A stretch of DNA of 64,000 nucleotides from Escherichia virus TH47. Below are positions 1 to 64,000 of the stretch, one piece after another. The stretch lies in sequence record MT446416.1, one strand, 5' to 3'. Within the stretch, counting starts at the first letter, position 1. The number at the start of each line of letters is the position of its first letter. The position numbers were made by a program, and so were the translations under genes. The notes under the pieces were generated by a model. It searched no databases, was not told where the DNA came from, and was given only the letters and a program-made list of their open reading frames with translations.

Positions 1-302
1 CACCGTATGCACTTTCTAACTTCTCGCCAGTGTGATCATCAGTTAGTGAGTCATCCTCATAGTTCACGTCTACGCCCGTGATGTAAAACTGGCTATCGTC
101 TGGATCATTGAAATTAATTTTCTGAATGTTTACAATAACTGTATTGATTCCCAGGACACCGCCATCAGCCGTTACAAAGTACTGATAGTTTTCACAACCG
201 CCTGAATTGAAACCGTAATTAATTTCGGCCCGACCATCATTTAAACGCAGTGCCTGGGCGATGATTTCGTTTTCAAAGTTAGATTGAGCGATTGAGATCA
301 TT
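1..302 (-). CDS. hypothetical protein, C-terminus outside window
   Basis: ATG at 302 (minus) preceded by AGGAA; frame open to window edge. Confidence 0.5.
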
Positions 303-365
303 TTGTAGTTCCTTGTTTGCTTAAGATGGGACTATTATATAATAGCCCCGTTGTGTTGTCTAGTA

Positions 366-833
366 CTATTTCACGTTAATTTCAAAGTACTGCTCTTTGA
401 TGTTTTCCTGTTGGTAAATCTCGTTTAATGCTTTAAGATCTAACACCTGTTTACCTGCGGCCCGAATATACTTGTTAAGAGTCGCTAACAGCTTCTCAGG
501 CGTGTTTGTAGTCTTACGTGTTGGGATCTTATCGTGTCCCATAGCGTAGTACTGTTTACGTGGAATAGTACTGATAACGCTGCGGTACGGTTCCATGATC
601 AGCTTGTCTGTGTATTCGTCGCTATCCCCGAACTTCATACCGTGGATCGCAAAGGTCATCATCATGCGGTCGTTATCGCGGATATTGTGGGGGCAATCGG
701 CAAGCTCGCGAGTCAGTGACATAGTGATCCCCACGTCGCCACCCAGCGGTAAAGGTCGGGCGATAAAGAAACCGTTAGGGAATACTTTCAGGAAGTTTTC
801 TTGTACTGCTGCGACGAATTCGATGCTATTCAT
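366..833 (-). CDS. hypothetical early protein (155 aa)
   Basis: ORF with AAGGA RBS 8 nt upstream; promoter/stem-loop module directly upstream. Confidence 0.65.
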   Translation of the reverse strand: MNSIEFVAAVQENFLKVFPNGFFIARPLPLGGDVGITMSLTRELADCPHNIRDNDRMMMTFAIHGMKFGDSDEYTDKLIMEPYRSVISTIPRKQYYAMGHDKIPTRKTTNTPEKLLATLNKYIRAAGKQVLDLKALNEIYQQENIKEQYFEINVK

Positions 834-854
834 AATTCATTTCCTTAATTAGTG

Positions 855-913
855 GGGGAAGTTGTTTCCCCTCTCGATGAAAAACATTATACGCCAATTG
901 AGATAGTTTGCAA
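855..913 (-). promoter_or_regulatory. early promoter + 5'-UTR stem-loop module
   Basis: minus strand TTGCAA-N16-TATAAT, then hairpin GGGGAAnnnnnTTCCCC before RBS. Confidence 0.6.
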
Positions 914-1002
914 GTACTTTTTAAAAATAGTTTTCAGTACTCAATACTTATATAATAGATACACTTATGCACCCGGTGGGCTAGTGAGCTATCTCTCAAT
1001 GA

Positions 1003-1037
1003 ATATATAATAGCAAAATGGCTGACCGAAGTCAACC
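1003..1037 (-). promoter_or_regulatory. terminator-promoter cassette (copy a)
   Basis: minus-strand hairpin GGTTGAC-TTCG-GTCAGCC then T-rich tract; TTGACT inside stem serves as -35 for downstream TATTAT. Confidence 0.55.
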
Positions 1038-1048
1038 ACTTTTTTCAT

Positions 1049-1189
1049 TTATTTTTTAGCTTTTAGAATCGCCGCCTTTCGCGTCATGCCTTGCTTAATG
1101 TACTCCTTTACTTTCGCTTTACGTGCTTTCGCTTTATTTGCTTTCGTAAATGCCGAACAACTTTTATAGTTTAAACCTGTTGGATTCAT
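1049..1189 (-). CDS. small basic protein (46 aa)
   Basis: ATG directly after stop of upstream peptide gene (TAAATG); below ORF-track cutoff; followed by cassette terminator. Confidence 0.45.
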   Translation of the reverse strand: MNPTGLNYKSCSAFTKANKAKARKAKVKEYIKQGMTRKAAILKAKK

Positions 1190-1279
1190 TTAAATCACCA
1201 TAAAGAATAGATAGGTTACTAACAACGCCGCGATCAATGCACCGATCACCGCCGAACTGTAATAAGCAAATGATTTCAT
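1190..1279 (-). CDS. hydrophobic peptide (29 aa)
   Basis: ATGA start/stop overlap with upstream gene; single predicted transmembrane helix. Confidence 0.4.
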   Translation of the reverse strand: MKSFAYYSSAVIGALIAALLVTYLFFMVI

Positions 1280-1428
1280 TTTTTAGCCTGGAAGTAATGT
1301 TTAATTTGTGCGGCGGTCAGTGCACAATTTCGCAGGAAGTTTTCTGTATAACTGCGGCGAGTACTGAAAGAAAATTGACCTTTGCCGTTGCCGATAGTAA
1401 CATCAAACCGAGCGTTGTATTGTTTCAT
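1276..1428 (-). CDS. small protein (50 aa)
   Basis: ATG with GGAGA RBS; first gene behind module at 1448-1508. Confidence 0.45.
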   Translation of the reverse strand: MKQYNARFDVTIGNGKGQFSFSTRRSYTENFLRNCALTAAQIKHYFQAKK

Positions 1429-1447
1429 TTTGATTCTCCTTGTATCA

Positions 1448-1508
1448 GGGAGGAACCATTTCCCCCCCCTCTATGTAAAACATTATACAGTACTGAAAAC
1501 TAATTGCA
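1448..1508 (-). promoter_or_regulatory. early promoter + 5'-UTR stem-loop module
   Basis: TTGCAA-N16-TATAAT and GGGAGGAACCATTTCCCCCC hairpin. Confidence 0.6.
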
Positions 1509-1709
1509 AGTATTATTTTCTAAAAAATGATTGTATGCTGAATCAACCACTCTTTCGATAACATACGCCAACGGCCCGTATCCAACTACATGACTACAAT
1601 AGAAAGGACTACGATTAGAATCATCGTATGCAAATACTTTTTCAGGATCTGCATCAATCACATACATATTAACCTCTAAGATGTCGATCTTATCCTGTAC
1701 AGTAAGCAT
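1500..1709 (-). CDS. hypothetical protein (69 aa)
   Basis: internal ATG with AGGT RBS directly after stop of 1711..1962; the longer ORF-track version overlaps the neighbour. Confidence 0.45.
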   Translation of the reverse strand: MLTVQDKIDILEVNMYVIDADPEKVFAYDDSNRSPFYCSHVVGYGPLAYVIERVVDSAYNHFLENNTCN

Positions 1710-1710
1710 A

Positions 1711-1962
1711 TTAATTACCTTTTTCAATGTTTGATAATTCTTCCCAAAAACTTCCCGGATCAATATTATCATAATCCCCTGTAACGTCCTGTAACGCATT
1801 CTCAGGCTGTTTAACGGCTGGGGTAGCCATAGCCATTGCCTGGACTTGTTCGACGCTATAACGCTCATATAGGCGGCATTCTTCCGGTGTTAACATAGCA
1901 TCAATGCGTTTCATTGGTTTAATGATGCTTTCAACTTCATTCAGTACTTGATTAACGTTCAT
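1711..1962 (-). CDS. hypothetical acidic protein (83 aa)
   Basis: ATG with GAGGA RBS. Confidence 0.6.
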   Translation of the reverse strand: MNVNQVLNEVESIIKPMKRIDAMLTPEECRLYERYSVEQVQAMAMATPAVKQPENALQDVTGDYDNIDPGSFWEELSNIEKGN

Positions 1963-2013
1963 GGTATAATCCTCAATATAAGCGGCCTAAATCGACCGCT
2001 AACGATGTTTTGA

Positions 2014-2283
2014 TTAATAGGTGTATGGTTGACGCTCAAACAATGATTGCACGTTGTACGCCCCGCTAATGGGCTTCGCTGGTATGTCGATCTTATATTT
2101 CTCACGCTTAAAGATAATAAAACGGCAATTGTTCTTAACATCAAAATTGATTGAACGTTCCAGGAGTTTTCCATCGTGCACAAATACAAGATAACCGCTC
2201 GCTACTTGTTTTGTAGTACTGGTTGCAACCATTGACCGCCTAACATGCGTACCTGCATCGATTAAAGTACTGATATTTTTCAT
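2014..2283 (-). CDS. hypothetical protein (89 aa)
   Basis: ATG with AGAGGA RBS; promoter-like region and hairpin upstream (2290-2350). Confidence 0.6.
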   Translation of the reverse strand: MKNISTLIDAGTHVRRSMVATSTTKQVASGYLVFVHDGKLLERSINFDVKNNCRFIIFKREKYKIDIPAKPISGAYNVQSLFERQPYTY

Positions 2284-2363
2284 TTTACTATCCTCTTAAT
2301 TTGATTTAATTTCTTTCCCCTATGCAGACACTATATCAAAGTATCTGCATAAAGTAAAGCTAA

Positions 2364-2708
2364 TTAAAGATCTTTTTTGCGTTTAACATCAGTTACCGAA
2401 CTGTAAACAGTGATATTATTGTCACGGCAAAAACGGGAAAGATAAGAACCGCGTAAAAACTCTTTACCTTCCATATTAATAACCTTGCTAAATTCTTCCA
2501 TTGCTACAGTGTCAAAGTGATCCCCATAGCCATATTGGAACGGCACGTTTACTACTTCAATAAATTCGCCATTGATTTCAACATCTACCGTTAAAGAGAA
2601 ATAAGTATTACCATAAGACGCCTGGAACCAACGCCGGGCTGCAATATGTACAACTTCAACAGAAGACAGGTTGATGTTTTGTGCTGTGATAGTGTTGATG
2701 ATAGCCAT
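2364..2708 (-). CDS. hypothetical protein (114 aa)
   Basis: ATG with AAGAGGAA RBS; module upstream. Confidence 0.65.
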   Translation of the reverse strand: MAIINTITAQNINLSSVEVVHIAARRWFQASYGNTYFSLTVDVEINGEFIEVVNVPFQYGYGDHFDTVAMEEFSKVINMEGKEFLRGSYLSRFCRDNNITVYSSVTDVKRKKDL

Positions 2709-2726
2709 TTTTTGTTTCCTCTTAGT

Positions 2727-2782
2727 GGGGGAACCATTCCCCTTGATGTAATGTATTATACTTTATCTGATTTACTTTGCAA
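2727..2782 (-). promoter_or_regulatory. early promoter + stem-loop module
   Basis: TTGCAA-N16-TATAAT; hairpin GGGGGAACCATTCCCC. Confidence 0.6.
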
Positions 2783-2790
2783 GTACTTTT

Positions 2791-3018
2791 TTAATTTAAT
2801 TCATCCAGGCAAAGGATACGTTCTACACCTAAATCAGTTAAACTAATAGACGGCACTTGATAGGTTTCAATGTATGCTACACTTGCCCACTGACCGAACT
2901 CATTAACGGCCCAGGTATCCATTGCAAAATGCAATTCCGCACCTGCCTTGTTGGTAATGACTGCAACTACTTGTTCGTTGCCAGTAGTACCAGATACGCG
3001 AGTAATGATAATAGCCAT
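2791..3018 (-). CDS. hypothetical protein (75 aa)
   Basis: ATG at 3018 downstream of module; ORF-track N-terminal extension would run through the promoter module. Confidence 0.55.
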   Translation of the reverse strand: MAIIITRVSGTTGNEQVVAVITNKAGAELHFAMDTWAVNEFGQWASVAYIETYQVPSISLTDLGVERILCLDELN

Positions 3019-3038
3019 TGTTTTGATTCCTTTTATTT

Positions 3039-3103
3039 GGAGGGGAAACTGTTTCCCCCCCTCTCGATGTAAAACATTATACGCTAATCTCTTTATAGTG
3101 CAA
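3039..3103 (-). promoter_or_regulatory. early promoter + stem-loop module
   Basis: TTGCAC-N16-TATAAT; hairpin GGAGGGGAAACTGTTTCCCCCC. Confidence 0.6.
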
Positions 3104-3253
3104 GTACTTTTTATTACTTTTTGCAAAATACTTTAAACGCTCTCAATCGCTCTATAACAACATTAACGCCACCAGCTAGGGAAATGCATCAGATATTCAG
3201 TTTAATGCGTTAGAATCGTTTCTAGGCGGTGCTGGTGGCCTGGTAAACGGTAA

Positions 3254-3282
3254 ACACAAAAAATCCCACTGTTTAAGGTGGG
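3254..3282 (-). terminator. rho-independent terminator
   Basis: minus-strand hairpin CCCACCTTAAACAGTGGG followed by T-run, just after stop of 3306..3788. Confidence 0.6.
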
Positions 3283-3305
3283 CTAGTGATTCAGTACTTT
3301 AATTG

Positions 3306-3788
3306 TTATGCTTCAACTTTGCGATGAGCTTCGATCCATTCCTCGCGAGTCAATCCGCTTTCTTTGATAGCATCCAGTACTACCGAAATGCAGTTACCAC
3401 GCACCGGAATCAGATATTCTTCCCCGTTATCAAGTACTACCGCTACACGTTCTTGAATCCATTTTTTAGGCTTAGACTCCGGCTTATCTTCCCCATACTT
3501 AACCGCCAGGGCTTTTTGTGCCATCTCGGTAACTACTTCCATATCCAGCCCATCTACTACCGCCTGGATACTTTCAATTGTTGCTTGTAGTTCTGCTTCA
3601 CGGGCCGCCTTCGCTGCTTCAATCTCTGCCGCTTTATTTGCTTGTAGTTCTTTCGCAGTACTGTAAGCGATGTTAAAATTATTGCGAACCGCTTTCATGG
3701 TATCGTTATCCAGTTCAGCCAGGATCTCTGCCGCTACGTTAGTTTCATTTGCTACCAGTGCTTTGATGAATGATTTGATGTTAGCCAT
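3306..3788 (-). CDS. hypothetical coiled-coil protein (160 aa)
   Basis: ATG at 3788 with GAGGA RBS 8 nt upstream (ORF-track start is a TTG further up); Ala/Glu/Lys-rich heptad-like N-terminal half. Confidence 0.6.
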   Translation of the reverse strand: MANIKSFIKALVANETNVAAEILAELDNDTMKAVRNNFNIAYSTAKELQANKAAEIEAAKAAREAELQATIESIQAVVDGLDMEVVTEMAQKALAVKYGEDKPESKPKKWIQERVAVVLDNGEEYLIPVRGNCISVVLDAIKESGLTREEWIEAHRKVEA

Positions 3789-3889
3789 TAGATAAATCCT
3801 CAATTAAAGTTTAGTTTACGTTCATTAGTGTATCAAAGTTTAATCGACGTGTCCAGTTTTTCGTTCGACTTACTGGCGGTCTACTTAGT

Positions 3890-3939
3890 GTTCCCCGTCT
3901 TGATGTAATACATTCTACGCCTTTTTGCGGTAATGTCAA
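3890..3939 (-). promoter_or_regulatory. early promoter (degenerate module)
   Basis: TTGACA-N17-TAGAAT on minus strand; -35 abuts the stop codon of the HNH gene. Confidence 0.5.
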
Positions 3940-4500
3940 CTATCTTTTTGAATATTTTTTAATGTATCTCATAATCGCTGGCGGTGTAGTATTATACCTT
4001 TCAGCTAGTATAATTGAGTTAGCATCATGTGAATATGGTTTATACAGTTGTATAACTTCGTTAATCTCTTTTTCAGTTAGTTTTGTCCTAACATGCCTTA
4101 TACCTTCACTCTCATACTTCACTATTTTTTTAATAGGCGTTGCGTCGTCATGTATTCCGGTATCGTGTGCGTGTATTATGTTTTCCTTTCCGGTTGACCA
4201 TTCCAAATTACTGTAATGATTATTACTTTTATTTCTATCCTTATGATTAACCTGGACTTTCTTTCTTTTTGTTTTTTGTGCCCATTCTATTTGTGCAGGT
4301 GTCGGAGGGGGTAGATAGTTGGATGCAACCAATCTTTGAACATACTCAAAATGTTTTGATTTGTCTTCTCTTACAAGCGTTAATCTATGATACCCATCAG
4401 GGCGAATTGTTGGAGAAAGAATATTACTACCATAACGCCTAACATCCCCATACTCACTAATTTCATAAAGGGGATTCTCTTTTAATTGTTTCCATTCCAT
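3940..4500 (-). CDS. HNH homing endonuclease (I-HmuI/I-TevIII-like)
   Basis: N-terminal MEWKxLK..YEISEYG..DGYHRLTL and HNH core VNHKDRNKSNNHYSNLEWSTGKEN resemble the I-HmuI family (from memory). Confidence 0.8.
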   Translation of the reverse strand: MEWKQLKENPLYEISEYGDVRRYGSNILSPTIRPDGYHRLTLVREDKSKHFEYVQRLVASNYLPPPTPAQIEWAQKTKRKKVQVNHKDRNKSNNHYSNLEWSTGKENIIHAHDTGIHDDATPIKKIVKYESEGIRHVRTKLTEKEINEVIQLYKPYSHDANSIILAERYNTTPPAIMRYIKKYSKR

Positions 4501-4529
4501 TGATTTGATCCTTTTAGTTTCTCCTTTGT

Positions 4530-4574
4530 ATTATATCACACAAAAACAAAAAAAGCCCACTGTTTAAGGTGGGC
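4530..4574 (-). promoter_or_regulatory. terminator followed by extended -10 promoter
   Basis: hairpin GCCCACCTTAAACAGTGGGC + T-run, then TGTGATATAAT and RBS of the HNH gene. Confidence 0.55.
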
Positions 4575-4581
4575 TAGTGAT

Positions 4582-4881
4582 TTATAAACAGTTAATTACT
4601 CCTGTGTGCGTTACTTTCTCAGTATCCATTACAGTGACCGAACCGCGTTTAGTACTGGCATCATAATAAATTGTTGTGCTACCTTTCGCATCTTCTTCAT
4701 GGAACGGGCCGTTTTTAAATGCTTCTGGCTGGATCTCTAGATCCTTTAAAACAATATCGCCAGTTCTTTCTTCGGTCATTGCAACAGTGCACTGAATGAA
4801 TTTTTCACTACTTACATCTAACGACGCATTAACAGCGAAAGAGGAAACAGATAAAGCCAGGGAGATGATTGCTACTTTCAT
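4582..4881 (-). CDS. secreted small protein (99 aa)
   Basis: ATG at 4881 with AAGGA RBS; N-terminal signal-peptide-like MKVAIISLALSVSSFAVNA. Confidence 0.6.
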   Translation of the reverse strand: MKVAIISLALSVSSFAVNASLDVSSEKFIQCTVAMTEERTGDIVLKDLEIQPEAFKNGPFHEEDAKGSTTIYYDASTKRGSVTVMDTEKVTHTGVINCL

Positions 4882-4901
4882 TTGATTATCCTTAGTTACC
4901 A

Positions 4902-4955
4902 GGGGAACCGTTCCCCCTATGTAAAACATTATACGCGTTTAAAAACTATTATCAA
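4902..4955 (-). promoter_or_regulatory. early promoter + stem-loop module
   Basis: TTGATA-N16-TATAAT; hairpin GGGGAACCGTTCCCC. Confidence 0.6.
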
Positions 4956-4989
4956 GTACTTTAATATAAAAGTATTTGAAAAATAATTG

Positions 4990-5018
4990 TTGACAACTGC
5001 ATCCAGTACTGGCATAAT
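4990..5018 (+). promoter_or_regulatory. plus-strand sigma70-like promoter (CCAGTACTGG class)
   Basis: TTGACA-N17-CATAAT with CCAGTACTGG in spacer; back-to-back with minus module. Confidence 0.5.
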
Positions 5019-5024
5019 ACCTAC

Positions 5025-5118
5025 ATAAAGACAAAACAGTCTCCAACCCACCGGGTGCATAGATCCGTCTATTAAATGATTCAGTACTGCAAAATAAAGG
5101 GGATCAATTGATCCCCTC
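5025..5118 (+). ncRNA. candidate small RNA
   Basis: runs from promoter 4990-5018 through CCCACCGGGTGCA box (5047-5059) to perfect palindromic hairpin GGGGATCAATTGATCCCC (5099-5116); no ORF. Confidence 0.3.
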
Positions 5119-5122
5119 TGTA

Positions 5123-5344
5123 TTACTTAGTAAGGTATAAACAGAAGTCACCTTTATTTGCTACGCCGCCAGTGTAACGCGATGAATAGTTAGAAATATC
5201 TTGTACTTCTGCTATTACCAGTGTATCATCATTCATTTCGTCGCAGAAGCAAACGGCTGGATCTTTTACGCCGATATTGTCGGCATGTTCCCGCATAGAT
5301 TTAACCAGTGCTTCCAGTTGAGAAAGAGTAGTGATATTAGCCAT
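5123..5344 (-). CDS. hypothetical protein (73 aa)
   Basis: ATG at 5344 with GAGGA RBS; terminated by hairpin 5099-5116 + T-run. Confidence 0.55.
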   Translation of the reverse strand: MANITTLSQLEALVKSMREHADNIGVKDPAVCFCDEMNDDTLVIAEVQDISNYSSRYTGGVANKGDFCLYLTK

Positions 5345-5363
5345 TGTATTTTCCTCATTACCA

Positions 5364-5422
5364 GGGAGAACCATTTCTCCCCTCTATGTAAACTATTATA
5401 CAGTACTGGAAACTAATTGCAA
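5364..5422 (-). promoter_or_regulatory. early promoter + stem-loop module
   Basis: TTGCAA-N16-TATAAT; hairpin GGGAGAACCATTTCTCCC. Confidence 0.6.
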
Positions 5423-5534
5423 GTACTTAATGGTAAGATCCGCAACGGTTGCAGTAGTTTTATTTGTTCGATCATGATGCTTACTCCTGGTTAAAGGCGG
5501 GAACCATTCCCCGCCATTGTCACAGTACTGAATA

Positions 5535-5774
5535 TTACATTCCAACCATTGCAGCACGGATCGCAGTAGTGCTATACTTGAATCCGTCCGGCGTTGTAGT
5601 AGTACCGTTGGCTTTTAATCTGCGGTACATACATTCCGCTGCAATATCTTTCGTTTTACTTTGAGCGATGCAATTTTGAGCAATCCGGTACAATGATTCA
5701 TCGTTATTGATCCAAAGGCTTACATTCCAATGAGTTTTGTTTTTGTGTCCGTTGTAAGTTTTAGTACTAGCCAT
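5535..5774 (-). CDS. hypothetical protein (79 aa), paralog of 7563..7790
   Basis: shared motif T(K)T(F/Y)NGHKNxxHWNVSLWINNDESLY and C-terminal AAMVGM; GAGGA RBS. Confidence 0.7.
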   Translation of the reverse strand: MASTKTYNGHKNKTHWNVSLWINNDESLYRIAQNCIAQSKTKDIAAECMYRRLKANGTTTTPDGFKYSTTAIRAAMVGM

Positions 5775-5795
5775 TTTTTAATCCTCTTATATAGT

Positions 5796-5852
5796 GGGGA
5801 ACTATTCCCCACCTGATGTAAAGTATTATACGCTTTTAAACTTAGTTTGCAA
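5796..5852 (-). promoter_or_regulatory. early promoter + stem-loop module
   Basis: TTGCAA-N16-TATAAT; hairpin GGGGAACTATTCCCC; near-identical to module 7153-7209. Confidence 0.6.
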
Positions 5853-5863
5853 GTACTTTTTAA

Positions 5864-6475
5864 TTAATATGCGATTGATTCTACTACGCCATCAATAACA
5901 TTGAATTGATATTCGTTACCCTCAATCAGTGCCGTAATGTTTTCAGTAGTGAATTGATCCTTATATGCATTCTCTAAATCACGGTAAAACTTGCGTGACA
6001 ATTCACGAATAGTATCAGTTAGTAGTTTCTCAAGCTCATTAACTAACGTTTCTTGTTTTGAGGTTAAATCAGTGTAAGCCGATTCAATGTACCCGCTTAC
6101 AGTGTTCTCATGCGAGTAATGGGAGTGAGATCGCTTTACACTCATCGCCAAATCATCTTCATTCAGCAGGTGACGGATTGAGCGATACTTAGTTAATGCT
6201 CTTACCTTGCGTAAAAACTTCACTGCGTCAACGTGGTCAGTACTGATTGATGCACCGTCACCCTGGGACCAAAAACCACTGAATTGTATTTCAGCGTCAT
6301 TAATGCCATATTCTGGTAGTACTGTTTCTTTATAGTATTCAATTTCACTTTCAGAAAAATAATCGTCGTTTGTGTTTTTTTCACGTTCCCGAACCAGTTC
6401 GATAGCTGACGTTTTTTGTTCTGCGTTCAATTCAGAAAAATCCATAACATAAGTAGTAGTAGTGATAGTTTTCAT
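5864..6475 (-). CDS. hypothetical acidic protein (203 aa)
   Basis: ATG with GAGGG RBS; Asp/Glu-rich; two tandem promoters upstream. Confidence 0.65.
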   Translation of the reverse strand: MKTITTTTYVMDFSELNAEQKTSAIELVREREKNTNDDYFSESEIEYYKETVLPEYGINDAEIQFSGFWSQGDGASISTDHVDAVKFLRKVRALTKYRSIRHLLNEDDLAMSVKRSHSHYSHENTVSGYIESAYTDLTSKQETLVNELEKLLTDTIRELSRKFYRDLENAYKDQFTTENITALIEGNEYQFNVIDGVVESIAY

Positions 6476-6507
6476 TTTGTAACCCTCATTCAGTAGTTGA
6501 TGTAAGT

Positions 6508-6535
6508 ATTATACGCTTTTAAAAACAATTGTCAA
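6508..6535 (-). promoter_or_regulatory. sigma70-like promoter
   Basis: TTGACA-N16-TATAAT directly upstream of 5864..6475. Confidence 0.55.
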
Positions 6536-6586
6536 ACTATTTTATCAGGGGAGTTTTTCGTATGCCTTACTCCTGGGCTACTCAAC

Positions 6587-6653
6587 GGGGAGTTACTTAT
6601 TTCGTTCCCCGTCCTGATGTAATACATTATACGCCGTTAAACATAGTATGCAA
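6587..6653 (-). promoter_or_regulatory. early promoter + stem-loop module (second, tandem)
   Basis: TTGCAT-N16-TATAAT; hairpin GGGGAGTTACTTATTTCGTTCCCC; no ORF between it and the next promoter. Confidence 0.5.
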
Positions 6654-6696
6654 GTACTTTTTAAAATAGTTTTCAGTACTGAATAGTAAAAAGGTA

Positions 6697-6725
6697 TTGA
6701 CAGCACTATCCAGTACTGGCATAAT
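6697..6725 (+). promoter_or_regulatory. plus-strand promoter (CCAGTACTGG class)
   Basis: TTGACA-N17-CATAAT; followed by CCCACCGGGTGCA at 6747-6759. Confidence 0.5.
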
Positions 6726-6840
6726 ATACCCCATGACAACAGCTAACCCACCGGGTGCACAATTGTAACTGTACTAAACTACTTTTTCTATAGATACACT
6801 CCCGCACCCCGTGGGCCAAATTGTTCGTTTCAATAGATAC

Positions 6841-6869
6841 ATTATGCCAGTACTGACAAAATAAGTCAA
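6841..6869 (-). promoter_or_regulatory. minus-strand promoter (CCAGTACTGG class), convergent with 6697-6725
   Basis: TTGACT-N17-CATAAT on minus strand; followed by inverted CCCACGGGGTGCGG box (6804-6817). Confidence 0.5.
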
Positions 6870-6899
6870 TACTGGCAATTGTAAAGATTTGTAAACTAC

Positions 6900-7130
6900 T
6901 TATACTGCAATCGCGTCCAGGCTATAATAATAATAAGTGCCGTATTGGTGTACTTTATTACCTTTTATTTCAGTACTGAATGAATCCGAACGATTAGCAT
7001 ATGATGTTAATTTAAAGTACTTTGCTTTACTAATACGTTGCCATACACCGCAGATCCGCTGTAAGTAAGTAGTTTTATTAGTGGTAGTATCTTTTACGGT
7101 TTTAACTTCGGTCATATACATATTAGCCAT
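6900..7130 (-). CDS. hypothetical protein (76 aa)
   Basis: ATG at 7130 with AAGAGGA RBS; module upstream. Confidence 0.6.
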   Translation of the reverse strand: MANMYMTEVKTVKDTTTNKTTYLQRICGVWQRISKAKYFKLTSYANRSDSFSTEIKGNKVHQYGTYYYYSLDAIAV

Positions 7131-7152
7131 TTTTTTAATCCTCTTATGTAGT

Positions 7153-7209
7153 GGGGAAGTATTCCCCATCTGATATAAAGTATTATACGCTTTTAAACTT
7201 AGTATGCAA
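7153..7209 (-). promoter_or_regulatory. early promoter + stem-loop module
   Basis: TTGCAT-N16-TATAAT; hairpin GGGGAAGTATTCCCC. Confidence 0.6.
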
Positions 7210-7217
7210 GTACTTTT

Positions 7218-7481
7218 TTATAGTACTGCAATCTTTTTAGTACGGTACACGGTAACGCGATTGCCCTTGCGGTCGTGCTTTATTTCTACTACTCGCCGCG
7301 ATACACTATCAGGACTTTTTAACGCCGCCAACCAGTACTGTAAAGATCTGGCTTTACTTTGCTTTACTACCGCCCAACGTTTACCACGTTCCGATTGTCC
7401 GCCCATATCTTTAAACGTCGCCCCGTCCAGACGTGCGGCGATCCGTGCTTGTTCACGCGTCACAAAGTACATAATATTCAT
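7218..7481 (-). CDS. hypothetical basic protein (87 aa)
   Basis: ATG start; promoter-like TTGCAC...TATAAT upstream. Confidence 0.55.
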   Translation of the reverse strand: MNIMYFVTREQARIAARLDGATFKDMGGQSERGKRWAVVKQSKARSLQYWLAALKSPDSVSRRVVEIKHDRKGNRVTVYRTKKIAVL

Positions 7482-7562
7482 GCTGTTACCCCATCGTTGA
7501 CGTATAAAAGAAATCTATTATAAAGTACTATCACCGTGCAATAGTACTTTAAATATATTCTA

Positions 7563-7790
7563 TTACATTCCAACCATCGCCGCACGCACGCTTGATTTGC
7601 TATAACGTGCCCCATCAGGCGTGTGAGTACCTAAAAGGCGTAACATCCGCTCAACCGCTTTATCTCGCGTGTTGGTGCTTTTAATACTTTCCAGGGCCAA
7701 TTGGTACAGTGATTCATCGTTATTGATCCAAAGGCTTACATTCCAATGGTTGTAGTTTTTATGGCCGTTGAAAGTTTTAGTAGTAGTCAT
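7563..7790 (-). CDS. hypothetical protein (75 aa), paralog of 5535..5774
   Basis: paralog motifs as above; AAGAGGAA RBS. Confidence 0.7.
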   Translation of the reverse strand: MTTTKTFNGHKNYNHWNVSLWINNDESLYQLALESIKSTNTRDKAVERMLRLLGTHTPDGARYSKSSVRAAMVGM

Positions 7791-7810
7791 TTTTAATTCC
7801 TCTTAAGTGC

Positions 7811-7870
7811 AGCGGGAACCATTCCCGCTCTCGATGTAATACATTATACGCTATTTGATAGTACTGTCAA
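7811..7870 (-). promoter_or_regulatory. early promoter + stem-loop module
   Basis: TTGACA-N16-TATAAT; hairpin AGCGGGAACCATTCCCGCT; about 50 nt identical to module 8270-8330. Confidence 0.6.
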
Positions 7871-7883
7871 ACTAATTTTTAAC

Positions 7884-8246
7884 TTATTCGTAAATTTTGC
7901 CACTGTCAGCCCATACCAGGAAACGAGGCATATTATCCCATGCATCTTGTTTTAAATTTAAACCGTGTAATACTTCTGTACTTTCCATTCCTGGTACTGG
8001 TTTACTATACACCGCGAACATTTCACCCATATACTGATAAGCCATCGTTAAATCACTGGCGATCATCTTATGGATCATCGCATCAAGCATCACGGTAGCG
8101 GCGTATTGTTCACGCTTAAGCGGCAACATTGCAATAAGTCCACGATAAGCTGAAATGTGAATTTTTACCGTTTCTGCCGGAAGATCTTTCATCTCGTCGC
8201 GGAAGTTAACCAGGTTAGCAATAATTTTATTGATTTGTGTCGCCAT
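7884..8246 (-). CDS. hypothetical protein (120 aa)
   Basis: ATG with RBS; module upstream. Confidence 0.65.
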   Translation of the reverse strand: MATQINKIIANLVNFRDEMKDLPAETVKIHISAYRGLIAMLPLKREQYAATVMLDAMIHKMIASDLTMAYQYMGEMFAVYSKPVPGMESTEVLHGLNLKQDAWDNMPRFLVWADSGKIYE

Positions 8247-8269
8247 CGTTTTTAATCTCTCTTAAAGTG

Positions 8270-8330
8270 CAGCGGGAACCATTCCCGCTCTCGATGTAAT
8301 ACATTATACGCCGTTAAACATAGTATGCAA
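8270..8330 (-). promoter_or_regulatory. early promoter + stem-loop module
   Basis: TTGCAT-N16-TATAAT; hairpin AGCGGGAACCATTCCCGCT. Confidence 0.6.
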
Positions 8331-8380
8331 GTACTTTCTACAAATACTTTTAAAATAGTTTTCTTTCTATATAGGGGAAC

Positions 8381-8432
8381 TATCTTTCAGTACTATCTTT
8401 CAGTACTATCATTCAGTACTATCATTCAGTAC
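8381..8432. repeat. 4 x 13-bp direct repeat TATC(T/A)TTCAGTAC
   Basis: four contiguous units read directly. Confidence 0.85.
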
Positions 8433-8596
8433 TGAATCAATCCACTAAATCATCCCTATACCCCGTAAAACGGCCTCAGACGCATTCTAACGCATTAATA
8501 CACCTAAGCTATACATTTGCACCATTCCAATCATTCCAGGGCTTTACGGGCCGTTGAAACGCGTTAAATTATTTTCAATTATTTTGTTTTTAGGTA

Positions 8597-8624
8597 TTGA
8601 CTTGATCCTGAAAAAGCGTATAAT
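8597..8624 (+). promoter_or_regulatory. plus-strand sigma70-like promoter
   Basis: TTGACT-N16-TATAAT; CCCACAGGGTGCGG box about 30 nt downstream. Confidence 0.5.
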
Positions 8625-8813
8625 TACTACATAAGCCGGACACAAGGCACTAACCCACAGGGTGCGGAATTACGCCCAAAATTCAAGATATAAAAAAAGG
8701 ATACACTCCCGCACCCTAGCAGGTCAACGCACTTTCTCAGTACTGAAATATAGTACCATAGTACTTGCCAGGATAGCAAGCAAATTAATTAAAACTTTTT
8801 TGCTTCCAGGGTA

Positions 8814-8841
8814 TTGCTTTATTTTTTCAGTACTGTATAAT
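8814..8841 (+). promoter_or_regulatory. plus-strand promoter
   Basis: TTGCTT-N16-TATAAT; CCCACCGGGTGCA box at 8870-8882. Confidence 0.45.
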
Positions 8842-8937
8842 AGTTTCATCAAGTCGAGAAAGACTCAAGCCCACCGGGTGCATAGTTACGCCCAAAATTC
8901 AGTACTGAAAAAATTTTTAAAATATCTGTCCAGGCCG

Positions 8938-8966
8938 TTGACATTGCCCCCAGTTTATAAGATAAT
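8938..8966 (+). promoter_or_regulatory. plus-strand promoter
   Basis: TTGACA-N17-GATAAT; two GGGGAA...TCCCC-type hairpins downstream. Confidence 0.45.
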
Positions 8967-9059
8967 GATTCCAGATTCAGAAAAATCTAACTCCAGATAC
9001 TGCGGGGAAACTATCCCCACGCGGTAGGGGAACTATTGGAAAAAACAAAATAAAATTTT

Positions 9060-9200
9060 GATTTAGCCGTCTATACTTCCAGACGTGTAACCATCTAGCC
9101 GTTTAGCCGTCCAAACGTCTAGCCATCCAGCCATCCAGAAATCTAGCCGTTTAGCCGTCTAGATGGATAGCCATCTTTACTTCCATACTTCTGGAGGTCT
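9060..9200. repeat. iteron cluster (TAGCCRTY x about 9) with CCAAAATCC repeats just downstream
   Basis: tagccgtc / tagccgtt / tagccatc units within about 130 bp, interleaved with tctaga-type palindromes. Confidence 0.8.
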
Positions 9201-10099
9201 AGACATATCTACGTCCAAAATCCACCCAGGGTTACTACACCCAAAATCCGTCAGTACTATACCATAGATCTATCTTTTGAAAGGGAGTATTCAGTACTGC
9301 CATCATAGCCCTCACTATGTTACCCTAGGAGGATGAAGACTATCATGTAGTACTGAATACTGTTAGAGGGAATCCACCAGCTTGTGCTGGTGGCATAATG
9401 CTTTAGATTAAAATCAGTACTGACACCATTCTGTTAATATCAGTACTGTTATTACGATTTTCATATGAGGTTCAAAAAGATGTACCACCACAGGAGGAAC
9501 TATCTTTTCTGTACTGTCTCACGACAGGAGGTAGAGTAAATGAATTGTTCGCAGCAACTCATCTCTCTATGTAGAACATTATACAGTACTGAATCATAAT
9601 GTCAATAACTTTCTTTCACCATTCAGTACTGATATTCTTGAGAACTACCCGTCTACAAACATCATTATATCCCACAAATCATAAACGTCCCAACGTAAAT
9701 TTCAACTTTCGAAGATCCAACTTTTATTTCATAGGTACTCCAAAATTTTTAGGATCGAGATTTAGGATGGAGTACTAACCAACTTTTTGCTGGAGCCTCA
9801 AGGGGTAATTGAATTTTACCCCGAAGGGTAAAAGGGTAATTGAAATTAAGGTGAAAGTAATAATTCAGTACTAATCATTGCGTGATTACTTTTGATTACA
9901 TTTGATGTAATTTGCAAAATGGAAAAGGAGCTTGGAAACTAAAAAGTACGGTAGACTTCCTCTGCCTACTTAGTGGGATATCGACACCTTCAGTACTGAA
10001 TACTTTTGGGGCAGTACTGCTACGTTCTTGATTAAACGTGCACATTCCTGTACTCTATTACACTCTAGTACTCACTACTGATCAGTACTGATCACTACA

Positions 10100-10150
10100 G
10101 TGATTATAAATGATTACTTAAATGTTTATATATGATTACTTATGATTACT
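10100..10150. repeat. ATGATTACTTA direct repeats (3 copies)
   Basis: read directly. Confidence 0.7.
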
Positions 10151-10154
10151 TATG

Positions 10155-10175
10155 ACAAAGAGAAGCCAAAAGCTT
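10155..10175 (-). terminator. terminator of small-gene array
   Basis: hairpin GAGAAGC-nnnn-GCTTCTC followed by T-rich tract on minus strand. Confidence 0.5.
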
Positions 10176-10312
10176 CTCTGTAGAGTTACGGGGTTTAGCC
10201 TGGAGAGAATCCTAGTGATCGCATTTGTCCAGGCTGAATTTTAACAATTCGCCTGTACATAAAGGTTGTTCACTAGGAGCTTCCCCAGTCTCTATGTGCT
10301 CTATATGTTGAA

Positions 10313-10522
10313 TTACTTCCTATATATAAGTATTAACATATAGTAGTACTGATTATGCTGTACATTCTCTTTAATATTATAAGGGTCTATAGCAATCTCG
10401 GTACATCTGTTAAATGCATATCTATTAAATGCCAGTACTATTAGATTGTTAACCCATGCTTGTTCGTTTTCTTTTAGTTTACTTATATAGTACTCTTTAT
10501 ACTCTTTATACTCTTTATGCAT
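10313..10522 (-). CDS. small leader-family protein (69 aa)
   Basis: N-terminal MHKEYKEYKEYYISKL (9-bp unit repeated 3 times); C-terminal hydrophobic YxLILIY. Confidence 0.6.
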   Translation of the reverse strand: MHKEYKEYKEYYISKLKENEQAWVNNLIVLAFNRYAFNRCTEIAIDPYNIKENVQHNQYYYMLILIYRK

Positions 10523-10535
10523 AGTATTATCTCTA

Positions 10536-10718
10536 TTAATATGATAGTACTAGTGTTAGTACTGAGCACAATTGTTCTTTATAGTTCTTAGGGTATATAG
10601 AATCTTTTATGCACTCATTGAAGTGCCATAGGTATAATCTTGGGTCGCATTCTTTATATATTTTTACGGGGACGAATGTTAGTTTTCTTATATAGAAGTC
10701 TTTATGTTCTTTATTCAT
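10536..10718 (-). CDS. small leader-family protein (60 aa)
   Basis: MNKEHKDFYIRKL leader. Confidence 0.6.
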   Translation of the reverse strand: MNKEHKDFYIRKLTFVPVKIYKECDPRLYLWHFNECIKDSIYPKNYKEQLCSVLTLVLSY

Positions 10719-10920
10719 ATAGGAATAGTATACCTATGATGCCTGAGTACAGGTTAGTACTGTTATTATTGTCGTTTGCGTTTAAAGTCATTTGAATACA
10801 ATTATTGTAGCATAATCTGCCGAAATATGTATCAGTACTTAAAGGTGGTGTAGTTCTTAGAAACATTTGTTCTGATGTACTGAGGTGTTTGGAGTAGTAT
10901 TCTTTATGTTCTTTATTCAT
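10711..10920 (-). CDS. small leader-family protein (69 aa)
   Basis: MNKEHKEYYSKHL leader; body paralogous to 11285..11491 (CYNNCIQ...YSGIIGILFLYE). Confidence 0.65.
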   Translation of the reverse strand: MNKEHKEYYSKHLSTSEQMFLRTTPPLSTDTYFGRLCYNNCIQMTLNANDNNNSTNLYSGIIGILFLYE

Positions 10921-10925
10921 ATTAG

Positions 10926-11111
10926 TTAGTGTCTGTATATAAGTAATAGTAAGAATACGTACTGCACCTGTTCATCTTTAGTATTGAGTACTGTACGTAT
11001 TGCGTCATGGAACAAGAATATAGTACTTGGGTCATTAGAATTTAAGGGGTTTACGGGGACGGCGTGTTTGTAGTTCCCTTTAACAAATTGTATATAGTAT
11101 TCTTTATACAT
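10926..11111 (-). CDS. small leader-family protein (61 aa)
   Basis: MYKEYYIQFV leader. Confidence 0.6.
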   Translation of the reverse strand: MYKEYYIQFVKGNYKHAVPVNPLNSNDPSTIFLFHDAIRTVLNTKDEQVQYVFLLLLIYRH

Positions 11112-11112
11112 A

Positions 11113-11292
11113 TTAGTACCTGAATATTAGGGCGAGAATGTAGTACATATAATTTTGGTTCACAGCACAGTCAGTATGGTCAATGAATTGTTGGGTCTTT
11201 TTCTTATCCTTGAAATCTATTGGGTTTAGTAGTATAAGCATTTGGGAGTTTATATCCAGATGGCTTACGTAGAATTCTTTATAGTTATTCAT
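11113..11292 (-). CDS. small leader-family protein (59 aa)
   Basis: MNNYKEFYVSHL leader; ATGAATAA start/stop overlap with upstream gene; below ORF-track cutoff. Confidence 0.5.
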   Translation of the reverse strand: MNNYKEFYVSHLDINSQMLILLNPIDFKDKKKTQQFIDHTDCAVNQNYMYYILALIFRY

Positions 11293-11491
11293 AGAAGAAT
11301 ATTAGTCCTATTACACCTGAGTACATAATATTTTTGTTATTGTATTCTAATGCGTCTAGAGTACTACGTATACAATTATTAAAGCAATCTCTGGCGTGTT
11401 GTGTATCTAAACGTAAAGGTGATACACTCCTTAGAAACATTTGTTCTTCGTTGCTGAGGTATTTGGTGTAGAATTCTTTCTGTTCGTTCAT
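11285..11491 (-). CDS. small leader-family protein (68 aa)
   Basis: MNEQKEFYTKYL leader; CFNNCIR...YSGVIGLIFFYE. Confidence 0.65.
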   Translation of the reverse strand: MNEQKEFYTKYLSNEEQMFLRSVSPLRLDTQHARDCFNNCIRSTLDALEYNNKNIMYSGVIGLIFFYE

Positions 11492-11501
11492 ATTGGCCTC
11501 T

Positions 11502-11690
11502 TTAGTACACGAAAGCTAGGTACAGTACATGATACAGTACTTGATTATAGTTGTAATAATTTATCACGCATTTAGTGCACGTAATGAAGTAGTCTTTTTC
11601 GTAGTTTATTTCTATACCGCGAGGTTCATCTTCTAACAGATTACCTTGAAGGTGCGGTGGTAAATCTTTTATGTAGTATTCTTTATACAT
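11502..11690 (-). CDS. small leader-family protein (62 aa)
   Basis: conserved start MYKEYYIKDL at 11690; ORF-track N-terminal extension is read-through of the upstream copy. Confidence 0.55.
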   Translation of the reverse strand: MYKEYYIKDLPPHLQGNLLEDEPRGIEINYEKDYFITCTKCVINYYNYNQVLYHVLYLAFVY

Positions 11691-11691
11691 A

Positions 11692-11882
11692 TTAGTACCT
11701 GAATATAAGTAGGATAGTGTTATATAGTTGGTCATAACTACTACTATTTTCTATACTGCGTTCTATGCAGTTATTGAATCCCAGTACTGCCAAATCGTTA
11801 TCCAGGGGGGGACTTTATATCTGGCGTAGTATTCAAAAATGCTGGGGAGAAATTGTGTGTAGTATTCTTTGTGGTTGTTCAT
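11692..11882 (-). pseudogene. frameshifted leader-family member (poly-G7 tract 11805-11811)
   Basis: starts MNNHKEYYTQFL; frame breaks at the homopolymer; one extra C/G restores a 63-aa ORF ending ...GFNNCIERSIENSSSYDQLYNTILLIFRY. Confidence 0.5.
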
Positions 11883-11892
11883 ATTGTTCTCT

Positions 11893-12075
11893 TTAGTACT
11901 TATATATTAGGGCGAGGATGTAGTACAGTTTATATATTCTATCCTCGTACATTAGGGTGTACTTAGTACATTCTTGAAACATTGTTTTTGCGTCATCTTT
12001 TATGCCCAATGCAACGTTTGGTATATGGCTCTGTAGATGCATTGGAAGTTTCTCTATGTAGTATTCTTTATACAT
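11893..12075 (-). CDS. small leader-family protein (60 aa)
   Basis: conserved start MYKEYYIEKL at 12075 (ATGTATAA overlap with stop of 12068..12739). Confidence 0.55.
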   Translation of the reverse strand: MYKEYYIEKLPMHLQSHIPNVALGIKDDAKTMFQECTKYTLMYEDRIYKLYYILALIYKY

Positions 12076-12739
12076 AGTTTGAAATATACGTAATGAGGTG
12101 ATGAATTTTCTTATCAGTACTGATAAGTTCCTGTACATGTTTTGTTAGTTTGTACGCGTTTTTATAGAGTCCTGGATTATCGATTACAGTACTGTACATG
12201 AATTCTTCTTCTGGTGTTAATTCTTTGTTTTGTAGTTCTTTTAGGAATTGCAGTACTGTAATAGTTTCTTCTGTACGTTGCTGTTGGAAGAAATGCATGT
12301 TATCGTGTACTTTTTCTGAACCAATGCAGTACATATCGCCGATTTGGAATTGTGCTGTACGGATATCATGGGTGCTATTACAATTCCCGAAGAAGTATAC
12401 ATTCCCGAAAGATAGAATTATAGTGCACGGGATATTATCCAGGTGCATATAGATATAGATAGATGCGTCCTCTAGTGCTTTTGTGCTGGTATTAGTACTC
12501 AATACTTTTAAATCAGTATTATAGATATTCATATAATGAACAGCTATATTATTTTTCTTCATGTACAATTCAAGGTTCTTTGATACGTTAACTCCATTTG
12601 TACTGGTTTTTTTACTTTTCTTTAGGTTCTTTAGTACATTAGGGTGATAAGTATATGCATTAGTAATAGATTCAGCCTGGATGGATTGCAAGTACTTAAA
12701 GTGCTGTAGGTATCGTTTACTTTGTGGATTGAGTTTCAT
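12068..12739 (-). CDS. long leader-family protein (223 aa)
   Basis: N-terminal KRYLQHFKYL leader-like; C-terminal domain paralogous to 21657..22307. Confidence 0.6.
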   Translation of the reverse strand: MKLNPQSKRYLQHFKYLQSIQAESITNAYTYHPNVLKNLKKSKKTSTNGVNVSKNLELYMKKNNIAVHYMNIYNTDLKVLSTNTSTKALEDASIYIYMHLDNIPCTIILSFGNVYFFGNCNSTHDIRTAQFQIGDMYCIGSEKVHDNMHFFQQQRTEETITVLQFLKELQNKELTPEEEFMYSTVIDNPGLYKNAYKLTKHVQELISTDKKIHHLITYISNYV

Positions 12740-12750
12740 ATTGGTTTCCT

Positions 12751-12930
12751 TTATATAGATGCGAGTGCGAGGATTTCCCTGTAGGGATTATCTTGTGTTA
12801 GTGCGTGATGAATGCAGCTATTGAGATTAATATTTTTAGTACTGTTAGTTGCTAGGTTGTAGTACTTCACGAAGGTGTCGTACATGAAACGGTCTTTAAT
12901 GCTTATGTGTTCTATATAGTATTCTTGCAT
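12751..12930 (-). CDS. small leader-family protein (59 aa)
   Basis: conserved start MQEYYIEHI at 12930. Confidence 0.5.
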   Translation of the reverse strand: MQEYYIEHISIKDRFMYDTFVKYYNLATNSTKNINLNSCIHHALTQDNPYREILALASI

Positions 12931-12995
12931 ATTATTCCTTAGATTTAGATTAGTTTTAGTACTTCTCTGTACGTGTACTTTTCGTTTTGTGCTTC

Positions 12996-13118
12996 TACTG
13001 TACATGATAGAAAGTATCGTTTTTATCTCTTTTGTTCCCGACTGTGTAGTACCTTTGGAATTGATTATAAATGTATCTATCTTTGTGCTGAAGTTTATAG
13101 ATATAGAATTCTTGCATA
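12996..13118 (-). pseudogene. truncated leader-family copy
   Basis: MQEFYIYKL... ORF of 40 codons; flanking sequence duplicates 12921-12980. Confidence 0.35.
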
Positions 13119-13125
13119 GAGTACC

Positions 13126-13311
13126 TTAGATAGAGATTAGTTTTAGTACTTCAATATATGTGCGGTACTCTGCTTTAATTAAATTTGTACACACTGTAAG
13201 GGAACTTCTTTGTATAAGTTTATTGCCGCTTTTATACGCATTTCTCCACACATAGAGATGAGATCTTTCTGGCATAGATAGTTTATTTGTATAGTACTCA
13301 AATGTATTCAT
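13126..13311 (-). CDS. small leader-family protein (61 aa)
   Basis: start MNTFEYYTNKL at 13311. Confidence 0.5.
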   Translation of the reverse strand: MNTFEYYTNKLSMPERSHLYVWRNAYKSGNKLIQRSSLTVCTNLIKAEYRTYIEVLKLISI

Positions 13312-13321
13312 AGTATTCTCT

Positions 13322-13507
13322 TTACATATCAATAAGTTTCAGTACTGCTCTGTACGTGTACTTAGTTGTTAGTGTTTCTTTTATAGCAGTACAGAAGTAA
13401 TGTTGTTTGTCTCTAGTACTGACGCGTTTGTAGTACCATACATGGGAGTTGTGGCTGTACTTGTCCCTGTCGGATAGTTTTTGGTAATAGTAGCTTTTAT
13501 GATTCAT
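13322..13507 (-). CDS. small leader-family protein (61 aa)
   Basis: MNHKSYYYQKL leader. Confidence 0.55.
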   Translation of the reverse strand: MNHKSYYYQKLSDRDKYSHNSHVWYYKRVSTRDKQHYFCTAIKETLTTKYTYRAVLKLIDM

Positions 13508-13618
13508 TGTAATGTAATTAGCCTTATTATGTTAAAGTACTCGGTCCCTGGTACACCTTGTAGAATATTATCAACTACATTTATTTGGTGCAGGATGAGT
13601 ACATTCGGTGCGGATCTT

Positions 13619-13717
13619 TTAAGGTTTTTTTAAAGTACTGAATTCTTGTTTAAGGATGTTCTGCACATCTTTAGGGAGAATATCTAAGTAGTACTGATGA
13701 ATGTTCATAGTTTTCAT
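13619..13717 (-). pseudogene. truncated leader-family copy
   Basis: MKTMNIHQYYLDILPKD... stops after 32 codons; resembles N-terminus of 13916..14128. Confidence 0.35.
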
Positions 13718-13728
13718 ATAGTACTCTT

Positions 13729-13914
13729 TTAGAACTTAAAGATGAGGTTCATGATAGATAAGTACTTAGTTTCAGGAAATTGATGTTCTATTGCATAACG
13801 TGTCGCCAGTCTGAAGTCAAATTTATAAAAGGGAGTATTCATATCCAGAGGTTCATTGGGGAATGAATCTCGGTATTGCTTGTGCAGCTTACTACAGTAG
13901 AATTCTTTATACAT
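13729..13914 (-). CDS. small leader-family protein (61 aa)
   Basis: MYKEFYCSKL leader. Confidence 0.6.
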   Translation of the reverse strand: MYKEFYCSKLHKQYRDSFPNEPLDMNTPFYKFDFRLATRYAIEHQFPETKYLSIMNLIFKF

Positions 13915-13915
13915 A

Positions 13916-14128
13916 TTAGTGCTCGATTAATAGGGTAAGGATGTAATAGTATTGCATACTTTCTACCCCTTGTAAAGCATTTCTTATTTTATTATTCCTG
14001 TACGAGTTCAAGAGTTTAGGACAATGTTTGAGGTTTATATAATTATTTTGTGTATACAGTAGGCTTTCTCGTAGACCTTTTGTTGGTAGTGCATCGATGT
14101 AGTACTGTTCAATGTTCATAGTGTTCAT
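13916..14128 (-). CDS. small leader-family protein (70 aa)
   Basis: MNTMNIEQYYIDAL leader. Confidence 0.55.
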   Translation of the reverse strand: MNTMNIEQYYIDALPTKGLRESLLYTQNNYINLKHCPKLLNSYRNNKIRNALQGVESMQYYYILTLLIEH

Positions 14129-14352
14129 AGAGCTACCAGTACTAAGATTTTTGATAATTGTTTATTGCTATCCCCGCAGATGTTGCTGTGTAAAATACTC
14201 GCGGTGAGGGTATCAAGTGCACTGTTCAGCATAAGGTTACATCCAGTACTGTTATGTGTTTTTAGCTCTATCAGCCACGAACTATCCGCGAGAAACTTCG
14301 CGTACTCTAGTTCAGTTAGAGTATTGATGTAGTACTTAAGTGTAGTTGTCAT
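14125..14352 (-). CDS. small leader-family protein (75 aa), first gene of array
   Basis: MTTTLKYYINTL; AAGGAG RBS; promoter 14378-14406. Confidence 0.6.
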   Translation of the reverse strand: MTTTLKYYINTLTELEYAKFLADSSWLIELKTHNSTGCNLMLNSALDTLTASILHSNICGDSNKQLSKILVLVAL

Positions 14353-14377
14353 GTACAGTTCTCCTTATATTCCTTCT

Positions 14378-14406
14378 ATAGTACACCAGTACTGAAAGGA
14401 TGTCAA
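14378..14406 (-). promoter_or_regulatory. promoter of small-gene array
   Basis: TTGACA-N17-TACTAT on minus strand, divergent from the first RCC1-like gene promoter. Confidence 0.55.
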
Positions 14407-14410
14407 GGGT

Positions 14411-14450
14411 TTTGTTTATGGGGTAAATATGATATAATGAATAAAGGAGG
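14411..14450 (+). promoter_or_regulatory. promoter/RBS cassette of RCC1-like gene 1
   Basis: TTGTTT-N16-TATAAT then AAGGAGG 5 nt before ATG; same TATAAT-AAGGAGG cassette upstream of genes 3, 4 and 6. Confidence 0.5.
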
Positions 14451-14455
14451 GAAAT

Positions 14456-15577
14456 ATGTTACCTTTTGTTAGAATGTTTGATTATGGAAATGAAGCACCT
14501 GATCCTAGTTCGGGATTTCGAATAATAAGTACAGGAGACGCATTACTATTAATTACTGAGAGTGGTGATTTGTGGGTGCGTGGTTATAACCGTTATGGCA
14601 AGTTAGGTATAGGTAATAACACCACTACCTATGTACTTGATTGGACGAAGGTTAGAAGTGATGTGAAGTTTGCGTGTGGTAGTGGATTGGTAACAGTTAT
14701 CTTTACTAAGGATAATCGTATATTGTACTGTGGTGACAAATGGTTTGAAACGGGTGGTGTTGGTAGTGCACAGATTTTCACATGGACAGATGTTACGCAC
14801 CAATTTGGGGTAGTAGATTTGAGTACAGTAAGGGATATGAAAATGTCTTATTACACGATTGGATTATTGACTACTAATAATCAATTATACGCTAAGGGAT
14901 TTGATAATAACCTATCATTTGGTGGGGTTACTAATAAGGCGACTGCTGTGTTTATTGCGAATAATGTACAAGAGTTGTATACGAGTTTAGTTAGTACTAT
15001 CTACGTTGATACAAGTGGTATATTACATCGTTGTGGCATGAGTGATAACGGTTCGTTGGGTAATAATGGTAGTTTAACTTCGTATCTAAGTTATTCACAG
15101 CCTGGTATGACGATTAAGGACATTGGAATGATGACTACGAACACTGGGTTATTATATACTGATTCTAGTGCACGCACGAGATATTTTATTGCTGGACAGA
15201 ACTTGAATAAACAGATGGGTAATGCGGCGTCTGCGAGTGCCATTACGAGTACTTACACAGAGCTTTCTGGTAGTGTTGATAAGTTTTCTTCTTTATGGGA
15301 GAATGATGGGATATTGATGACATTTGCTGTGGGTAAGAACACTAATCAGTTATTTTATGCTGGGACGAATACTTTTCATGCGAGTGGTGGTGAATCTTCA
15401 TATGCGGATACATATGAGTTAGTCCCGATGGTGTTTAATGACATACAGGAAGTGTTATGTGCACAGCGTTTATCGGTGGTACATGATTCTACGAAGTGGT
15501 ATTACTGTGGTGATGCTAATTCAATGTATGGTTTACCGGACGTAAGTACTTTTACTGAGTTACCGTTGCCCTTTTAA
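14456..15577 (+). CDS. RCC1-like repeat (beta-propeller) protein, paralog 1
   Basis: 373 aa; leader MLPFVRMFDYGN; repeated G-x-N-x-x-G-x-LG-x-G blocks. Confidence 0.7.
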   Translation: MLPFVRMFDYGNEAPDPSSGFRIISTGDALLLITESGDLWVRGYNRYGKLGIGNNTTTYVLDWTKVRSDVKFACGSGLVTVIFTKDNRILYCGDKWFETGGVGSAQIFTWTDVTHQFGVVDLSTVRDMKMSYYTIGLLTTNNQLYAKGFDNNLSFGGVTNKATAVFIANNVQELYTSLVSTIYVDTSGILHRCGMSDNGSLGNNGSLTSYLSYSQPGMTIKDIGMMTTNTGLLYTDSSARTRYFIAGQNLNKQMGNAASASAITSTYTELSGSVDKFSSLWENDGILMTFAVGKNTNQLFYAGTNTFHASGGESSYADTYELVPMVFNDIQEVLCAQRLSVVHDSTKWYYCGDANSMYGLPDVSTFTELPLPF

Positions 15578-15585
15578 TAATAGGT

Positions 15586-15616
15586 CAGTACTGAAATATG
15601 TACTGGTATTTTTTGT
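15586..15616 (+). terminator. candidate terminator
   Basis: CAGTA...TACTG hairpin followed by T-run. Confidence 0.4.
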
Positions 15617-15654
15617 AAATACTATATAATTATTTTAATTTTGGAGATTTAATC

Positions 15655-16824
15655 ATGTTACCTTTTGTTAGAATGTTTGATTATGGGAATGTAGCACCTG
15701 CACCACCGAAATTTAAAAAAATACTCACCAATAACTACAACGTTGCAGTTTTAACAAGCAGTGGGGATTTATATGTACGTGGGAATAATCAAAACGGTCA
15801 ATTGGGTTTAGGTCACAAAGAAAAAGTTACTACATGGACGTTTAGTACTTCTGGTGTTCAAGATTTTTGGTTTGGTAGTTCAACACTAGTGGTTAAAAAA
15901 ACCGATGATGAAATATGGTACAGTGGACAGTCAACCTCTGTTGGTATGCCAGGGGCATCTGTATCGGGGTGGACTTCTGCCATGCCGACATTCAATACAT
16001 TAACATTACCAATATTAGATATGGCAGTTAGTAATCAGACTACAAGTGTATTACTATCAGACCGAACAATATGGAGTACTGGGGTAGGAAGTAATGGTCA
16101 ATTGGGTAATGGAACTGCGACGAACAACATTTCAGGTAAATTCGTCAAAAGTACTGTTTCGACAGAAGAAGAACAATTACCAGTTAAATTGTTTGCCAGT
16201 AATTTAATGCATGGATATGTTACCGAGAACGGCTGGTTATACTACACTGGGCAACCCAATGCAGTTAGCACTAATGGCAGTGCGGTATATAGTGTTTATA
16301 CTAGTGCTCCTATTAGTCTAAGGAATACCATTAATATCAAGTACTATACAAATAATGGAACTTCGATGGCGATGGCTATTGGTACAGATCCAAATGGTAA
16401 GACCGTACTTGCTAATGGTGGCCCTAGGATATTTGGTGCACAGGCTGACGGAGTAAATGGTCAACTAAGTAATATTAGGCCATTTGCTGTTCAAACCGAA
16501 TCATTGATGCCTCCTGGGGATTTGGTAAGTATTGCTCATAATACTTCATATTATAACCAAGTTATTGCTACAACAGATGGTATATATTGTTGCGGCTACA
16601 ACCAATCTACACACGCTGGTATGTTAGGCATTGGTACATCTACTAACGCATTAGTATATACCAAAGCAATCGTACCTGATGGTTTTGATTATAGTAAATC
16701 GCAAATGGCAGGTGAGTATAACCGTACTTATATAACTGATGGTAATTTTGTATATAGTACAGGGACAGATGTCACATATGGTGGCATTAATAGCTTAGAA
16801 TTTGTAATAGATTCACCATTATAA
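15655..16824 (+). CDS. RCC1-like repeat protein, paralog 2
   Basis: 389 aa; MLPFVRMFDYGN; NGQLGLG / NGQLGNG motifs. Confidence 0.75.
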   Translation: MLPFVRMFDYGNVAPAPPKFKKILTNNYNVAVLTSSGDLYVRGNNQNGQLGLGHKEKVTTWTFSTSGVQDFWFGSSTLVVKKTDDEIWYSGQSTSVGMPGASVSGWTSAMPTFNTLTLPILDMAVSNQTTSVLLSDRTIWSTGVGSNGQLGNGTATNNISGKFVKSTVSTEEEQLPVKLFASNLMHGYVTENGWLYYTGQPNAVSTNGSAVYSVYTSAPISLRNTINIKYYTNNGTSMAMAIGTDPNGKTVLANGGPRIFGAQADGVNGQLSNIRPFAVQTESLMPPGDLVSIAHNTSYYNQVIATTDGIYCCGYNQSTHAGMLGIGTSTNALVYTKAIVPDGFDYSKSQMAGEYNRTYITDGNFVYSTGTDVTYGGINSLEFVIDSPL

Positions 16825-16832
16825 AAAGAAAA

Positions 16833-16862
16833 GCCAGTACTTGATACTGGCTTTTCTTTTTG
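16833..16862 (+). terminator. rho-independent terminator
   Basis: GCCAGTACTTGATACTGGC hairpin + TTTTCTTTT. Confidence 0.65.
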
Positions 16863-16897
16863 TATTAAATATAGTATAATGAATAAAGGAGGGAATT

Positions 16898-18007
16898 ATG
16901 TTACCTTTTGTTAGAATGTTTGATTACGGGAATATTGCACCTGAAGCTCCAAAGATAAAGAAAGTACTGTGCGGTCGTGATAATTTGTACGTCCTCTATG
17001 GCGATGGCTCACTTTATGGTTGTGGGGATAATGCGTATTTTCAGTTAAACGTTAAAAATGCAGCAACAAGAAATACTTGGATATTAATTTCAGAAGGTGT
17101 TACTGATGTATGGGCTGGGGCGTACAATATTCTTTATCTCAAGGGTGAAGAATTCATAATGCATGGAGTTACCACACAATTAGGCACAGGAGATACTATG
17201 ATTCCGTTGGGTGGTTTGAATGTTACTTCTTCATTTCCACATATATCTAATATTAAAATGATATCAATTGGTGCAGATACAATGCACTACGTTGATGCTA
17301 GTGGTTCGATTGTTTATGGTAGAGGCATGAATGGTAACTATTCACTCGGTGGTGGGTATTCCACGGCTCAGAGTACTTTTGTTTCAGTTATTAATACCGG
17401 AGCTAATACAGTCCTTGATATATTGGGTACACAGAATAACACATTAATATTAACATCAAATGGTGAACTTCTCGGTTGTGGGAGTAGTGGGTATGGTTCA
17501 CTTGGCGTAAGTCCAGGACAGTATACTACACTAGTAAGCAGGTTAACCAGTGTTAAACTGTTTGGTGGTAACAGTACTGGTACTCTTGCTTATTCAGCCA
17601 GCAATATATACAACGCAGGTTGGCAGTATGTTGGTCAACTTGGTAACGGTATTACAACGAACACACTACTATATCCATTTGCATTAAACTCCACTACTAT
17701 TGATAGTAAGATACATAAAATATCAAAATCAAGTACAACTTCACGTGTTAATATGTACGCAACAACCGAAGGAAAGATATATAGTACTGGTGAATTTGGT
17801 AGAAATGGTTCTGGTGGTAGTTTGAGTAGATTCACCAATACACTAACTTTAGATAATTACAACCCAGAAAAATCAGCATTATACACATGTGCAAATTTTA
17901 GTATAGTATTTGATGGTAATAATCAAATTTATGCTTGTGGTTCTTTTTTGTATGTGCCAGGTCCTATTACCACGAACTCATGGTCTGCAATTACAATGCC
18001 GAAATGA
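16898..18007 (+). CDS. RCC1-like repeat protein, paralog 3
   Basis: 369 aa; MLPFVRMFDYGN; upstream TATAAT-AAGGAGG cassette. Confidence 0.7.
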   Translation: MLPFVRMFDYGNIAPEAPKIKKVLCGRDNLYVLYGDGSLYGCGDNAYFQLNVKNAATRNTWILISEGVTDVWAGAYNILYLKGEEFIMHGVTTQLGTGDTMIPLGGLNVTSSFPHISNIKMISIGADTMHYVDASGSIVYGRGMNGNYSLGGGYSTAQSTFVSVINTGANTVLDILGTQNNTLILTSNGELLGCGSSGYGSLGVSPGQYTTLVSRLTSVKLFGGNSTGTLAYSASNIYNAGWQYVGQLGNGITTNTLLYPFALNSTTIDSKIHKISKSSTTSRVNMYATTEGKIYSTGEFGRNGSGGSLSRFTNTLTLDNYNPEKSALYTCANFSIVFDGNNQIYACGSFLYVPGPITTNSWSAITMPK

Positions 18008-18021
18008 TACTATAAAACTAT

Positions 18022-18051
18022 GCCAGTACTTGATACTGGCTTTTCTTTTTG
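18022..18051 (+). terminator. rho-independent terminator
   Basis: same GCCAGTACTTGATACTGGC hairpin + T-run. Confidence 0.65.
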
Positions 18052-18085
18052 ATTAAATATAGTATAAAGAATAAAGGAGGGAATT

Positions 18086-19243
18086 ATGTTACCTTTTGCT
18101 AGAATGGTTAAGTACGGAAATAGAGTTCCAGTACCTGTTGGGATTAAGAAGATAAACTCTGTCGGTACTAGTCAGATGATATTGACGAATACAGGCGACG
18201 TGTATGCATATGGTCAAAACACCAACTGGAGATTTGGTAGTGGTAGTTCTAGTGAGATTAGTGGGGGAGTTCCACAGATGGTAATGCAGGGTGTATCGGA
18301 TATGATATGTCATCCCAGATGTACATTATTAATAATGTCTGATGGACGTTATCTTGCTGCTGGGAACTCTACAGTACTGGGAGGTAGTTCAGGATTGAAT
18401 TATGTAGATGTTAGTTCTAAGTTCGCTACATTAGGAACTATCAAGAAAATTGATTTTACCCGAAGGAACAGTACTTCGTATACAGTATATGCATTAAACA
18501 CTGATGGTGATTTATATGGTATTGGATATGGAAACCGTGGTCAATTGGGGTTAGGTAAAAATAATAGTTTAGGTGCATTTACGAAGATAAACACCAATTG
18601 CAGGAATTTTGTAAGTTGTTCTTATGAGACGATAGTGGCTCTTAAGAATGATAATACTGCGTGGTTCTGTGGAAATTATTCGTTTATTAGTGGTAATACT
18701 GATGTTACTACATTTACTAACCTTGGTGATACTGCAATACTTAATATCTACGGTAATGGTTTAAATGGTGAGTTGTTATACACAAAAAGTGATGGTTTAT
18801 ATTTCCGTGGTTTAGCGTCGAACCGATATGGTTATTCATTCAGTTTAGAACAGCGTGCAATTAATAGCAAGATTACATTGCCGTTTGCTTATGATGTAAG
18901 TACGTTTAAGATTCTCACAGATGAACAGACAACAACCGTCAGTGTGTGGATTTCCAATTCAGACGTTCATTATGGGGTTGGTGCAAATAGCAGTAACACT
19001 AACAGAATGGGATTCACCAACCCAACTATGCCAGGTGCTGGTTCAAACTTTACATTACAGGATTTCAGTTCAGTGCAGGGCACTATTGAGACTGTTGTTA
19101 GTGCAAGTTATTATACAACTCTTATAAACTCTAATGGGAAAGTATTTGGCAGTGGGCCTTTTGATGATGATTCTTTAACTTATTTTCCTGGGAATAATCC
19201 AAAACTGATGAACTACACAGAAATTAAATTGAATATAAATTAG
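18086..19243 (+). CDS. RCC1-like repeat protein, paralog 4
   Basis: 385 aa; MLPFARMVKYGN; NRGQLGLG. Confidence 0.7.
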   Translation: MLPFARMVKYGNRVPVPVGIKKINSVGTSQMILTNTGDVYAYGQNTNWRFGSGSSSEISGGVPQMVMQGVSDMICHPRCTLLIMSDGRYLAAGNSTVLGGSSGLNYVDVSSKFATLGTIKKIDFTRRNSTSYTVYALNTDGDLYGIGYGNRGQLGLGKNNSLGAFTKINTNCRNFVSCSYETIVALKNDNTAWFCGNYSFISGNTDVTTFTNLGDTAILNIYGNGLNGELLYTKSDGLYFRGLASNRYGYSFSLEQRAINSKITLPFAYDVSTFKILTDEQTTTVSVWISNSDVHYGVGANSSNTNRMGFTNPTMPGAGSNFTLQDFSSVQGTIETVVSASYYTTLINSNGKVFGSGPFDDDSLTYFPGNNPKLMNYTEIKLNIN

Positions 19244-19255
19244 GAGAGAATAATT

Positions 19256-20416
19256 ATGTTACCTTTTGCTAGAATGGTTAAGTACGGAAACATTGCACCA
19301 TCCCCTGCTGCCATTAAAAAATTAGTTACCGGATATAACTGGGTTATGGTATTGGGTAGTAATGGTAAATTATATACCCGTGGTGCCAATTCAAGTGGTC
19401 AGTTGGGTTTAGGAGACAATACAGCCAGAACATCATGGACATTAACTGCATCGGATGTCATTGATGTATGGTGTGGTCAGTATGCCACAATGATTCACAA
19501 ATCAGATGGTACATATCAATACACAGGGAAACAATACAATGTGTGTATGGGTACATCATCTGTTAATGCATGGACTTCTATGCAAACTCTTATTAATCAA
19601 GTTAATTCTCAAGGAACAATTACAGAAATATCACTAGGAAATAACTTCATTTCAATACTTATGAGTAATGGGACCATTTGGTGTGGTGGTTATAACACAG
19701 GAGGACAGCTTGGCAATGCTTCTTATTCTAACAGTTTTACTACATTAGTAAAATCAATTATACCAAGTGGTGCGGTTCCGAAAAGGATTATTGCAGGTAT
19801 AAACATGTGTTCATTTATTGCCGAAAGTGGTAGATTATATTACACAGGTGAAGTTAATGGTGATACTAACAGTACTTCAACCGTGAGTTTTTATAATGTA
19901 TTCACATTGTCAGATAGATTACCAGCAACTGTTAGTACTATAGCATTTATAAGTACTGTTAATGATATGGTGCAAGGTATTGCAAGAAACAAAAGCACGT
20001 CAGTTGTTTCAGTGTACACAGGTGGTGATCAATTATATGGACAGGCTGCTACTGGTACTGATACTACAACAAAAATATTGACAACTGTTGTGGCAAATCA
20101 ACCACAAGGAAATATATTAGATATAGGATATGGGTACGGATATTACTCTAACTTTGTTATTACTGACACAGGTGTATACGTTGCTGGTAATAACTCAGCG
20201 ACTTCATACTATGGACAATTAAGTACAGGTTCAACTACTAACGTATTAACTTACACTAAGTCTATTACTCCTGATTTAAATTTCAATGATGTTAAAATCC
20301 AAAGTTGCTATGGTAAAACATATATGACAGATGGAAACAAAATATATTCAAGTGGTACTAACCTAGTATCTGGTGGTACTGCTAGTACTATATTTGTTGA
20401 AGATTCACCAATTTAA
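19256..20416 (+). CDS. RCC1-like repeat protein, paralog 5
   Basis: 386 aa; MLPFARMVKYGN; 12-nt spacer from paralog 4 (co-transcribed). Confidence 0.75.
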   Translation: MLPFARMVKYGNIAPSPAAIKKLVTGYNWVMVLGSNGKLYTRGANSSGQLGLGDNTARTSWTLTASDVIDVWCGQYATMIHKSDGTYQYTGKQYNVCMGTSSVNAWTSMQTLINQVNSQGTITEISLGNNFISILMSNGTIWCGGYNTGGQLGNASYSNSFTTLVKSIIPSGAVPKRIIAGINMCSFIAESGRLYYTGEVNGDTNSTSTVSFYNVFTLSDRLPATVSTIAFISTVNDMVQGIARNKSTSVVSVYTGGDQLYGQAATGTDTTTKILTTVVANQPQGNILDIGYGYGYYSNFVITDTGVYVAGNNSATSYYGQLSTGSTTNVLTYTKSITPDLNFNDVKIQSCYGKTYMTDGNKIYSSGTNLVSGGTASTIFVEDSPI

Positions 20417-20423
20417 AATAATG

Positions 20424-20452
20424 CCAGTACTCTGTACTGGTATTCTTATTTG
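20424..20452 (+). terminator. rho-independent terminator
   Basis: CCAGTACTCTGTACTGG hairpin + T-rich tract. Confidence 0.55.
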
Positions 20453-20486
20453 TATTAAATATAGTATAATGAATAAAGGAGGAATT

Positions 20487-21623
20487 ATGTTACCTTTTGC
20501 AAGAATGGTTAAGTACGGGAATATAAAAGTAAAGAGTACTATCCAAAAAGTTATCCTTGGTGGTGGTGGTCAATGTGTGGTAACATTACTCAGTGATGGT
20601 AGAGTGTATGGACGTGGTTACAACACTACACATGGGTTAGGTACTGGTACAACAACATTCGTAAGTGATTGGGTATTAATGGGCGATAATATTGTTGATA
20701 TCCATTCAAATGGTGTTCCTGGCACATTCCTTATCACCAAAGAAAATAGAATTTTGTATTCTGGTTGGGCGACACCAATCAATGGTACAACTGCACATTA
20801 TACACGTTTCACTGATTTAACATCAACTGTATTTGCTGCGGTGGATGTTAGTAATATTAAAACAATTACTGGAAATATTAATGCTACAATGGTCCTGTTG
20901 AATGATGGTTCTCTTTATGGTAGTGGTGCAAATACAGGTGTTATTGGTAATGGTAGAAATGTTGCATTATCAACACAAACATATGTAACTAATGATGTGA
21001 GAGAAGTAAAAACATATGGATCCATGACTACTATAACAAAAAATAACAATCAAATACTGGGTAGTGGTCTTTTATACCACGGCGTGAACGGTACAAATTC
21101 AATAATAAACACGTCTTCATATACATTACTGTACACATTACCGAGTTCTGATTGTTTTCAATTTGCATTTGATGAATATACATTTGGATATGTTGACCCT
21201 AGCACTAATACTTCTTATATAAGAGGTATACCAATAAATGGTTCATTGGGTAATGGTGTTACTAATAATACAGCAGTTACAACATGGGTTACTAAAGTTT
21301 GGAATACACCAATTGATAGTTCTATACCTAATAAATCACATACACTTAACCATGTCTCCTTGTTCAATGATGGAAACTTATGGACAACTGGTGCATCTAA
21401 TGTCGGTTATTCCAATGGTACAAATAGCACAACAGCTAATACTTGGACCAGTTCATCTAATTTACCATTCAACACCAATAACATCACAGACTATGCGTTG
21501 GGTAGTAATATTACTGTGGTGGTAATCGACTACAGGTCTATGTACATACTAGCTAACAACTTAATTGCTGGAACTACATCAACCACTTACAAATTTGAGC
21601 CATATAATTCTCCACCAGTTTAA
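20487..21623 (+). CDS. RCC1-like repeat protein, paralog 6
   Basis: conserved start MLPFARMVKYGN at 20487 after AAGGAGG; ORF-track extension to 20373 rejected. Confidence 0.7.
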   Translation: MLPFARMVKYGNIKVKSTIQKVILGGGGQCVVTLLSDGRVYGRGYNTTHGLGTGTTTFVSDWVLMGDNIVDIHSNGVPGTFLITKENRILYSGWATPINGTTAHYTRFTDLTSTVFAAVDVSNIKTITGNINATMVLLNDGSLYGSGANTGVIGNGRNVALSTQTYVTNDVREVKTYGSMTTITKNNNQILGSGLLYHGVNGTNSIINTSSYTLLYTLPSSDCFQFAFDEYTFGYVDPSTNTSYIRGIPINGSLGNGVTNNTAVTTWVTKVWNTPIDSSIPNKSHTLNHVSLFNDGNLWTTGASNVGYSNGTNSTTANTWTSSSNLPFNTNNITDYALGSNITVVVIDYRSMYILANNLIAGTTSTTYKFEPYNSPPV

Positions 21624-21629
21624 TATAAT

Positions 21630-21658
21630 GCCAGTACTTGAGTACTGGCTTTTCTTTT
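21630..21658. terminator. bidirectional terminator
   Basis: GCCAGTACTTGAGTACTGGC hairpin flanked by T-run, between convergent genes. Confidence 0.6.
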
Positions 21659-22307
21659 ACATATTATATAATGTGAATGCAGTCACTTTACCAGTTGTTG
21701 TTAGTTCATTATAAAGATACTCCAAGATTCTCGCACACTCTAAGTATATCTCGATATCATCATGAATAAGTGAGTACTGGAATAGCTGTTCTTCAGATAA
21801 TTTGTATTGACTCCCTCTTAATGAATTGAGAATATCTTTCACATCATCAAGTACTGGGTAAAGTACGAAATCTTCATCATATTTTGAAGCAATAAATTCA
21901 AATCCACCACCATCAGTACTAGATATACCAATCAGTACTTTATCAATCAAGTTAATGTTTATATAACGGTTGTGATTTGGGTGAATTGAAATCTCAAACA
22001 TACGAGTACTGTTACAATCAACATCAATATACAAATATACATCATTGAATTTATAAGTTAAGCAACCATACTCAATGTAATCAGAGCAAATAATTGATGA
22101 ATTTTTTCTCGTCTCTGCGTAATGCATATTGATATTCTTTTTACGCATAAGTAATTCGAACTTTGCACTAAACTTACCACCAGTAAGATAATTAGTATTA
22201 GGACGTTTGTAACTGGCAACTGGCCTATGGGATGATGAAAAGTATCTTTTTGTGAATCGTTTCTGTTTAGTGAAATATTCTTGATAGAACTTATTTCTTT
22301 TATTCAT
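21657..22307 (-). CDS. long leader-family protein (216 aa)
   Basis: start MNKRNKFYQEYF at 22307 with GAGG RBS; C-terminal domain paralogous to 12068..12739 and FQYS family. Confidence 0.6.
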   Translation of the reverse strand: MNKRNKFYQEYFTKQKRFTKRYFSSSHRPVASYKRPNTNYLTGGKFSAKFELLMRKKNINMHYAETRKNSSIICSDYIEYGCLTYKFNDVYLYIDVDCNSTRMFEISIHPNHNRYININLIDKVLIGISSTDGGGFEFIASKYDEDFVLYPVLDDVKDILNSLRGSQYKLSEEQLFQYSLIHDDIEIYLECARILEYLYNELTTTGKVTAFTLYNM

Positions 22308-22385
22308 GAGTGCCTCAATTAAATTGCTGTAAAATTGTACGTTATAAAATGAGTAAATAAAGTATAACACAAGGAGATTTTTATT

Positions 22386-23510
22386 ATGTTACCTTTCGTA
22401 TTGTTATTTGATTATGGGAACGAAAAACAAGAAAGTTCTTATGATGTTAGTGTATATGGAAACAATAACTACATTTTAAATAAACAAACTGGAAACCTTT
22501 TTGCATCTGGTGCTGCGGCATTTATGGGTGATAACACCGTTAAGTATTATATTACCCAAATCGAATCAAATGTTCATAGCTGTGAGATAGGCTTCCTATC
22601 ATCATGGATAATTAAGAAGGACAAAACTGTTTTCATTTTAGGAAACAAAAGTTCAATTGGTCTAACCGATTCGACCACATCATGGTTTGAAATTACAAAT
22701 TTATTTTCTGCTGTTCCTGAAATATGGGACAACCTATTTGAATGTAAAGTTCAATTGGGATATAACTGCATACGTGTTATGACACCACTAGGTTCAATCT
22801 ATGCGATTGGCACAAACACTTATGGTGCATTGGGTACTGGTACTACATCCTCATCAACTTCGTTCGTTAAAAGTGGTGCTGTGGATGCTGTACGCATGGA
22901 ATCAACTGAACGTTCAGTTTTCTATCAAAACAGTTCTGGAAAATGGTTTGGATGTGGTGATAACACATATGGTATACTAGGTCTAGGAACTACCGCCAGT
23001 CGTGTAAACTCATACACCGCACCAGTATGGACTAATGCAGAAGCTGTTAGCTTCTCTAACCGTGGTATCATATACAGCCTCAATGGTACTCTATACTCAT
23101 GTGGTGACAAAGTTAATGGTCAGCTAGGGGATGGATATACACAAAGCATAGACGCTGCCAGGAGCACACCATACACCATAGGAACCGCATTCCAAATTGG
23201 TAAGGCAATAACATCAGCTACACAAGCATCAGCCAACGTATTCATTGGTAAAGATAATAAGTTCTATGGTACTGGTAGTATTGCTGCTGGTATAAATGGT
23301 AGTGCTAGTGCTACATTAAGTAAAGTTACTGCGTTATCAGCATCACTACCACCTGACATTACATACAATGATATTATAACATTTAATACAGGGACCGTAA
23401 CTTTTATTCAAGCAAAAGGACAACTATATTATGTTGGTAGAAGAACTTACATAGATAATAGTTCAGACGTTACCACACAGTTCAGTTTAATTGGTGGCTT
23501 AGATAATTAA
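22386..23510 (+). CDS. RCC1-like repeat protein, paralog 7
   Basis: 374 aa; MLPFVLLFDYGN; YGALGTG / YGILGLG / NGQLGDG. Confidence 0.7.
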   Translation: MLPFVLLFDYGNEKQESSYDVSVYGNNNYILNKQTGNLFASGAAAFMGDNTVKYYITQIESNVHSCEIGFLSSWIIKKDKTVFILGNKSSIGLTDSTTSWFEITNLFSAVPEIWDNLFECKVQLGYNCIRVMTPLGSIYAIGTNTYGALGTGTTSSSTSFVKSGAVDAVRMESTERSVFYQNSSGKWFGCGDNTYGILGLGTTASRVNSYTAPVWTNAEAVSFSNRGIIYSLNGTLYSCGDKVNGQLGDGYTQSIDAARSTPYTIGTAFQIGKAITSATQASANVFIGKDNKFYGTGSIAAGINGSASATLSKVTALSASLPPDITYNDIITFNTGTVTFIQAKGQLYYVGRRTYIDNSSDVTTQFSLIGGLDN

Positions 23511-23517
23511 AATTAAT

Positions 23518-23548
23518 CCAGTACTATAATAGTACTGGATTTTTTATT
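23518..23548. terminator. bidirectional terminator
   Basis: CCAGTACTATAATAGTACTGG hairpin + T6. Confidence 0.6.
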
Positions 23549-23918
23549 ATAACATACGTTTTTTACGAATAGTATTGTGGATATTTTTTAAGTAGTTCAC
23601 ACCTTTACACAACCCATAAAATACACCAGCACATACACCAAATACAGGTATCATACATGCAAACATCGTTATCAATTCCCACATCTCCATGCCATCTTGA
23701 TTCGGTCCAAGGTCAAAGATAACAACCGAAACCAAACCTGTGATACTTAGCATATAATATGCCATGAAGATAAAAAAAGAAACAATACCAACATCAGAGC
23801 GAACTGAATTTAGCATATTATATACTGGGGTTACACAGAAGTAATACAATAACCAAACCAAAGAGCCTAAACTAAACACAATAATAGTAATGATCGAAAA
23901 TATTTCACGATAACTCAT
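23547..23918 (-). CDS. small polytopic membrane protein, family member 1
   Basis: 123 aa, 3-4 hydrophobic helices, basic C-terminal tail. Confidence 0.6.
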   Translation of the reverse strand: MSYREIFSIITIIVFSLGSLVWLLYYFCVTPVYNMLNSVRSDVGIVSFFIFMAYYMLSITGLVSVVIFDLGPNQDGMEMWELITMFACMIPVFGVCAGVFYGLCKGVNYLKNIHNTIRKKRML

Positions 23919-23919
23919 T

Positions 23920-24282
23920 TTAGTTCCTCTTACCTAAACGCTCATGGATTTCGGAAATCTTATTATACATCCACGCCATCAACTCAACGGATGCACAGAG
24001 AATAACCACACACAGTGTTAGTGAACATACCATAATACCAAATGTTATAAAATTCAAACTCGATGTTAATAATGCAACCAGCATTAGAATAAAACCAAAA
24101 TTGAATGCTGTACTCAACACAGTATATGCTGGACTATATCTCCTTTGTATTACATCATATATATTTGATAATGGTCGCTTATGGAAGTACTTCCCAATGC
24201 ACACGAATGCATTCAGTGAGAAGATAAATGTATACGCCATTACCATTAATTGACCAATAAAAGATAATTCAATATTATTCAT
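23920..24282 (-). CDS. small polytopic membrane protein, family member 2
   Basis: 120 aa; 1-nt gap to neighbour. Confidence 0.6.
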   Translation of the reverse strand: MNNIELSFIGQLMVMAYTFIFSLNAFVCIGKYFHKRPLSNIYDVIQRRYSPAYTVLSTAFNFGFILMLVALLTSSLNFITFGIMVCSLTLCVVILCASVELMAWMYNKISEIHERLGKRN

Positions 24283-24283
24283 G

Positions 24284-24655
24284 TTATCCTCGTTTGCGGT
24301 ATTTGATGCTTTGGTGCATTCTCTGAAAATGTGGAACTAATACATATTGTACGGTTTGCCAAATTACCATCAGATTATGGACAGCACCACCGAGTAGACC
24401 AAACATTAGACAGATAATTACCAGTACTGGATCACCATCTACCATACCCCATTTGAATATATGTAAAATCCATACAGTGATAAGTAGTAATAAACTAATC
24501 CAATACGTAGTAAAAAATCCCGCATGTAATTCATAATCATCAGCAATTTCATCGTATACGGTTTCCAAGAAGGATACACAGAAGAACTTGCCAATAATAA
24601 CAATTGTACTAATAAACAACATAGCAGTTAATATAATAAGTGCAATTTCCATCAC
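24284..24655 (-). CDS. small polytopic membrane protein, family member 3
   Basis: 123 aa. Confidence 0.6.
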   Translation of the reverse strand: MMEIALIILTAMLFISTIVIIGKFFCVSFLETVYDEIADDYELHAGFFTTYWISLLLLITVWILHIFKWGMVDGDPVLVIICLMFGLLGGAVHNLMVIWQTVQYVLVPHFQRMHQSIKYRKRG

Positions 24656-24966
24656 ATCCCTCGTTTACGCTTTTGATTGCGTCTAAATTCGGTTAGCCCA
24701 CGAATAATCGGTGGCATCAGACTACATAAAAAAATAACAGTTGTTGGCAATAACATGAAGTCAATCATTGCTGTATTAACAGGTGGATCACATACCAAAT
24801 AATACAAACACGTAATACTAATTATGGTTGACCCAATAAAAAGAATACAAAATTCTTTTATCTGTTTTTCAACATAATCAAACATCTTCAATACAAATAA
24901 AAATCCAACCCAACACATAATAAAATAGAATGAATACAACGTGTAAATCAATGTTACGATATCCAT
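24652..24966 (-). CDS. small polytopic membrane protein, family member 4
   Basis: 104 aa; ATGA overlap. Confidence 0.6.
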   Translation of the reverse strand: MDIVTLIYTLYSFYFIMCWVGFLFVLKMFDYVEKQIKEFCILFIGSTIISITCLYYLVCDPPVNTAMIDFMLLPTTVIFLCSLMPPIIRGLTEFRRNQKRKRGM

Positions 24967-25304
24967 TAGTACCTCGCATCAGGAACTTTAGAACGCAATT
25001 TATGAACGGCTGGGATCAACAACAAACTTACATATGCAATAGTTGAACCCCAATAGAATACTAATATAATTGGTTCACCATTAGAACGTAAACCTCTACT
25101 AATCATTGAGTAGTGAATAATAGGCATAAACATCGCCATAAAAAACCATGCGTGTAATTTTAATTGCAGCATGTTATCAGAGATGAATACTGAAATTGGT
25201 CGTTTAAAGAACCACATCAGAAAGTAGAACCCAGCACTAACAATATAGTACATAGTACTAACTTTCATATACCACGGCATTAAGTGTAAAAAATATTCCA
25301 TCAT
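24966..25304 (-). CDS. small polytopic membrane protein, family member 5
   Basis: 112 aa; W(F/Y)FK(R/K) motif after first helix. Confidence 0.6.
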   Translation of the reverse strand: MMEYFLHLMPWYMKVSTMYYIVSAGFYFLMWFFKRPISVFISDNMLQLKLHAWFFMAMFMPIIHYSMISRGLRSNGEPIILVFYWGSTIAYVSLLLIPAVHKLRSKVPDARY

Positions 25305-25648
25305 TCCTCCGGTATCTTGTTTCGAAGTTCAATCATAACACAACAAAGTTTAATGAACAAGTAAAAAACTACACATATCATACCTATGGTTCCATAAACG
25401 ACTGAAAAAGCTGGTAGTGCTTTTCCGGCGAGAACAGCCACAACACATGCTATAAATGTTGATGCAAACAATGATTGATTAATGAAAGAATTCATAAAAT
25501 CTTCACCATTACGCTTATAGAATTGTCGTTTAAAATACCATCCTAGAAACATAACTACCCAAAATGTTACATAACCTGTTAGAATAATCCCTGCAATTGA
25601 ATGTGCAACAGAACTACTCTTTAAAAACTCAAGATAAGATTCAAACAT
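25301..25648 (-). CDS. small polytopic membrane protein, family member 6
   Basis: 115 aa. Confidence 0.6.
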   Translation of the reverse strand: MFESYLEFLKSSSVAHSIAGIILTGYVTFWVVMFLGWYFKRQFYKRNGEDFMNSFINQSLFASTFIACVVAVLAGKALPAFSVVYGTIGMICVVFYLFIKLCCVMIELRNKIPEE

Positions 25649-25986
25649 TAGAAGTCCCCACGAATTTTTGCTCTACCATTAATGATGAGATTAAACAAGT
25701 ATATCAGCACCCAAATTAGTAATCCAAGGAATACAATATATTGTGATATTGAGTTCAACTGTGGATTAGCACAATAAATTAAGTGTGCGATAAGACCAAC
25801 AATTGCAAACATACCTTGGATAATAGTGAAAAGAAGTAGTGAAATGTTTCCATCAGGATACAGTTTGAAAACGATTTTCTTTTTAAAATACCATAGTACT
25901 ACAACTAGTGCATGATAAAAGAAAAAACCAAACAGATAAATCAAAGTAATACTAAGCATTGTATCTGAATTAAAAAACTCAAGCAT
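25648..25986 (-). CDS. small polytopic membrane protein, family member 7
   Basis: 112 aa; first gene behind promoter 26016-26044. Confidence 0.6.
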   Translation of the reverse strand: MLEFFNSDTMLSITLIYLFGFFFYHALVVVLWYFKKKIVFKLYPDGNISLLLFTIIQGMFAIVGLIAHLIYCANPQLNSISQYIVFLGLLIWVLIYLFNLIINGRAKIRGDF

Positions 25987-26015
25987 ATCGTATCTCCGGT
26001 GGTGAATATTAAGTT

Positions 26016-26044
26016 ATAGTACTACACTATGGTAGTACTGTCAA
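26016..26044 (-). promoter_or_regulatory. promoter of membrane-protein operon
   Basis: TTGACA-N17-TACTAT on minus strand (same type as small-array promoter). Confidence 0.5.
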
Positions 26045-26053
26045 TACATGTAA

Positions 26054-26824
26054 TTAAATTTTCTCAAGGAACAAGTTTTCGCACTGCTCTTCCCAATCAT
26101 ACGGGTTGTTGTTGTATACTGCTGAAATCAACAGAGGCATACGCAGTGAAGGAGCACGAAGTGCATCTTCATGTTTCAGCATCCAATTCAGGATTGCTTT
26201 GCTACCATTACTATTAACACCTTTAGTTGACAGGATGTTGGTCTTGTTCATTACGTTTTCAATGTGAATCATGATATCGCTTTTAGTCTGGATCTGTAAG
26301 TCAACATACACAGAGCGAGACATAAGAGCAGCATAGTGAGCAGACATTTTGGTTTTAGCTTTAGCATTCAGTGCTAAATCTTTGTTAGTAATGAATACGA
26401 TACGACCGTTAAAATCAAAGCTGTTAGGGATACCGTTGGTAGTTAAGTACTTAGAGCTAGTCATGTAAGACACAGTACGTTTACCGCTGTCCAGTACTGC
26501 TTTGAGCAGGTTCATACCGTCTTCTGAATCAAAGATGCTGTCCATATCATCCAGTACTAATACGTTAGTGCTGTGACGATTCTTGTACAGAACTTCATAC
26601 AGAGCAAGAGTAGTCATCTTACCACTGATAGTAACTACGTTCCATTCTGCTGCGTCATGAGCTTTCTGGAGGCGTTGTGACAGGGTGTAAGTCTTACCAA
26701 CACCAGGTGCACCGCTGACAACCATACTTTTTACAGTACTGCTATCATCGAGCAAACACTCAAGAGCAACCATCATGGAGTTGAAGTTTTTCTGGATTTG
26801 AATGCTACGTGCTTCTCTGGTCAT
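26054..26824 (-). CDS. AAA+/P-loop ATPase
   Basis: Walker A GAPGVGKT and Walker B VLVLDDMD; 256 aa. Confidence 0.75.
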   Translation of the reverse strand: MTREARSIQIQKNFNSMMVALECLLDDSSTVKSMVVSGAPGVGKTYTLSQRLQKAHDAAEWNVVTISGKMTTLALYEVLYKNRHSTNVLVLDDMDSIFDSEDGMNLLKAVLDSGKRTVSYMTSSKYLTTNGIPNSFDFNGRIVFITNKDLALNAKAKTKMSAHYAALMSRSVYVDLQIQTKSDIMIHIENVMNKTNILSTKGVNSNGSKAILNWMLKHEDALRAPSLRMPLLISAVYNNNPYDWEEQCENLFLEKI

Positions 26825-26852
26825 TTCGTTATCCTCATCAGTTGATGAAATA

Positions 26853-26885
26853 ATTATAGCAAAAAGGGCTGACCGAAGTCAACCC
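26853..26885 (-). promoter_or_regulatory. terminator-promoter cassette (copy b)
   Basis: GGGTTGACTTCGGTCAGCCC hairpin + T5, TTGACT(-35)-N18-TATAAT, then GAGGA RBS. Confidence 0.6.
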
Positions 26886-26895
26886 TTTTGTATTG

Positions 26896-28044
26896 TTATT
26901 TCTTGTCTAAGATTTGTACTTCACCATAAATCTGTACGATTTGCTTTTCTGGATTACCTTCGATAAGTTTTAGAAAAGATTTCAGTACTGCAACGTGGTC
27001 TTCATAGTATGCAATCCTAATGAAGTTGTAACCGTTGTTGATGGCGTACTCAGTTTTTATTGCGTCTTTTATCTTTCTTTGTTCAAAAGCACTTTTGCCG
27101 CCCCATAATTTGATTGATTGAAAATGTTGTACTCCATCATATTCCAGAAGGATTCGTTTACTTTCAATAAATCGATCAAAAGGTAATGGCTTTTTGAACT
27201 TACAATCAATGAAGCGTTTCTCTTTTATGGTATCATCTTCTAACATACCATCAATATCAACTAAATTCTTACTCTCACCTGATGAACAGGTAGGACATGA
27301 AGACTCAGATGATATATAGTTATGATATGATGGATAAAATGGGTTATTACAATCATTACACTGTAAATGTAATTTTGTTTTTGATGTTTCATAAACACCT
27401 CCCACAAATCCAATAAAGGTATTATTACAAACTGCGTTTCTTTTATCTATTTCATATTTGACTACTAGAATATTCAAACGAATCTTTTTTGCCGAGCTGT
27501 AATCACGACATTCAACACAATTATGACCATTAAGAAAATCATAAATGTTCTCACATAAACGAGTATGGTTGTTTTTACATTTGTACCAAAATTTAGATTT
27601 GAATTTTGTAGTAAATTCACCTTCAAATTTGATAAATGTAATAGATTCACGTTTACACTCTTTTTGTATTTCTTTTAATGCATCAGATTCAGATATTTTG
27701 ATAGTGTTTTGGTACTCTTTTCTTTTCTTCTTACCACATATCTGACATCCACCAGAGATAAGATAACTTTTCAGTGAACTTGTACATAAAGTGCTGCATG
27801 TTCCACATCTAAACAGAACTTTATTCTTTTCTAGTCCAAAAAATTGATTACTGTTTGATATCTGTAAGCCAAAAATAGTATCTTCTTTTTCAATGGCTTT
27901 TAGTTTAATTTCATCAATTCTAACGATAGTTTTTTTATTTTTTACAGGAACATTTTCTATTTTCATGTACTCAAATTTAGTACATAATTCTTCAATAATA
28001 TAAACTTTCTCACCATCTTCATTTAAATAGTACTTTTCAAACAT
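26896..28044 (-). CDS. zinc-ribbon-repeat protein with C-terminal PD-(D/E)xK-like (DUF559/Vsr-like) nuclease domain
   Basis: multiple CxxC pairs; C-terminal ...DCKF...LLEYDGVQHF...FIRIAY pattern. Confidence 0.55.
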   Translation of the reverse strand: MFEKYYLNEDGEKVYIIEELCTKFEYMKIENVPVKNKKTIVRIDEIKLKAIEKEDTIFGLQISNSNQFFGLEKNKVLFRCGTCSTLCTSSLKSYLISGGCQICGKKKRKEYQNTIKISESDALKEIQKECKRESITFIKFEGEFTTKFKSKFWYKCKNNHTRLCENIYDFLNGHNCVECRDYSSAKKIRLNILVVKYEIDKRNAVCNNTFIGFVGGVYETSKTKLHLQCNDCNNPFYPSYHNYISSESSCPTCSSGESKNLVDIDGMLEDDTIKEKRFIDCKFKKPLPFDRFIESKRILLEYDGVQHFQSIKLWGGKSAFEQRKIKDAIKTEYAINNGYNFIRIAYYEDHVAVLKSFLKLIEGNPEKQIVQIYGEVQILDKK

Positions 28045-28060
28045 TACTCAATACTCCTTT

Positions 28061-28273
28061 TCAGTACTGAACCCGTCCAGCACCATTAATCTTAGCCTGA
28101 ATCTTATCTTTTTCGACAAGACCTTCTTTGTAATCGATGGACGTATTATCGCACTGAATTACATCTAAGTCAAGTACTTCTTGTGTACTTAATGAAGTAT
28201 TGTCTGCAATTTGTTGTAAAGTAATGATATCAGTACCGAAGAATTCTGCTAAACGTATAAAAGATAATTTCAT
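28061..28273 (-). CDS. hypothetical protein (70 aa)
   Basis: ORF co-oriented and tightly spaced with downstream nuclease gene. Confidence 0.5.
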   Translation of the reverse strand: MKLSFIRLAEFFGTDIITLQQIADNTSLSTQEVLDLDVIQCDNTSIDYKEGLVEKDKIQAKINGAGRVQY

Positions 28274-28299
28274 GTGTTACCTCTTAAGTTGATGAAATA

Positions 28300-28331
28300 A
28301 TTATAGCAAAAAGGGCCGACCGAAGTCAACC
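28300..28331 (-). promoter_or_regulatory. terminator-promoter cassette (copy c)
   Basis: same hairpin and TATAAT. Confidence 0.6.
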
Positions 28332-29116
28332 ATGTTTGAAAGGATTTTTTAATGGTTTTAGTACTGTATGTATTCTGCTGTGTAGTTCTTCTTCCCACAA
28401 AACATTTACATTATAAACTAAATCATTGTAATCACTGTACTCAAATATAAAATCATACTTTTCATCAAAAGTATGAGAAATCAATTTCATTTTCATCAGT
28501 ACAATAGAACTTTTAAATTTATATGTTTCTTTTTCTTCTCCGGTTTTTGAGATTGGTATATTTTTTACAAATTCTTTGAATTCATCATCAGTCATAGTTT
28601 AACCATATATTATTTAACCAGTATTAGTCCCAATATAGTCACTCCATAAATTATATATATTGTTTTCAACACAATCATCATCGCTTAATTCTATCATTGA
28701 TGATATAAGTACTGATACGGTTTGTGTGTTCAAATCGGTATCGCGATGTTTCAACCACCATTTCAGGGTGAGGGTGAGTGTTCGTGCTGTGTTTGGATTA
28801 TTTGTAAATTTATATCTGGTGGTATCGAGAATCATTTTAAATCTTCTTTCATTTAATTATATAAACAAAGTACTCATGTAATTTTAATTACTTTTGTATA
28901 TTGAATCACATTGTCTACTCAATAGTTTATAGTATGCTTTACCACGAGGAAATAGTTTACGTGTATGTTCTCCTTTTCCCCACGGTCCTAAATATGTTTT
29001 ACGCGTGTCATGATTATTAAAGTTCTTTGATACAGTTGATTTTGTACCAATAGGATCTTTCTTACTAAAATAGATAGACATTATAAAGTTTTCTCTTTAC
29101 TAAGTTTATGTATTAA

Positions 29117-29136
29117 CGGACTGACCGAAGTCAACC
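29117..29136 (-). terminator. cassette hairpin (copy d, degenerate promoter)
   Basis: GGGTTGACTTCGGTCAGTCC downstream of denV stop. Confidence 0.5.
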
Positions 29137-29143
29137 CTTTCCT

Positions 29144-29659
29144 TTAATAATTATTCATTTCATCTTTGATTTGTTCTTCAATTTCGTCGAACATATCAGT
29201 ACTAGATTCTATATTACTACTTACGTCCTGCATATCTTTAACGTACTGTGGGCGTTCAACGTCAGTAAATTTATACCACTTAGGCTTCATCTGGAGCTTC
29301 TCAATCAAACGCTCACGAGACATTTTAATCTCTGACTCCGATGGTACGTAGTCATTACAAAACTCAGCAGGGAAGCCGCTAATGTCGTTTACTTCAGTGT
29401 TTTGAATCTTCATACCACGACGCAAACATTCATTAACAATATCAATATGACGCTTCTGTAAGTACAATAACTTGTTGTAGAAGAATGTTACATGACCTGA
29501 ACCTAACAGGTAAGTACTGTTAATTTTGAAATCACGGACTCGCTTACGTGCTTGAACATGTTTTTGTACAGCACCAAACACACGTGGGAGTTCACGATAT
29601 TCAGCCATCAGATGTTGGTCAGCAAGTTCTTTAACGTGTACTAAGTTAATGCGTGTCAT
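29144..29659 (-). CDS. denV: pyrimidine-dimer DNA glycosylase (endonuclease V) homolog
   Basis: N-terminal [35 protein letters not shown] closely matches T4 DenV as recalled; about 35-aa acidic C-terminal extension. Confidence 0.85.
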
Positions 29660-29687
29660 GTATTCATCCTCTCGTTTCGATGAAATG

Positions 29688-29719
29688 ATTATAGCAAAAA
29701 GGGCTGACCGAAGTCAACC
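29688..29719 (-). promoter_or_regulatory. terminator-promoter cassette (copy e)
   Basis: hairpin + TATAAT upstream of denV. Confidence 0.6.
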
Positions 29720-29728
29720 TTTTTCTTA

Positions 29729-31252
29729 TTATTGTTTTACCCCGCCCCACTTTTCATAGATTGCAATAATCTTATACAAGTTTGTGATGTTAGTTGTTTC
29801 CGTGTAACCATCTTTCATTTCATTTTTGGTAAGTACACCTTTACCAAAAATCCTCTTACACTCCTGTTCTGCTGACCTACAACTTTTGGGAGTGCTGAAA
29901 TGATAATACAACATTGAAGAAACTTTATATATACATTTATTGTCTTGGTGCTTCTGGCGGCGACCATGAACCTTTTCAATTCCATATTTCAATGCAATAG
30001 GTAACTCACCATCATAGATCACATGAATGTATGCAAATTGTTGATTATGATTAGAACATTCGGGGCAACCGGAACCACCAAGGTGAGCATTTGGAGTTAT
30101 TTTGAACTCACCATGTTCGCTACATTCAACCTTAACTAATTTATGTGCATTCACATAATTCGTTTTAGGATATGTGTACTTCCCATTATGTACTTTAGAT
30201 GCCTTTTCAATAAATTCAGGTGTACTAGAACGTTCACATCCTGAACATTTAGAACAACCATTTTTTTCATGTAGATGGTGTGTTGGTTGCTGCGTGAACA
30301 CACCATGTTCTTTACAAACAATCGATACTTTAGTTTTTAAGTTTTTATATTTAACTAAAGAATAATCATATTTGTCTCCATGTATTTCATGTGCTTTTTT
30401 GATGAACGTTTCGGTAGTTAACGCCATCTTTCCACTACACTCTAAACAACCATTGCCAGCCACATGTTTACTGGCAAGTTGCTCAAAATCACCATGTTCT
30501 GGACATGTAATTATAACTTTTCCACGTCCATTTATATAGATAGTTTTATCATATGAATATTTGTCACCGTGAACTTCTTTACATTTTTTGATGAAATCCG
30601 GGGTGTCTTTATATCTATACGTACCACTACATTTAGCACATTTAAAACCACTTAGGTGGTTTGCTGGGGTTTGTTCAAAATCACCATGTTCTTTGCATGT
30701 TATTGTAACTTTGGTTTTTGAGTTGATGTACACAACTTTATCGTATGTGTACTCAAAATTATGTTTAACATTTGCCTTCATGATAAAGTGCTCATTCGTA
30801 GAAACTCTTCCCAAGTGTACAATTGAACCGTCTTTATTCATCTTAGTGCATAAATTACATCCACGTTTTTTTCTTAAATGATCACTAACTCTTTTCTCAA
30901 AATCACCATGTTCTGGACATGTTATAATTACTCTAGAAGAATTAGAAACATCATCTTGTACCTTATCATAAAGGTACACATCACCAAAAATAGCACGAGA
31001 CTGTTCGATGAATTTAGCTTTACCCTTTCGAAAGTGTAGTCCATTTTTTGTATATCTACATTTTTTGCAGCCAGATGACCGTAAATGAGTTCCAGCAATT
31101 TGTTCGAACTCACCATGTTCTGGACATGTAATAATCACTGAGGTTCTTGAATTAACATAAACCACTTTAGTATAATCGTACTTAAAATTATGCAATTTAT
31201 TCGCTTGTTTTACAAACTCTTCTTTATTCATTGCGACTGGCATTGTATTCAT
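29729..31252 (-). CDS. zinc-ribbon-repeat protein with C-terminal GIY-YIG-superfamily (T5orf172-like) domain
   Basis: repeated ITCPEHGDFEQ...C..C modules; C-terminal AYIHVIYDG...LKYGIE...DGYTET. Confidence 0.55.
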   Translation of the reverse strand: MNTMPVAMNKEEFVKQANKLHNFKYDYTKVVYVNSRTSVIITCPEHGEFEQIAGTHLRSSGCKKCRYTKNGLHFRKGKAKFIEQSRAIFGDVYLYDKVQDDVSNSSRVIITCPEHGDFEKRVSDHLRKKRGCNLCTKMNKDGSIVHLGRVSTNEHFIMKANVKHNFEYTYDKVVYINSKTKVTITCKEHGDFEQTPANHLSGFKCAKCSGTYRYKDTPDFIKKCKEVHGDKYSYDKTIYINGRGKVIITCPEHGDFEQLASKHVAGNGCLECSGKMALTTETFIKKAHEIHGDKYDYSLVKYKNLKTKVSIVCKEHGVFTQQPTHHLHEKNGCSKCSGCERSSTPEFIEKASKVHNGKYTYPKTNYVNAHKLVKVECSEHGEFKITPNAHLGGSGCPECSNHNQQFAYIHVIYDGELPIALKYGIEKVHGRRQKHQDNKCIYKVSSMLYYHFSTPKSCRSAEQECKRIFGKGVLTKNEMKDGYTETTNITNLYKIIAIYEKWGGVKQ

Positions 31253-31272
31253 CCTCTCGTCTTGATGAAATA

Positions 31273-31305
31273 ATTATAGCAAAAAGGGCTGACCGAAGTC
31301 AACCC
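31273..31305 (-). promoter_or_regulatory. terminator-promoter cassette (copy f)
   Basis: same element. Confidence 0.6.
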
Positions 31306-31712
31306 TTTTTTCTTTCAATCAAACATAGTCTACCAGAATGTACCATGCGATGGTGATTAGAACAAAGAATCATACACTTTCGAATTTCATCTTTGATAGA
31401 TTCTCGACTTTTACTGAACATAGAACTTGGTGTATGTTCTTTGGTATTAGGATCAAGATGGTGAAAGTCTAAACATTCTGGATACTTCATCATACAAATA
31501 CTACAACCATAAAATGATTTAACTCTGGTCATGAAATCTTTATTTTTTCTTTTGATTTCTTCAAGTTTTTTGACCTCAGTTTTTTTATTTCTGGTTTTCT
31601 TACTGGTAATATTTCTACAATCGTTGCATGTATTTCTATGTTTCCCAGTATCACTTCTTATACCAAATTCACTAATGTTTTTTTCAATATTACATGTAAT
31701 ACACTTCTTCAT
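31299..31712 (-). CDS. HNH endonuclease (137 aa)
   Basis: CSICMM...CLDFHHLDPNTKE...CMILCSNHHRMVH; extra CxxC pairs. Confidence 0.7.
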   Translation of the reverse strand: MKKCITCNIEKNISEFGIRSDTGKHRNTCNDCRNITSKKTRNKKTEVKKLEEIKRKNKDFMTRVKSFYGCSICMMKYPECLDFHHLDPNTKEHTPSSMFSKSRESIKDEIRKCMILCSNHHRMVHSGRLCLIERKKG

Positions 31713-33555
31713 TGTTTAATCCATTTATTCAACAATACCCAACTTCACAATCTCATACCCGTCCAGATAGCCGTAGTAACACTCAGGTGTTTCATAAGAT
31801 GAACCATCATGGATGCCCTGGCATTGACTTTTGGAATTCTCAAGCAATCGTTGCAGTACTGATACGTCATCATGAACGTAATACAAGTTAGCATATAGGT
31901 CAGTTACAATACAGTACTCCAACATGTCAAATGTATCAATCGAAATTTCAACCTTAGCAAATCGTTTCTTTTCTTTATTACACAATGCGTACATATTAAT
32001 CTCCATAATCAAGTTTAACCAACTTACCACACAGATACCCAAAGTTTTCAGGCTTCGCATCTGAATAGAAGAAGTCAGTACTTAACTCTGAATTCAATGC
32101 TAAAGCACACAACTCCACCCAAAATAAACCCCTATGTTGTACTGGCTTACAACGTTTCTGTACAGTTACTAGTCCAGTACATGATGACCACAAAGTAGGA
32201 CAGATACCAGTATCACTACGCTTGGAGTACTGCATCCATCAGTCGATTACGAGTACGTAGTTTCATATAAGTTATCCTTATTTCAAAGAATCATAGTAAG
32301 CAGTGTCAAAGATTGGAGTCATAATAACATAGTCAATACGGTCAATGTAAGTTGAACTCCACATTTCTGGTTTGTCATAAAATTGACGCTCGCGTTCATT
32401 CATACGAGTCAGTACTTCTTCCAATTTACTACGTGAAGCCATCAATGTATTACGCGATCCATAAGTGAAGTACTCAGTCCATTGATATTCATATTCAGTA
32501 CTGATAGATTGAATAGTACCATCTTTGAAATGAGCTAAGGCATATCCTTTCTCTACAAAGTTATCAGGTGGAAGAACACCATCTGGATTAGTTTTCAATG
32601 CTTTGGTTAACTTTTCTTTAATTTCAGTTAACGTGCATACTGAACGAATGTTCTTCAGGTTTGATACTTGAAAATCACTGTACTTTCCAAAGAAAAATAC
32701 ACGCCAATCTTTAGGTTCATTATCAGATACGGTAATATTCGGATGATGGGCGAGTAAACGAAGAAGGCCAGCTTTGTGACCGTTAATGTAGATCTCATGG
32801 ATGTGGTTAGCAGTTTTCTTAAAAGTAATCATGACAATTCCTCGATTGTGGGGATGAGAAGTTCATCCCCTTGATAAACATTATACAGTACTGAATGAGT
32901 TTGTCAACTCAAAATAAATTCATTTCATGTGCGTATTGTGGTTCAAGATGCGATAAGTTTTTGAAGCTTTCTTTCAACTCAGCATCATCTACATACACCG
33001 TGCCTGGTACATTCCCCATAGTGAAACCTACCCACACAGTCATGTCACCAGTCCCTAAGCGTGGCATTGATAGCGAACCATCAGGTGAAACATCAAACGC
33101 TACACTGAAGTCATCAGTAACAACGTCATAACCATTTTCGAGAATAATACATCCACTATCTTTAAGCTTCTGAATGTGGATAGCAGCCTCTACAGCACGT
33201 TTGAAGTTATAGTAAGACTCTTTATCCTCAAACATTGATTGTTTAATCAGACGCTTGTTTAGCTCGGTTACTTTGTGCATTTGACGCATTACTTATCCAT
33301 CTCCAACAGTTGTAGAATTTCATAAGAGCCTGGTGGTGCTGGATTCCTGATCTCAGGGAATTGAGTACTTTTAGGATTACCACCAGCATTAAATTCATCA
33401 AGTAATGATTCGAGTTCATTCCTATCATGAACAACAAACACGCAATATCCAGTACCTTCTTCAAGAACAGTAGTTGAACCCGCACAATCCCATACTGTAT
33501 CAATACATAATAATTCTTTAGTGTTTTTGTTACGCAATGCAAACATATATGTCTC

Positions 33556-33924
33556 CTATCGATTCGGCATATTCTTTCGTAGTCGCAAGAGAAATTCAAC
33601 CACTGACCATGTTGAAATGAAGGTAATATAAGTTGCCAAGAATCCGGTAAGAATAAATGCAACCAGCGTACTACCATTTGGTCCATCTGCTTTAATACCA
33701 ATTATACCATCAACTACAGTGAAACATGTAGCCATTAGCGTGTAGCAGACGTACAACACAAAGAAGAACTCATTCTCCATTGAAGGGTAGAAACGGTTAA
33801 ACACTTTATAAAATTTAAAGTACAGTAGGATTATACCAACAAAGACATAAAATGTAAACAGGGTTGTTATAATATATGAGATTAGGTTCAAATTATACAT
33901 ATTAACGCTCCGGTAAATTATCAC
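33556..33924 (-). CDS. small polytopic membrane protein (family, second cluster)
   Basis: 122 aa; FKFYKVFNRFYP motif; C-terminal RLRKNMPNR. Confidence 0.6.
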   Translation of the reverse strand: MIIYRSVNMYNLNLISYIITTLFTFYVFVGIILLYFKFYKVFNRFYPSMENEFFFVLYVCYTLMATCFTVVDGIIGIKADGPNGSTLVAFILTGFLATYITFISTWSVVEFLLRLRKNMPNR

Positions 33925-34249
33925 GTAAGGTTTTAATTCGATTATACAATTTCACTGAAACATTACCAAATATACCATATCCAAGTACTAAAATGTATGC
34001 AATAAGCATAGTAATAATTACTATAGTGCCAAAACTATAATGTACACTACTGATACCCAATGTAGTTTCAACGATTATTTGGGAAAGAGAAAGAATCAAA
34101 AGTACAACTACAATAGGATGATTTGGATACATCCTATTAAATAGTGTTTTGTACTTGAAGAAGCAAAGCACTCCACCAAATAAGAAGTAAACAATGTAAA
34201 TGCAAGCAACAGCATAGGCAAACACGTTAGTGTAATAAATCATTATCAA
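33902..34249 (-). CDS. small polytopic membrane protein (family)
   Basis: 115 aa; FKYKTLFNRMYP; C-terminal LRDNLPER. Confidence 0.6.
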   Translation of the reverse strand: MIMIYYTNVFAYAVACIYIVYFLFGGVLCFFKYKTLFNRMYPNHPIVVVLLILSLSQIIVETTLGISSVHYSFGTIVIITMLIAYILVLGYGIFGNVSVKLYNRIKTLRDNLPER

Positions 34250-34252
34250 TCC

Positions 34253-34591
34253 TTATTTTTCAGGGATATTAGAACGCCATACATCAAGGCGATGGATCAG
34301 CTCAAAAAACAACCATACTGGAAAGAAAGATATCATAACACCAAGTGATAACCCGGTCAATACCGATACCAGATTTAATTCATCAGTACTATATCCACAT
34401 ATCAGTACTTCTAATATTCCCCACGTACACGCACAGAATACCAAGAATGAAATCGGTGCATCATAATAGATACGTTCATATAAAGTAGTGTATCGGAAGA
34501 ATGCAATAATGTAGCAAAACATGAAATATACCCACATCAATGACACTACATAGAATGACACTTTATTAATTAATTCAAAATTTTGTTCCAT
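34253..34591 (-). CDS. small polytopic membrane protein (family)
   Basis: 112 aa; FRYTTLYERIYY; C-terminal WRSNIPEK. Confidence 0.6.
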   Translation of the reverse strand: MEQNFELINKVSFYVVSLMWVYFMFCYIIAFFRYTTLYERIYYDAPISFLVFCACTWGILEVLICGYSTDELNLVSVLTGLSLGVMISFFPVWLFFELIHRLDVWRSNIPEK

Positions 34592-34885
34592 TTTATACCT
34601 TCAAATATTCAGAAAATAATGCATGAGCTTCTTCTATATTCTTGAGATAATACATATGATATAGATTTGGTTGACCATTTTTATAACTTAAATCGAAGTA
34701 CTTTAAACTATGCACCTTCATGACAAAAACAAATAATGACTTAAAACCAATCTCACCGTACTTAATAAACAGTTCATCTAAATGAATGTAACTCTTAGTT
34801 TCAGATAATTCCTTCACATCAGCTTCAATTTCTTGTAAGCGAAGTTTACCGATTAAGTTTTCAAATGAACGCATGATGTTGTTCC

Positions 34886-35299
34886 TTATGCTGGTACACA
34901 ATTTTTTATAATGAATACACGTTTCATGAATGAACTTTCATATACGTACTTCAGTTTACCATTTTCACGCATACGATGAAACACATCTTTACCACTAGTA
35001 CTCCAGGTTGAACCAGTCTCTGTATCAACATTGTTCATAACACCAGATGTTACGTTCACCCCGTACTTGAAGCTAAAGGTACTACCTTCTTCTACCAGAG
35101 GGATTGGTGTACTACGTTCATGTTCCAGTACAAGTTTACTGCCGATGATGTTGTACGAAGTTAGATTGCATTTTAAAACACCCATCTCTTGTGCAGTTGG
35201 GTAATTCTTCTCAAACAAATCAGATACTTCATTTGCATAACAAACTGAACTAATCATCAGAAGTAATGAACTGATAGAACGGAAAATAACTTTTAACAT
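34886..35299 (-). CDS. secreted protein (137 aa)
   Basis: signal-peptide-like N-terminus; cassette copy upstream. Confidence 0.6.
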   Translation of the reverse strand: MLKVIFRSISSLLLMISSVCYANEVSDLFEKNYPTAQEMGVLKCNLTSYNIIGSKLVLEHERSTPIPLVEEGSTFSFKYGVNVTSGVMNNVDTETGSTWSTSGKDVFHRMRENGKLKYVYESSFMKRVFIIKNCVPA

Positions 35300-35325
35300 G
35301 TTTGCCTCCAGTAGTTGATGAAATG

Positions 35326-35358
35326 ATTATAGCAAAAAGGGCCGACCGAAGTCAACCC
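35326..35358 (-). promoter_or_regulatory. terminator-promoter cassette (copy g)
   Basis: same element. Confidence 0.6.
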
Positions 35359-35363
35359 TTTTT

Positions 35364-35976
35364 TTATATTTTACATATTATGTCTGGTTTTGGCTTTTCA
35401 TTCTTTGGCTTTTCAAATGGATTTGGCTTAGGGGACTTTTTATCTTTGTCATCTTTAGCTTTCTTTTTGTTTTCTTTTTTATCCGATTTGTCAGCTTTGT
35501 CTTTCTTATCCTTGGAATCTTTGTCAGCTTTAGATTGTGGTTCCTCACATACAGCAGCTTTTGGCTCCGGCATATCACATGAGTTATCCACAGGTTTAAT
35601 GAACTCTTTACAGTTGTAGAAGTATAAACTTTCATTGGTAGTAAGATTGTGGAATCTAAAGGTATTTTCACCATTAGTATATACTTTCTTAGTACTCTCA
35701 ATATCATTACACATTGCAACCGTGTCACCGGAATTCATGCTCGACACCTAGTACATCAGATTTACGTTCAGATAGTATTCCAGACGTATATCGATCTTTG
35801 TTATCAAATGCATTGAACCCTATAGTTTTATTATTGTCATGTACTAATCCTCTAGTGTAAGACTTAGTATAGAACTCACCGTTTCTAAACTCCTGTCTAG
35901 CAATGGAGCACTGGTATTCAGTACTATAAGCTATATCAGTAAACAATACAAGTGAAAATAAAACATATTTAAACAT
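35364..35976 (-). pseudogene. split gene (two frames) paralogous to 34886..35299; C-terminal Lys-rich low-complexity tail
   Basis: ORFs 35725..35976 (signal peptide) and 35364..35747 overlap by 23 nt in +1 frame; together they resemble the single 34886 protein. Confidence 0.45.
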
Positions 35977-36022
35977 TGCATTACCTCTTATAAAAACCCT
36001 CTACAATATTTACAAAAAAAAA

Positions 36023-36040
36023 GGTTGACCGAAGTCAACC
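36023..36040 (-). terminator. cassette hairpin (copy h)
   Basis: perfect GGTTGAC-CGAA-GTCAACC palindrome with 9-nt T-run on minus strand. Confidence 0.6.
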
Positions 36041-36050
36041 TTTTAAATGT

Positions 36051-37580
36051 TTATTTTTGATACTTGCTCATGATATCTTTTTCCCAAGAAGTTACGTTAC
36101 CATTGTCGTAATCCTTGAATGAGTTATCAAGTGTAGTTAGTGCATACTCATATGCTTCTGGTGATTCGATGTCAACATCATCTGCACCATTGACTAAATC
36201 AGACCAAGCCTTTTGAAGTTTACGAGCATTATTACCAACATTATTTTTAATCCAACTAATGTTTCTGTTGATACTTTTACTATCAGCCCCGGCTTTTTTA
36301 CCAATCTCTGATATCCACATCATTAGCTTTTGAAGTTCATGAATTGAGTTATCGTTCATTTCACGATCTTTAGAAAGTTCTGCTTCCATACCATCGGAAC
36401 CAGTACTGTCAGATGAACCAACGTCAATTCCATTTTTAGCTAATAGTTTACCAAGTTCAAAGAATGCAGCTTCAGCAGGGAAGTCATAACCTTTCTCTTT
36501 GTAGTTATTCCATGCACTATCAAACTCGTCAACAAAACGGTTAGCATAATCTGGATTTTTAACTAATGCTTTATATACTGCCATTGCATGTTCAAAACCT
36601 TCTTTATCTGACCCAAACTCTTCCATCTCAGGACGATGAATGTATCCATCCATATCAACGGTATCAGGTAGTTCTTCTTGCTCAGGCTCAACATCTTTCT
36701 GTTCAACTGCACCTTCTTCATCTTTACGTAGTAGATATCCATCAGGTGTCACTTTCTCACCATGTTCTGCTTCATACTTTTTCATGGTATTGAATGCAGC
36801 ATCCATAGCTGTTACGAAGCGACTTTTCTCACCTTGTACATAAGATTTAAGTGCACTATTAACAGCGTCAGATACGAGCTTAACCTTATCGTCTTTACCT
36901 TCTAAACGGTTTTCAAGTTTAGCCAGTACATTCTTGACTTGCTGGGCATTAGCACGGTCTGCTTTACCAATACTATCAAAAGTTTTAAGAATACCATCAA
37001 GACTTGCTTCACCCTGTTCAGGTTCTTTGGAATCTTCTTTGTGTGTACCTTCAAGTGCACGCATGATAGTACTGAATACTTCAGTAGGTTCAGTGCTCTT
37101 ATTACCTTTCATTGCATCAAGTACAGCTTGTGCTTTACCTTTGAGTTCTTCTTTAGGAACTGCCTGTAGTGCTTTGACAATACCCTGAATCAACTGTGGT
37201 TTGTTAGCAAATATCTTACCTAAGTTATCAGAAAGTTCTTTGACAGGGTTAGATGCTTTTGATTGTGCAGGTGCTTCTGGTTCTACTTCTGGACGTTCTT
37301 GTGCATTATCCATTGCAGCTAGTTGTTCTTTTTGATGAGCATTAAGTAATCCCAAAGCATTCATGTATTTTAATTTTTCATGTGGATTCATTTTGGAAGT
37401 ATCTGTTACTTCACCTGGCTTTGCATTTTCTACACCTTGTGCACCAGTGCTTTGGTTACGACTCATTTTTCTACCACTATGATAGTTTCCAGCAGGGCGG
37501 TACTCCGACTTGCGTTTTGAATGTTGAACAATTGCACCATTTCTGTGCTTCATATCACCATTATTATAATCACTAGGCAT
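36051..37580 (-). CDS. large hydrophilic protein (509 aa)
   Basis: long ORF, basic N-terminus, acidic and coiled-coil-like body; no recognised domain. Confidence 0.65.
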   Translation of the reverse strand: MPSDYNNGDMKHRNGAIVQHSKRKSEYRPAGNYHSGRKMSRNQSTGAQGVENAKPGEVTDTSKMNPHEKLKYMNALGLLNAHQKEQLAAMDNAQERPEVEPEAPAQSKASNPVKELSDNLGKIFANKPQLIQGIVKALQAVPKEELKGKAQAVLDAMKGNKSTEPTEVFSTIMRALEGTHKEDSKEPEQGEASLDGILKTFDSIGKADRANAQQVKNVLAKLENRLEGKDDKVKLVSDAVNSALKSYVQGEKSRFVTAMDAAFNTMKKYEAEHGEKVTPDGYLLRKDEEGAVEQKDVEPEQEELPDTVDMDGYIHRPEMEEFGSDKEGFEHAMAVYKALVKNPDYANRFVDEFDSAWNNYKEKGYDFPAEAAFFELGKLLAKNGIDVGSSDSTGSDGMEAELSKDREMNDNSIHELQKLMMWISEIGKKAGADSKSINRNISWIKNNVGNNARKLQKAWSDLVNGADDVDIESPEAYEYALTTLDNSFKDYDNGNVTSWEKDIMSKYQK

Positions 37581-37623
37581 CGTGTGCCCTCCTTTAACAT
37601 AAAATATATTATTATTTATTATA

Positions 37624-38808
37624 CTACTTAATACTGTTCACATCAAGTTCTTGTACATTATATGATTCAATTATTTTTATTAATTTTTCATATTCCGATT
37701 CATTGATTGTTTCAGTATACCCGTCCAAATAATTTATTTTATCAATAACTTTTCTTTTTATGCCACTCATATGTTTAATAAAATATTCAAGTTCTTTGAT
37801 TAAAATACCATCAGCACTGTAATATGTTTTATATTTTTCAGTTCTAAATAAGTTTTTATTATATTGTTCAAATCTGTATATATAGTTGTTTGTTATACCA
37901 AATTTATAATATAACCTACCATTACCTAGTACTCGATGTATATAAAAATACCCAGGTTTACTTGGGTCATATCCACCTCGACTACAACTTGGACAACCTC
38001 TTTTCTTTTGAACAATATTTTGATATCGAGTTGTCCATTCAGGATGTTCACATTCTGAACATTTTAATGTAATTAATGTATGTACATTTTTATATATAAA
38101 TGGTTTATAAGTATATCCGTTAGATGTGCAAATTTCATTAAGTCTTTTAATTGATTCATCTTGTGAAAGACAAAGTTTTCTAGCTGTGGATTGATTTCCA
38201 CATTTTGCACATCCATTACCTTGATATACAAATTTATCATAACTTAAACTAAATTCATCATGGTCGGGATTGCAACATTTTAATGTAATTTTAGTTCTAT
38301 TATTTTTATATTCAAAAGGTTTATAAGTATATCCAGTAGTATTACATATGTTATTTACATTTAATTCTGCTTGTTGTTGGGTTAATTTTAACTTTCCACC
38401 ACATTCAATACATCCATTTTTCTTATTAACTAAAGAATTATAATTAGTTTCATGTGGTTTATGGGAGGCAACTCCACAATGAATTATTATTTTTGTTCCT
38501 ATAGCACCTTTAAAATCAAAGGGTTCATAAGTATATCCTTTTAATTCACATATTTCATGAACTTTAGTTCTTGCTGTTTTTTCTTTTAAAGAATTTCTTC
38601 CTTTACATTCTGGACACCCAGTTCTTTTATAAATGAATTTACTAAATTTACATTTCCATTCTTCATGTTTAAAGTTATCACATTTAAGTTCTAATATTGT
38701 TTTAGTGTTAATATAAGTGAAAGGTTTATATGTATAATTTTGTTCTAAACATCTGTTCGCTACTATTTTTTCAGCTTCTTCTTGTGTTAATCGTATCCCA
38801 CTAGCCAT
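37624..38808 (-). CDS. zinc-ribbon-repeat protein with C-terminal GIY-YIG-superfamily (T5orf172-like) domain
   Basis: four C..H..C..C modules; C-terminal GYFYIHRV...YKFGIT...DGYTETINESEY. Confidence 0.55.
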   Translation of the reverse strand: MASGIRLTQEEAEKIVANRCLEQNYTYKPFTYINTKTILELKCDNFKHEEWKCKFSKFIYKRTGCPECKGRNSLKEKTARTKVHEICELKGYTYEPFDFKGAIGTKIIIHCGVASHKPHETNYNSLVNKKNGCIECGGKLKLTQQQAELNVNNICNTTGYTYKPFEYKNNRTKITLKCCNPDHDEFSLSYDKFVYQGNGCAKCGNQSTARKLCLSQDESIKRLNEICTSNGYTYKPFIYKNVHTLITLKCSECEHPEWTTRYQNIVQKKRGCPSCSRGGYDPSKPGYFYIHRVLGNGRLYYKFGITNNYIYRFEQYNKNLFRTEKYKTYYSADGILIKELEYFIKHMSGIKRKVIDKINYLDGYTETINESEYEKLIKIIESYNVQELDVNSIK

Positions 38809-38852
38809 GAAATATAATCCTTGAATCTTTGTTATTTCATATATTTACTATA

Positions 38853-38880
38853 TAAAAAAAAGGCTGACCGAAGTCAACCC
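38853..38880 (-). promoter_or_regulatory. terminator-promoter cassette (copy i)
   Basis: same hairpin. Confidence 0.55.
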
Positions 38881-39110
38881 CTTTTAATTATTTTTTAAAC
38901 TTATGTTTTTCGCCGTCAATAGAGTTCACGATGACATCATGAATCTTGCGAAGGTTATGAGTTTTCTTTAGTGCTTCATGTAGTGCACGGAATGCTGCGT
39001 GTACTGTTGCCTTGAAGTGCTCTTTAGGAGTCACTTTAAGTTTCTCAATGATATCACGTACATAAATTGGATGATCTTCAAATACACGATTCAATTCATG
39101 GCCTAGTGAT

Positions 39111-39271
39111 TATAAACTGAAAGCTTTTTCGCGTGAAGGACGATCATGTGCAAGACTTTGGTCAGGCTTTAGTAGACCTAGTGAATCAAGATACTTATGC
39201 TTATGTGCATTATCAATTCCAGAAATATCCACATCATGCGATGGATCTTTCTTATTCCATTTATCAACCAT
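39111..39271 (-). CDS. small protein (53 aa)
   Basis: ATG ORF filling gap in ORF track; below cutoff. Confidence 0.35.
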
Positions 39272-42200
39272 TTCACACTCCTTAAAGAGATAAATTACTT
39301 TAATATTTATACTTCATGTGCTGTTTATTTCCACAGACACTTAAGATTATATCACATATGAAATGGTTGTTCCAAAGTCAAATCAGTACTGTTTAAGTTC
39401 TGAACTGAAGATAAAGGAATCCATATCTTCTAGTGTTAACTTCAAGTCCGGTGTGTACTTTAATATCACACATTCAGGTTTCTTAATGGCAGCTTGATAG
39501 GCAGCAATTGCCAACTGTTGAAGCTGCTCTGGTGTGTAGTTCATGCGTTCTGCATTGAATACGATGTTGTTAATATCACCACCTGGCAGCTTCTCAAACT
39601 CACGCATAACAGCAGCCATCACATCATCAGATGTATTCTTATAAGCCCAATGAGGTAGTTGCATAACATCATAAATCTCGCCATTGTCGTTCATAAGAGA
39701 GATCCATTTTTTACCGTCCGATGAACTAAACAGACGACCTTTAATAGCAATGTTCTCTACCAAATTAACAAAGGCAAATATGTCTTGCTCATTTAGTTCA
39801 ATGCTATTAACGTTAATCCAACCCATACTACATCTCCAGTTATAAATCACGAACGACATTCATTAAACACAATTTGGGCTTTATCGCATTCAAAACCCAT
39901 ATGCATTCTTTGTAAGTTGCTATTATAGCATCTAAATGCTCAGTTACAATGCTTTCTTGAAAATATTCTTCTTCATTGAGTTTTGCTAAATTAGTCACAT
40001 CACATGTAGGTACTATAGGTCTGGATTGTACACCCATTCCATTATTGATATTGGTAAAATGTAAAAAATTGTACTTCACCACACCGTTATCTACACTTAT
40101 GATGCATGTCAAATGTTCCAACTCAGTTAGTTCGGTATTACAAGTGACATGAATGAATCCAGCATTATAGGCTCTATAATCATCTACTAATATCTCAAAA
40201 TCATTACGTTCAAATATAAGTGAAATGAGTTTGTCTTGTGGTTTAACCTTCTGAAATTTTACCGAATTTACGTATGATACTTTAATCTTAGATGAAATTA
40301 TCTTTTTACTAAGTGCAGTTAATTCTTCTTTAGCCTTAAAAGTTAAAGTTATAGGTCTAAATCTAGAACTTTTGTTCTTCTTTGATACTTTGAACTTACC
40401 TTTTCTATTCATTAATTAAACCCCACATAAAGTAAAAGGGATGGCATATTACCAACCCTATATCTTTTATTTTTTAATAGATTCATAAAGCAGAAACAAC
40501 CAAATAAACATTGATGAACAAACTACTACTGGGATTAATGTAAATTCAGTAAAGAATAAAAGTATTCCATAAGTTAGTATGCAACATAAGTTTACGTACA
40601 TAATTGCTTCTGCATTTTTATTTTTCATTTTATATGCAATGAATGTTGGTGACCACATTACCAAAAATGCAAACAACGCACATATGATGATTACAGTTTC
40701 CATATTACACCTCCGCAAAATAATGTTCTGTACTGCTATTATTTACAGAGAATATCTAAAAAAATTGATCTAGATCAATTTTTAGTCACTTTACAATTTG
40801 AATCTTTTTTGTACTGAACAATCACATTGTTCTTAAGGAAGATGATGGTCCCATAGGAACCTTGGGCTGCAACTTCAACAATATGGTTCTTATATGTTTC
40901 AGTATACCCTTCCATCTCGTTGATACACACTACATGATACTTTGGTTTAGCACATACAACAGTACTCAAGAATAGCAGTACTAGTACTAGATATTTCATT
41001 TTATTACCTTATAAACAAGAACAGGAATCCTTTTACGGATTCCTATAATTTAGTCCTTTAATGTACCATTGTGTAAACGATTATACACATCATTGCGACG
41101 CAACGCAACAATATCTTCAGCGTACTTCATTGTAAACGCCCATGCTTTTGGATGCACATTAAGCTTCATACGAATGCGATTCTTCATCAATTCACCGCTT
41201 AGGCGAACAAACTCATGAACACCACGACTTCCGTACTCTGAAATCAAATCATTGATGTACATGTTGCGAAGGGTTTCGTCTGTACATTCTTTAACCATTT
41301 CTACGTCTGCCACGATGCTTGCATTTACTGAAGTACTGATCATTTTTAAGTTACCTTATTTGAATTGGACTGTAATTTTATCACCTTCAACTACGAACTT
41401 ACAGTCGTAGCGACGGGCCATATCCATATACATATGCTCAGAATACCACGGAACATCAATATCAGGATGCTCTGCGTATTGTAGCACTTCACGGTCACCA
41501 ACAGTAGTGATGACGAAAGGAATGTTCATCTCTCGCAAAAACAACTCAGCACCTGGTGAACGATTGACAAACTCAGTGTCGTTACGCAAAGTAAAACCAT
41601 TGTATTGTAATTTAAGCTTCATGATTATCCTCTAAGTTAATACCATTCTTTTAAACCATCAAGTTCGGCTATGTGAGTAATTATAACACAGATCACACTG
41701 AGGTCAAGCATTATTTGCTCATAATTTAATTTTATTCTATCATCATTGTATGCTCTAAAAACAACATCAAAGTCGAAGTAGTTATCGTTTTCATCATTCA
41801 TTGGAATGATTCTATATCTACGCCTACCATCATCATTGAATACAGTTAAACACTGTTTAAATTTCTTCATTATCTGTGTATTCAATGCATTGTAATATGC
41901 AACATCATATTGTGTACAACGTGGGTCATTGGGTAGATAAAACGATACAAATTTTTTTAATTCTATTTGAGTCTTATCCATATACAGCCTCATGTATTAC
42001 TCTTTTACTTTGGCGGTACTCATCCTTTGCTTCTTTCACTGACATGATACGAACCAGTTTAGCACTACCACAATAGTACTGAACCTGACTACGACCAATG
42101 TCAACATGATTATCAGGAACTTCATATACTGATACAGCAAACCCTGCACGATGTAATTTACCCAAGTCCATAGTAAAGAACTTAAACAAATCATTCAAAC

Positions 42201-42443
42201 TCTGACAGCCAAATGCCCAGCCACGTTTGATTGAATAGATTCCATCTTCAGTTGGTTCTGGTTGGAATTGCGAAGGCGTGGTCATGCACAAACGGTCAAA
42301 TCCATTTTTAGTACTGTATCGTGAAGAGTACCGTGCGAACGGACCTACTGTTTTTGCTGGATCTAAGTTAGGTTCAATATAACTGAATTTAAGTTCAAAA
42401 CGATATACGTACATAATTAAAATCCCCAGTATTTGATGAAATA

Positions 42444-42475
42444 ATTATAACAAAAAAGGCTGACCGAAGTCAACC
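42444..42475 (-). promoter_or_regulatory. terminator-promoter cassette (copy j)
   Basis: same element; TGA stop of 42470..42691 lies inside the stem. Confidence 0.6.
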
Positions 42476-45400
42476 TTTATTTTGAAGTTCTTGAACTAAT
42501 TGTCGTACTTCTTTGATGTTATGACACTGCTTTACAGTGAAGTAATCATACTTACGACCATAGGTTCTTGGGTCATCACCTTCCATATACTGCTGCACAT
42601 CAAAGATTTGTAAGTAGGGATGCTGCATAACACGAATGTTATCACATTGATAAATCAACATATGTTTAGTCCTCATATTTACACAAGCCACCGAATGTTG
42701 CCTGTTTTGCTGCCTTACGCATCATCACAAGTTTAACATACTGTTCGCCATTACTTTCTTCATATACATCAACTTGAAGAAATGCAAGCATATTGGGATC
42801 AGTATCATTCGAGTACTGCGTAAAACTAATGTCACCTACAGTATGTTCTTTAACAAAATTATACACTTCACCGTCGATATAAACGATAGTATGGTCATCG
42901 CTATCACCTTGGTAAATGTGTTTAATATCACCTTCAGTACAGACTAGTCCAGGTAATGGTTCTGCATAAGACATACCACACACAATCATACAAACAAAAA
43001 ACAAAATTACTTTCATGATTTGTTTCCTTTGGATAAAATTGATTTCTTCACTTTGTACTGCTTGTAGTTATTATACCAAACATCGGTTACATAAATCAAG
43101 TACCAAAGTGATGGATATAATGCTAGACCAATAAAAACTGAAAAAATACTTGTATTAATAAAATCAATACAGTACAGTGTAAATGCAAAGATTAGAATAC
43201 CAATGGTAATCATACTAGCTGTATATGGTACACTATCAGATGCAAACCATGAATCAATCTTACTAATTAAAGTATACTTTCCAGTACTAACAGCATAAAC
43301 AATTGCTACTATACCAAATAATGCCATTGAAATAGTTATTACTGAGTTAATAAGAATCGGAGTAATTAATACATAAAGCATTACATCGTTTATCATTTGT
43401 TATACCTTAAAGTTCACAATGAATATTCAATTTATCAATATCCTGATCGCGTTTGTTCGACGAATCTTGATAAATGTCTATGTAAATATCCCCATCCTTT
43501 GTCTTGGGGTCCACTATCAATATTACATTTGCTATTATACCAGCATCTGATTTATATGTCGATACCTTTTTATTCCCAATCAAACTCTCGGCCCTGAAAC
43601 GGTAAACCTCATTATCTACGACAATATTGTTTCCATTTTGTGGGTCATTAGAAAGTACATGCCATGTTCCATCGTTTCCCATACAATCAAGGGAAGCAGG
43701 TACGGCTGTACTGAACCTTGAATAAAGCATGAATACTACAAACACCATTATCATTCTTATATATTTTTTCATTATAACCTCTAACGAGTAATACTTCTAT
43801 ACAAATAATATGTACAGAAGTATTTAATACTATTAGAGAATTTTTGAACGTTACTTCTTGCTAGTTAGTTTTTCTTTCAGGATATCAATCCAAATGGAAA
43901 CTTTACCAGCAAACAATGCATTAGCAAACCATACAATTCCAACAATGTTCTCAACTAAATTCATAATTGAAACAAAAGGTCCAATTGGGAATACAAAACT
44001 TACTAACCATGACAGTACTGAAATAAGTACTACAACAAAGAAGATTCGTGCAATAGGTGAGTCTAGCATAAACAACTCACGAAACTCATCACGCTCGGTT
44101 TCGTCTTTAATGAAGAATTCGAAAACCATAACCAATAACAGAATTAGAGCAGGAATTGAAATTAGAACTGATAACATGTTTTATATCCTCAAGTTTAAGT
44201 GTTAAGTTTCAGACTACAAGAACCATTATACAGTACTACGAACGTTTGTCAACATTTGTTTCTTCAATAAGCATAAGATAACTTAACACGAAGAGTAATA
44301 CAGATACAATGTCAATAACGGTGAAGCTTACTGGAATGATAATAGACACTAGAACGAGTGCCACGTTTAGCAAGAATACAGTAGTGATATCTACCAGCTT
44401 TCGTTTAGTGGCTACTGCTACTAGTGTAGGGTAGAACATAAACAATAATGCAACTACAAAACTCAATACTAGATACATTTCTTTTTCACCTTAAGAAAAT
44501 TATAACATAAAACAACCTCAACATCTGGCTCATCATACAAGTACTCAAAGCGTTCTTTACTACGCTTAGTACCGATGTACTCACCATTCTTATGCCAACG
44601 CCACCCACCACTCTCTGGTTGGTCAGACTTCAGTACTGGATGATAGCACATGACAATTTCTTCTGGACCTTCAATAAGGTTCTTGTACTTCGTCAAAATC
44701 TGTTCAAGCGTATCTGCTACACCATAAGATGGGTGCATAAGATAAGACTCAGGACGTGGACGACCACTTGGCAGAATGTCATCAGTACTATTAAAGATAG
44801 CACGGAAGTCTTCTGACGTGTATAAACTTCCATCTTCATGGATCATTGGATATTCATCCACTACATCATAATCAGTGAAGTGCTCGATGGCATGTTCAGG
44901 TCTGTAACCTGCGAGAATACCTGTATGTTTCGTCTGTACAATAGTCATAACAGATGTACTATTGTTTACATTAGGATCATGAATCTCAGCCCAAAAAGGA
45001 TGATGAGGATCAAATGTAGCATTAACTAAAGTACAATCACCAATGTAGTCGAAATTAGTTTCTTTAAAGTTCAAAGAAACACCACGCAATGCCCAATCAG
45101 GAGAAGTGATGAAATTAAGATTTACTAACATAGTATCCTCAGTTGCAGTTGTTTTTTGATGTAGTTATTGTATCAGAGACGTGTCAATTTGTACAACATT
45201 TATTGTAACTATTTCGTACATATATTCAATTGCATTGAACTCTGCATACCACTCTACAATCTCACAAGCAGCATCAACTTGGTTTTTCGCATTAACACGT
45301 CTGGCATAGGTGCTGCTCATTTTGAATCTACCATATTCATAGACATTGTAGACACCATGACACCACCACATCTTAGTCATTAATGCTAGGCCATACAGTG

Positions 45401-48400
45401 AATTGTAAGTCTTGGTATTCAAATTTACCAATATCATTCTTCTTACGGAATGATTCTTCAACCTGAATTTCTGCGTCGTACTGACCATCGGCCTTTACTA
45501 CGTACTTAAAATTTTCTACATGTGAAAAACGATACCCTTCTCCGTCTTGCTTGGATACTTGTACTGACCCTTCAACTAGATATAAATTCATTTGTCATTC
45601 TCCATCATATTCTGTGAGTATTACACTATGTACTGTTTCAACATAGCGTTGTGTTTTTGGTGTGTTGTACTTAGTTACTTCATCAAACAATTTAAATAGA
45701 GCATGTGTGGGGCTTAATGCACGAACAAATACATCAATCTTCTGAACTTCTTTCTTATAACCACGTACATTATTAAACTCAGATACATGCTCATAAACAA
45801 TGTAGTAACGATTCATATATTAAGTAGTTCCATAAATTCATCGATCAAGGAAGTTCTAATGCACATAACAAATTCAAAATCAACATCGATAGTATCGAGT
45901 AGTTTGAACAACTTTGGTACATTTGGATCATTCAACTGGAAGTTATGAATCAAGCTCTGTTGAAACACACTTTCTTCAGTACTGTAATCAATAACAAAAT
46001 ATTCAGCTACACCTGGTGGTGAATAAACATCATATAATATCTGACGTTTATTGTGTGTTTCTGAACCAGGACAATATATAAGTTCTATTTCATACGAACC
46101 TGCCGAGGATCTATCATAAAACACAATTTCAGTACTGATTATTTCACTACCATCACTACGTTCATAAAAACATACATCGGCATATCGTTTACCATTGGGC
46201 TTCAAAATCTCATGAGTTGTTTTACCATAACATTTATCAGTTTCAATGTGAATTTTGTCTTGATATTCAGAACGTCTTACATCATTTCCACGATTAAACA
46301 ATAAGATTAACAACTCATTAATATCCATTATTTCGCCTCAATGACTTTAAGGTTAACGAAATCACCTTTTACTTTCATGCATTTGAATTCAGTGCGAGTT
46401 TCATCCCCACTATCGCGAGGCCAATGAGTAGCAGAGTAGCACTGGTCTGGTGTTTTATATACACCTTCACCAATAGTACGAGTGATTTCACCATTGGTGA
46501 GAACTACTGCGAGATATAAAGTAAACATGATATTCGCCTTAGAATAATTTATTAATAATAGCACCCACCGCAAGAACTGCAATAATTACAGATACCCACA
46601 TTACTGCATTCACTGTACCAGTTAGTTCTTTATCAAACTCCCTGCACTTCTTACGGTACTCTTCCCACTCTTTGTTATTCACACTGCCGCTCCTAATAGG
46701 TCGGTAGCTTTCTTCAGTACTACGTCAATGGTTTCCAGTACTGCACCTTTGTGTTCAATTGATACAATATTATTATAAGTATCAAGGTCCAAGTACTCCA
46801 TATATTCAGTTTTGAATACACGAACATCAGTACTGGTGATTTTAAGATCGCAACCTTTATCCCAGATGACCTGCATCATTTCATTGGTAGTCATTATTCA
46901 ACCTTATCATAAACAAGTTTGTGTGTACTTATTACTTTGTTGAGGTGTCCTGGACAATCATATACATACAGACGCTCCTGACGTTTTTCCCAACTCCCAC
47001 AAATACGTCCTGCTTGTGTACATATTTCATATTCGTTAATAAAAGACTTACCTGTGAATGTACAATCCTGACGAACTAAGTCTTTTGCACTAAACCTGCC
47101 GTCATCATTACATGCTGTAAGAAACATTGTACAGAATACAAAGACAACAGTCAATAGTTTTTTAATCATTGAACATCACCCCAACGGAAGCCATTCATAT
47201 AATTTAAATTCACCTCAACGAGTTCATGTGTTTTTGTACACCAAATTGACAGAGTTTTTGTAAAATCACCTGGTGAACTTTCATATTTCACACAATATCC
47301 TTCGATACGGAGAACCGAATGAGTCCATAATTCCCACTCAATCCAAATTTCATTTGGGTGATATACAATATCTTCGTTTAACTTGTGATATTCATCCAGT
47401 GGAAGCTGTGTAGTGATATCAATATATTTTACATTTCGACTGAGTTTTTCAAGCTGATATCGTGTATTAGCTAGATATTCTTCGTCATTCAGACGAGTTA
47501 ATAAACCTGCTGCACGGGTTGTATCAAGACTCATTGTTATTCTCCATGAACCACAGATGTATCCACGCGAACTGTACCACTCATATAAGACGTAGTAGTG
47601 TTTGCATTAGGGCAATAAACTGTATACAAGGTTACGCCAGAACCATCCTTTTGCATACGATAAATCTTACATCCTGCTTCTTGTAATTCAATAGGGAGAA
47701 TAAAATCACTTGTGCGTTCTTTGGTTGAAGCGTCACATGCAGTGAGTAAAAATGCAACGAGTACTGCTACGATATATTTCATTAACGAACCTCCACTTCT
47801 TGAGAAAGAGCATGAGTCAGTGCATTTGAATTCGAACCATTCATTTCATGCTGACATACAAACATAATGGCATCTTGTACTGAACCTGCGATTTCATACT
47901 CACGACCTTCAGGATCAGTTACCAGGTGTTCAACGATGCAACCACCACTAAGTACAGAAGCACCAGTACTTACACTAATTCTGTAACCTAAAAAATCAAA
48001 CTGCATACATGCGTCAGTAGGTTTCATCCAATAACCGCTGTTTTGATTCAAATCGATGATTACAAAACCTTGAGTGTTAGTTTGAAACATAGTTAATTCC
48101 TCATTTAATTTAAAAGGGCGGGAACGCAGTGACGAGTACGATTATGCTGTCTTTCCTTTCACTGCATTCCCTTTGATATAAACATTATACAGTACTGATA
48201 TCTTATGTCAAGTATTAATCACCAAAAATCATCAGATACCCAAACCAACCCACACAGACGACTAAGCTAACAATACCAAAGACAATCTCTAAAGTCATGT
48301 TGCATCCTTAATCAAGGATTTTATATTCAATATGACCAAAGTATCCAGCCTCAAGGATGCGATTACCATCAGCATCTTCCAAATCCCACCCACGGGATGT

Positions 48401-48714
48401 TTCGGCAATAATAGTCATGATGTGACCTTTAGTGAAGGTTCCACTCATAGTGGATACATCCTCAAGTAATTGAACCTTCTTACCAACATTTGTATTTGAT
48501 TTAAACATACTTTACCCTTATTCGTTGATTACGTCAAGTACTTTGTCCAGTTTCTTACCAATACTATCCTTTGGTTTCTCACCATTCTGGAATACATTAG
48601 TACTGCAATACTCAGGACGGGTATTAGGGAACTTCTCGTTCATCCAGGAGTGACCATATACACCAAGAATGATACCTACGATAAGAATGATGATTTGCAT
48701 GATATATCCTCTAA

Positions 48715-49509
48715 TTAAATTACATACGGTTTATAGTAATGAATCTCGTTTGCGATTGCAGTGAAGACTTTATTATTAAATCTTTCACCATAATCACGAA
48801 GTGATTCACCTTCTTCGCTTTCAATGAAGTAATTATATACTGGTAGACGTGCGTTGTCAACACCTATAAATGATTTCATGTAAATTTGTACTAAACGATT
48901 CATTCCTTCATTTAAGCATTGCACCTCAAAGTGCTTGATACCTTTGTCTAAATGTTTGAATGCATTAATGATACCACGTTTAAAATCACGCTGCATAGTA
49001 CTGAATAAATTCTCAGGGAACACGGTAATAGGTGACATTGATTTAAGAATGTATGTATCTTTGGCATTCTTAATGTACTCAATAAAGCAGTAGTTAACGT
49101 CCGGCTCAATTGAACGATCCGCGTTATGATACCAGTGTTTAAACTCACTGTACTCAGCAAACTTATGCTGGCGTAATGCGTTACAATCCTCACACAGTGC
49201 AGTTATGTTCTCTTTATCATTACCGCCCTGGAGACAGTCCAGTACATTATGGTCTAACGTCATGCGTACAAGGCGTTTACCTTTAAGTACATAAGGTCTG
49301 AATTTATAACGGTCTTTAGTACTGTGCTTATGTAAAGTGAATACCACATTGGATTCACCACAACAATCACATTTAAAGCCATCACGTGACATTACATGAA
49401 TGAGTTTTCGAGTATTTGGGCCGAACTCAGATTTAGTAATGTTGCCGACAATTTCTGATGGGTCGTAGTATTTTGAATTCCGGCGAATCAATTCATCTAT
49501 AGTGCTCAT
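48715..49509 (-). CDS. HNH endonuclease-domain protein (264 aa)
   Basis: CDCCGESN...DHNVLDCLQGGNDKENITALCEDCN HNH core. Confidence 0.7.
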   Translation of the reverse strand: MSTIDELIRRNSKYYDPSEIVGNITKSEFGPNTRKLIHVMSRDGFKCDCCGESNVVFTLHKHSTKDRYKFRPYVLKGKRLVRMTLDHNVLDCLQGGNDKENITALCEDCNALRQHKFAEYSEFKHWYHNADRSIEPDVNYCFIEYIKNAKDTYILKSMSPITVFPENLFSTMQRDFKRGIINAFKHLDKGIKHFEVQCLNEGMNRLVQIYMKSFIGVDNARLPVYNYFIESEEGESLRDYGERFNNKVFTAIANEIHYYKPYVI

Positions 49510-49949
49510 TTTACATTAATCCTTCTATGCTACAACCAATAAGTACTTTTTTCACTTCAATAACTCGTACCAAATAGAATCCATTTGAAAAGTTAAAACT
49601 ATACATTTGTACTAAGGCATCTGCTTCAGATTTCGCACGGATACATGATAGATATAGTTCTCGTATATCGCCATCCAACGATGCTTGTTTCTCGTCATTG
49701 ATAACAATAGAACGAATCTCAAAACGAACACCATAACTCATTCTGTTTGTCCAACAATTAGTTTTTCTTTAGTATTACTATTGTAACACCACATTAATTC
49801 TTCACCAACTGTTCTAAGTGAAACGCTGTTTACTTGTTCATACGTACTGTCACGTACTGCAATGCATTGATTCATTGAATTCATTGGGGTGATTTGTACA
49901 CCAGATTGTGGTGAAAGAGCAATAATTAAAAAGATTACTGAATTCATTA

Positions 49950-50552
49950 GATATTCCTCAATGGTTAATCATCCATCTCTTCGAGATGTCTGTTCGCTTC
50001 TAATACTACGTATTCTACGCGAATGAATCATAACTGTCAAGGACTTTTAATATTGACGGGATTTGTTGAGGACTTTTTCATCCCCCGCAGGGGAATGATG
50101 GTAAGAAAAAAGAGACAATTAAGTCTCTTCTTGACGCTGATGGCATCGGATTTTATTGTATCGTGAATTTAGGACGGATCTATATTGTAATAAATCAATC
50201 GCAAACGGAAGCGGGTTGCTCTGTTTCTCCCTATCACGGTCATATGCAACGGTCACTGGTCTTTTCATCCCAGCACTCACTTAAAACTCCATACAATCGA
50301 AGTTCAAGCTGTCTTATAATAAGACTCCCTTAGCAAATCTGGTAAGGTGCGATCCTTATATGTCTATCGAGGAACTCTCGGTATGCTTATCGGAGTTCTT
50401 TATACAGCCGCATTGCCGTGAGGGGTTCAAACTATGCCCACATCTAACGGGTTTCTTTTGCTGTTCGTTCTGTAGCACAACTCATCTGCCCTCTACATTT
50501 TCGAGTGGTTCAGGATTATTTTATTCTAAATGAGCTACAGGTTTTTTTTATT
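49950..50552. other. GC-elevated ORF-free island (candidate structured RNA or decayed element)
   Basis: no ORF of 60 aa or more in any frame; visibly higher GC than flanks; several hairpins; promoter TTGACA-N17-TAGAAT at its minus-strand 3' edge. Confidence 0.3.
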
Positions 50553-51197
50553 CTAAATTTTACTTAATGACAAAGTAATACGTCCATTAAGTAAATCATC
50601 GTTTAAAACATCAATTCTACGTTGTAAACCTTTTATTACACCATCTGACACACTATTATTATATTTTTTAATAATATCAGAAAGATGTTCTTTTTTGGCT
50701 AATTGCCATTTTGCATGAGCTTCTTCAGGTGTGGGAAATGCACCCAAATGATATTTTTTCTTATTTTTGTAAATTTGTGCATAATATGGATTTTTGTATT
50801 CAAAACTCATATTTTTTTTAGGTATATGATAACAAACACCAAGTGGTTGATTTTTATTATTTTTGTCAATGATACACATGTTTATTTCATTTGGTACAAA
50901 TGAACACGTTTCAGGAGAATACATTTTTTTATTACCGTCGATTAAATCTTTATCTAATTCATAACCATCTTTGTAATTTGATATATACCATTCTTTAAAT
51001 TTAGAGTATGTTTTCCATTCATCACATATAATAACTCCTATATATGTTTTATGAGTTTCTTGATACTTTTCAGAATAACATCGTTTTATCATATCTTTCC
51101 ATGTATAATAAACTTTACTATAAACACTTTTTTTTGTGGAATCACCTTTAACATCATTGATTCCAAAACCATATACCAATTTCATATTAAATTCCAA
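50553..51197 (-). CDS. putative freestanding homing-endonuclease-like protein
   Basis: N-terminal YGFGINDV...YYTWKDMIKRCYS...ICDEW resembles N-terminal domains of phage HNH-type endonucleases (memory only). Confidence 0.4.
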   Translation of the reverse strand: MEFNMKLVYGFGINDVKGDSTKKSVYSKVYYTWKDMIKRCYSEKYQETHKTYIGVIICDEWKTYSKFKEWYISNYKDGYELDKDLIDGNKKMYSPETCSFVPNEINMCIIDKNNKNQPLGVCYHIPKKNMSFEYKNPYYAQIYKNKKKYHLGAFPTPEEAHAKWQLAKKEHLSDIIKKYNNSVSDGVIKGLQRRIDVLNDDLLNGRITLSLSKI

Positions 51198-51253
51198 TTA
51201 TGGTTATCATACTAACATTGTATCACACTTTCTAAATTTGTCCCATAAAAAAA

Positions 51254-51273
51254 GGGCTGACAGAAGTCAACCC
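51254..51273 (-). terminator. cassette-type terminator (copy k)
   Basis: GGGTTGACTTCTGTCAGCCC + T8 directly after sigma gene stop. Confidence 0.6.
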
Positions 51274-51280
51274 TTTAATC

Positions 51281-52246
51281 TTAAAAATCTTCGAACTCAT
51301 AACCTTTTGTCTTAACCATCTTACGCAGTCGTTCCATTGCTTCAGAGTACTTACGGTGCAATGAAGAACGAGCAGTCATGACCTTACCCTTCTCATCTTC
51401 AAAACCACTCTCAATGATTTCTCGTAGCGTTTCTGGTTCAGAATAAGAACCAATACCATGTACACGTTCAATCAATTCACGGTCTTTGGCAGATAGGTTA
51501 CTCATCATTTCTGCAATACTTTGTACCAGTGGGGTACTGACAGTTTCTACGCCTAAGTTGTAATCAGGTTCAACTGAAGTAACAATGTCAGATAATGTAC
51601 TTTCTGAATCATTACTCATTTTCATATTCAATGCTACATAAGTGTTATTGTAAGTTAGACAATTCTTAACGTGTTGAATCTCAATACCAGTCTCTTTTGA
51701 CACCATCTCAGGAGTTGGGTATTTACCATGTTTCCTTTGATACTCTTCAACACAACGTTTCACATAAATGTTATTAACACTCATATAACGTGGGAAATGC
51801 ACTAGATAATTAGCATCTGCACTTTCGTTATAGATTGTCATGTACACAGTTGTTGTTGCATATGTAATGAACTTAACATTTTTGGTAGTGTCGAACGTAT
51901 GAATTGCTCGCATTAAACCTTCAACACCATAAGAAATCTTATCTTCAAATGGGATAAAACATGTACATTTACGTGCAACACTTACTACCATTGGATAGTT
52001 GTAGCGAACCAAAAGGTCAATGTTCTTTTCAACGTCAATACCATCACGCACTGCTTGGATGAGCATTTCATTCGTTATACCTTTAGGGCGAGTTAAACTG
52101 ATACCTGTTTTTGGTTTCTCAAACTTGTGACCGTCATGTTCTTCTTCATCAACCGAATCTAGAGCCTCTAAGACGTTGACTTCTTCACTAGCAAAACACT
52201 CATCCAGTACTTCTTCAAAAATTGCATTTAAATCAAGCTTTTTCAC
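51281..52246 (-). CDS. sigma-70 family RNA polymerase sigma factor
   Basis: region 2: YGVEGLMRAIHTFD...FITYATTTV...HFPRYM; region 4-like LSAKDRELIERVHG...ARSSLHRKYSEAMERLRK. Confidence 0.75.
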   Translation of the reverse strand: MKKLDLNAIFEEVLDECFASEEVNVLEALDSVDEEEHDGHKFEKPKTGISLTRPKGITNEMLIQAVRDGIDVEKNIDLLVRYNYPMVVSVARKCTCFIPFEDKISYGVEGLMRAIHTFDTTKNVKFITYATTTVYMTIYNESADANYLVHFPRYMSVNNIYVKRCVEEYQRKHGKYPTPEMVSKETGIEIQHVKNCLTYNNTYVALNMKMSNDSESTLSDIVTSVEPDYNLGVETVSTPLVQSIAEMMSNLSAKDRELIERVHGIGSYSEPETLREIIESGFEDEKGKVMTARSSLHRKYSEAMERLRKMVKTKGYEFEDF

Positions 52247-53838
52247 TTACTTCTCCTAATGAATGAAATCAAAAACGGTATACATTAATATTATCATCGG
52301 TATAGATATCATGGTTATGAACATCCATGAAGGTATCAAATACCTTATCAAGAAGAGTATTATACTCTTCATGTAATGCTGCATCAAGCATGTATTCACC
52401 ACCACTACCCATAAAGAATGTATAATCATTATGGAGATAATCAATCTTCTTGGTAAACTTACCCTTATTAATGATTAAGTGAATGATGTAATCTTTTGAC
52501 ACAAGAACACAGTGACAACTCGCCTTGCGGTCTGGTATCACAGTCTCTTGTGAAATCAAGTATCTCAGTACTTTGTTAATTTCACTAACCTCACCGCAAG
52601 CACTAAACAGTCGGTCGTGTACATACAATGTTTTTTGTGAAACTACACCATAACTAAGTTTTGGCTTCAACGGGAATAGGTTCAAAAATGAACGCTGCTC
52701 AGTTGATGTCACTTTTGAATCAGTAAGTAATACTCCCAAGCGTTTATCAATATAAACAGTTGTCATATTAAACCTTATCTAAAAATTTAGCATAGATATA
52801 AAATTCTTTATCGTTGAATACATTAATTCTAATATCGAAGCGTTGAAGTGTATTCATGTATAATGAACTTTTTAAATAAAAATACAATGCAACAAATTCA
52901 GATATATGCATATTCTTTTTATTATTACATAAATTCTTTAGCATTTTAATGCTATCAAAATCATCTTTATCATATCTGTACTGGAAAAAATTGTATCTAT
53001 TTGAACGGCACTCATAGATGAGAAGGGCCATTATATCAATACATGCTTGAGATTTACAGTACTTATTCAATACAGGGTAATCACCAGTACATAATGCTAC
53101 GAAGATTTTATGTGCAAGTGTTGCTTTGCCTTCAATCGTATAATAGCCAAAAAATTTAATGATTAAGTAATGTATAAATCTAAGCATTGGATTTAGAATT
53201 TCTCCGAAATTACAAGTGTATCATCATAGTCATCAGCAACGGAGTTCAGTACTTCCAAATTACTTTCACCAGAAATACTTTGTACTTCGTTCAAAAGATA
53301 GTTTAGATCAACAGTTGTTACTTTTTCTGAATCAAACACACAGAAAGTCAATTCAGCGTTTGGACAGATCTTCTTCAGATTATCAGCAACAACTTGTTTG
53401 AAGTTAAAAGATGGGGAAGCAACCAGGTTAACTGCAACGAGAATAGATTTCATAATGTTTTCCTTTTTAGCTGATAATTAAATTAGGAGCACATTGTACT
53501 CCATGTTATTGGTTAAGTCAAATACTTTTAGATACCGAGTACTGAATTCAATTCTTTACGCTTGTTATATGAATCAGATTCAAACTTGCTTTTCTTATTG
53601 AAAAGGGATTCGATATCCTTATAGATAGCTTCGATGGATTTAGTTACAACCCATTCGGATTCCTGAAGCATAGCTTGAAGACGTGCGTACTCAACTTTGA
53701 TAGTACTGCGAAGTTCTTCACAAGCTTCTTCGTTCTTAATTAGTGCTTCACTAAGTTCTTTGACCTTATCGATGTTCATAAGTTCCTTACCATTTCCTAG
53801 TTTTGATGTAATAATTATATATCTCTCAATAACTCACG

Positions 53839-54270
53839 TCAACTGTTTTCCGTACCTTTCTCTGCCATTTTGGTGATGTGCCATTTGAGTACTGATTTGT
53901 GTACCATAAAAAATGTGAATGCAAAGACTGTAATGGCTGCTGAAGTAACACTATTAGATAAAGACCCAAGTTGGATGTTAGTACCTAAAATAACAATAAA
54001 TGGATACAACACAATAAATCTACTGTAAGGTTCGTCTCCAGTATCACGGATAAATACAAGCCTTTCATGATCAGTATCCATTGTGACAATTACAATTGGA
54101 AAGAACATAAGTGCAGACATAAGAGCAATACCAATTTGTGCTACATTGGAAATTGTAAACCACAAAGGATTTAAACCATATGAAATGTTATTTTCAGTAC
54201 AGTAATATCCGAATGTATTGAATGTACAAACTAAAAATACAAAAATGCAAATCTTATTGTATGCCCTCAT
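53839..54270 (-). CDS. polytopic membrane protein (143 aa), paralog of 54267..54704
   Basis: several hydrophobic helices; RLVFIRDTG vs RLLFVKVFG motif. Confidence 0.6.
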   Translation of the reverse strand: MRAYNKICIFVFLVCTFNTFGYYCTENNISYGLNPLWFTISNVAQIGIALMSALMFFPIVIVTMDTDHERLVFIRDTGDEPYSRFIVLYPFIVILGTNIQLGSLSNSVTSAAITVFAFTFFMVHKSVLKWHITKMAEKGTENS

Positions 54271-54704
54271 TTGTTTAGCTCCGTTAATTTTCGTTTAACT
54301 TCAAGATCATAATACTCATCAGCATATGAGTTTTGAACAGTTCTTGTATATTCCAACATTACAAACATAGAACCACACACCCACAGATAAGTATAGTAAT
54401 CAAATACAAAAGCATAGATAATACATGGTATTAAAATAAATGTAAACACAAAACTATATCTCTTAGTACCGAATACTTTAACAAAAAGCAGACGGCGGTA
54501 ATCACGTGCAAATGTATGAATACATATAGAAAATATAATCAATGAATACCATGAAATGCCCTGGATTACACCTGAAACATTTACAAGTTTATGTCCGTCT
54601 GGAAACCCCAGTGCATTAAGCACTGGAGCCATAACCCAACCAATAATAGCAATAAGAAATAGATACTTTGCATTGCTAAGTGTGAACATTATTTCAGTCC
54701 CCAT
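54267..54704 (-). CDS. polytopic membrane protein (145 aa)
   Basis: as above. Confidence 0.6.
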   Translation of the reverse strand: MGTEIMFTLSNAKYLFLIAIIGWVMAPVLNALGFPDGHKLVNVSGVIQGISWYSLIIFSICIHTFARDYRRLLFVKVFGTKRYSFVFTFILIPCIIYAFVFDYYTYLWVCGSMFVMLEYTRTVQNSYADEYYDLEVKRKLTELNK

Positions 54705-57026
54705 GCCTTTTTAATAGCATCCACTGCGTTCTGGTCTACGACTTCCTGTTTAGTAGCACTGGCTTGTAGTTTATCAACTACATAGTTCTTAGCATCTTTT
54801 TCAATCATAAACTTACCATCAACTAAACACCCAAATACTTTAGAGTTACGTGCTGGGTATGTCCCGATTTCATCAAGAGTACGAACTTTCTTATCAACTA
54901 CAATTGCTTTGATGTAACCAGTTTCCAGTACTGTAGTAATGACAGTCATTTCGATTGCAATTGGTGACTCTTCCCAGAATGCAATCCACTTTGTGAAGCT
55001 GCGATCCGGTGAATCTTTTGTTGGCTTCAGTTTAATTGCACTGTTGAAAATGTACTGCTTGAATCCATCTTCAACCACTTCACTGATACTTAGGTAACCT
55101 TCACGTTCTTCTGCGTTGCGTTTGAATTGAGTAGCTAATACGTCCATCGTTAAATCCTCTTGTCAGTTATTGCGGTACGAAGCTATTATACTACCATTTA
55201 CTATTTGGAGTCAACACATTTCAACAAGTATTTTTCTATGTATCTTATATGTGATGGTGGTAACAGTAAGTTTTCGTATCTAACCCTGTACACACTACAA
55301 TCTCCTAGATGAAAATGACTGGTAGGATACAAGTCAGTTCTAATACTAACACGTTTACGATTATCAGTAAAGTTAATTAATGATTTTGGATTGTTATTAG
55401 CATGAGTTCTTACAAAGTATTCAATTTCATTGAGTGCTTTTTCGTCGTATACATACTTGTCAAACACACCTAGTGTAAAGTACCTTGGATGGTACATATA
55501 TGAGAATAACAATGCAGGAATATACTTCTTTATCCCTTCGTGTTTTGCAATAGCTGAAGCATATGCAAAATGTGATGCATCAGAGAAGATGTTAAGAAAA
55601 ATGAAATATGACACTAATAAACCTAGAATCAGCAAAAGTGTCATTCAAAACCTCTGTATTTTTCATATACTTCAACACATTCCATGATCTTGTCATCATC
55701 AGTCATGTCATAACCCTGAAGAAATTCTTCTTTATCAACATTAGCAGCCATCATGTCATCATCCGAAATCCTTGAATCATAGAATGTGTACATATCTTTA
55801 TAGTACTGCTTGTTGTGCTGTTCATCCTTAACCTTAGCATACCCAGCACAAAACGATGGTGATTTAACTACATTCCATTTATGCTTTTTGATAGGCTTAT
55901 CATTAGCATGTTTTTCACGGTATTGCTGGCGGTAACGTTCACGCATCTCAGGCATGTATTCTTCCGCAGTACGTTTTGGTTGGGCTTTCCCTGTTCCAAT
56001 CGTCTTGATTGTTTGACGCTGGTCTTCCGCATGTACTGGTGCAACAAAGCAGGAAGTACTGAATACAACAGCAGTGATTACTAGAAAGTGTTTAAACATA
56101 ATCAAACCTCTTTTACAATAATGTCGATTTGCACAGGAATAGCAATCTCACTATTGCATGAATAAACATCTGCACAGTACTCAATATCTAGTACTTCATA
56201 GTATTTTTCAAAGCCACAGATTGTAAGATTCAACGTAGCACCAATAGCTGGCAATACGGGAAAGGATAAAAATGCAATTTTAGAATTAAATTCTTCATTA
56301 ATATCTTGATATACAGTGGCAGTAATCATAATGGTAACTCCTGAAGTGGTTTAATAATACTCAGTACTGGGTGATTTTCAATCATCGGTCGCCCTGGTAC
56401 ACCTGTTAGCACAACTGGAATCGAACTAATGTCTTTTACATAGTTGAATCCCTCAAATGTGAATTCTTGCTTTTTCTCATTATACAATACCCACAGAATA
56501 ACGTCAGCTTTTTTCTGTATATTTTTTAACTGTCGAGTACTAACACATGGTCCAAAGTCTGTCCACGATTTGTACTTGATACCTTTCACTTCAATTCTTA
56601 AGTTGTTTACTTTGATATCACATTCACCATCACGACCATCACTTTGGAACGCTGGATCAATGTTAAGTGCAATACCTGAATAGTTTTCAATTTCATTAAA
56701 AAGTACAAATGATGCATGTTCACATACCATCCCTACAAAATGACTGTGAGCGTGATTAAATCCATACGGCGATTTACTTGCAGGTGCAAGAATCTTATAT
56801 CGTTCAGATTTCTCAATTGCTTTAGCCATAAAAGAATCAGCTTCATCTTTGTATAGCTTAACAGTCATTTTGCCATTTTTCAGTACTAAACGTTTTTCTA
56901 CAACACTCATAAAATCCCCTTATTGATATTCCATTTAAGTATACGTCAAAAACACAACTCAGTCAAGGTGCTTTTTTACCTATCCAGAATAAATACGTTA
57001 TAATAATTATACCAATGGAGGGATGA

Positions 57027-58184
57027 ATGTCAAGATCGATTGCTGCTGCTGGACGATATAAGTTCGGTGAATGTGGATATGTAGTCGATGGTGCAATTCT
57101 CAACGATGGGACTAAACTCAAAAATGTTCGAATCTATCGTCATAGAAGCCATAGATTATATGATTTACTTGATCCTGTAAGTAATGTAATTTATCGTAAA
57201 GTACAAATTACAACAAAGGATATACAAGGATATCAATTAAACTACAACAAAACTAATGATCAAATCCTAAGTGAAATAAGAAAGAACTCTTTTTTCGTAA
57301 GAGGATACTCAGATGCTAAACTTGAATCAGATCCTACTGGGTTTGTTTATAAGTTTCTTTTGCACAAAACAATTCTAGGTAGTTCACAAACACTATATAA
57401 TATGTACACCCCTGAATGCGGGATTATAGATAGAGATATAGACAACATCCTTATGTTCCCAACGTTCGTAGGTGATGATTTGGTAGGTGGTCGCCTATTC
57501 AACGCAGGTTCAGCCATTGATACAACTGGAATGCGTATTACCGTTATACTTCCTGACGGAACCGAGTACTTCACAACTGAAATAATTGATGATGTTTTTA
57601 GTATTCCAGTTGATCCAATTACTCAATCCGGTAAAGGAACCATCATACTCACTTCTGACATATATAATACCAAAACTATTGAATTTGATATACTAGAAAG
57701 CGGCGAAGATATTGACTTCGTTACTTCAGTACTTCTATCTCAGTTTGAGTACACGTCCGATGGTATGTACATGGCAACTGTACCAGCTACTGTGCATGAG
57801 CGTGGTGAGTATCTTGCTCTACAAGCATACAGTGGTGATTTATTCCAAATTGGAGTAGACCTCATTGTAGATCCTAGCGGTAATATTACTGTGTACCAAA
57901 CTGATGATGCTCCAATCTCATTGAGTATTATTGGTAAAACCTTACACACCACTCCATATCACAACACGTATACTGATAGTGATTGGGTAGTTGATGGTGA
58001 TTCTATGTACACACTGTCCATTCCTGCCAGTGAACATGGTAAAATCCTCCCACAAGTTCAAGTCTATGCTGAAGACAATCACGTTGTACTAAGTGAAGTT
58101 GAACTAGATGCCGATGATAATGTTGTATTAAAAGTTGTTGAACCATTTGGCTGTACTGTAGTCATTGTTGGTTATAACGCATAA
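57027..58184 (+). CDS. hypothetical protein (385 aa), plus-strand
   Basis: GGAGGG RBS; ends at bidirectional terminator. Confidence 0.65.
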   Translation: MSRSIAAAGRYKFGECGYVVDGAILNDGTKLKNVRIYRHRSHRLYDLLDPVSNVIYRKVQITTKDIQGYQLNYNKTNDQILSEIRKNSFFVRGYSDAKLESDPTGFVYKFLLHKTILGSSQTLYNMYTPECGIIDRDIDNILMFPTFVGDDLVGGRLFNAGSAIDTTGMRITVILPDGTEYFTTEIIDDVFSIPVDPITQSGKGTIILTSDIYNTKTIEFDILESGEDIDFVTSVLLSQFEYTSDGMYMATVPATVHERGEYLALQAYSGDLFQIGVDLIVDPSGNITVYQTDDAPISLSIIGKTLHTTPYHNTYTDSDWVVDGDSMYTLSIPASEHGKILPQVQVYAEDNHVVLSEVELDADDNVVLKVVEPFGCTVVIVGYNA

Positions 58185-58220
58185 CAAAAAAGCCACTACA
58201 ATGTAGTGGCTTTTCTTTTA
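58185..58220. terminator. bidirectional terminator
   Basis: GCCACTACAATGTAGTGGC hairpin flanked by A-run and T-run. Confidence 0.65.
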
Positions 58221-61207
58221 TCTATATCTTATTTGAAGTTTTTACGTAGAACTTCTTCCAGTGTTTGTTCTGGATTAGCAATTGCAACAGTGTAAATCAA
58301 ATCTTTGAATGCCTGTACTGCTTGCTCAGTTGCTTCTTTACCGAAGTTAGCTGAAATACTGCTAAACATATTTTCAGCACGTTCAGAACTAATTAGTTCA
58401 TTAACAAAGGTATCAATCTCTTTTTTGAGTTGTCCAGTTGTCATGTCACCAATTAGCATTTCATCAACTTCTGGCTTTTCATCAGTACTAACACGTACAT
58501 TTGTAAAGCCAAATACATCATCCAGTGAACCAAAACTATGTTTAACTTTAGAAACAATAGATGGCTTGGTGCGTTCTACTGGTTCTACTGGTTCTTCTTG
58601 TTTCTCTTCAGAATCAGTACTTGATTCGTATGGCTTGGTGAACATATGAGTGAGAACGTCATCAATGTTTTTAATCATACCTTCAACACGTTCTTCAGTT
58701 TTCTTAGTAACTTCTTTGAATGCTTGCTCAAGTAGACGATCTTGAACTGTAGTACGTACATCACCAACAACACCACGTAATTTTTCATTACACTGGTCTA
58801 GAATTGATAATAGTTCACCACTTTTAATTTTGTCAACCAATAAATCAAGGTCAGATTTAACTTCAGGTTTCTTCTCAATACCATTTAGTAAGCTGTTAAG
58901 CTCTTGAGCACCCTCAATCGCTTCTTGATGACTGGTAAATTGAACAGGCACATCAACACCATCTAGAACGATATTGAGTACTTTACCATCTACATAAGCG
59001 TAAGAGTAATATTCTTTTTTGAAGGAAATGGTTTTGAAGAAAATGTTGCTCATATTGTTACTCCTTATTTCCCAGATGCTGGGTATGTTTTAAACATATA
59101 GTGACATTGTACTAAATCATTGAATTTCAATCCAAAATCTTTAGTACCCATCAGTGTGTGATAAAAATAATGTGAAATCTCATTGGTTTCTGCATCTTTA
59201 ATATAGATACCGAACTCGGTACAGCAGAACTGAACGACTTCATTATAACCTACTAATTTCGAAACAACAAGTACTTGATCATAAGAATTTGCATCAAAAC
59301 GAATGATATACATATCTTCAGTTTCAGGATGCACAATCATACCACCACGTGAAATGATTTTGACAAAATTCTCGCTCAAGTACTGAATTGTTGAACTCAT
59401 GTCCATCTACGACTCCTTGCGTATAACACGTCCTGTTAAGTGCTCATCTGCACAGAACTTCATTATAAATGCCTTAAGATAGAAGTTGTCTAAGATGCGG
59501 TATGCTTGCTTCTTCATAACAACTTCCTTCTTTTCTACATCTACAATTATATCATGTTCTTCATGAAGTTCCTGGATCATTTTGTAAGTTTGGAAATTTA
59601 GTACGCTCATAACCACCTATATCCTCCATTTCCCATAAAATTCCAATCGCAACTGAAAGATCATGGTGAATTTGAAAATAGCCATGTGCAGCAGTGTAGA
59701 TATAACCATGCTTGGTTATTGCATAACCCCACTTCTTACTCTCCGAATGCATCGCACGCTTCAATGCATATGGTGATCGGGGTAGCTTCTCTGGCTCTGG
59801 CTCACGGTTTTCGTTGTAAATCTCTTGTTCGATTCTCAACGCTTTATGATATGAGTATACATGAATTAGACGACAAAGTACAATAGTAATGCAACAAATA
59901 ATTGTAAAATATATCAGATTAATCATTTCAACCTCTGCATAGAAACGTACTCGTTGATTGCATCAACTAAATCATATCCAGACATCACCGTATCATTGAT
60001 GGTCACATTGTACTTTTTACGAACTTGTGTACCATCTGTTTTACTGTATAGTGATCCATCTGGTTGAATTGTTAAAGTATTGTTTAGAATAAAATCAAAC
60101 ATTTCTTCTTTTGATAGATTTACAGTACGTGTGTCAATATGATCAGTACTTACCAATTCACGAGTATGTTTGACACCGTACTCGGTGTGTTCACCTACAC
60201 TACGATGCAATACCTTTAACTGCTCGGCTGCTGTCTCTTCATCATAGACATGAATAGTTTCAGTACTGTATACAATATCTTGAATATTACCAGTACTTAC
60301 TTCTGTCCATGTATCTTTGAAATGTGTTTTGATTGTTTTCATAGTAGTTCGTATTAGTTATATGAAGTGAATAAATCAATATTTGCATCATCTACACTGA
60401 TTAATTTACCAGTTGAACTAACAAACACAATATTACCACCAGGGGTGAGTTGAACACGCTGGTTTACTGAATATTGATCACTAAGGTTATAATTAGCCCA
60501 TTCAACTACATAACGCTGTTCAACACCATTAGTATCATAAAGATAAACGTGTGTAACATCACGCATTTTTAAACGTTCTAGTAGTGTTGAGTTATCCATG
60601 AAATCAGATGGTGTGTCACTACGTAATGCGATACCGAACTCACCAATACCAGTACGAATAGTTAGACCGTTGGAAAAACGACTACAAAGAGTTTTCTCGT
60701 CAGCAATATGCATCCATAAAACATTCTTTACTTCAATCTCAATGAACTCACAATTTTCAAAAACTAAACCTACTTTAGAAACCTTACCATTAAATTGCAT
60801 CATAAACTCCTGTTTTTTTGTATTTTAAAATAAAATCTCTTGCTGCTTTCATAAGTTTAAATGGAATAGCTAATTCTTTAACAGTACTATCCATGAAATG
60901 TTCTTCTTCTGTATCATAGAATGTTGACATGTAATGGTCACAATCGTCAATTCTATCCCAGAAATCGGATGTACTTGGCTTGTTAGCGATGACAGTTATT
61001 TGTTTATCAGTTTTAGTATAGGAGGCATGTATCGTTAATCCAACATCACCCTTTTCAACACGAATTATAAACGAATTATTAGATGTATAACTCAGCCAAC
61101 AATCTTCACCGAAGTATACAGTACTGTGTTTCTTCTCAAATGTATTACTGTTTTCAAGTACATCAATGACAATATCAACCGCATTGTCACTTAAAATTTT
61201 GACCATA

Positions 61208-61612
61208 TCATCTTCCTCGTAGGTTTCTGGCAATTTCAAAGATACCATTAATGTTGTCAACTGTCAATCCACACATATCGTATACAGTAGATAGCTGAAA
61301 GAACATATCTTCATCTATAGTAACATGTTCAATCTGCATTTGCAAGAGCACTTCACCAAGAAAATGATCGTATGTTTGTATCTTAAAAGAATCATAATAT
61401 ATATCAATGAAGAATTTTGGCACACCATAGAACGAAACGACAAGTACAATGTTGTCAGAAGCTTCACATGGAACACTCAATGTATTTTTAAATGAACGGT
61501 ATTCAAATGTGTACGGGTCCACGTCACATGTATAGAATGAACTACACCCTTCAGAAAATATTACACCATTTTCAATTAGCATAGATAGTGCATGTGGTGG
61601 AATTTTCAACAT
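61208..61612 (-). CDS. FQYS-family protein (134 aa)
   Basis: C-terminal IDEDMFFQLSTVYDMCGLTVDNINGIFEIARNL. Confidence 0.55.
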   Translation of the reverse strand: MLKIPPHALSMLIENGVIFSEGCSSFYTCDVDPYTFEYRSFKNTLSVPCEASDNIVLVVSFYGVPKFFIDIYYDSFKIQTYDHFLGEVLLQMQIEHVTIDEDMFFQLSTVYDMCGLTVDNINGIFEIARNLRGR

Positions 61613-61620
61613 TTCAATGT

Positions 61621-62037
61621 TTATCCTTTATTTTGTTGTACGTTATTATGTAGTACACCACAAATATAAAATAATTTACTTAGATTAGAATAACTTATGT
61701 TAGTTAGATCGTATACGAAATTTAGTTGCATATACATATCTTCAGTTAAATCATACAATGATTCGTCCACATCAATTACAATTTTCTTTGTAGTGTCAAT
61801 CTCTACTTTATTAGGCCATACATCAATAACATAATCATCACCATGTTTTTCAGATATGGAAATGAAAACATTATCGCTTTGTTCTAAAAACTCCATGTAT
61901 CCGTTAAGAAATGATCCAGTTATTATCTCATATTCACCAGAATGATACGTTGTTCTGGACTCAAATTCATTTAAAAATATCAAACGATATGTTTGGTTGA
62001 TATACTCATCAATTAAACTAATAACTTCTTTATTCAT
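61621..62037 (-). CDS. FQYS-family protein (138 aa)
   Basis: start MNKEVISL at 62037 with GGGGA RBS; C-terminal ESLYDLTEDMYMQLNFVYDLTNISYSNLSKLFYICGVL. Confidence 0.5.
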   Translation of the reverse strand: MNKEVISLIDEYINQTYRLIFLNEFESRTTYHSGEYEIITGSFLNGYMEFLEQSDNVFISISEKHGDDYVIDVWPNKVEIDTTKKIVIDVDESLYDLTEDMYMQLNFVYDLTNISYSNLSKLFYICGVLHNNVQQNKG

Positions 62038-62766
62038 TACATTAATCCCCACAAGAAAAAAGGCCGATTCATAATGAATCAGCCTTAAGTATAACACAGT
62101 AGAAGTAAAAATGTCAACTTCTAAAATACAGTATCAAAGAGGAATAAAAAAGATACTGTTAGAGGGTAACGAATATAATGAACCATGAGGGTGATATCAT
62201 TATACTTTAAAAGAGTGATAGCTTCTAGACAAAAGGAGGAATTCAGTACCGACTAGAAGCTATCCGGTTAAACGATTTCAGTACTGAATGTTTAGTTTAG
62301 GATGAGTATGTCCATCTTCGATTTGCTTTAGAATCGAGTCGCGGATCTCCACTGCACCCTGATAACTGTATTTATCGTTCGGAACTACCCATGTATATTC
62401 ACCATCAGTGGTTTTAAAATCAATACATGGATTGTCTCTGTATTCAGATGCAATGATTGATATAACATGCAATGAATTCAATGAATGATTTGTATAAGGA
62501 TAATTGTTATTGTCTCGGAACGTGAATGTTTTTAGTTCATCAGGTGCAACAATAAATTCCATTATTCATCCTCGTACTTCTTGAATGGTGGAACATCTAC
62601 CTTGAAGTCTTTGCACATCTTAGTTGCACGAACTTCAGTATTGTTGTGGTAATTTTTATTAAATTCATAAGAAACATAATTACGAATACCAGGTGTATGA
62701 ATAATAGCAAGAACCAATGTACGACCAAATAAGCATAACAAATTCAAAAACATATTAAGCTCCGAG

Positions 62767-63126
62767 TTATGGATTAATCAAACGACACATACCAACTATA
62801 ACATTTATCTCTTCTAATGTCAAGTCACCAATGTCATTTATCATTGAGTACTGGAATAATGACTCTTCTGTGTACTCAAAATCACGTACTGCTATAAAAA
62901 TTGGCTCCTTAGAAACATCTAATGTTATCTTAGCCATTGTACTATATAAATCAAATTGATACAAAATATTAGGAGAAGTATATGCTATGTATATATTATT
63001 ACATTCTGATGGATGTACCAGTGTGAATCCATCATAACATAATATTTTTATGTTAGGATCATCAAAATTACCAGTATAAAGATTCTTACGAACATCTTGC
63101 ATTATACAAGTTATTAAACTAGTCAT
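62767..63126 (-). CDS. FQYS-family protein (119 aa)
   Basis: C-terminal EESLFQYSMINDIGDLTLEEINVIVGMCRL. Confidence 0.6.
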   Translation of the reverse strand: MTSLITCIMQDVRKNLYTGNFDDPNIKILCYDGFTLVHPSECNNIYIAYTSPNILYQFDLYSTMAKITLDVSKEPIFIAVRDFEYTEESLFQYSMINDIGDLTLEEINVIVGMCRLINP

Positions 63127-63535
63127 TAAACGGATTTAGAACCTCTTCTGGAATTAATCTTTGAACTTTAAGTATAGCATTAATGTCCTCAAATGTCAAT
63201 CCATTTAGATCGTTTACGAGACAGTACTGAAAGAATTTTTCTTCAGTATCTATATCGTCAAAATTCAATTCAATTCTAGTGTCAATATAATCACTATTTA
63301 CATTAGCAATTCTGATTTTAACTCGTTCAAAATACACATCAAATGAATAAAAATGATCATTGATTTCATAACCAAGAAAAATATTAAAACATTTACTCAA
63401 ATCAGTGGTTTCGTTCAAATCGCCATCATAGCAAAAAACTCTAACTTCACCAATATCTTCTAATTGTACATCATGCAGTGACCATGCGTTGTTTTTTAAT
63501 ACGTAGTTCACCATTTTAACAATGTTGTATTTCAT
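63119..63535 (-). CDS. FQYS-family protein (138 aa)
   Basis: C-terminal EEKFFQYCLVNDLNGLTFEDINAILKVQRL. Confidence 0.6.
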   Translation of the reverse strand: MKYNIVKMVNYVLKNNAWSLHDVQLEDIGEVRVFCYDGDLNETTDLSKCFNIFLGYEINDHFYSFDVYFERVKIRIANVNSDYIDTRIELNFDDIDTEEKFFQYCLVNDLNGLTFEDINAILKVQRLIPEEVLNPFND

Positions 63536-63552
63536 AGTGTACCTTAAAAAAT

Positions 63553-63960
63553 TTATTTACGATTCCTTGCGGAGTTCTTGTTCCTCGCTCTGAATGTTGG
63601 TGTCATCGAATGACAATTAGGGCAAAGGATTTTTAAATTCGGTAGGTCATTATTTGTAGCATCACCATCAATGTGCTCAACTTCTGTCAGTACTGCACCA
63701 TCAACTGGGTGACGTTTATCCCATCCACATTCTTCACATGCAGTTCCGCGTGTTTCATGTAGATATCTTCTCACAAATGGGCATAACTGTATGGTAATAC
63801 CTTTATATCCAGGATGTTCACCGTTAAGCCATTTATCAACTTTCTGTTGATATTGTAGCTCTTGTTGACATGCAACACTACAATATTTTGTTTGGCCCTT
63901 TCGAACCAATTCAATTTTACAACATGTACAATAACGTTTTTCTTTCATATAGTTCTCCAT
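63553..63960 (-). CDS. HNH endonuclease (135 aa)
   Basis: HIDGDATNNDLPNLKILCPNCH core plus N-terminal CxxC pairs. Confidence 0.7.
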   Translation of the reverse strand: MENYMKEKRYCTCCKIELVRKGQTKYCSVACQQELQYQQKVDKWLNGEHPGYKGITIQLCPFVRRYLHETRGTACEECGWDKRHPVDGAVLTEVEHIDGDATNNDLPNLKILCPNCHSMTPTFRARNKNSARNRK

Positions 63961-64000
63961 ATATTATGGAGTATTTATATGTAAGAAAAATATCATTTTT

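Follow-up and report, generated by a model that had tools for sequence, protein, structure and literature searches.

A shared motif links two basic-tailed genes to a family of small acidic proteins in an Asteriusvirus-type jumbo phage

The 64-kb window analysed here (the whole 64,000-nucleotide stretch from sequence record MT446416.1, Escherichia virus TH47) belongs to an Asteriusvirus-type E. coli jumbo phage. It shares 81–98% DNA identity with 347–386 kb jumbo phages, among them vB_Ec-M-J, WPEC5, SP27, and phAPEC6, and nearly all of its genes lie on the minus strand. In these 350-kb phages, some 83% of genes lack an assigned function. One gene, here called gene A (Table 1), is embedded in an array of 14–15 tiny genes (10313–14352) and raises the question of where its relatives are to be sought: among its tiny neighbours, in gene B, which is the lone minus-strand gene within a plus-strand RCC1-like array (14456–23510), or in genes C1–C4 at 61.2–63.5 kb, which adjoin an HNH endonuclease gene and, in related phages, also a tRNA cluster. 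An initial annotation had joined all of these, proposing that A and B begin with the leader of the tiny genes and end in a C-terminal domain found again in C1–C4.

Genes A and B are real, conserved genes. Both open reading frames were found on the minus strand exactly where the initial annotation had placed them, each with a ribosome-binding site (AAGGAA ahead of the ATG at 12739 in A; GAGG for the start at 22307 in B) and with full-length orthologues (22 clusters at 65–100% identity for A; 5 clusters at 44–96% for B). Neither has the small and acidic character of the core members of the family described below (120–170 aa and pI 4.1–5.5, as compared to a window median pI of 6.8): A has a pI of 8.8 at 223 aa, B a pI of 8.2 at 216 aa, and in each only the part after residue 60 is acidic.

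Table 1. Genes, motifs, and regulatory elements discussed in the text, with positions in the 64-kb window
Feature	Position	Strand	Description	Evidence or remark
Gene A	12068..12739	-	223 aa; full-length member of phrog_29152; orthologue of phAPEC6 gp544c	Long-form, motif-bearing
A N-terminus	12560..12739	-	First 60 residues, net charge +8; remainder -4	Charge computation
A second motif	12512..12601	-	Residues 47-76, TNGVNVSKNLELYMKKNNIAVHYMNIYNTD	Common to B only
A motif	12167..12220	-	Residues 174-191, LTPEEEFMYSTVIDNPGL	hhalign of A C-terminal part against family C-terminal part
Gene B	21657..22307	-	216 aa; full-length member of phrog_34359	First 60 residues +14, rest -12
B second motif	22098..22187	-	Residues 41-70, LTGGKFSAKFELLMRKKNINMHYAETRKNS	Common to A
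B motif	21747..21800	-	Residues 170-187, LSEEQLFQYSLIHDDIEI	At start of predicted helix 172-181 (AlphaFold model)
Hairpin	21630..21649		Terminator-like, bidirectional, GCCAGTACT..AGTACTGGC	Between 3' ends of B and convergent RCC1-like gene
Gene E	39840..40412	-	190 aa; phrog_33518; motif LNEEEYFQESIVTE / LNEEEYFQESIV	phrog_13866 match, E = 0.002
121-aa protein	43407..43772	-	N-terminus signal-peptide-like by eye	HMM, E = 1.5e-4 to 2e-6
Gene F	45813..46328	-	171 aa; acidic, pI 4.6; motif STEESVFQQSLIHN / STEESVFQQSLI	Iterative HMM, E = 8.4e-4 before inclusion
Gene D	60790..61206	-	~138 aa; phrog_24027; motif DTEEEHFMDSTV; directly downstream of C1	Fifth member
Gene C1	61208..61612	-	134 aa; pI 4.4; phrog_17453; motif IDEDMFFQLSTVYD	
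Gene C2	61621..62037	-	138 aa; pI 4.3; phrog_35192; motif LTEDMYMQLNFVYD	Start is the ATG at 62037
Gene C3	62767..63126	-	119 aa; pI 4.2; phrog_17453; motif YTEESLFQYSMIND	
Gene C4	63119..63535	-	138 aa; pI 4.3; phrog_17453; motif DTEEKFFQYCLVND	
Sigma-70 promoter	63199-63171	-	Near-consensus, extended -10	Inside C array
Sigma-70 promoter	62823-62795	-	Near-consensus, extended -10	Inside C array
Sigma-70 promoter	62117-62088	-	Near-consensus, extended -10	Inside C array
Sigma-70 promoter	61267-61239	-	Weaker, fourth of the group	Upstream of D

A, B, and the genes at 61.2–63.5 kb all carry the motif L-[ST]-E-E-x-[FLY]-[FM]-[QM]-x-S-x-[VI]-x-D. It reads LTPEEEFMYSTVID in A, where Met replaces Gln as it does in gene D, and LSEEQLFQYSLIHD in B; the consensus of the A orthologues at this place is LSEEELFMYSTVIDNP. 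Because pairwise BLAST similarity was weak (25 bits between A and B, 25 bits over 23 residues between B and C3, 56 bits between C3 and C4), profiles were built and compared by hhalign. B matched the family at P = 3.1e-5 with a narrow profile (probability 73%), 8.4e-6 with a broader one, and 3.6e-6 with an iterated one (probability 87%); the values for A were 0.02, 1.1e-4, and 1.5e-5, the last with a probability of 80%. A signal that strengthens as profiles become more diverse is what true homology typically produces. The A family and the B family matched one another at P = 0.0063 over 149 colinear columns. Control profiles (TM array, RCC1 array, small-gene array, reversed, and column-shuffled) gave P = 0.08–0.96, and the TM, RCC1, and small-gene families of the window compared with the narrow profiles gave P = 0.3–0.96. 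When the columns of the A and B profiles were shuffled the mean score was 12 (sd 2.3, maximum 20.5) and when the profiles were reversed the scores were 11–13, as compared to 31–39 observed. The initial annotation had made its proposal depend on the shared motifs being significant in profile–profile alignment, and for both A and B they are; judged from the sequences, the recurrence of the motif in A, B, and the family is far beyond chance.

A motif of this kind could in principle be a product of chance or of the DNA itself. The palindrome (C)AGTACT(G), which codes for QYS, YST, or VL according to frame, is conspicuous here: AGTACT is over-represented 10.5-fold in the window and occurs in six of the nine motif segments. 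However, the palindrome is out of register between A and D on the one hand and B, C3, and C4 on the other, about ten positions of the motif are conserved rather than three, and in the wider family L-T-E-E-x-x-F-Q-x-S is retained while M, L, or Q takes the Tyr position, so that the palindrome is absent. The control families drawn from the same genome, with P of at least 0.08, also speak against an artefact, which we consider hardly credible. On the grounds that it is out of register between genes and that members in other phages use FQM or FQL, the palindrome was rejected as an explanation of the motif.

How far the similarity reaches was judged by dividing each alignment where the motif begins and comparing the parts upstream and downstream separately. 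The C-terminal parts alone matched the family strongly (A: P = 4.9e-7, 18 columns, z = 12.8; B: P = 2.4e-6, 25 columns, z = 10.8), and the parts upstream of the motif showed no similarity to it (z = -0.2 for A, 1.0 for B). Between A and B both regions are alike: the upstream parts share SK.LE.YMKKNNI..HY (P = 0.0047, z = 4.8), and the C-terminal parts match at P = 3.6e-4 (z = 4.9). B is also colinear with the PHROG of A, phrog_29152, across residues 42–207 (E = 1.5e-3 in a library of 38,880 families). An iterative HMM search of 632 ORFs did not reach a full-length match at E < 1e-3 for B (~0.01), for gene E (0.013–0.07), or for A (0.017–5). What A and B appear, from these alignments, to have in common with the 61–63 kb genes is thus a motif of ~18–35 residues and not a demonstrable domain. 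The C-terminal domain that the initial annotation had assigned to all of them survives as a motif and as the kinship of A and B in two regions, but similarity to the family is limited to those 18–35 residues, and the term "two-domain family" was an overstatement, as A and B resemble the family in sequence nowhere outside the motif.

The family itself is real and is larger than had been noticed. The initial annotation had described four tandem motif genes at 61208–63535; the motif is indeed in all four, but they form two pairs, split by two ORFs (62278–62753) that no family profile matched. Directly following them, gene D was given the ATG start that agrees with PHROG and orthologue annotations; an orthologue of D was recruited at E < 1e-3 in the iterative HMM search, after which D scored 7.4e-9. 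A regular expression written from the known members returned two unanticipated proteins, E and F, against 0.01 expected in shuffled proteins. Gene E has a basic N-terminus (+15 in its first 60 residues, -8 in the remainder) and is probably a third long form, linked to the others through the motif alone. The N-terminal motif of A and B was also sought in E, where KIKVSYVN resembles it by eye, and was rejected: E is absent from the best 14 domain matches of the motif HMM. The window holds at least six clear family members, three of which the initial annotation had missed. The 121-aa protein at 43407–43772 has a match to the family profile that is confined to the strand-rich part (IYIDIYQD); it is possibly, though uncertainly on such sequence similarity, a relative that lacks the motif.

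Beyond the window, when the C profile was run exhaustively against 1.84 billion representatives, 28 clusters matched at E <= 1e-3, all of 87–170 aa and all carrying the signature L-T-E-E-x-F-F-Q-x-S-x-x-Y-D-L-x-x-L-T. In SP27, 15 members reach E < 1e-3 between 50 and 100 kb (the counterpart of the right end of the window plus the region beyond), and several others there match more weakly, which makes about 15–20 copies in 50 kb. Divergence within the family is great, with identities to C4 of 15–28% and one pair at 35%. In an alignment of C1–C4 from the window and the C4 orthologues, only N51, D66, E98, and Q103 (C4 numbering) are invariant; in a broad family alignment only E98 and Q103 stay nearly so, and no stretch of 7–10 columns is conserved. 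Further ties run among the members: C1, B, and E all match phrog_13866, B and C2 both match phrog_34516, and the 13 best non-self matches of the B HMM among 348 ORFs include A, C3, E, C2, and C1. The family is multigene and lineage-specific, being confined to RaK2-like jumbo phages.

Structure prediction offered a second view. The AlphaFold2 model of C4 (pLDDT 84.7, pTM 0.80) has a helix at residues 5–15, six consecutive strands across 19–91, and helices at 92–95, 98–107 (the motif), and 115–125. The model of B is of low confidence (pLDDT 55, pTM 0.53); its order is two N-terminal helices, six strands in 80–151, and helices at 154–162, 172–181 (the motif), and 185–204, an arrangement compatible with, though not proof of, a basic extension followed by a C-like body. 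Searched against BFVD, the C4 model matched uncharacterised proteins of GAP32, RaK2, PBECO4, and CBB. A Foldseek search of BFVD with the B model returned only its own orthologue and one 199-aa protein, with no C-family entry, a search made uninformative by the low quality of the model. When first 7 and then 29 members were scanned against Pfam, there was nothing recurrent and nothing above the gathering cut-off, including no recurrent SUKH match of the SMI1-KNR4 immunity type, and PDB sequence searches with three profiles yielded no match below E = 0.1. The MAM33 / p32 / gC1qBP family (PDB 3qv0, 7te3, 1yqf, 3jv1) was among the closest known systems named.

On this evidence we lean towards placing A and B, as diverged relatives with an N-terminal extension, beside a large paralog family specific to RaK2-like/Asteriusvirus jumbo phages. 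A different account would make A and B an unrelated family that carries the same ~20-residue motif through recombination or through convergence at a helix start, with bodies that differ in fold and function. The confinement of the similarity to 18–35 columns, with z no greater than 1 for the parts upstream of the motif, fits that account, as do the differences between A and B and the core members in length, charge, and genomic context and the lack of a C-family entry in the fold search with the B model (pLDDT 55). Yet the motif stands at an equal relative place in the proteins and in the same predicted order of six strands, short helix, motif helix, and final helix; loss of signal outside the motif is expected, since even recognised members are only 15–28% identical to C4 (35% in one pair); and all copies reside in one genome that demonstrably expands this family. 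Nor is there a sign of recent transfer, as DNA identity across the motif is 49–74%, with synonymous differences, which likewise rules out recent gene conversion, a source of the motif that was considered and rejected. Acquisition of the motif by an otherwise unrelated family is, in our judgement, possible but rather unlikely. A and B are nonetheless basic overall, ~80 residues longer than the core members, and located outside the promoter-dense block that houses them, all of which weigh against membership.

The supposed tie between A and B and their tiny neighbours fared worse. The small-gene array consists of genes of 60–80 aa with the leader M-x-K-E-Y-Y-I-x-x-L, and the initial annotation had read these genes as truncated, leader-plus-N-domain derivatives of a two-domain protein of the A/B type. 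A is located inside the array, and B begins MNKRNKFYQEYF, which resembles MNEQKEFYTKYL by eye. However, an HMM of the small genes that recovered all 15 array members (E = 1e-24 to 6e-3) reported neither A nor B at E <= 10. With an HMM of the leader only, B scored 2.3 bits (E = 2), behind unrelated genes, and A was absent from the best 40 domain matches; the N-termini of A and B are thus not picked out as leader-like. In hhalign comparisons the small-gene profile gave P = 0.61 against A, 0.30 against B, and 0.57–0.73 against the family, the same as unrelated controls. One array member, 12751–13005, was weakly matched by the A HMM (E = 0.017), which might favour a derivation, yet the match falls in the C-terminal part of A and not the N-terminal part. 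With every one of these comparisons failing to connect the array to A or B, its origin from an A/B-type protein is very improbable. A match of the small genes to the C-terminal motif module (e.g., LSNEEQMFLRSV right after the leader, or DRFMYDTFV...CIHHAL in 12751–13005) was also considered and rejected, at a profile–profile P of 0.6.

On the minus (coding) strand, 27 sigma-70 promoter matches at >= 11/12 positions were found as compared to 2.5 expected; the plus strand has only 4. Three of the 27 lie inside the C array (Table 1), and none at this threshold occurs in the 10–26.8 kb region that is home to A, B, the small-gene array, and the RCC1-like genes. Proteins detected in the phAPEC6 virion by mass spectrometry include RCC1-like proteins, and the list does not include gp544c (A), gp540c–548c (the small array), or gp083c–088c (D, C2, C3, and C4) (PMC7247149 Table 1). 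Mass spectrometry of virions can readily overlook small proteins, and the C1 orthologue is not annotated in phAPEC6. The promoters and the virion list together suggest that the core family is likely expressed early and outside the virion. Capsid-targeted internal proteins of the T4 IP type are found in the virion, their N-terminal targeting sequence having been cleaved by the prohead protease. A T4-like capsid-targeting leader was considered for these genes and set aside as unsupported by the phAPEC6 virion data, from which A, the small array, D, and C2–C4 are absent.

A scenario for the family may be assembled as follows. It starts from what was observed (homology in the motif, the family's extent, the pattern of charge, the modelled fold of C4, and the density of promoters) and adds, as inference, a structural role for the motif, early expression, and a binder or decoy function. 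The core fold, as modelled, would begin with a single N-terminal helix, continue as an antiparallel meander of six strands, and close with two or three C-terminal helices, and members appear to share almost nothing beyond L-[TS]-E-E-x-[FY]-F-Q-x-S-x-[VI]-Y-D-L-x-x-L-[TS], placed at the start of the penultimate helix. A hydrophobic residue followed by Thr/Ser-Glu-Glu-x-aromatic at a helix start is the pattern of an N-cap with a hydrophobic staple, and for that reason the motif is read as a keystone of the fold and not as an active site: the Thr/Ser would cap the helix, the preceding Leu and the Phe at N4 would form the staple, with the conserved Glu and Gln packing towards the sheet. Repeated tandem duplication may then have been followed by free divergence of the rest of each protein, as would be expected if variable surfaces on one scaffold served to bind different partners. 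Strong host-type sigma-70 promoters are dense in the block that holds the core members, which are thus probably early genes; that setting, together with their lack of detection in virions, makes host takeover or counter-defence the most likely role, which would be exerted through protein binding or decoy action. We hold with low confidence that the core family is a duplicated, fast-diverging scaffold of early host-interaction proteins. A and B would have retained the motif helix together with the next helix, in a part of the genome that appears to be differently transcribed, and their strongly basic, aromatic-rich N-terminal regions (+8 and +14 in 60 residues) may anchor the two proteins on nucleic acid or membrane.

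Comparison with known systems places the family beside, but apart from, other expansions in the same phages. Eleven tandem RCC1-like genes have been described in phAPEC6 (PMC7247149) and 22 paralogous ORFs in CBB (PMC5259590); like these arrays, the acidic family is a lineage-specific tandem expansion, in the same phage group, followed by rapid divergence. Unlike the RCC1-like array, it is a different and more diverged protein family (at 15–28% identity to C4, with one pair at 35%), and it went undetected in the virion whereas RCC1-like proteins are virion-associated. A second comparison is with DNA mimics of the Ocr, Arn, and AcrIIA4 type, which are small acidic decoy or inhibitor proteins of phages. 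By analogy, the core members may be considered similar in being small, low in pI, absent from the virion, and encoded among early genes, but sequence or significant structural similarity was not found. PHROGs of unknown function hold every gene discussed as a full-length member (17453, 35192, 24027, and 28118 for the core; 29152 for A; 34359 for B; 33518 for E) but keep them as separate unannotated families, in which form alone the family is catalogued; the motif-level link and the basic-tailed long forms are unrecorded there. A keyword search of the CBB, phAPEC6, and jumbo-phage review papers did not find a description of the family.

With some twenty or more hypothetical proteins per genome brought into one family by a diagnostic motif, the unassigned fraction of these genomes becomes smaller, and the family provides a defined set of candidates for joint screening in host takeover and anti-defence. 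That A and B carry the same motif elsewhere in the genome extends the family modestly and does not amount to a new mechanism. A bolder interpretation, which we regard as speculative and unlikely as it stands, is that the phage keeps a repertoire of binders built on a single conserved scaffold: the fold would be held by the keystone helix motif, the differing acidic surfaces evolved by the duplicated copies would each neutralise a different host factor or defence system, and A, B, and E would be the versions tethered to nucleic acid or membrane. If this were true, RaK2-like jumbo phages would carry an unrecognised anti-host arsenal of some 20–30 genes per genome.

The palindrome AGTACT occurred 228 times in the whole window against 21 ± 4.5 expected (10.5-fold), often in the longer form CAGTACTG; CCAGTACT was found 43 times in the window, with 1.8 expected. 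Sites were densest at 1-16000, fell in every codon phase and included 61 outside called genes. The excess was also seen in related phages, ranging from 4.8- to 16.7-fold (SP27 loci L004 and L005; phAPEC6 locus L007). Phage genomes more often avoid palindromes, whereas here one is in excess, which points to a phage-specific site for binding, modification or structure. A terminator-like hairpin, nearly identical each time, was located 3' of each RCC1-like gene (positions from 15584 to 23541 in the table) and was made from this palindrome (GCCAGTACT..AGTACTGGC).

All seven RCC1-like paralogs shared the N-terminus MLPF(V/A)RM..YGN; in phAPEC6, the orthologues of these paralogs are 'DNA condensation proteins' associated with the virion (PMC7247149 Table 1). 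Proteins of the TM array had basic tails (..R.K.P..) and N-termini that appeared hydrophobic, resembling membrane segments; this array is another lineage-specific expansion. Common to the small-array proteins were the start M-x-K-E-Y-Y-I-x-x-L and a hydrophobic tail, Y-x-x-L-x-L-I. This leader resembles MKTYQEFIAE, a capsid-targeting sequence of T4. In phAPEC6, no orthologue of the small array (gp540c-548c) was detected in the virion. The protein encoded at 43407-43772 matched only the strand-rich half of the profile of the acidic family, the paralogs of 120-170 aa (E = 1.5e-4 to 2e-6), and was without that family's motif helices; this protein may have derived from the family and be exported.

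Features located in the window
Feature	Position	Strand	Remarks
Sigma-70 promoter matches	334-9605 and 26853-63199	-	
Small-gene array	10313-14352	-	14-15 genes of 59-84 aa
Truncated small-array copy	12995-13117	-	n=1
RCC1-like paralogs	14456-23510	+	n=7, 369-400 aa
Terminator-like hairpin	15584-15607		
Terminator-like hairpin	18022-18040		T-runs on both strands
Terminator-like hairpin	20420-20444		
Terminator-like hairpin	21630-21649		T-runs on both strands
Terminator-like hairpin	23515-23541		T-runs on both strands
TM array	23547-25986	-	tandem, seven genes of about 104-123 aa
Further TM-array gene copies	33902-34591	-	two, 8 kb away
Protein with signal-peptide-like N-terminus	43407-43772	-	121 aa
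Strong sigma-70-like promoter	62117-62088	-	
Terminator-like hairpin	62086-62060	-	12-bp stem; directly after preceding promoter

Near-consensus matches to the sigma-70 promoter, agreeing at 11 or more of the 12 positions, numbered 27 on the coding (minus) strand of the window against 2.5 expected, many with an extended -10 TG, and four on the other strand. At 62060-62117 (-), upstream of the start at 62037 of the acidic-family gene C2, a promoter was paired with a hairpin that could be an attenuator or, alternatively, the upstream gene's terminator overlapping the next promoter. At 10-26.8 kb, there were none of the 27 minus-strand matches. Because of the promoter excess on the coding strand and this gap, the sequence suggests that the promoter-bearing parts would form an early region read by host RNA polymerase, split by a differently transcribed block that would comprise the small array, gene A within it, the RCC1-like genes, gene B among them, and the TM array.

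Follow-up and report, generated by a model that had tools for sequence, protein, structure and literature searches.

Seven tandem plus-strand genes (R1–R7) at positions 14411–23548 of a 64,000-nucleotide stretch of DNA from Escherichia virus TH47 (MT446416.1), here called the window, were found to start with near-identical nucleotides that encode a leader of about 12 residues. This leader is probably a portable tag for incorporation into the virion and the junction at which the genes recombine. Each protein, 369–389 aa in length, would consist of two modules, the 12-residue leader and a highly diverged RCC1-type seven-bladed beta-propeller. The genome is that of a 121Q/phAPEC6-like (Asteriusvirus) jumbo coliphage, and the array belongs to the same gene family and occupies the same locus as the arrays of RCC1-like "DNA condensation protein" genes in Asteriusvirus and other Rak2-like jumbo phages (121Q_234–248, PBECO4, phAPEC6 gp001–010 and gp549–551, and GAP32 gp1). 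The multiplicity of these RCC1-like genes and their virion association have already been published (PMC7247149, PMC5259590). The shared leader, its occurrence on non-RCC1 bodies, and the cassette junctions are absent from the published array descriptions; no earlier description of the leader itself was found in the literature.

All seven gene starts proposed in an earlier note on this DNA were confirmed. The array opens with a cassette at 14411–14455 that contains a -10-like TATAAT and an AAGGAGG Shine-Dalgarno sequence, with two mismatches to the consensus. R1 (14456–15577, 373 aa, 97.7% nucleotide identity to EcMJ_582 of vB_Ec-M-J) is followed by a terminator hairpin with a T-run at 15584–15607. 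R2 (15655–16824, 389 aa) is followed by the hairpin GCCAGTACTTGATACTGGC and a T-run at 16833–16851, which was read directly and has the same sequence as the terminator after R3. A cassette without mismatches (AAATATAGTATAATGAATAAAGGAGG, 16867–16892) precedes R3 (16898–18007, 369 aa, terminator hairpin at 18022–18040), and one with a single mismatch (18055–18080) precedes R4 (18086–19243, 385 aa). R5 (19256–20416, 386 aa, terminator hairpin at 20420–20444) starts only 12 nt after R4, and the two genes are therefore probably co-transcribed. The last cassette (20457–20482, no mismatches) lies upstream of R6 (20487–21623, 378 aa). The GTG at 20373, given as the start of R6 in an ORF listing, is an artefact; the Shine-Dalgarno sequence and the leader belong to the ATG at 20487. 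A bidirectional terminator hairpin, GCCAGTACTTGAGTACTGGC (21630–21649), separates R6 from a convergent minus-strand ORF (21657–22370, 237 aa) that matches phrog_34359 (function unknown) and is not a member of the family. This ORF splits R7 (22386–23510, 374 aa) off from R1–R6; it is syntenic in vB_Ec-M-J, and a homologue follows the last array gene in 121Q and phAPEC6. R7 has its own, different upstream region and is followed by a bidirectional terminator hairpin at 23515–23541. All seven genes encode RCC1-like propeller bodies.

The earlier description of a shared upstream cassette and of a hairpin after most units holds in part. With up to two mismatches, AAATATAGTATAATGAATAAAGGAGG is found upstream of R1, R3, R4, and R6 and is missing from the remaining three of the seven genes. 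The same first cassette opens the arrays of 121Q and vB_Ec-M-J, with different first genes behind it. The cassette may function as a promoter; a scan for sigma-70 sites gave no enrichment (40 sites versus 47 expected). In its exact form, the CCAGTACT...AGTACTGG hairpin is found downstream of R6 and R7 only. Behind R1, R2, R3, and R5 lie variants that have a CAGTAC/GTACTG core and a T-run, and R4 and R5 have no terminator hairpin between them.

The leader motif is approximately MLPFxR-hydrophobic-x-x-YGN, with position 8 often hydrophobic, and as a rule a short linker rich in Pro and Ala comes after it. The pattern ATGTTACCTTTTGNNAGAATG was found six times, with 0.03 occurrences expected by chance, and the seventh gene carries the variant ATGTTACCTTTCGTATTGTTA. 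Two types can be distinguished, MLPFVRMFDYGN in R1–R3 (with the form MLPFVLLFDYGN in R7) and MLPFARMVKYGN in R4–R6; no further ORF of the 64-kb window has a leader. In a codon alignment of the seven genes, pairwise nucleotide identity averages 83% over nucleotides 1–30, 69% over nucleotides 16–45, and 33–53% thereafter, with a mean of about 40% beyond nucleotide 45, so that the sharp drop predicted from inspection of the 5′ ends is borne out. The bodies share 16–35% pairwise amino acid identity.

Conservation of this kind could be devoid of meaning at the protein level, either as the footprint of recent tandem duplication or gene conversion or because translation initiation or mRNA folding requires certain nucleotides. 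In this genome, the first seven codons of the array genes are almost identical, synonymous sites included, gene conversion at the 5′ ends clearly takes place, and TTA, CCT, and AGA are A/T-rich codons, for which an AT-rich genome should have a preference. However, the peptide is kept across genera despite many synonymous differences. MLPFx[RI]xxxY[GA]N is retained in GAP32 gp1 and in nine CBB genes with differing codons, and among 57 distinct gene starts Pro3 is encoded by CCT in 35 and CCA in 20, Tyr10 by TAC in 33 and TAT in 24, and Gly11 by GGG in 33 and GGA in 18. The leader is also retained on unrelated folds, and RNA structure in the 5′ regions is no stronger than in shuffled controls (z from –0.12 to +1.44). 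The cross-genus sequences thus largely refute an explanation at the nucleotide level, which we regard as very unlikely. Since the peptide persists across genera with synonymous codon variation, the leader appears from these comparisons to be under selection as a peptide, in agreement with the earlier suggestion of a functional N-terminal leader.

The assignment of the bodies to the RCC1-type propellers, also made earlier, is upheld by both profiles and structure prediction. Pfam matches to RCC1, RCC1_2, and WD40_RLD were obtained, and all seven proteins match PHROG 4219 (E = 1e-41 to 1e-85). A body HMM had no match among the remaining ORFs of the 64-kb window; its match to all seven proteins is trivial because it was built from them. 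The G-x-N-x-x-GQLG-x-G repeats noted previously are less regular than described: the strict form occurs once each in R2 and R5 and is degenerate elsewhere, while R6, in which the RCC1 repeat signature is weaker than in any other paralogue, has none. The AF2 model of R5 is a confident propeller (pLDDT 88.7, pTM 0.88). A Foldseek search with this model retrieved UVR8, RCC1, HERC2, and RPGR with TM scores up to 0.80 (UVR8, E = 1e-25), and profile comparison gave E = 2e-35 to the HERC1 RLD. The body is therefore modeled as a seven-bladed RCC1/UVR8-like propeller, with confidence for R5. The dN/dS values of the bodies are 0.14–0.40, so the bodies are functional. The array proteins share their fold and repeat family with the RCC1, UVR8, HERC2-RLD, RPGR-RLD, and BLIP-II propellers, but the identity is only 15–22%, the repeat signatures are degenerate, and there is no Ran, nucleosome, or UV-B context. 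For these reasons, function cannot be transferred from RCC1/UVR8-type propellers.

The ring of RCC1-type propellers is closed by N- and C-terminal strands, and the leader lies immediately upstream of the first strand; it might thus be a structural element, such as a ring-closing "velcro" strand, that is kept for folding. We give this next to no probability. In the R5 model residues 1–10 are unstructured (pLDDT <50) and the first strand begins at residue 20, which places the leader outside the predicted folded domain. The other propeller strands are nowhere near as conserved, and the identical leader is found on Kelch, LamG, and glycine-rich proteins, being unstructured in the Kelch model as well.

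Eukaryotic RCC1 is an exchange factor for Ran and binds nucleosomes; to our knowledge, bacteria and phages have neither. The array genes are annotated as "regulator of chromosome condensation", and the proteins could accordingly be regulators that organize the packaged genome through RCC1-like binding to DNA or chromatin. This reading is consistent with the database names and with genuine membership in the RCC1 repeat superfamily, and it has been suggested in print (PMC7247149). Yet the name is borrowed from the eukaryotic protein, the nearest structural matches include the protein-binding propellers UVR8 and the RLDs of HERC2 and RPGR, and the composition of the array proteins (pI 4.9–8.4, 10–15% charged DEKR residues) does not point to DNA binding. 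Relatives also place lectin-type LamG and Kelch modules behind the same leader at the same locus. A role in condensation is exceedingly improbable, and the label is not supported. The RCC1-type propeller is better regarded as a generic ligand-binding scaffold than as a chromatin regulator.

In a scan of IMG/VR, the leader pattern was found only in jumbo-phage contigs of 348–378 kb and in one chance ORF of 12 codons, and the leader-bearing genes encode both RCC1 and non-RCC1 bodies. Pfam matches on leader-bearing bodies include LamG (E = 2e-12) and Kelch (E = 4e-32 and 1e-26); the leader also heads further beta-rich bodies, a glycine-rich protein among them, and the metagenomes added phrog_1062, phrog_6011, phrog_4474, and a body of 205 aa that matched no family significantly. 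Non-RCC1 leader genes occur at the equivalent locus in CBB, GAP32, Serratia BF, and metagenomes. EcMJ_585 has a Kelch body behind identical leader nucleotides, and its AF2 model (pTM 0.82) has residues 1–18 with pLDDT <50. The leader is thus portable between folds. It is distributed among Rak2-like jumbo phages (Asteriusvirus, Mimasvirus, Serratia BF-like phages, Munch-like phages, and others) and is apparently absent from RaK2-type (Alcyoneusvirus) phages in pattern and tblastn searches.

Comparison with related arrays shows that recombination takes place at the leader. Relative to the other Asteriusvirus arrays, which have 13–16 genes, this one is the shortest of the comparison and mixes two leader types. 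R1, R3, R5, R6, and R7 have orthologues with 93–98% nucleotide identity in vB_Ec-M-J or 121Q, and R4 has no close orthologue among the three reference arrays. The blocks of homology between phages (14411–15692, 16886–18105, and 19232–23600) are interrupted at the leader's 3′ boundary, and the upstream block shared with 121Q stops at nucleotide 36 of R1. R3 and 121Q_236 (93.6% nucleotide identity) differ at 8 of 36 leader positions and 41 of 1074 body positions (p = 9.5e-5); the corresponding values for R5 and its vB_Ec-M-J orthologue (95% nucleotide identity), which has the leader MLPFVRLFDYGN, are 7 of 36 and 51 of 1125 (p = 1.4e-3). In both cases the upstream neighbor differs in the compared phage, whereas genes with shared neighbors have no leader divergence (0/36). 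phAPEC6 and 121Q have leaders of the VK/IK type only, whereas the FD type is found in addition on orthologous bodies of this array and vB_Ec-M-J, and phAPEC6 gp003 has the leader MLPFGRMIKYGN, unlike that of R2. Bodies that are 92–95% identical can thus bear swapped leaders, as anticipated by the earlier proposal of cassette-driven exchange.

Orthologues of the array proteins are associated with virions. Mass spectrometry of purified phAPEC6 virions detected gp003 and gp009 as well as a further six proteins of the array (PMC7247149, Table 1); R2 is the orthologue of gp003 (92% aa identity) and R3 of gp009 (94.6%). GAP32 gp1 is a virion protein, and the virion proteome of CBB contains CBB_536, 537, 548, 549, 551, 552, and 553 (PMC5259590, Table 4), which amounts to seven of the nine leader-bearing CBB genes. 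The support for each RCC1-like protein is modest (1–5 unique peptides, 3–17% coverage).

Virion association would also be expected if the leader were a capsid-targeting sequence like those of the T4 internal proteins, which would direct the proteins into the prohead, for example to an inner body, for subsequent injection as effectors or anti-defense binders. The T-even internal-protein locus is a variable, polymorphic multigene locus, and BLIP-II is an RCC1-like propeller that acts as a tight protein inhibitor, so that RCC1-like propellers are able to inhibit proteins in this way. The architecture matches: T4 IPI, IPII, IPIII, and Alt are otherwise unrelated, fast-evolving virion proteins that share a conserved N-terminal tag of about 10–12 residues (PMC3012670). 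The phAPEC6 head contains an inner body of 91 × 18 nm, for which the RCC1-like proteins were proposed by its authors (PMC7247149), and because of this structure an internal location is equally possible on the direct evidence. However, the T4 tags have no sequence similarity to the leader, and a T4-type L/I-x-E processing site is not evident, since the leader ends without a conserved Glu or other cleavage-type residue (position 9 is K, D, E, Q, or N, and the residue after Asn12 is variable). T4 internal proteins are small and charged, whereas the bodies here are beta-rich binding modules of 25–45 kDa, for which an internal location is only hypothetical; the array proteins are low in charge and rich in S/T/N/G/Q (39–47%), unlike internal proteins embedded in DNA. 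All classifiable leader-bearing bodies are lectin-like or propeller-type, as is typical of surface proteins, with no enzyme or toxin among them, and other phages keep homologous propellers in tail-fiber genes or modules. Capsid targeting is therefore a serious but unlikely alternative.

In our preferred model, the leader would act as a short linear motif through which the exchangeable modules all dock at one shared site of the virion. Modular receptor-binding proteins (T7 gp17-type fibers and the branched tailspike sets of CBA120, G7C, and RaK2-type phages) likewise combine conserved N-terminal attachment and a variable C-terminal module with recombination at the boundary. Their anchors, however, are folded, about 100 residues or longer, and part of trimeric fibers or spikes, whereas the array proteins have a 12-residue peptide on a predicted monomeric globular domain. 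Encapsulin cargo-loading peptides, which bind an HK97-fold shell, resemble the leader in principle only, as short linear peptides common to unrelated proteins; they lie at the C-terminus, attach to the inside of the shell, and have no sequence relationship to the leader.

External display of the array proteins is proposed tentatively. Several observations argue for it, including the composition described above. By analogy, a homologous RCC1 propeller lies at the end of the tail-fiber module in the Vequintavirinae (in GAP31 with a C-terminal extension of two internal repeats, read as putatively Ig-like), another lies behind a T7 tail-fiber N-terminal anchor in Pseudomonas phage PollyC, and a third is part of a "tail fiber protein" in Littlefix. 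Hair-like appendages on the head and/or tail are known for phAPEC6, 121Q, CBB, and fEgEco12 (PMC7247149, PMC7824862, PMC5259590, PMC13070987). Against the model, the array is flanked by non-structural genes in Asteriusvirus and lies outside the tail module, unlike the genes of receptor-binding proteins. External display must also postulate a separate fiber or receptor protein, because a globular propeller of 40 kDa does not by itself make a fiber.

If the model of an external docking site is adopted, this site would most likely be a capsid decoration or the "hairy" appendages of the head or tail. Along with the promoter-like/Shine-Dalgarno cassette and the terminator hairpin, the leader would provide a patch of homology for the duplication, deletion, and exchange of cassettes. 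Such exchange would explain why array sizes range from 7 to 16 genes and why leader type tracks genome and position and not the body. Of the roles suggested earlier (adhesins, injected effectors, or anti-defense proteins), adhesin-like display is favored, and the displayed modules would form a mixed coat of adhesins on the virion.

The array consists of seven tandem RCC1-like propeller genes on the plus strand, designated R1 (14456–15577, 373 aa), R2 (15655–16824, 389 aa), R3 (16898–18007, 369 aa), R4 (18086–19243, 385 aa), R5 (19256–20416, 386 aa), R6 (20487–21623, 378 aa), and R7 (22386–23510, 374 aa). A mechanical ORF call placed the start of R6 at GTG 20373 (416 aa, overlapping the end of R5). 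This start was rejected in favor of ATG 20487, because AAGGAGG precedes it and the shared N-terminus begins there. The 12 shared N-terminal residues (MLPF...YGN) are called here the leader, and everything that follows is called the body. The earlier note had claimed that the genes begin with nearly the same nucleotides and that identity drops sharply thereafter. Both statements held in a codon alignment of the seven genes, where the mean pairwise nucleotide identity was 83% for nt 1–30, 69% for nt 16–45, and 33–53% past nt 45. ATGTTACCTTTTGNNAGAATG opens every gene except R7, which opens with ATGTTACCTTTCGTATTGTTA; a pattern search would give 0.03 chance matches to the former. The leader is of two types, one reading MLPFVRMFDYGN in R1–R3 with MLPFVLLFDYGN as its variant in R7, the other reading MLPFARMVKYGN in R4–R6; peptides predicted from the leader would include MLPFAR and MVKYGNIAPEAPK. 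Past the first 12 codons, the proteins are 16–35% identical. R2 and R5 are the closest pair of bodies (35%), yet their leaders are of different types.

The upstream cassette, a promoter-like TATAAT with an AAGGAGG Shine–Dalgarno element (AAATATAGTATAATGAATAAAGGAGG), was found before R1, R3, R4, and R6 only, and is absent before R2, R5, and R7. Hairpin terminators with a T-run lie 3' of six of the seven genes. The exact hairpin sequence described earlier gave two matches, and a relaxed core pattern was needed for the remainder; the 12-nt gap between R4 and R5 has no terminator. The GQLG blocks, previously described as repeated, occur in strict form once each in R2 and R5 and are degenerate in the other paralogues. 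A sigma-70 promoter scan of 14–24 kb was not enriched (40 sites versus 47 expected). The scan misses the cassettes because they have no −35 element, and they are therefore putative promoters only. The −10 motif TATAGTATAAT was rejected as a genome-wide promoter consensus, since it gave 9 matches versus 6 expected with one mismatch allowed and was not enriched outside the array. Folding of four regions at the conserved 5' ends gave no RNA structure above shuffled controls (z −0.12 to +1.44).

The proposed RCC1-type seven-bladed propeller is supported by Pfam, PHROG, and structure prediction in agreement. WD40_RLD (PF25390) matches all seven proteins with E values of 3e-8 to 5e-25, below its curated cut-off of 150 bits. 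RCC1 (PF00415) or RCC1_2 (PF13540) exceeds the gathering threshold in R2, R3, R4, R5, and R7, and not in R1 or R6, and phrog_4219 matches all seven at full length (E 1e-41 to 2e-85). A profile of 24 paralogues matched the RLD of HERC1 in the PDB (E 2e-35) and the RLDs of RPGR and UVR8 (also ~1e-35); this profile search returned eukaryotic RCC1-family entries only and no solved phage relative. The AlphaFold2 model of R5, obtained with the paralogue alignment as input, has a pLDDT of 88.7 and a pTM of 0.88. Foldseek aligned it with UVR8 (E 1e-25, TM 0.80, rmsd 2.9 Å, 394 alignment columns) and also with RCC1 (1a12) and the RLDs of HERC2 and RPGR. R5 is confirmed by this model as a predicted seven-bladed RCC1-type propeller, and by homology R1–R4, R6, and R7 would adopt the same fold. 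The dN/dS values from orthologue comparisons are 0.14–0.40, and the bodies are thus kept by selection; the exception is R1, with 1.39 on 12 changes only.

All 36 phage records matched by the region belong to jumbo myoviruses of the 121Q/PBECO4/phAPEC6 kind from E. coli and Salmonella (Asteriusvirus and relatives). The names given to the genes there are "regulator of chromosome condensation", "DNA condensation protein", and "HERC1". The fold is that of RCC1, and a true function in chromatin regulation can nevertheless be largely excluded. Charged residues (DEKR) make up 10–15% of R1–R7 and S/T/N/G/Q 39–47%, with pI values of 4.9–8.4, and because of these values the composition does not look like that of a DNA-condensing protein. 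RCC1 proper, the Ran exchange factor, shares just 15–16% identity with the array proteins and has a basic N-terminal tail, whereas the array proteins have the hydrophobic MLPF leader instead. It is well established that the host has neither Ran nor nucleosomes. A 2026 paper keeps the name "chromosome-condensation regulators" and ranks their products with the proteins that diverge most when two phages of one species are compared (PMC13070987).

The number of tandem genes at this locus is 16 in vB_Ec-M-J, ~13 including fragments in 121Q, 13 in phAPEC6, and 7 in the window, the shortest array seen. Eleven RCC1-like proteins are encoded by phAPEC6, and eight of these were detected in its virion proteome (PMC7247149). 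The virion of GAP32 contains gp1, and multiple copies are carried by 121Q and PBECO4 (PMC5259590). Two phAPEC6 proteins detected in virions have close counterparts in the window, gp003 in R2 (92% identity) and gp009 in R3 (94.6%). Because multiplicity and virion association have been published, the array as such is not new; its RCC1 annotation is also already known.

Several other gene families were noted around the array. Just upstream (12751–14352, minus strand) there is a run of paralogous ORFs of 61–84 aa with similar C-termini (e.g., ...LKLISI, ...LKLIDM, and ...LVLVAL); two of these were scanned and gave no significant Pfam match. A similar run flanks the arrays of 121Q (121Q_249–255) and phAPEC6 (gp542c–548c). 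Just downstream (23547–25648, minus strand) are at least six small paralogous proteins of 104–123 aa, with several hydrophobic stretches that resemble membrane spans, syntenic in vB_Ec-M-J (EcMJ_564–570) and 121Q (224–232); membrane-protein runs also adjoin a cluster of leader-bearing genes in phage CBB (gp433–440). Between R6 and R7, there is a 237-aa ORF on the minus strand (21657–22370; phrog_34359, no Pfam match), and one bidirectional terminator serves both this ORF and R6. In 121Q and phAPEC6, which lack R7, the homologue of the ORF comes after the final gene of the array. The window is otherwise mostly minus-strand, and its only other long plus-strand ORF (57027–58184; at 385 aa, of propeller size) was rejected as an array relative, having no leader, body-HMM match, or Pfam match. 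No tRNA genes were found in the window by a tRNA scan.

The leader is not confined to RCC1-like bodies. EcMJ_585, the first gene of the vB_Ec-M-J array, has a Kelch body (E 1e-26) behind a leader of identical nucleotide sequence, and a glycine-rich protein (phrog_4474) is a leader-bearing member within the 121Q and phAPEC6 arrays. All nine clustered genes of CBB (gp425–431 and gp442–443) start with MLPFx[RI]xxxY[GA]N; matching of the two numbering schemes equates the Kelch genes CBB_550, 552, and 554 with gp429, 427, and 425. GAP32 gp1 and gp2 also begin with the motif, for which both CBB and GAP32 use codons other than those of the array. A scan of IMG/VR with the back-translated leader gave 24 matches, one of them a chance 12-codon ORF and 23 in jumbo-phage contigs of 348–378 kb, which represent 121Q, GAP32, CBB, Serratia BF, and two uncultured phages. 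In these contigs, the leader often heads genes that are not RCC1-like. Some bodies are LamG/concanavalin-like jellyrolls (E 2e-12) or Kelch propellers (E 4e-32) by Pfam, and a metagenome scan adds phrog_1062, phrog_6011 (named "virion structural protein"), and a body of 205 aa that matches no family significantly. The classifiable bodies include no enzymes or toxins. A tblastn search located the leader in Asteriusvirus, Mimasvirus, the Serratia BF/Erwinia pEa_SNUABM/Yersinia fHe-Yen9 group, Salmonella Munch-like phages, Klebsiella fENko-Kae01, Xanthomonas XbC2, and Erwinia Kaldavass, but not in RaK2-type phages. The leader-tagged set, as defined here, comprises at least 57 distinct gene starts from 121Q, vB_Ec-M-J, phAPEC6, GAP32, CBB, Serratia BF, and metagenomes. 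Its members have M-L-P-F-x-[RI]-hydrophobic-x-x-Y-[GA]-N right after a Shine–Dalgarno sequence, followed by a beta-rich module; all seven genes of the array have this arrangement, with R7 deviating by an L at position 6.

Across the 57 distinct gene starts, the codons are CCT (35) or CCA (20) for P3, TAC (33) or TAT (24) for Y10, and GGG (33) or GGA (18) for G11. Since the fixed residues vary freely at synonymous sites, selection acts on the leader peptide. Pure gene conversion, which would account for the near-identical 5' nucleotides in the array, is largely excluded as the source of the conservation. The leader is also, for the most part, eliminated as a velcro strand that closes the propeller. 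In the R5 model, residues 1–10 are the sole terminal segment with a pLDDT <50, strand formation begins at residue 20, and in the model of the Kelch-bodied EcMJ_585 (pTM 0.82) residues 1–18 are likewise unstructured.

The leader also provides a practical aid for annotating genes of the set that are unannotated or mis-started. In phAPEC6 (L020, MK817115), among leader starts at positions 2434, 3614, 6063, and 7325, three genes are unannotated (369, 396, and 244 aa), and the annotated start of gp002 is 108 nt too early, the leader start being 3614. The GAP32 record (JN882285) opens inside an unannotated leader-bearing LamG-like gene (positions 1–126), and the leader locus therefore spans the arbitrary genome start; GAP32_002 has the leader variant MLPFARIFRYGD. 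The Asteriusvirus-like array on metagenome contig OERM01000102.1 includes a 449-aa leader-bearing member (L026 5681) with a weak phrog_4219 match (E 4e-18) that was missed by the body HMM derived from the window, and it is a more divergent or enlarged propeller variant.

The suggestion of cassette-driven conversion or exchange was substantiated by the positions of the homology boundaries. In local blastn of the window against relatives, homology blocks start at a start codon or slightly before it and end within the leader of the next gene: 14411–15692 covers R1 and 38 nt of R2, 16886–18105 covers R3 and 20 nt of R4, and a third block spans 19232–23600. The 121Q block upstream of the array stops at nt 36 of R1. 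Where the upstream neighbor differs, the leader is far more divergent than the body, with 8/36 versus 41/1074 changes for R3 and 121Q_236 (Fisher p 9.5e-5) and 7/36 versus 51/1125 for R5 and EcMJ_573 (p 1.4e-3). For R1, R6, and R7, which share the neighbor with the compared phage, the leaders are identical. The leader type follows the genome and not the body: phAPEC6 and 121Q have the VK/IK type only, and the FD type is found on orthologous bodies in the window and vB_Ec-M-J. The genes thus exchange cassettes or evolve in concert, and crossovers fall at the leader's 3' edge. Strain-level differences between otherwise near-identical phages would be explained as cassette exchange at this site.

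Leader-bearing proteins have been found in particles in three independent proteomes (CBB, phAPEC6, and GAP32). The CBB virion proteome contains seven of the nine leader genes (CBB_536, 537, 548, 549, 551, 552, and 553) at 9.5–51% coverage (PMC5259590). We propose that the leader is a short linear motif that would dock interchangeable binding modules onto a common virion site. Alternatively, it might act like the T4 CTS and direct the proteins to the head interior, possibly the inner body of phAPEC6, from which they would be injected. Like the T4 CTS, the leader is a short conserved N-terminal tag on unrelated proteins detected in virions (proteomes in PMC7247149 and PMC5259590), but the T4 CTS terminates at a cleavage site for the prohead protease (L/I-x-E) and is cut off during maturation. 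The aligned leaders show no such site, since neither Glu nor any other residue is conserved where the leader ends or beyond, and the bodies are unlike internal proteins. We consider such a loading tag, the main rival reading, rather unlikely.

For docking, an external location on the virion is favored, at a confidence that falls just short of even, because the classifiable bodies belong to lectin-like or propeller-type adhesion modules, the composition is akin to that of fiber or adhesin proteins, homologous propellers end the tail-fiber module of Vequintavirinae, an RCC1 propeller sits behind a T7-fiber anchor in Pseudomonas phage PollyC, and the phages with large leader arrays all bear hair-like head and/or tail appendages (PMC7247149, PMC7824862, PMC5259590, PMC13070987). 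The authors of the CBB study proposed to seek the genes for the tail "hairs" among virion genes missing from GAP32, and singled out six virion proteins without a GAP32 counterpart, four of which are CBB_536, 537, 551, and 552 (PMC5259590). The array shows the logic of T7-type anchors, with a conserved N-terminal module, a variable distal binder, and recombination at the boundary. It differs from tail-fiber and receptor-binding protein systems, whose genes lie in the tail or baseplate module and whose products are fibrous or trimeric. The Asteriusvirus array is flanked by small unknown genes, membrane-protein genes, and replication or repair genes, and both models (R5 and EcMJ_585) are globular single domains.

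The Vequintavirinae tail proteins GAP31_232 (L003 6001–7704) and CR9 gp033 (L004 5968–7134) are RCC1-type propellers that close the tail-fiber module. Their N-termini, MFPIPSLFLL and MFPIPALTLT, are too slightly similar to be claimed as the same leader and are possibly a distant cognate of it. The C-terminal extension of the GAP31 protein (~170 aa, two internal repeats) is putatively Ig-like. A DUF1190 gene and membrane-protein genes lie near these propellers, as in CBB.

In the literature through mid-2026, we could not find a description of the leader or of the structural localisation of the array proteins. What appears to be new is the 12-residue leader itself, found on at least six body types, with its clade-wide spread and its role as a cassette junction. 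The finding amounts to an extension of known principles, those of capsid-targeting or anchor tags and of modular receptor-binding proteins; its functional core, the docking of binding modules onto the virion, is what we infer. The label "chromosome condensation regulators", still used in 2026, is misleading for these therapeutic-candidate jumbo coliphages, and a persistent misannotation is corrected here. The presence of one leader on many unrelated, mostly virion-proven modules makes a puzzling paralogue array testable, nominates the leader proteins as candidate specificity elements of the inner body or of hair-like appendages, could account for the hairiness, and suggests a minimal tag to load or display proteins on jumbo-phage particles. 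More tentatively, the leader could be a general plug-in display tag for one conserved receptor site on a Rak2-like hair/fiber network or capsid decoration. In that case, the coat of one virion would combine 7–16 different binding modules (RCC1, Kelch, LamG, and glycine-rich), new specificity would be gained by recombining a body behind the leader, and the FD and VK types could address two different sites. If true, this would identify the molecular basis for the specificity of the "hairy" appendages and provide a ready-made peptide tag for the display of foreign proteins on jumbo phages.

Follow-up and report, generated by a model that had tools for sequence, protein, structure and literature searches.

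Seven consecutive genes on the minus strand of Escherichia virus TH47 encode small proteins with three predicted transmembrane (TM) helices which, judged by profile comparison, make up one divergent homologous family together with three genes of a separate, second operon. They lie in a 64,000-nt window of sequence record MT446416.1, the whole stretch of DNA analysed here. The source of the window is a jumbo coliphage of the Asteriusvirus type, and vB_Ec-M-J and WPEC5 are 97-98% identical to it. Our tentative reading is that the array is an anciently duplicated operon of three-TM paralogs, whose products would act individually as early effectors on the host envelope, with superinfection exclusion foremost among the possible roles. 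Jumbo phages of the RaK2/121Q group have been isolated for therapy, and about three quarters of their genes are without an assigned function.

The gene array and its operon signals

A preliminary description of this region had placed seven open reading frames (ORFs) of 104-123 aa in a row at 23547-25986, and these coordinates proved exact on re-reading. The features considered are listed below in window positions.

26054-26824, minus strand: NrdC.10-like NTPase gene, 256-aa P-loop/AAA protein, homolog of T4 NrdC.10; directly upstream of the array
26016-26044, minus strand: sigma70-type array promoter, -35 TTGACA (26044-26039), 17-nt spacer, -10 TACTAT (26021-26016)
25648-25986, minus strand: A1, 112 aa, three TM segments, motif LWYFKKK, tail NGRAKIRGDF; phrog_19454
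25301-25648, minus strand: A2, 115 aa, three TM segments, motif GWYFKRQ, tail LRNKIPEE; phrog_19046
24966-25304, minus strand: A3, 112 aa, three weaker hydrophobic segments, motif MWFFKRP, tail LRSKVPDARY; phrog_27396
24652-24966, minus strand: A4, 104 aa, three TM segments, WFFK motif absent, tail RRNQKRKRGM; phrog_33258
24284-24652, minus strand: A5, 122 aa from ATG, three TM segments, motif GKFFCV, tail HQSIKYRKRG; phrog_26405
23920-24282, minus strand: A6, 120 aa, three TM segments, motif GKYFHKRP, tail HERLGKRN; no PHROG
23547-23918, minus strand: A7, 123 aa, three TM segments, motif LYYFCV, tail HNTIRKKRML; phrog_27618; final gene of the operon
23515-23541, no strand assigned: bidirectional intrinsic-terminator-like hairpin, AATCCAGTACT-loop-AGTACTGGATT, between the array and a convergent RCC1-like gene
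34253-34591, minus strand: B1, 112-aa family member, tail WRSNIPEK; phrog_19285
33902-34243, minus strand: B2, 113-aa family member from ATG, tail LRDNLPER; phrog_19285; ortholog start MIYYTN
33556-33900, minus strand: B3, 114-aa family member from ATG, tail LRKNMPNR; weak phrog_19285 match; orthologs begin MYNLNL

A3 is the best-conserved paralog of the array and A4 the most divergent. An alternative GTG start at 24655 would lengthen A5 to 123 aa; its PHROG match begins at residue 2, and orthologs favour the ATG starts of A5 (24652), B2 (34243) and B3 (33900).

One operon comprises the seven genes, and the sigma70-type promoter and the terminator at its ends are both conserved. As previously noted, start and stop codons overlap or lie 1 nt apart: the junctions read TAATG, ATGA, TAATG and TGATG, followed by two 1-nt gaps. 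The Shine-Dalgarno sequence of each downstream gene sits within the final codons of the gene before. The TTGACA-N17-TACTAT promoter reported ahead of the cluster (26044-26016) was recovered as the best-scoring site of the region, matching the consensus at 10 of 12 positions; its spacer holds an inverted repeat (GTACTAC..GTAGTAC), and it is kept in six of seven Asteriusvirus relatives. The window contains 11 intergenic minus-strand sites with a promoter of this perfect -35 type. The count of consensus matches over the whole region did not exceed expectation (14 vs 17.2 in shuffled sequence); the promoter was accordingly called from its position, its quality and its conservation, and not from this count. 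The terminator hairpin has a 12-bp stem and is kept in five of six relatives.

RpoD-like promoters mark a presumed early, host-takeover region of short ORFs in CBB, a related phage (PMC5259590). Going by promoter type, the array is probably expressed early in infection. Literature on Asteriusvirus, phAPEC6, 121Q, PBECO4, RaK2 and GAP32 yielded neither a transcriptome for the genus Asteriusvirus nor a description of the family.

One divergent family

The array proteins had been described as small, polytopic and of one family expanded in tandem, and profile-profile comparison united all seven genes. HHalign linked A2 to A3 (E=7.2e-8, 90 columns), to B3 (E=1.1e-4, 98 columns) and to A1 (E=1.4e-4), and A5 to A7 (E=9e-6, 117 columns) and to A6 (E=3.6e-5); A6 and A7 were joined at E=7.7e-4. 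A1 was matched by the B profile at 2.7e-5 and by the profile of sub-clade II at 5.5e-5. Sub-clade II also matched the A4 profile (E=4.3e-5, 96 columns), the sub-clade I HMM matched A4 at 8.4e-5 and A6 at 5.8e-5, and the super-profiles of I and II were linked at E=3.5e-5 over 102 columns. The profile-profile links up to E=1.4e-4 are collinear and full-length. Column-reversed profiles, used as the null, gave E≥0.005 compared with 1e-4 to 1e-8 for real pairs, and among the 130 ORFs of the window the sub-profile HMMs cross-matched other A and B genes only.

The three further members suggested at 33556-34591 clearly belong to the family (A1-A3 vs B profile, E=1.1e-7; B1/B2 vs B3, E=8e-9). A pair at 53839-54704, also put forward as relatives, had to be withdrawn: both score at noise level against every family profile (E>0.4), belong to unrelated PHROGs (phrog_22013 and phrog_15839) and, at 143-145 aa, are longer than the family. 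One of the pair appears once among the family HMM matches, at E=9.6.

All family genes of the window except A6 have PHROG matches, at 1e-46 to 1e-60 apart from the weak match of B3. The PHROGs concerned are 19454, 19046, 27396, 33258, 26405, 27618, 19285 and 16874, the last being a 'membrane protein' of the category 'moron, auxiliary metabolic gene and host takeover' that A2 and A4 match weakly. These PHROGs, and the 'conserved putative membrane proteins' of CBB and GAP32, are the same proteins, entered there as separate families with no function assigned. What is new here is the joining of at least eight such 'unknown' PHROGs into one lineage-specific membrane-protein superfamily, with a common architecture and predicted topology, a fixed address 3' of nrdC.10, old paralogs in a conserved order, and hypervariable, cassette-like evolution.

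Beyond the PHROGs, Pfam gave only sub-threshold, mutually inconsistent matches to unrelated membrane DUFs. An HMM search of PDB sequences returned an unrelated transporter as its best match (E=0.14), and Foldseek searches were uninformative (best E=7 in PDB and 3.1 in BFVD). No similarity to characterised exclusion, immunity or holin proteins was detectable in Pfam, PHROG, PDB or BFVD.

Protein architecture and predicted topology

Kyte-Doolittle hydropathy gives three hydrophobic segments in every array protein, those of A3 being weaker, and the prediction of TM helices draws on it together with charge bias and AlphaFold2 (AF2) models of two of the proteins; of the "three to four" helices counted earlier, the lower number is the right one. 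The AF2 model of A2 consists of three long helices (pLDDT 72.5), and that of A7 is all-helical at low confidence (pLDDT 60.5). In 123 family proteins the third TM segment exceeds the hydropathy threshold in 91%, and the numbers of K+R per segment (N-terminus 0.42, loop 1 2.98, loop 2 0.55, C-terminus 4.46) show a positive-inside bias. The array proteins are accordingly predicted to be inner-membrane proteins with the N-terminus out and the C-terminus in. All seven, and B1-B3, have a length of 99-130 aa, three helices and this predicted orientation.

Two sequence features ascribed to the array hold in part. The motif W(Y/F)FK(R/K) after helix 1 is exact in A1, A2 and A3, but is not general: A5-A7 show GK(F/Y)F(C/H) or YYFC in its place, and A4 has none. 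The C-terminus is basic on average (K+R 4.5 vs D+E 1.6), but the last nine residues of A2 are net acidic. Conservation per column reaches 1.3-1.6 bits in the cytoplasmic segments of the predicted topology, compared with 0.7-1.0 in the TM and periplasmic parts. We infer that conservation is concentrated in the juxtamembrane parts on the cytoplasmic side, namely LWFFK..Y following TM1 and the LRxKIP/basic tail, while the helices and periplasmic parts diversify. A plain topogenic or interfacial role might account for the aromatic-basic motif and the basic tail, and the C-terminal tail is also under some constraint from the Shine-Dalgarno sequence of the following gene, which is embedded in it.

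Distribution and synteny

When 1.84 billion representatives were searched exhaustively with the profile, 34 clusters emerged, and all clusters traced to their source came from RaK2-like jumbo phages, to which the family appears to be specific. Representative matches are 99-127 aa long and align over nearly the whole profile, except for the truncated fragments P0032 and P0040. A search of IMG/VR with the A3 sub-alignment found nothing beyond 121Q and RaK2.

The NTPase upstream of the array has AAA-type Pfam matches and belongs to phrog_1250; in tblastn it is ∼38% identical over its full length to T4-like nrdC.10 genes (1309 records). The array lies directly downstream of this gene in every RaK2-like phage examined, namely the window, eight Asteriusvirus loci, EJP2, Hallingskeid, Munch, RaK2, CBB and XbC2, and the gap is 0-10 nt in RaK2, EJP2, Hallingskeid, Munch and CBB. 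B1-B3, away from the NTPase gene, are the exception. HMM-supported array members number two in Munch, which has two unscored three-TM ORFs besides, six in EJP2, seven here, eight in 121Q, ph0011, JNE01 and RaK2, and ten in Hallingskeid.

The array orthologs of 121Q are gp224-232. RaK2 has orthologs of A3 (L013_8270, E=4e-18), A4 (E=6e-19) and A7 (E=1e-23), and the order of the paralogs A1, A3, A4, A5 and A7 is common to RaK2 and Asteriusvirus; the duplications must therefore be old. In CBB records, the array genes carry the annotation of membrane proteins resembling those of GAP32, and their neighbours detected by mass spectrometry (MS) that of virion structural proteins. On these annotations, the array proteins of CBB are not virion components.

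Candidate relatives outside the group were rejected. In one T4-like nrdC.10 locus, the downstream genes nrdC.9, nrdC.8 and nrdC.7 (the latter a 'predicted membrane protein') are not family members. The 'Phi92_gp231/gp233' notes in the ph0011 record do not point to an ATPase and membrane-protein pair: the phi92 products are a hypothetical protein of 121 aa (gp231) and a 75-aa protein (gp233). ORFs of phi92 at 125-148.6 kb gave no family match (best E=0.005, 9.7 bits).

Selection, duplication and recombination

Values of dN/dS are 0.10-0.42 across all seven array genes, far above the ∼0.04 of the NTPase, and by this measure the array genes are real and under purifying selection. Recent duplications (A0/A1 and a doubled A4) were also found, and some records contain frameshifted or fragmented copies (121Q gp228/229 and an SD-2_S15 fragment). 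In phage A4 the NTPase is 96% identical to that of the window, yet the array proteins are only 28-63% identical, and nucleotide identity, at 92% before the NTPase/array junction, is no longer detectable from that exact point on. Phage ph0011 shows the opposite pattern. From such comparisons the array would appear to evolve as a hypervariable cassette, subject to recombination and variable in copy number.

Function of the array

The preliminary description named superinfection exclusion, immunity or membrane remodelling as candidate functions. The sigma70-type, presumably early promoter, the predicted N-out/C-in topology, copy numbers of 2-10 and the position of a hypervariable cassette beside a conserved gene are compatible with this idea, and we tentatively suggest a role in superinfection exclusion or host-envelope takeover. 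In the reading that we favour, host RNA polymerase would transcribe the operon at the start of infection, and the proteins would enter the cytoplasmic membrane, exposing the N-terminus and loop 2 on its periplasmic side and loop 1 and the basic tail on its cytoplasmic side. The paralogs would then act singly, as a battery of early membrane effectors that alter the host envelope in favour of the phage. Foremost among their possible actions is a block on the DNA entry of competing phages, with different targets for different paralogs.

T4 Imm and Sp offer a precedent, being small inner-membrane superinfection-exclusion proteins of a large lytic myovirus, non-virion and made from host-type early promoters. 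Each is encoded by a single gene; Imm has two TM segments and Sp one. The array proteins are likewise small, and would also resemble Imm and Sp in location, early expression and absence from the virion if the predicted topology, the promoter type and the CBB annotations are a guide. They differ in their three TM segments and in their number, with 7+3 paralogs arranged in tandem. Searches of Pfam and PHROG, and Foldseek searches of PDB and BFVD (E≥3), revealed no resemblance to Imm or Sp in sequence or fold. HK97 gp15 and P22 SieA are small polytopic inner-membrane proteins that block DNA entry, encoded by single genes of temperate phages. The array genes resemble them as small, polytopic, fast-evolving and accessory, 'moron'-like genes for which a block of DNA entry may be proposed. 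Unlike them, they belong to strictly lytic jumbo phages and occur there as conserved arrays of several paralogs, and homology was not detected.

A more specific version of the exclusion reading, which we regard as rather doubtful, sees the array as a battery for exclusion and takeover that is modular and recombines. The paralogs, having diverged long ago, would each disable an inner-membrane route or factor of their own, such as the DNA-entry conduits of competitors or membrane-acting host defence effectors, and jumbo phages that are otherwise nearly identical would exchange alleles of the entire array at a fixed hotspot beside nrdC.10. If true, the array would be a phage counterpart of the bacterial defence island, built on one three-helix scaffold. 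More generally, exclusion or host-envelope effectors would bear on how giant lytic phages guard the infected cell through long latent periods and on the mutual interference of phages in cocktails, and would make the locus a natural place to find new phage-phage or phage-defence interactions.

The paralogs may instead inhibit or re-tune different host inner-membrane proteins or counter host defences, which would amount to takeover and not to phage exclusion. Candidate targets are a transporter, a protease, a division or stress sensor, or a membrane-acting abortive-infection effector. The early-type promoter, the inner-membrane topology and the cassette with its copy-number variation fit this explanation, as do the variable TM and periplasmic parts next to conserved cytoplasmic segments and the weak matches of A2 and A4 to a host-takeover PHROG. 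However, similarity to characterised anti-defence or host-inhibitor proteins was not detected, and the same evidence serves superinfection exclusion, so that the present data do not separate the two. We consider host modulation possible, if somewhat unlikely.

It is improbable that the paralogs assemble into a single hetero-oligomeric membrane complex serving as channel, anchor or scaffold, in which translational coupling would match subunit amounts and the NrdC.10-like NTPase might be the partner through the conserved cytoplasmic motifs. The abutting or overlapping genes with embedded Shine-Dalgarno sequences, the constant place of the array 3' of the NTPase gene, with its short gaps in five phages, and the predicted cytoplasmic location of the conserved parts would suit a complex. 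So would the shared paralog order of RaK2 and Asteriusvirus, which implies that each paralog has been retained for long; such retention fits non-redundant subunits at least as well as interchangeable effectors. Against a fixed complex, copy number ranges from 2-4 (Munch) to 10 (Hallingskeid) with lineage-specific gains and losses, and alleles of the NTPase and the array reassort freely (phage A4 vs ph0011) across a recombination boundary between them. Moreover, a promoter stands between the two here, three more members lie in a separate operon, and NrdC.10 occurs in about 1,300 phage records, with no family member by nrdC.10 in the T4-like locus inspected.

The genes could also be largely dispensable, weakly selected membrane ORFs without specific function, persisting through tandem duplication and recombination, possibly with help from neighbouring homing endonucleases. 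Their dN/dS (0.1-0.4) far above that of the NTPase, the broken copies in 121Q and SD-2_S15 and the HNH and other endonuclease genes beside the locus speak for this. Purifying selection on all seven genes, orthologs and order that persist across genera (RaK2), the conserved promoter, terminator and Shine-Dalgarno sequences, and the presence of the family in every RaK2-like genus examined make it quite improbable. Should the effects of the proteins be marginal, the array would be an ordinary case of jumbo-phage multigene families.

Class I holins of the lambda S105 type have three TM helices, an N-out/C-in topology and a charged cytoplasmic C-terminal tail. The array proteins share the predicted architecture (about 100-125 aa, three TM segments, N-out/C-in, mostly basic tail), and the CBB paper gives the RaK2-like endolysin an N-terminal TM domain and reports no holin (PMC5259590). 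A function as holin- or antiholin-like lysis timers, forming or regulating membrane holes for the SAR-type endolysin of these phages, is nevertheless highly improbable: holin families were unmatched even at permissive thresholds (Pfam E≤1, PHROGs E≤0.1), the promoter is of the sigma70 early type and not of the late ATAAATA type described for RaK2-like phages (PMC5259590), the 121Q array lies far from the endolysin (gp532), the Met-Lys-Met dual-start motif is absent, and seven to ten holins in tandem would be unprecedented.

Other features of the locus

The RCC1-like gene, convergent with the array, lies beyond the terminator hairpin, and HNH and other endonuclease genes adjoin the array locus. 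A second gene of ∼256-260 aa within the CBB and XbC2 arrays was considered as a duplicated NTPase and rejected, as BLASTP found no similarity. A soluble 42-aa ORF, absent from the window, is embedded in the arrays of EJP2, Hallingskeid and Munch.

Organization of the array

Seven real, mutually homologous genes for three-helix membrane proteins make up the array, a conserved operon. Over the surrounding 4 kb, the window shares 97-98% identity with Escherichia phages vB_Ec-M-J, WPEC5 and Turkey3. Identity is lower (∼85%) to PBECO4 and 121Q, which are Asteriusvirus jumbo myoviruses with genomes of 350-385 kb. ORF calling recovered all seven minus-strand genes proposed in the preliminary description at 23547-25986, with exact coordinates:

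Genes of the array, in order of transcription
25648-25986, minus strand, A1
25301-25648, minus strand, A2
24966-25304, minus strand, A3
24652-24966, minus strand, A4
24284-24652, minus strand, A5 (ATG start preferred; alternative GTG at 24655)
23920-24282, minus strand, A6
23547-23918, minus strand, A7

The GTG is the less likely start of A5 because the PHROG match opens at residue 2. As described earlier, start and stop codons overlap or lie 1 nt apart: the first four junctions read TAATG, ATGA, TAATG and TGATG, the last two are 1-nt gaps, and the Shine-Dalgarno sequence (GGAG/GAGG) of every downstream gene is embedded in the final codons of the preceding one. The proposed TTGACA-N17-TACTAT promoter (26044-26016) is the top consensus match regionally. 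Promoter-like sites are not in excess across the region (14, against 17.2 in shuffled sequence), and the call therefore stands on position, conservation and recurrence: the promoter occupies the sole intergenic gap, is kept in six of seven relatives, and is of a perfect -35 type found at 11 intergenic minus-strand sites window-wide. A hairpin with a 12-bp stem (23515-23541), kept in five of six relatives, closes the operon.

Kyte-Doolittle scans gave three hydrophobic segments per protein, weaker in A3 (17-residue means 1.3-1.9). Mean K+R counts over 123 non-identical family members were 0.42 at the N-terminus, 2.98 in loop 1, 0.55 in loop 2 and 4.46 at the C-terminus, from which the positive-inside rule predicts three spans with an N-out/C-in topology. 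AlphaFold2 modelled A2 as three long helices (pLDDT 72.5) and A7 as all-helical at low confidence (pLDDT 60.5). With hydropathy, charge bias and AlphaFold2 as proxies, the polytopic membrane character suggested earlier is upheld, and of the three to four helices then allowed, hydropathy and charge bias favour three, not four.

A single diverged family

Raw pairwise similarity within the array is low (27% identity for the best pair, A1-A2), and PHROGs splits the seven proteins into six families and one orphan. We therefore compared ortholog-group profiles, drawn from eight Asteriusvirus loci that included the divergent phages JNE01, Turkey5, A4 (a phage, distinct from gene A4) and SD-1_S14. B1-B3, three further copies on the minus strand at 33556-34591, 7.6 kb upstream of the array, were included.

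HHalign matches between ortholog-group profiles
B1/B2-B3, E=8e-9, 104 columns
A2-A3, E=7e-8, 90 columns
A5-A7, E=9e-6, 117 columns
A5-A6, E=3.6e-5, 39 columns
A2-B3, E=1.1e-4, 98 columns
A1-A2, E=1.4e-4, 40 columns

Merged profiles connected A1-A3 to B (E=1.1e-7), sub-clade I {A1, A2, A3, B} to sub-clade II {A5, A6, A7} (E=3.5e-5, 102 columns), and sub-clade II to A4 (E=4.3e-5, 96 columns). All A/B alignments were collinear and essentially full-length. Column-reversed null profiles of the same composition and hydrophobicity gave E=0.005 at best. When sub-profile HMMs were run against all 130 window ORFs, cross-matches were confined to A/B genes (E 3e-5 to 6e-3), and the other three-TM ORFs went unmatched. 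Given these links, the null and the specificity control, the ten A/B genes constitute one deeply diverged family, a tidier picture than the databases imply. The membership proposed earlier for B1-B3 thus holds by profile links and specific cross-matches; that of the pair at 53839-54704 (C1 and C2) does not, with noise-level scores and unrelated PHROGs. The W(Y/F)FK(R/K) motif, attributed to every array gene, is exact in A1-A3 alone. What characterises the family as a whole is an aromatic-basic juxtamembrane stretch behind TM1 (consensus LWFFK..Y, or GKFFC in sub-clade II), and the C-terminal tail runs L-R-x-K-I-P and then basic residues (H..IK.RKRG in sub-clade II).

Distribution and paralog order

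A word-indexed search with a ten-sequence profile yielded just 27 clusters, and an exhaustive HMMER search of 1.84 billion representatives yielded 34 at E<=1e-3. These are 99-127 aa long and align to nearly the whole profile, except for two truncated fragments, P0032 (56 aa) and P0040 (99 aa). Several bridge the sub-clades, such as P0039, which is A1-like with a FRENIPG tail, and P0052, intermediate between A5 and A6. The clusters whose source was traceable belong either to Asteriusvirus or to further RaK2-like jumbo phages, namely Salmonella Munch/SE_PL, Klebsiella fENko-Kae01, Escherichia EJP2 and Erwinia Hallingskeid, and among these clusters the family is confined to RaK2-like jumbo phages. 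Our literature search found no description of the family and no transcriptome for the genus.

Gene order is constant across the fetched loci: the gene for a 256-aa P-loop NTPase comes first, the tandem array of small genes second, and a terminator and convergent RCC1-like genes usually follow. This order was seen in Hallingskeid (10 HMM-verified members), Munch (2 clear members and 2 unscored three-TM ORFs), EJP2 (6 members), RaK2 (8 members) and the Mimasvirus phages CBB and XbC2, whose members are divergent (best E=1e-9, variant motifs). RaK2 retains the Asteriusvirus order, namely A1-like, A3-like, A4-like (E=6e-19), A5-like and A7-like (E=1e-23) genes, and the main duplications are therefore older than the split of these genera. 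Recent changes comprise an additional A1-like gene upstream in 121Q and ph0011, a doubled A4 gene in JNE01 and Turkey5, and a duplicated pair in RaK2. The arrays thus pair old paralogs with recent shifts in copy number and a cassette-like hypervariability.

Unrelated accessory genes come and go at the 3' end of the operon in relatives (in locus numbering, L004 6148-6807, L001 6473-7675, L002 6136-6687 and L014 9747-10370). One such gene, in 121Q, ph0011 and JNE01, encodes a ∼215-aa protein; another, in phage A4, encodes 183 aa with an N-terminus that, judged by eye, resembles a lipoprotein signal; CBB has a DUF1190-annotated gene at the equivalent position. None of these genes is present in the window. 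A highly conserved 42-aa soluble ORF (MKPEQWIIEDMR...WYVKVLNSKE) lies inside the arrays of EJP2, Hallingskeid and Munch (L016 7152-7280, L009 5613-5741, L010 5689-5817) and is conserved far better than its membrane-protein neighbours; tblastn did not find it in the window (best E=4.9).

The neighbouring NTPase gene

Directly upstream of the array lies the NTPase gene:

26054-26824, minus strand, 256-aa NrdC.10-like NTPase

Its Pfam matches are only generic (AAA/P-loop). It is a homolog of T4 NrdC.10 (∼38% identity over the full length; 1,309 phage records), and RaK2 likewise annotates its own copy as nrdC.10; labels in public records vary (clamp loader, FleQ, thioredoxin, ATP-binding protein). 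In the T4-like locus examined (ime09), no family member stands beside nrdC.10.

In phage A4 the NTPase is 96% identical and the array proteins 28-63%; in ph0011 the values are 59% and 59-89% (77-89% for A1-A5). Nucleotide identity to phage A4 is 92% as far as the NTPase stop (26052) and is then lost across the array. NTPase and array alleles thus reassort; their adjacency is conserved, with no sign of co-evolution, and the array seems to act as a hypervariable cassette that recombines at one fixed hotspot. The next gene upstream (26896-28044) encodes a DUF4379 treble-clef zinc finger, annotated in relatives as an HNH or homing endonuclease; this endonuclease-like neighbour may help account for the hotspot.

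Possible functions

No Pfam family matched the array proteins above threshold, and relaxing the cut-off to E<=1 brought up neither a holin nor Imm nor any other characterised family. No significant match emerged from Foldseek searches of PDB and BFVD or from an HMM search of PDB sequences. PHROG matches are of unknown function, except that A2 and A4 weakly match phrog_16874 ("membrane protein", host-takeover category). CBB array genes are annotated as membrane proteins, outside the virion proteins.

We tentatively favour a set of early membrane effectors that act individually, and superinfection exclusion as their most likely function. Host RNA polymerase would transcribe the operon early, and the products would insert N-out/C-in in the inner membrane and act at the host envelope. 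Modulation of the host membrane or anti-defence, a close relative of this reading, is possible, if more doubtful. Translational coupling and conserved paralog order would suit a hetero-oligomeric membrane complex, perhaps linked to the NTPase, but copy number varies and the array reassorts freely with the NTPase, and we regard such a complex as unlikely. Near-neutral persistence of the array is also quite unlikely.

dN/dS for all array genes was 0.10-0.42 against 121Q and ph0011 (dS 0.1-2.7); for matched alleles the NTPase gave ∼0.04. The array genes are thus real, and selection on them is purifying, if relaxed. Across the family, information content peaks in the two cytoplasmic segments (means of 1.3 and 1.6 bits per column) and is minimal in helices and periplasmic segments (0.7-1.0).

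A holin-like role is improbable: the predicted architecture, with three spans, an N-out/C-in orientation and a charged tail, resembles that of class I holins, but the promoter is of early type, whereas the late promoter described for RaK2-like phages is ATAAATA-like (PMC5259590), and in 121Q the endolysin is gp532 and the array gp224-232.

Other features of the window

Seven tandem plus-strand genes of ∼370-400 aa (14456-23510) converge on the operon; six abut (14456-21623), and a minus-strand ORF (21657-22307) separates them from the seventh (22386-23510). The latter, the sole one of the seven tested, has RCC1-repeat (RCC1/RLD) Pfam matches. In 121Q, Munch, EJP2, XbC2 and Hallingskeid too, the membrane array has the RCC1 array as its neighbour; the Munch paper remarks solely on these adjoining tandem RCC1-like genes, counting 13 repeats.

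The palindrome AGTACT occurs 228 times in the whole window, 10.5 times the 21.7 occurrences that base composition predicts, the runner-up palindromic hexamer being enriched just 2.7-fold; the GC-rich palindromes CAGCTG, AGGCCT, AGCGCT and ACCGGT do not occur in the window. Flanks favour C and G (CAGTACTG, 58 times), 72% of sites lie within ORFs, and density peaks at 4-16 kb. AGTACT forms part of several sigma70-like promoters (CAGTACTGTATAAT), the array promoter spacer and the array terminator stem (examples at 23515-23541, 26016-26044, 48184-48211, 44225-44252, 32880-32907 and 9578-9605). A site for protein binding or for modification is one possibility.

About 1.3 kb (8246-9599) is free of ORFs of 45 aa or more on both strands and might carry RNA genes; a sigma70-like promoter lies at 9578-9605. 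Some 15 consecutive small minus-strand ORFs (10313-14352; mostly 59-84 aa, one of 223 aa) are possibly another tandem family. Further small predicted membrane ORFs unrelated to the array family (78-145 aa, 2-3 hydrophobic segments) lie at 40467-44478 and 53839-54704, among them the adjacent pair C1/C2, which match phrog_15839 ("membrane protein") and phrog_22013; this presumed early region is generally abundant in predicted small membrane proteins.

Follow-up and report, generated by a model that had tools for sequence, protein, structure and literature searches.

The stretch of Escherichia virus TH47 DNA analyzed here (64,000 nucleotides of record MT446416.1, referred to as the window) is, by its sequence, part of an Asteriusvirus-like (RaK2-like) jumbo coliphage. 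Most genes of jumbo phages are of unknown function, and accessory regions differ between near-identical isolates. In the part of the window considered here all genes lie on the minus strand, and a 20-nt core, reading GGGCTGACCGAAGTCAACCC on the plus strand, recurs between them. Allowing up to 3 mismatches, we found 11 matches in the 64-kb window, starting at 1019, 26866, 28313, 29118, 29701, 31286, 35339, 36022, 38861, 42457 and 51254, and 0 matches in 100 shuffles; 10 of the 11 are located within 26–52 kb. On the minus strand the core reads GGGTTGAC-TTCG-GTCAGCCC, and all 11 copies form minus-strand hairpins. Each hairpin sits immediately 3' of a gene, whose stop codon lies 5–10 nt before it or overlaps it. 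The copies and their signals are as follows, from the reference copy onward.

26842–26885, minus strand: full cassette, the reference copy, with hairpin at 26866–26885, -35 box TTGACT at 26877–26882, U-tract at 26861–26865, TG at 26860–26861, -10 box TATAAT at 26853–26858, predicted start near A26846, SD sequence GAGGA at 26832–26836 and ATG at 26822–26824 of an AAA-ATPase-like gene.
28289–28332, minus strand: full cassette with stem TGGTTGAC/GTCGGCCC, which has two U·G pairs; ahead of a 70-aa gene and then a 382-aa endonuclease-like gene; the stop codon of ORF 28326–28595 lies in the stem.
29118–29137, minus strand: hairpin-only remnant directly 3' of denV, with an altered 3' arm (GTCAGTCC) and without T run or -10.
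29677–29720, minus strand: full cassette ahead of denV (29144–29659).
31262–31305, minus strand: full cassette ahead of a 507-aa endonuclease-like gene; the stop codon of the HNH gene 31299–31712 lies in the stem.
35315–35358, minus strand: full cassette, two U·G pairs in the stem; ahead of ORF 34886–35299.
36014–36041, minus strand: terminator-like hairpin, perfect stem AGGTTGAC/GTCAACCT followed by T8; no -10 at 16–19 nt.
38854–38880, minus strand: hairpin followed by T7; the sole candidate -10 is weak (TATAGT, spacer 19); upstream of a 394-aa endonuclease-like gene.
42433–42476, minus strand: full cassette with an A-U closing pair and TGTTATAAT; the TGA of the upstream ORF lies in the stem.
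51247–51273, minus strand: hairpin with a TTCT loop followed by T7, directly 3' of a sigma-70-like gene (51281–52246).
995–1038, minus strand: degenerate cassette with a U-A closing pair and TTTTGCTATTAT, spacer 17.

The first-pass annotation of this DNA had described eleven copies of a 45-bp cassette. Its coordinates are correct, with TTGATGAAATAATTATAGCAAAAAGGGCTGACCGAAGTCAACCC found at 26842–26885, and eleven hairpins are indeed present, but the whole cassette occurs in only six copies (26866, 28313, 29701, 31286, 35339 and 42457), besides the degenerate copy 1019. In the full copies the hairpin is followed by TTTTTG(C/T)TATAAT, (T/C)ATTTCATC(A/G)A, an RBS (GAGG) and ATG; an A3-6 tract precedes the stem, GAGG lies about 8 nt before the ATG, and the ATG lies about 41 nt past the hairpin. 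Copy 1019 has TATTAT for its -10 and no directly following ORF. It is followed by a non-coding stretch with a CTAGCCCACCGGGTGC motif and then by a promoter of another family; a putative small RNA 3' of this copy folded no better than shuffled sequence (z = +0.5). The remaining four copies are hairpin only: 36022, 38861 and 51254 consist of the hairpin and a run of T7-8 and lack a good -10 at a suitable distance, and 29118 has the damaged 3' arm. About 35 nt beyond hairpin 51254 there is a separate -10-like site, TGATACAAT. It had also been noted that in one copy the stop codon of the upstream gene falls inside the stem. This holds for 42457, where the TGA within TTGAC terminates the upstream ORF, and equally for 28313 and 31286. 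An in-stem TGA stop is likewise annotated in the records of phages WPEC3 and fEgEco12. Scanning the whole window against Rfam at gathering thresholds matched no family. We also considered a MITE or another transposon and dropped this reading, given that the element occurs in one orientation only and has neither terminal repeats nor target-site duplications: in the window and six relatives the copies are co-oriented with transcription, no flanking duplications were seen in the junction alignments described below, and the sole inverted repeat is the hairpin itself.

The element is widespread among phages. A 49-nt cassette query hit 518 places in 173 phage records, and an exact 18-mer gave 61 matches in 42 IMG/VR stretches, most of them followed by T3-5, often TG, and then a TATAAT-like hexamer at the same distance. 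The hairpin is found in the jumbo-phage lineages of RaK2, 121Q, GAP32, CBB, Serratia BF and Yersinia fHe-Yen9-04, and also in CR3 (Vequintavirinae; an rV5-like Certrevirus), in Aeromonas phage 65 and KVP40-like phages (Straboviridae) and, on a Gram-positive host, in Brochothrix phage A9 (Herelleviridae, SPO1-like). In the KVP40-like phage D482 all 20 nt of the hairpin are identical and TATAAA follows at an unchanged spacing; KVP40 itself has a close variant. Despite unrelated flanking sequences, the spacing between hairpin and -10 is kept in RaK2, GAP32, CBB, CR3, Aeromonas 65, D482 and A9. In 596 Gb of bacterial genomes only 9 exact 20-mers occurred, each single-copy and terminator-like, and 5,426 complete E. 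coli genomes yielded no match to the cassette. The absence from E. coli and near-absence from bacterial genomes rule out a host origin.

We then examined the hairpin as RNA. Most intact copies folded on the sense strand with -14 to -20 kcal/mol and z of about -4 to -6; weaker folds were obtained for 28313 (-10.3 kcal/mol, z -2.6) and the damaged 29118 (-8.5 kcal/mol). In two copies folded on both strands, the sense RNA was more stable than the antisense RNA (-17.6 vs -13.6 and -10.3 vs -5.9 kcal/mol). The antisense fold is weaker because GTCAG or GTCGG replaces GTCAA in most copies, giving a U·G pair in the sense RNA and a C·A mismatch in the antisense RNA. The stem comprises 8 bp with a UUCG loop, and its closing pairs vary among copies. 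To assess covariation we gathered 104 distinct variants, drawn from the window as well as from other phages, both related and unrelated, and tested 51 of them. Across these, 93.5% of the cells were paired, compensatory double changes occurred at 5 pairs (the closing pair, for example, being G-C, A-U, U-A or C-G), and the covariation score was reached by 0 of 500 shuffles. All one-sided stem changes were U-A to U·G or G-C to G·U exchanges in either direction, which preserve pairing in the sense RNA only. The loop is variable, and many of its forms are UNCG (TTCG, TACG, TCCG) or GNRA (GTAA, GAGA, GCAA) tetraloops. Taken together, the covariation, the sense-only G·U pairs and the tetraloops point to a sense-transcript RNA hairpin, and so a terminator, as the target of selection. 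Consistently, 10 of the 11 copies have the GC-rich stem, 3–8-nt loop and U tract (4–8 U) of intrinsic terminators, with 29118 as the exception; a pattern scan for terminators lists five of the copies, and the same hairpins carry the label of ARNold terminators (-17.0) in the G17 GenBank entry. The terminator predicted in the first-pass annotation is thus borne out in its structural features, namely a stable sense-strand hairpin with compensatory changes and a T run next to it, from which its activity is predicted. The full cassettes have 5 U and the terminator-only copies 7–8 U; with only 5 U, termination at the full cassettes may be partial (attenuation).

The same inverted repeat could instead act as DNA, either as an operator through which a dimeric phage regulator binds over the -35 box or as a recombinase site, with the hairpin as a by-product. 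The repeat is nearly palindromic, with the -35 of a strong predicted promoter at its centre, other promoters in the window also bear a palindrome (CAGTACTG, in the spacer), and the authors who described promoter-early stem-loops (PeSLs; PMC2839356, PMC4122927) speculated about a stem-loop-binding protein. However, in most copies the DNA palindrome is broken by the T:G combination (GTCAG, not GTCAA) at the very position where the sense RNA still pairs. The loop varies freely yet is often an RNA tetraloop, the outer pairs covary among G-C, A-U and U-A, and a T run follows the hairpin in all counted copies except 29118 (10/11). The element is, moreover, kept in phages with unrelated gene sets, even on a Gram-positive host. 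We therefore give this reading hardly any credence.

Promoter signals overlap the hairpin. In the six full copies a promoter scan identified TTGACT, an 18-nt spacer and TATAAT, with a TG extended -10 (TGCTATAAT or TGTTATAAT), matching 11 of 12 consensus positions; the -35 takes its sixth base from the start of the loop, and the spacer consists of the 3' arm and the T run. A spacer of 18 nt is one above the optimum. The first-pass annotation had put the spacing at 17–19 nt, in agreement with the 18 nt of the full copies and the 17 nt of copy 1019, and its promoter claim fits the near-consensus -35 and -10, the extended -10 and the RBS and ATG about 41 nt on, so far as activity can be predicted from such signals. 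A conserved CATC lies about 7 nt past the -10 and recurs in a second, otherwise unrelated promoter family of the window; being common to the two families, it is favoured as the start site. The window encodes its own sigma-70-like factor (51281–52246), which weighs against assigning the promoters to a given holoenzyme. We found no published transcript mapping for this phage or any Asteriusvirus.

A simpler account takes the element as a plain intrinsic terminator, in which the TTGACT and TATAAT are incidental and expression of the downstream genes depends on read-through or on other promoters. Four of the eleven copies have no usable -10, GenBank records annotate the element solely as a terminator, and the nine bacterial 20-mers look like plain terminators. 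Against this, TG-n-TATAAT or TATTAT stands 17–18 nt from TTGAC in most of the 61 copies, whose flanks are unrelated; the CATC start region reappears in the second promoter family; and 11 of 12 positions plus an extended -10 would rank among the strongest promoter matches in E. coli. A terminator alone is accordingly a very improbable explanation, and we prefer the reading as a composite of terminator and promoter. The earlier suggestion that the unit both ends one transcript and starts the next would on this basis apply to 6–7 of the 11 copies, the others being hairpin only.

The surroundings of the cassettes differ among relatives. The closest records (WPEC3, CMSTMSU, fEgEco12 and vB_Ec-M-J, at ~95% identity) cover 65–78% of the 25–50 kb region and 30–50% of the 26–30 kb region, and this patchy coverage marks 25–50 kb as a mosaic, hyperplastic region. 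We compared the window with the matching regions of G17, WPEC3, fEgEco12, JP4, Turkey3 and BF17. Similarity ends either inside the hairpin or at an edge of the cassette for copies 26866, 28313, 29118, 29701, 31286, 38861 and 51254; at 29118 it breaks off within the hairpin, and at 38854–38880 similarity to WPEC3 and fEgEco12 restarts. Across the seven phages, the same cassette and leader stay with each of three genes (ATPase-like, 70-aa and denV), and each of these genes has 3–5 different upstream neighbours. The sequence 3' of denV illustrates the exchange: it is the cassette of the ATPase-like gene in fEgEco12, that of the 70-aa gene in BF17, and truncated hairpins leading into other small genes in the window and G17.

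The interval between the HNH gene and denV is the most informative. In fEgEco12, WPEC3, JP4 and Turkey3 it holds a single cassette, whereas in the window it holds cassette 31286, the 507-aa gene and cassette 29701, so that two directly repeated cassettes surround a gene that is absent at the corresponding site in all 6 relatives compared. The duplicated part spans the hairpin to the RBS, and copy 31286 has the hairpin, promoter and RBS region that normally precede denV. Such a duplication is the footprint that would be expected if a cassette-bearing segment had recombined into a resident cassette.

Breakpoint clusters fall in cassettes in 9 of 31 cases, with cassettes making up 3.3% of the sequence (binomial p = 4.5e-7). 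Set against other intergenic gaps, the excess is weak (breakpoints in 7/10 cassette gaps vs 7/21 others; Fisher p = 0.06), so part of the signal is merely intergenic, and we do not claim on statistical grounds that recombination favours the cassette over other intergenic spacers; several junctions fall inside genes. The first-pass annotation had likened the cassettes to module delimiters and proposed comparative genomics as a check. Run on six relatives, this comparison was positive: cassettes stand at junctions at which gene content and gene order vary among relatives, and the genes that they bound change neighbours.

The genes next to the cassettes suggest a further source of the mosaic. The endonuclease-like cargo of the window is listed below.

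26896–28273, minus strand: 70-aa gene and 382-aa endonuclease-like gene (ORF 26896–28044), a pair lying between cassettes 28313 and 26866; DUF4379; PHROG 559, 681 and 9084.
29729–31252, minus strand: 507-aa endonuclease-like gene; zinc-finger repeats DUF4379 and DUF723; PHROG 681 and 559.
37624–38808, minus strand: 394-aa endonuclease-like gene, window-specific; CapR and DUF4379; PHROG 681.
50553–51197, minus strand: 214-aa gene of the HNH endonuclease family, window-specific, downstream of hairpin 51254; PHROG 953.

The window-specific hairpin-adjacent genes are 26896–28044, 29729–31252, 37624–38808 and 50553–51197. These four and 31299–31712 have PHROG assignments to HNH or homing endonuclease families, and treble-clef zinc-finger repeats (DUF4379, with DUF723 or CapR) are present in 3 of the five ORFs. 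The cassette could therefore be part of mobile homing-endonuclease units, and the mosaic could result from repair of endonuclease-triggered breaks (intronless homing). Free-standing endonuclease genes would on this view bring a terminator, promoter and leader of their own, could settle harmlessly between genes, and would move with no particular contribution of the cassette to recombination. In line with this, the relatives of the cargo are distant (<60% aa identity), number in the hundreds, often occur in several copies per genome and come from phages of Vibrio, Escherichia, Klebsiella and Aeromonas. Klebsiella phage RaK2 has the best relative of the 394-aa gene (56% aa identity); as a separate observation, a RaK2 hairpin (L021) precedes a leader and first residues that closely resemble those of the 394-aa gene. 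No close homologue (>60% aa identity) of the cargo was found at other cassette-flanked sites in the phage collection, and identical cargo could thus not be tracked between sites; the sole traceable piece is a conserved 3' end in common with a Turkey3 gene at another junction.

On the other hand, reshuffling at cassettes extends to modules without an endonuclease (the 70-aa and 89-aa genes, denV and the ATPase-like gene). In CR3, Aeromonas phage 65, Brochothrix phage A9 and Vibrio phage D482 the cassette stands between ordinary co-oriented genes, with no adjoining annotated endonuclease, and the nuclease activity of the window's cargo is putative. We regard homing as a possible, though not a probable, explanation on its own. 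It overlaps in part with the composite terminator-promoter reading, and endonuclease mobility is best seen as a serious partial rival of cassette-to-cassette recombination, or as its partner.

A bolder extension would make the combination of GGGTTGAC, a tetraloop, GTCAGCCC, a U-run and TGnTATAAT a pan-phage, horizontally spreading 'plug' that rides with free-standing endonuclease genes. An inserted gene would then gain instant, insulated early expression, with no need for reinvention in each lineage. This seems rather unlikely to us. Nearly all bases of the element are under functional constraint, since they belong to the -35, the extended -10, the tetraloop and the C-G pair that closes it, the complementary arm, the GC clamp or the U-run, and convergence is therefore plausible.

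We consider it likely, on sequence evidence, that the element is a PeSL-type terminator-promoter cassette of a RaK2-like jumbo coliphage. Polymerase arriving from the upstream gene would transcribe AAAA-GGGUUGAC-UUCG-GUCAGCCC-UUUUU, in which the 8-bp stem, extendable by A·U pairs, the UUCG cap and the U-tract would act as an intrinsic terminator and release the transcript within the promoter spacer. The same duplex DNA would serve as a promoter of the early sigma-70 class: the -35 would consist of TTGAC from the 5' arm and the first T of the loop, the 18-nt spacer of the 3' arm and T run, and the extended -10 of TGcTATAAT, with the start at the A of the conserved CATC ~7 nt downstream of the -10. 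New transcripts would begin after the hairpin and thus not be stopped by their own terminator; a 20–25-nt leader with GAGG would lead to the ATG. Each gene or small operon would in this way become a transcriptionally insulated module. The copies are near-identical over 45–70 nt and have one orientation, and they could therefore provide portable homology. Recombination or double-strand-break repair that resolves in cassettes could insert, delete or reorder modules without polar effects; many such modules would be free-standing endonuclease genes, and the hairpin-only copies would be plain terminators or half-decayed cassettes. For cassette-to-cassette recombination in this phage, the evidence is the duplicated-cassette footprint, which suggests the mechanism.

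If this reading holds, the PeSL idea reaches beyond T4-like phages, with cassettes that both insulate genes and link exchanged modules. The cassette would mark early transcription units and would help to account for the whole-module differences among coliphages of this group that are candidates for therapy. As an engineering part, it would offer a terminator, a strong promoter and a leader in ~65 nt. The same 20-nt hairpin in unrelated phage families poses the testable question of convergence or horizontal spread.

Among known systems, PeSLs are the closest. They join a sigma-70-like early promoter to a stem-loop in T4-like phages and cluster in hyperplastic regions, at indels or replacements between close relatives (PMC2839356, PMC4122927). 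Five subclasses are distinguished by the position of the stem-loop, one of them overlapping the -35, and the stems contain G-T pairs (PMC2839356). In lacZ fusions of RB49 and phi1 PeSLs the stem-loops lowered expression to an extent similar to rrnB T1, and the promoters reached about 13,000 Miller units (PMC2839356); inverse PCR gave evidence for mini-circles between flanking PeSLs (Arbiol 2010/Comeau 2014; PMC2839356, PMC4122927). The cassettes described here resemble the RB49 and phi1 PeSLs (Arbiol 2010) in the sigma-70-type promoter with a stem-loop, the AT-rich upstream sequence, the downstream SD and ATG, the G-T pairs in the stem, the intergenic position in hyperplastic-region clusters at indels, and the cargo between two cassettes, as in the mini-circle model. 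At the sequence level they show every defining feature of a PeSL (promoter, joined stem-loop, layout and hyperplastic or indel location). The genome that carries them is not T4-like, the closest records being Asteriusvirus (G17, BF17); this difference bears on the group in which PeSLs were first described and does not touch their mode of action.

There are also differences. RB49 and phi1 are T4-like phages (Straboviridae), whereas the present phage is a RaK2-like jumbo phage (Asteriusvirus) of roughly 350–380 kb. RB49 stems are variable polyG/polyC in varied positions, while here one nearly invariant GGGTTGAC/GTCAGCCC stem always has the -35 in its 5' arm. There are ~5–10 full cassettes per genome here vs >60 for RB49-type PeSLs, and the cargo consists mostly of endonuclease-family genes here but of ORFans there. 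The activity of the RB49 and phi1 PeSLs was shown with reporters; that of the present copies is read from the sequence. For the PeSLs of nt-1 and KVP40 (Comeau 2014, PMC4122927), the consensus of the stem (A3-4 G3-loop-C3 T3-4) and that of the promoter (TTGYVH-N17-TAWWAT) fit the cassette, although their stem-loop is described just upstream of the promoter, whereas here the -35 lies within the stem, and phage family and host differ. The hairpin-only copies correspond to the 'half PeSLs' of Comeau 2014 (PMC4122927).

We found no paper on PeSLs or composite terminator-promoters in Asteriusvirus or RaK2-like phages, and no phage paper containing the motif string. Papers on RaK2, CBB, PA5oct and rV5 list sigma-70-like promoters and ARNold terminators apart or mention neither, and a Kayvirus transcriptome paper reports one promoter right after a terminator, without a shared design.

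Two broader classes complete the comparison. Intrinsic (Rho-independent) terminators have the same GC-rich 8-bp stem, stable tetraloop, U-tract and pairable upstream A-tract, but here the stem also supplies a promoter's -35 and, with the U-tract, its spacer. In T4-type phages, the seg and mob genes for free-standing homing endonucleases lie between conserved genes, are variably present among close relatives and have their own expression signals; unlike them, the repeated cassette here bounds non-endonuclease genes too, and homing is putative. Since the PeSL concept has already been published for T4-like phages, the idea of a terminator-promoter linker is not new; what is modestly new is the probable PeSL in a RaK2-like jumbo phage, its near-invariant hairpin across phage families and its association with endonuclease genes.

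Which holoenzyme reads the promoters of the hairpin cassettes, the putative 45-bp terminator-promoter units of the minus strand, is a question on which a phage-encoded sigma-70-family protein bears, and the window carries such a gene, in which we detected regions 2 and 3:

51281-52246, minus strand: sigma-70-family protein gene

This gene lies directly upstream of the hairpin-only copy at 51254. A further set of promoters was found by near-consensus match:

1476, 5389, 9572, 32874, 44219 and 48178, minus strand: palindrome-bearing promoters

They consist of TTGACA or TTGCAA followed by TATAAT, with CAGTACTG immediately 5' of the -10 element. Tandem repeats at 8382-8444 contain AGTACT, the same core as this palindrome; a phage regulator may use it as its operator.

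We also found that a 16-nt motif, CTARCCCAYNGGGTGC, occurs six times in the window versus 0.06 expected:

969-984, minus strand: motif copy
5043-5058, plus strand: motif copy
6743-6758, plus strand: motif copy
6804-6819, minus strand: motif copy
8650-8665, plus strand: motif copy
8866-8881, plus strand: motif copy

Beyond the window, the motif lies 3' of hairpin cassettes in 121Q and metagenomic jumbo-phage contigs (copies L010, L020, L028, L035 and L048). Because the RNA around it folds no better than shuffled sequences (z = +0.5), the motif may be a protein-binding DNA site.

Three other repeats were noted:

about 14400-22400, plus strand: tandem array of paralogous genes (six or seven, ~1.2 kb each)
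9068-9219: imperfect 8-nt tandem repeats of the CGTCTAGC / CATCCAGC type (repeat finder, family D5)
30461-31192: internal DNA repeat in the 507-aa endonuclease-like gene (repeat finder, D14 and D16)

The paralogues, annotated in relatives as 'regulator of chromosome condensation' (RCC1-like), each have their own copy of a repeated upstream region, comprising a hairpin (CCAGTACT...AGTACTGG), TATAAT and AGGAGG. The repeat in the 507-aa gene, with 3-4 copies of a ~60-95-nt unit at ~200-nt spacing, probably reflects the zinc-finger modules (DUF4379/DUF723) that are repeated in the encoded protein.

Finally, a second promoter cassette recurs at 0.3-1.3 kb spacing:

865-8343, minus strand: second repeated promoter cassette, 11 copies (865, 1461, 2734, 3055, 3891, 4907, 5804, 6605, 7161, 7822 and 8282)

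Each copy reads AAAAAGTACTTGCAWAC...GCGTATAATGTWTTACATCRAG; a hairpin in the 5' leader comes next, and then an RBS and ATG. The leader hairpin is GGGGAA-loop-TTCCCC, and its stems vary by copy while complementarity is kept. With its stem-loop downstream of the -10 element, the second cassette looks like another subclass of the promoter-early stem-loops (PeSLs) known from T4-like phages, whose subclasses are set by stem-loop position.
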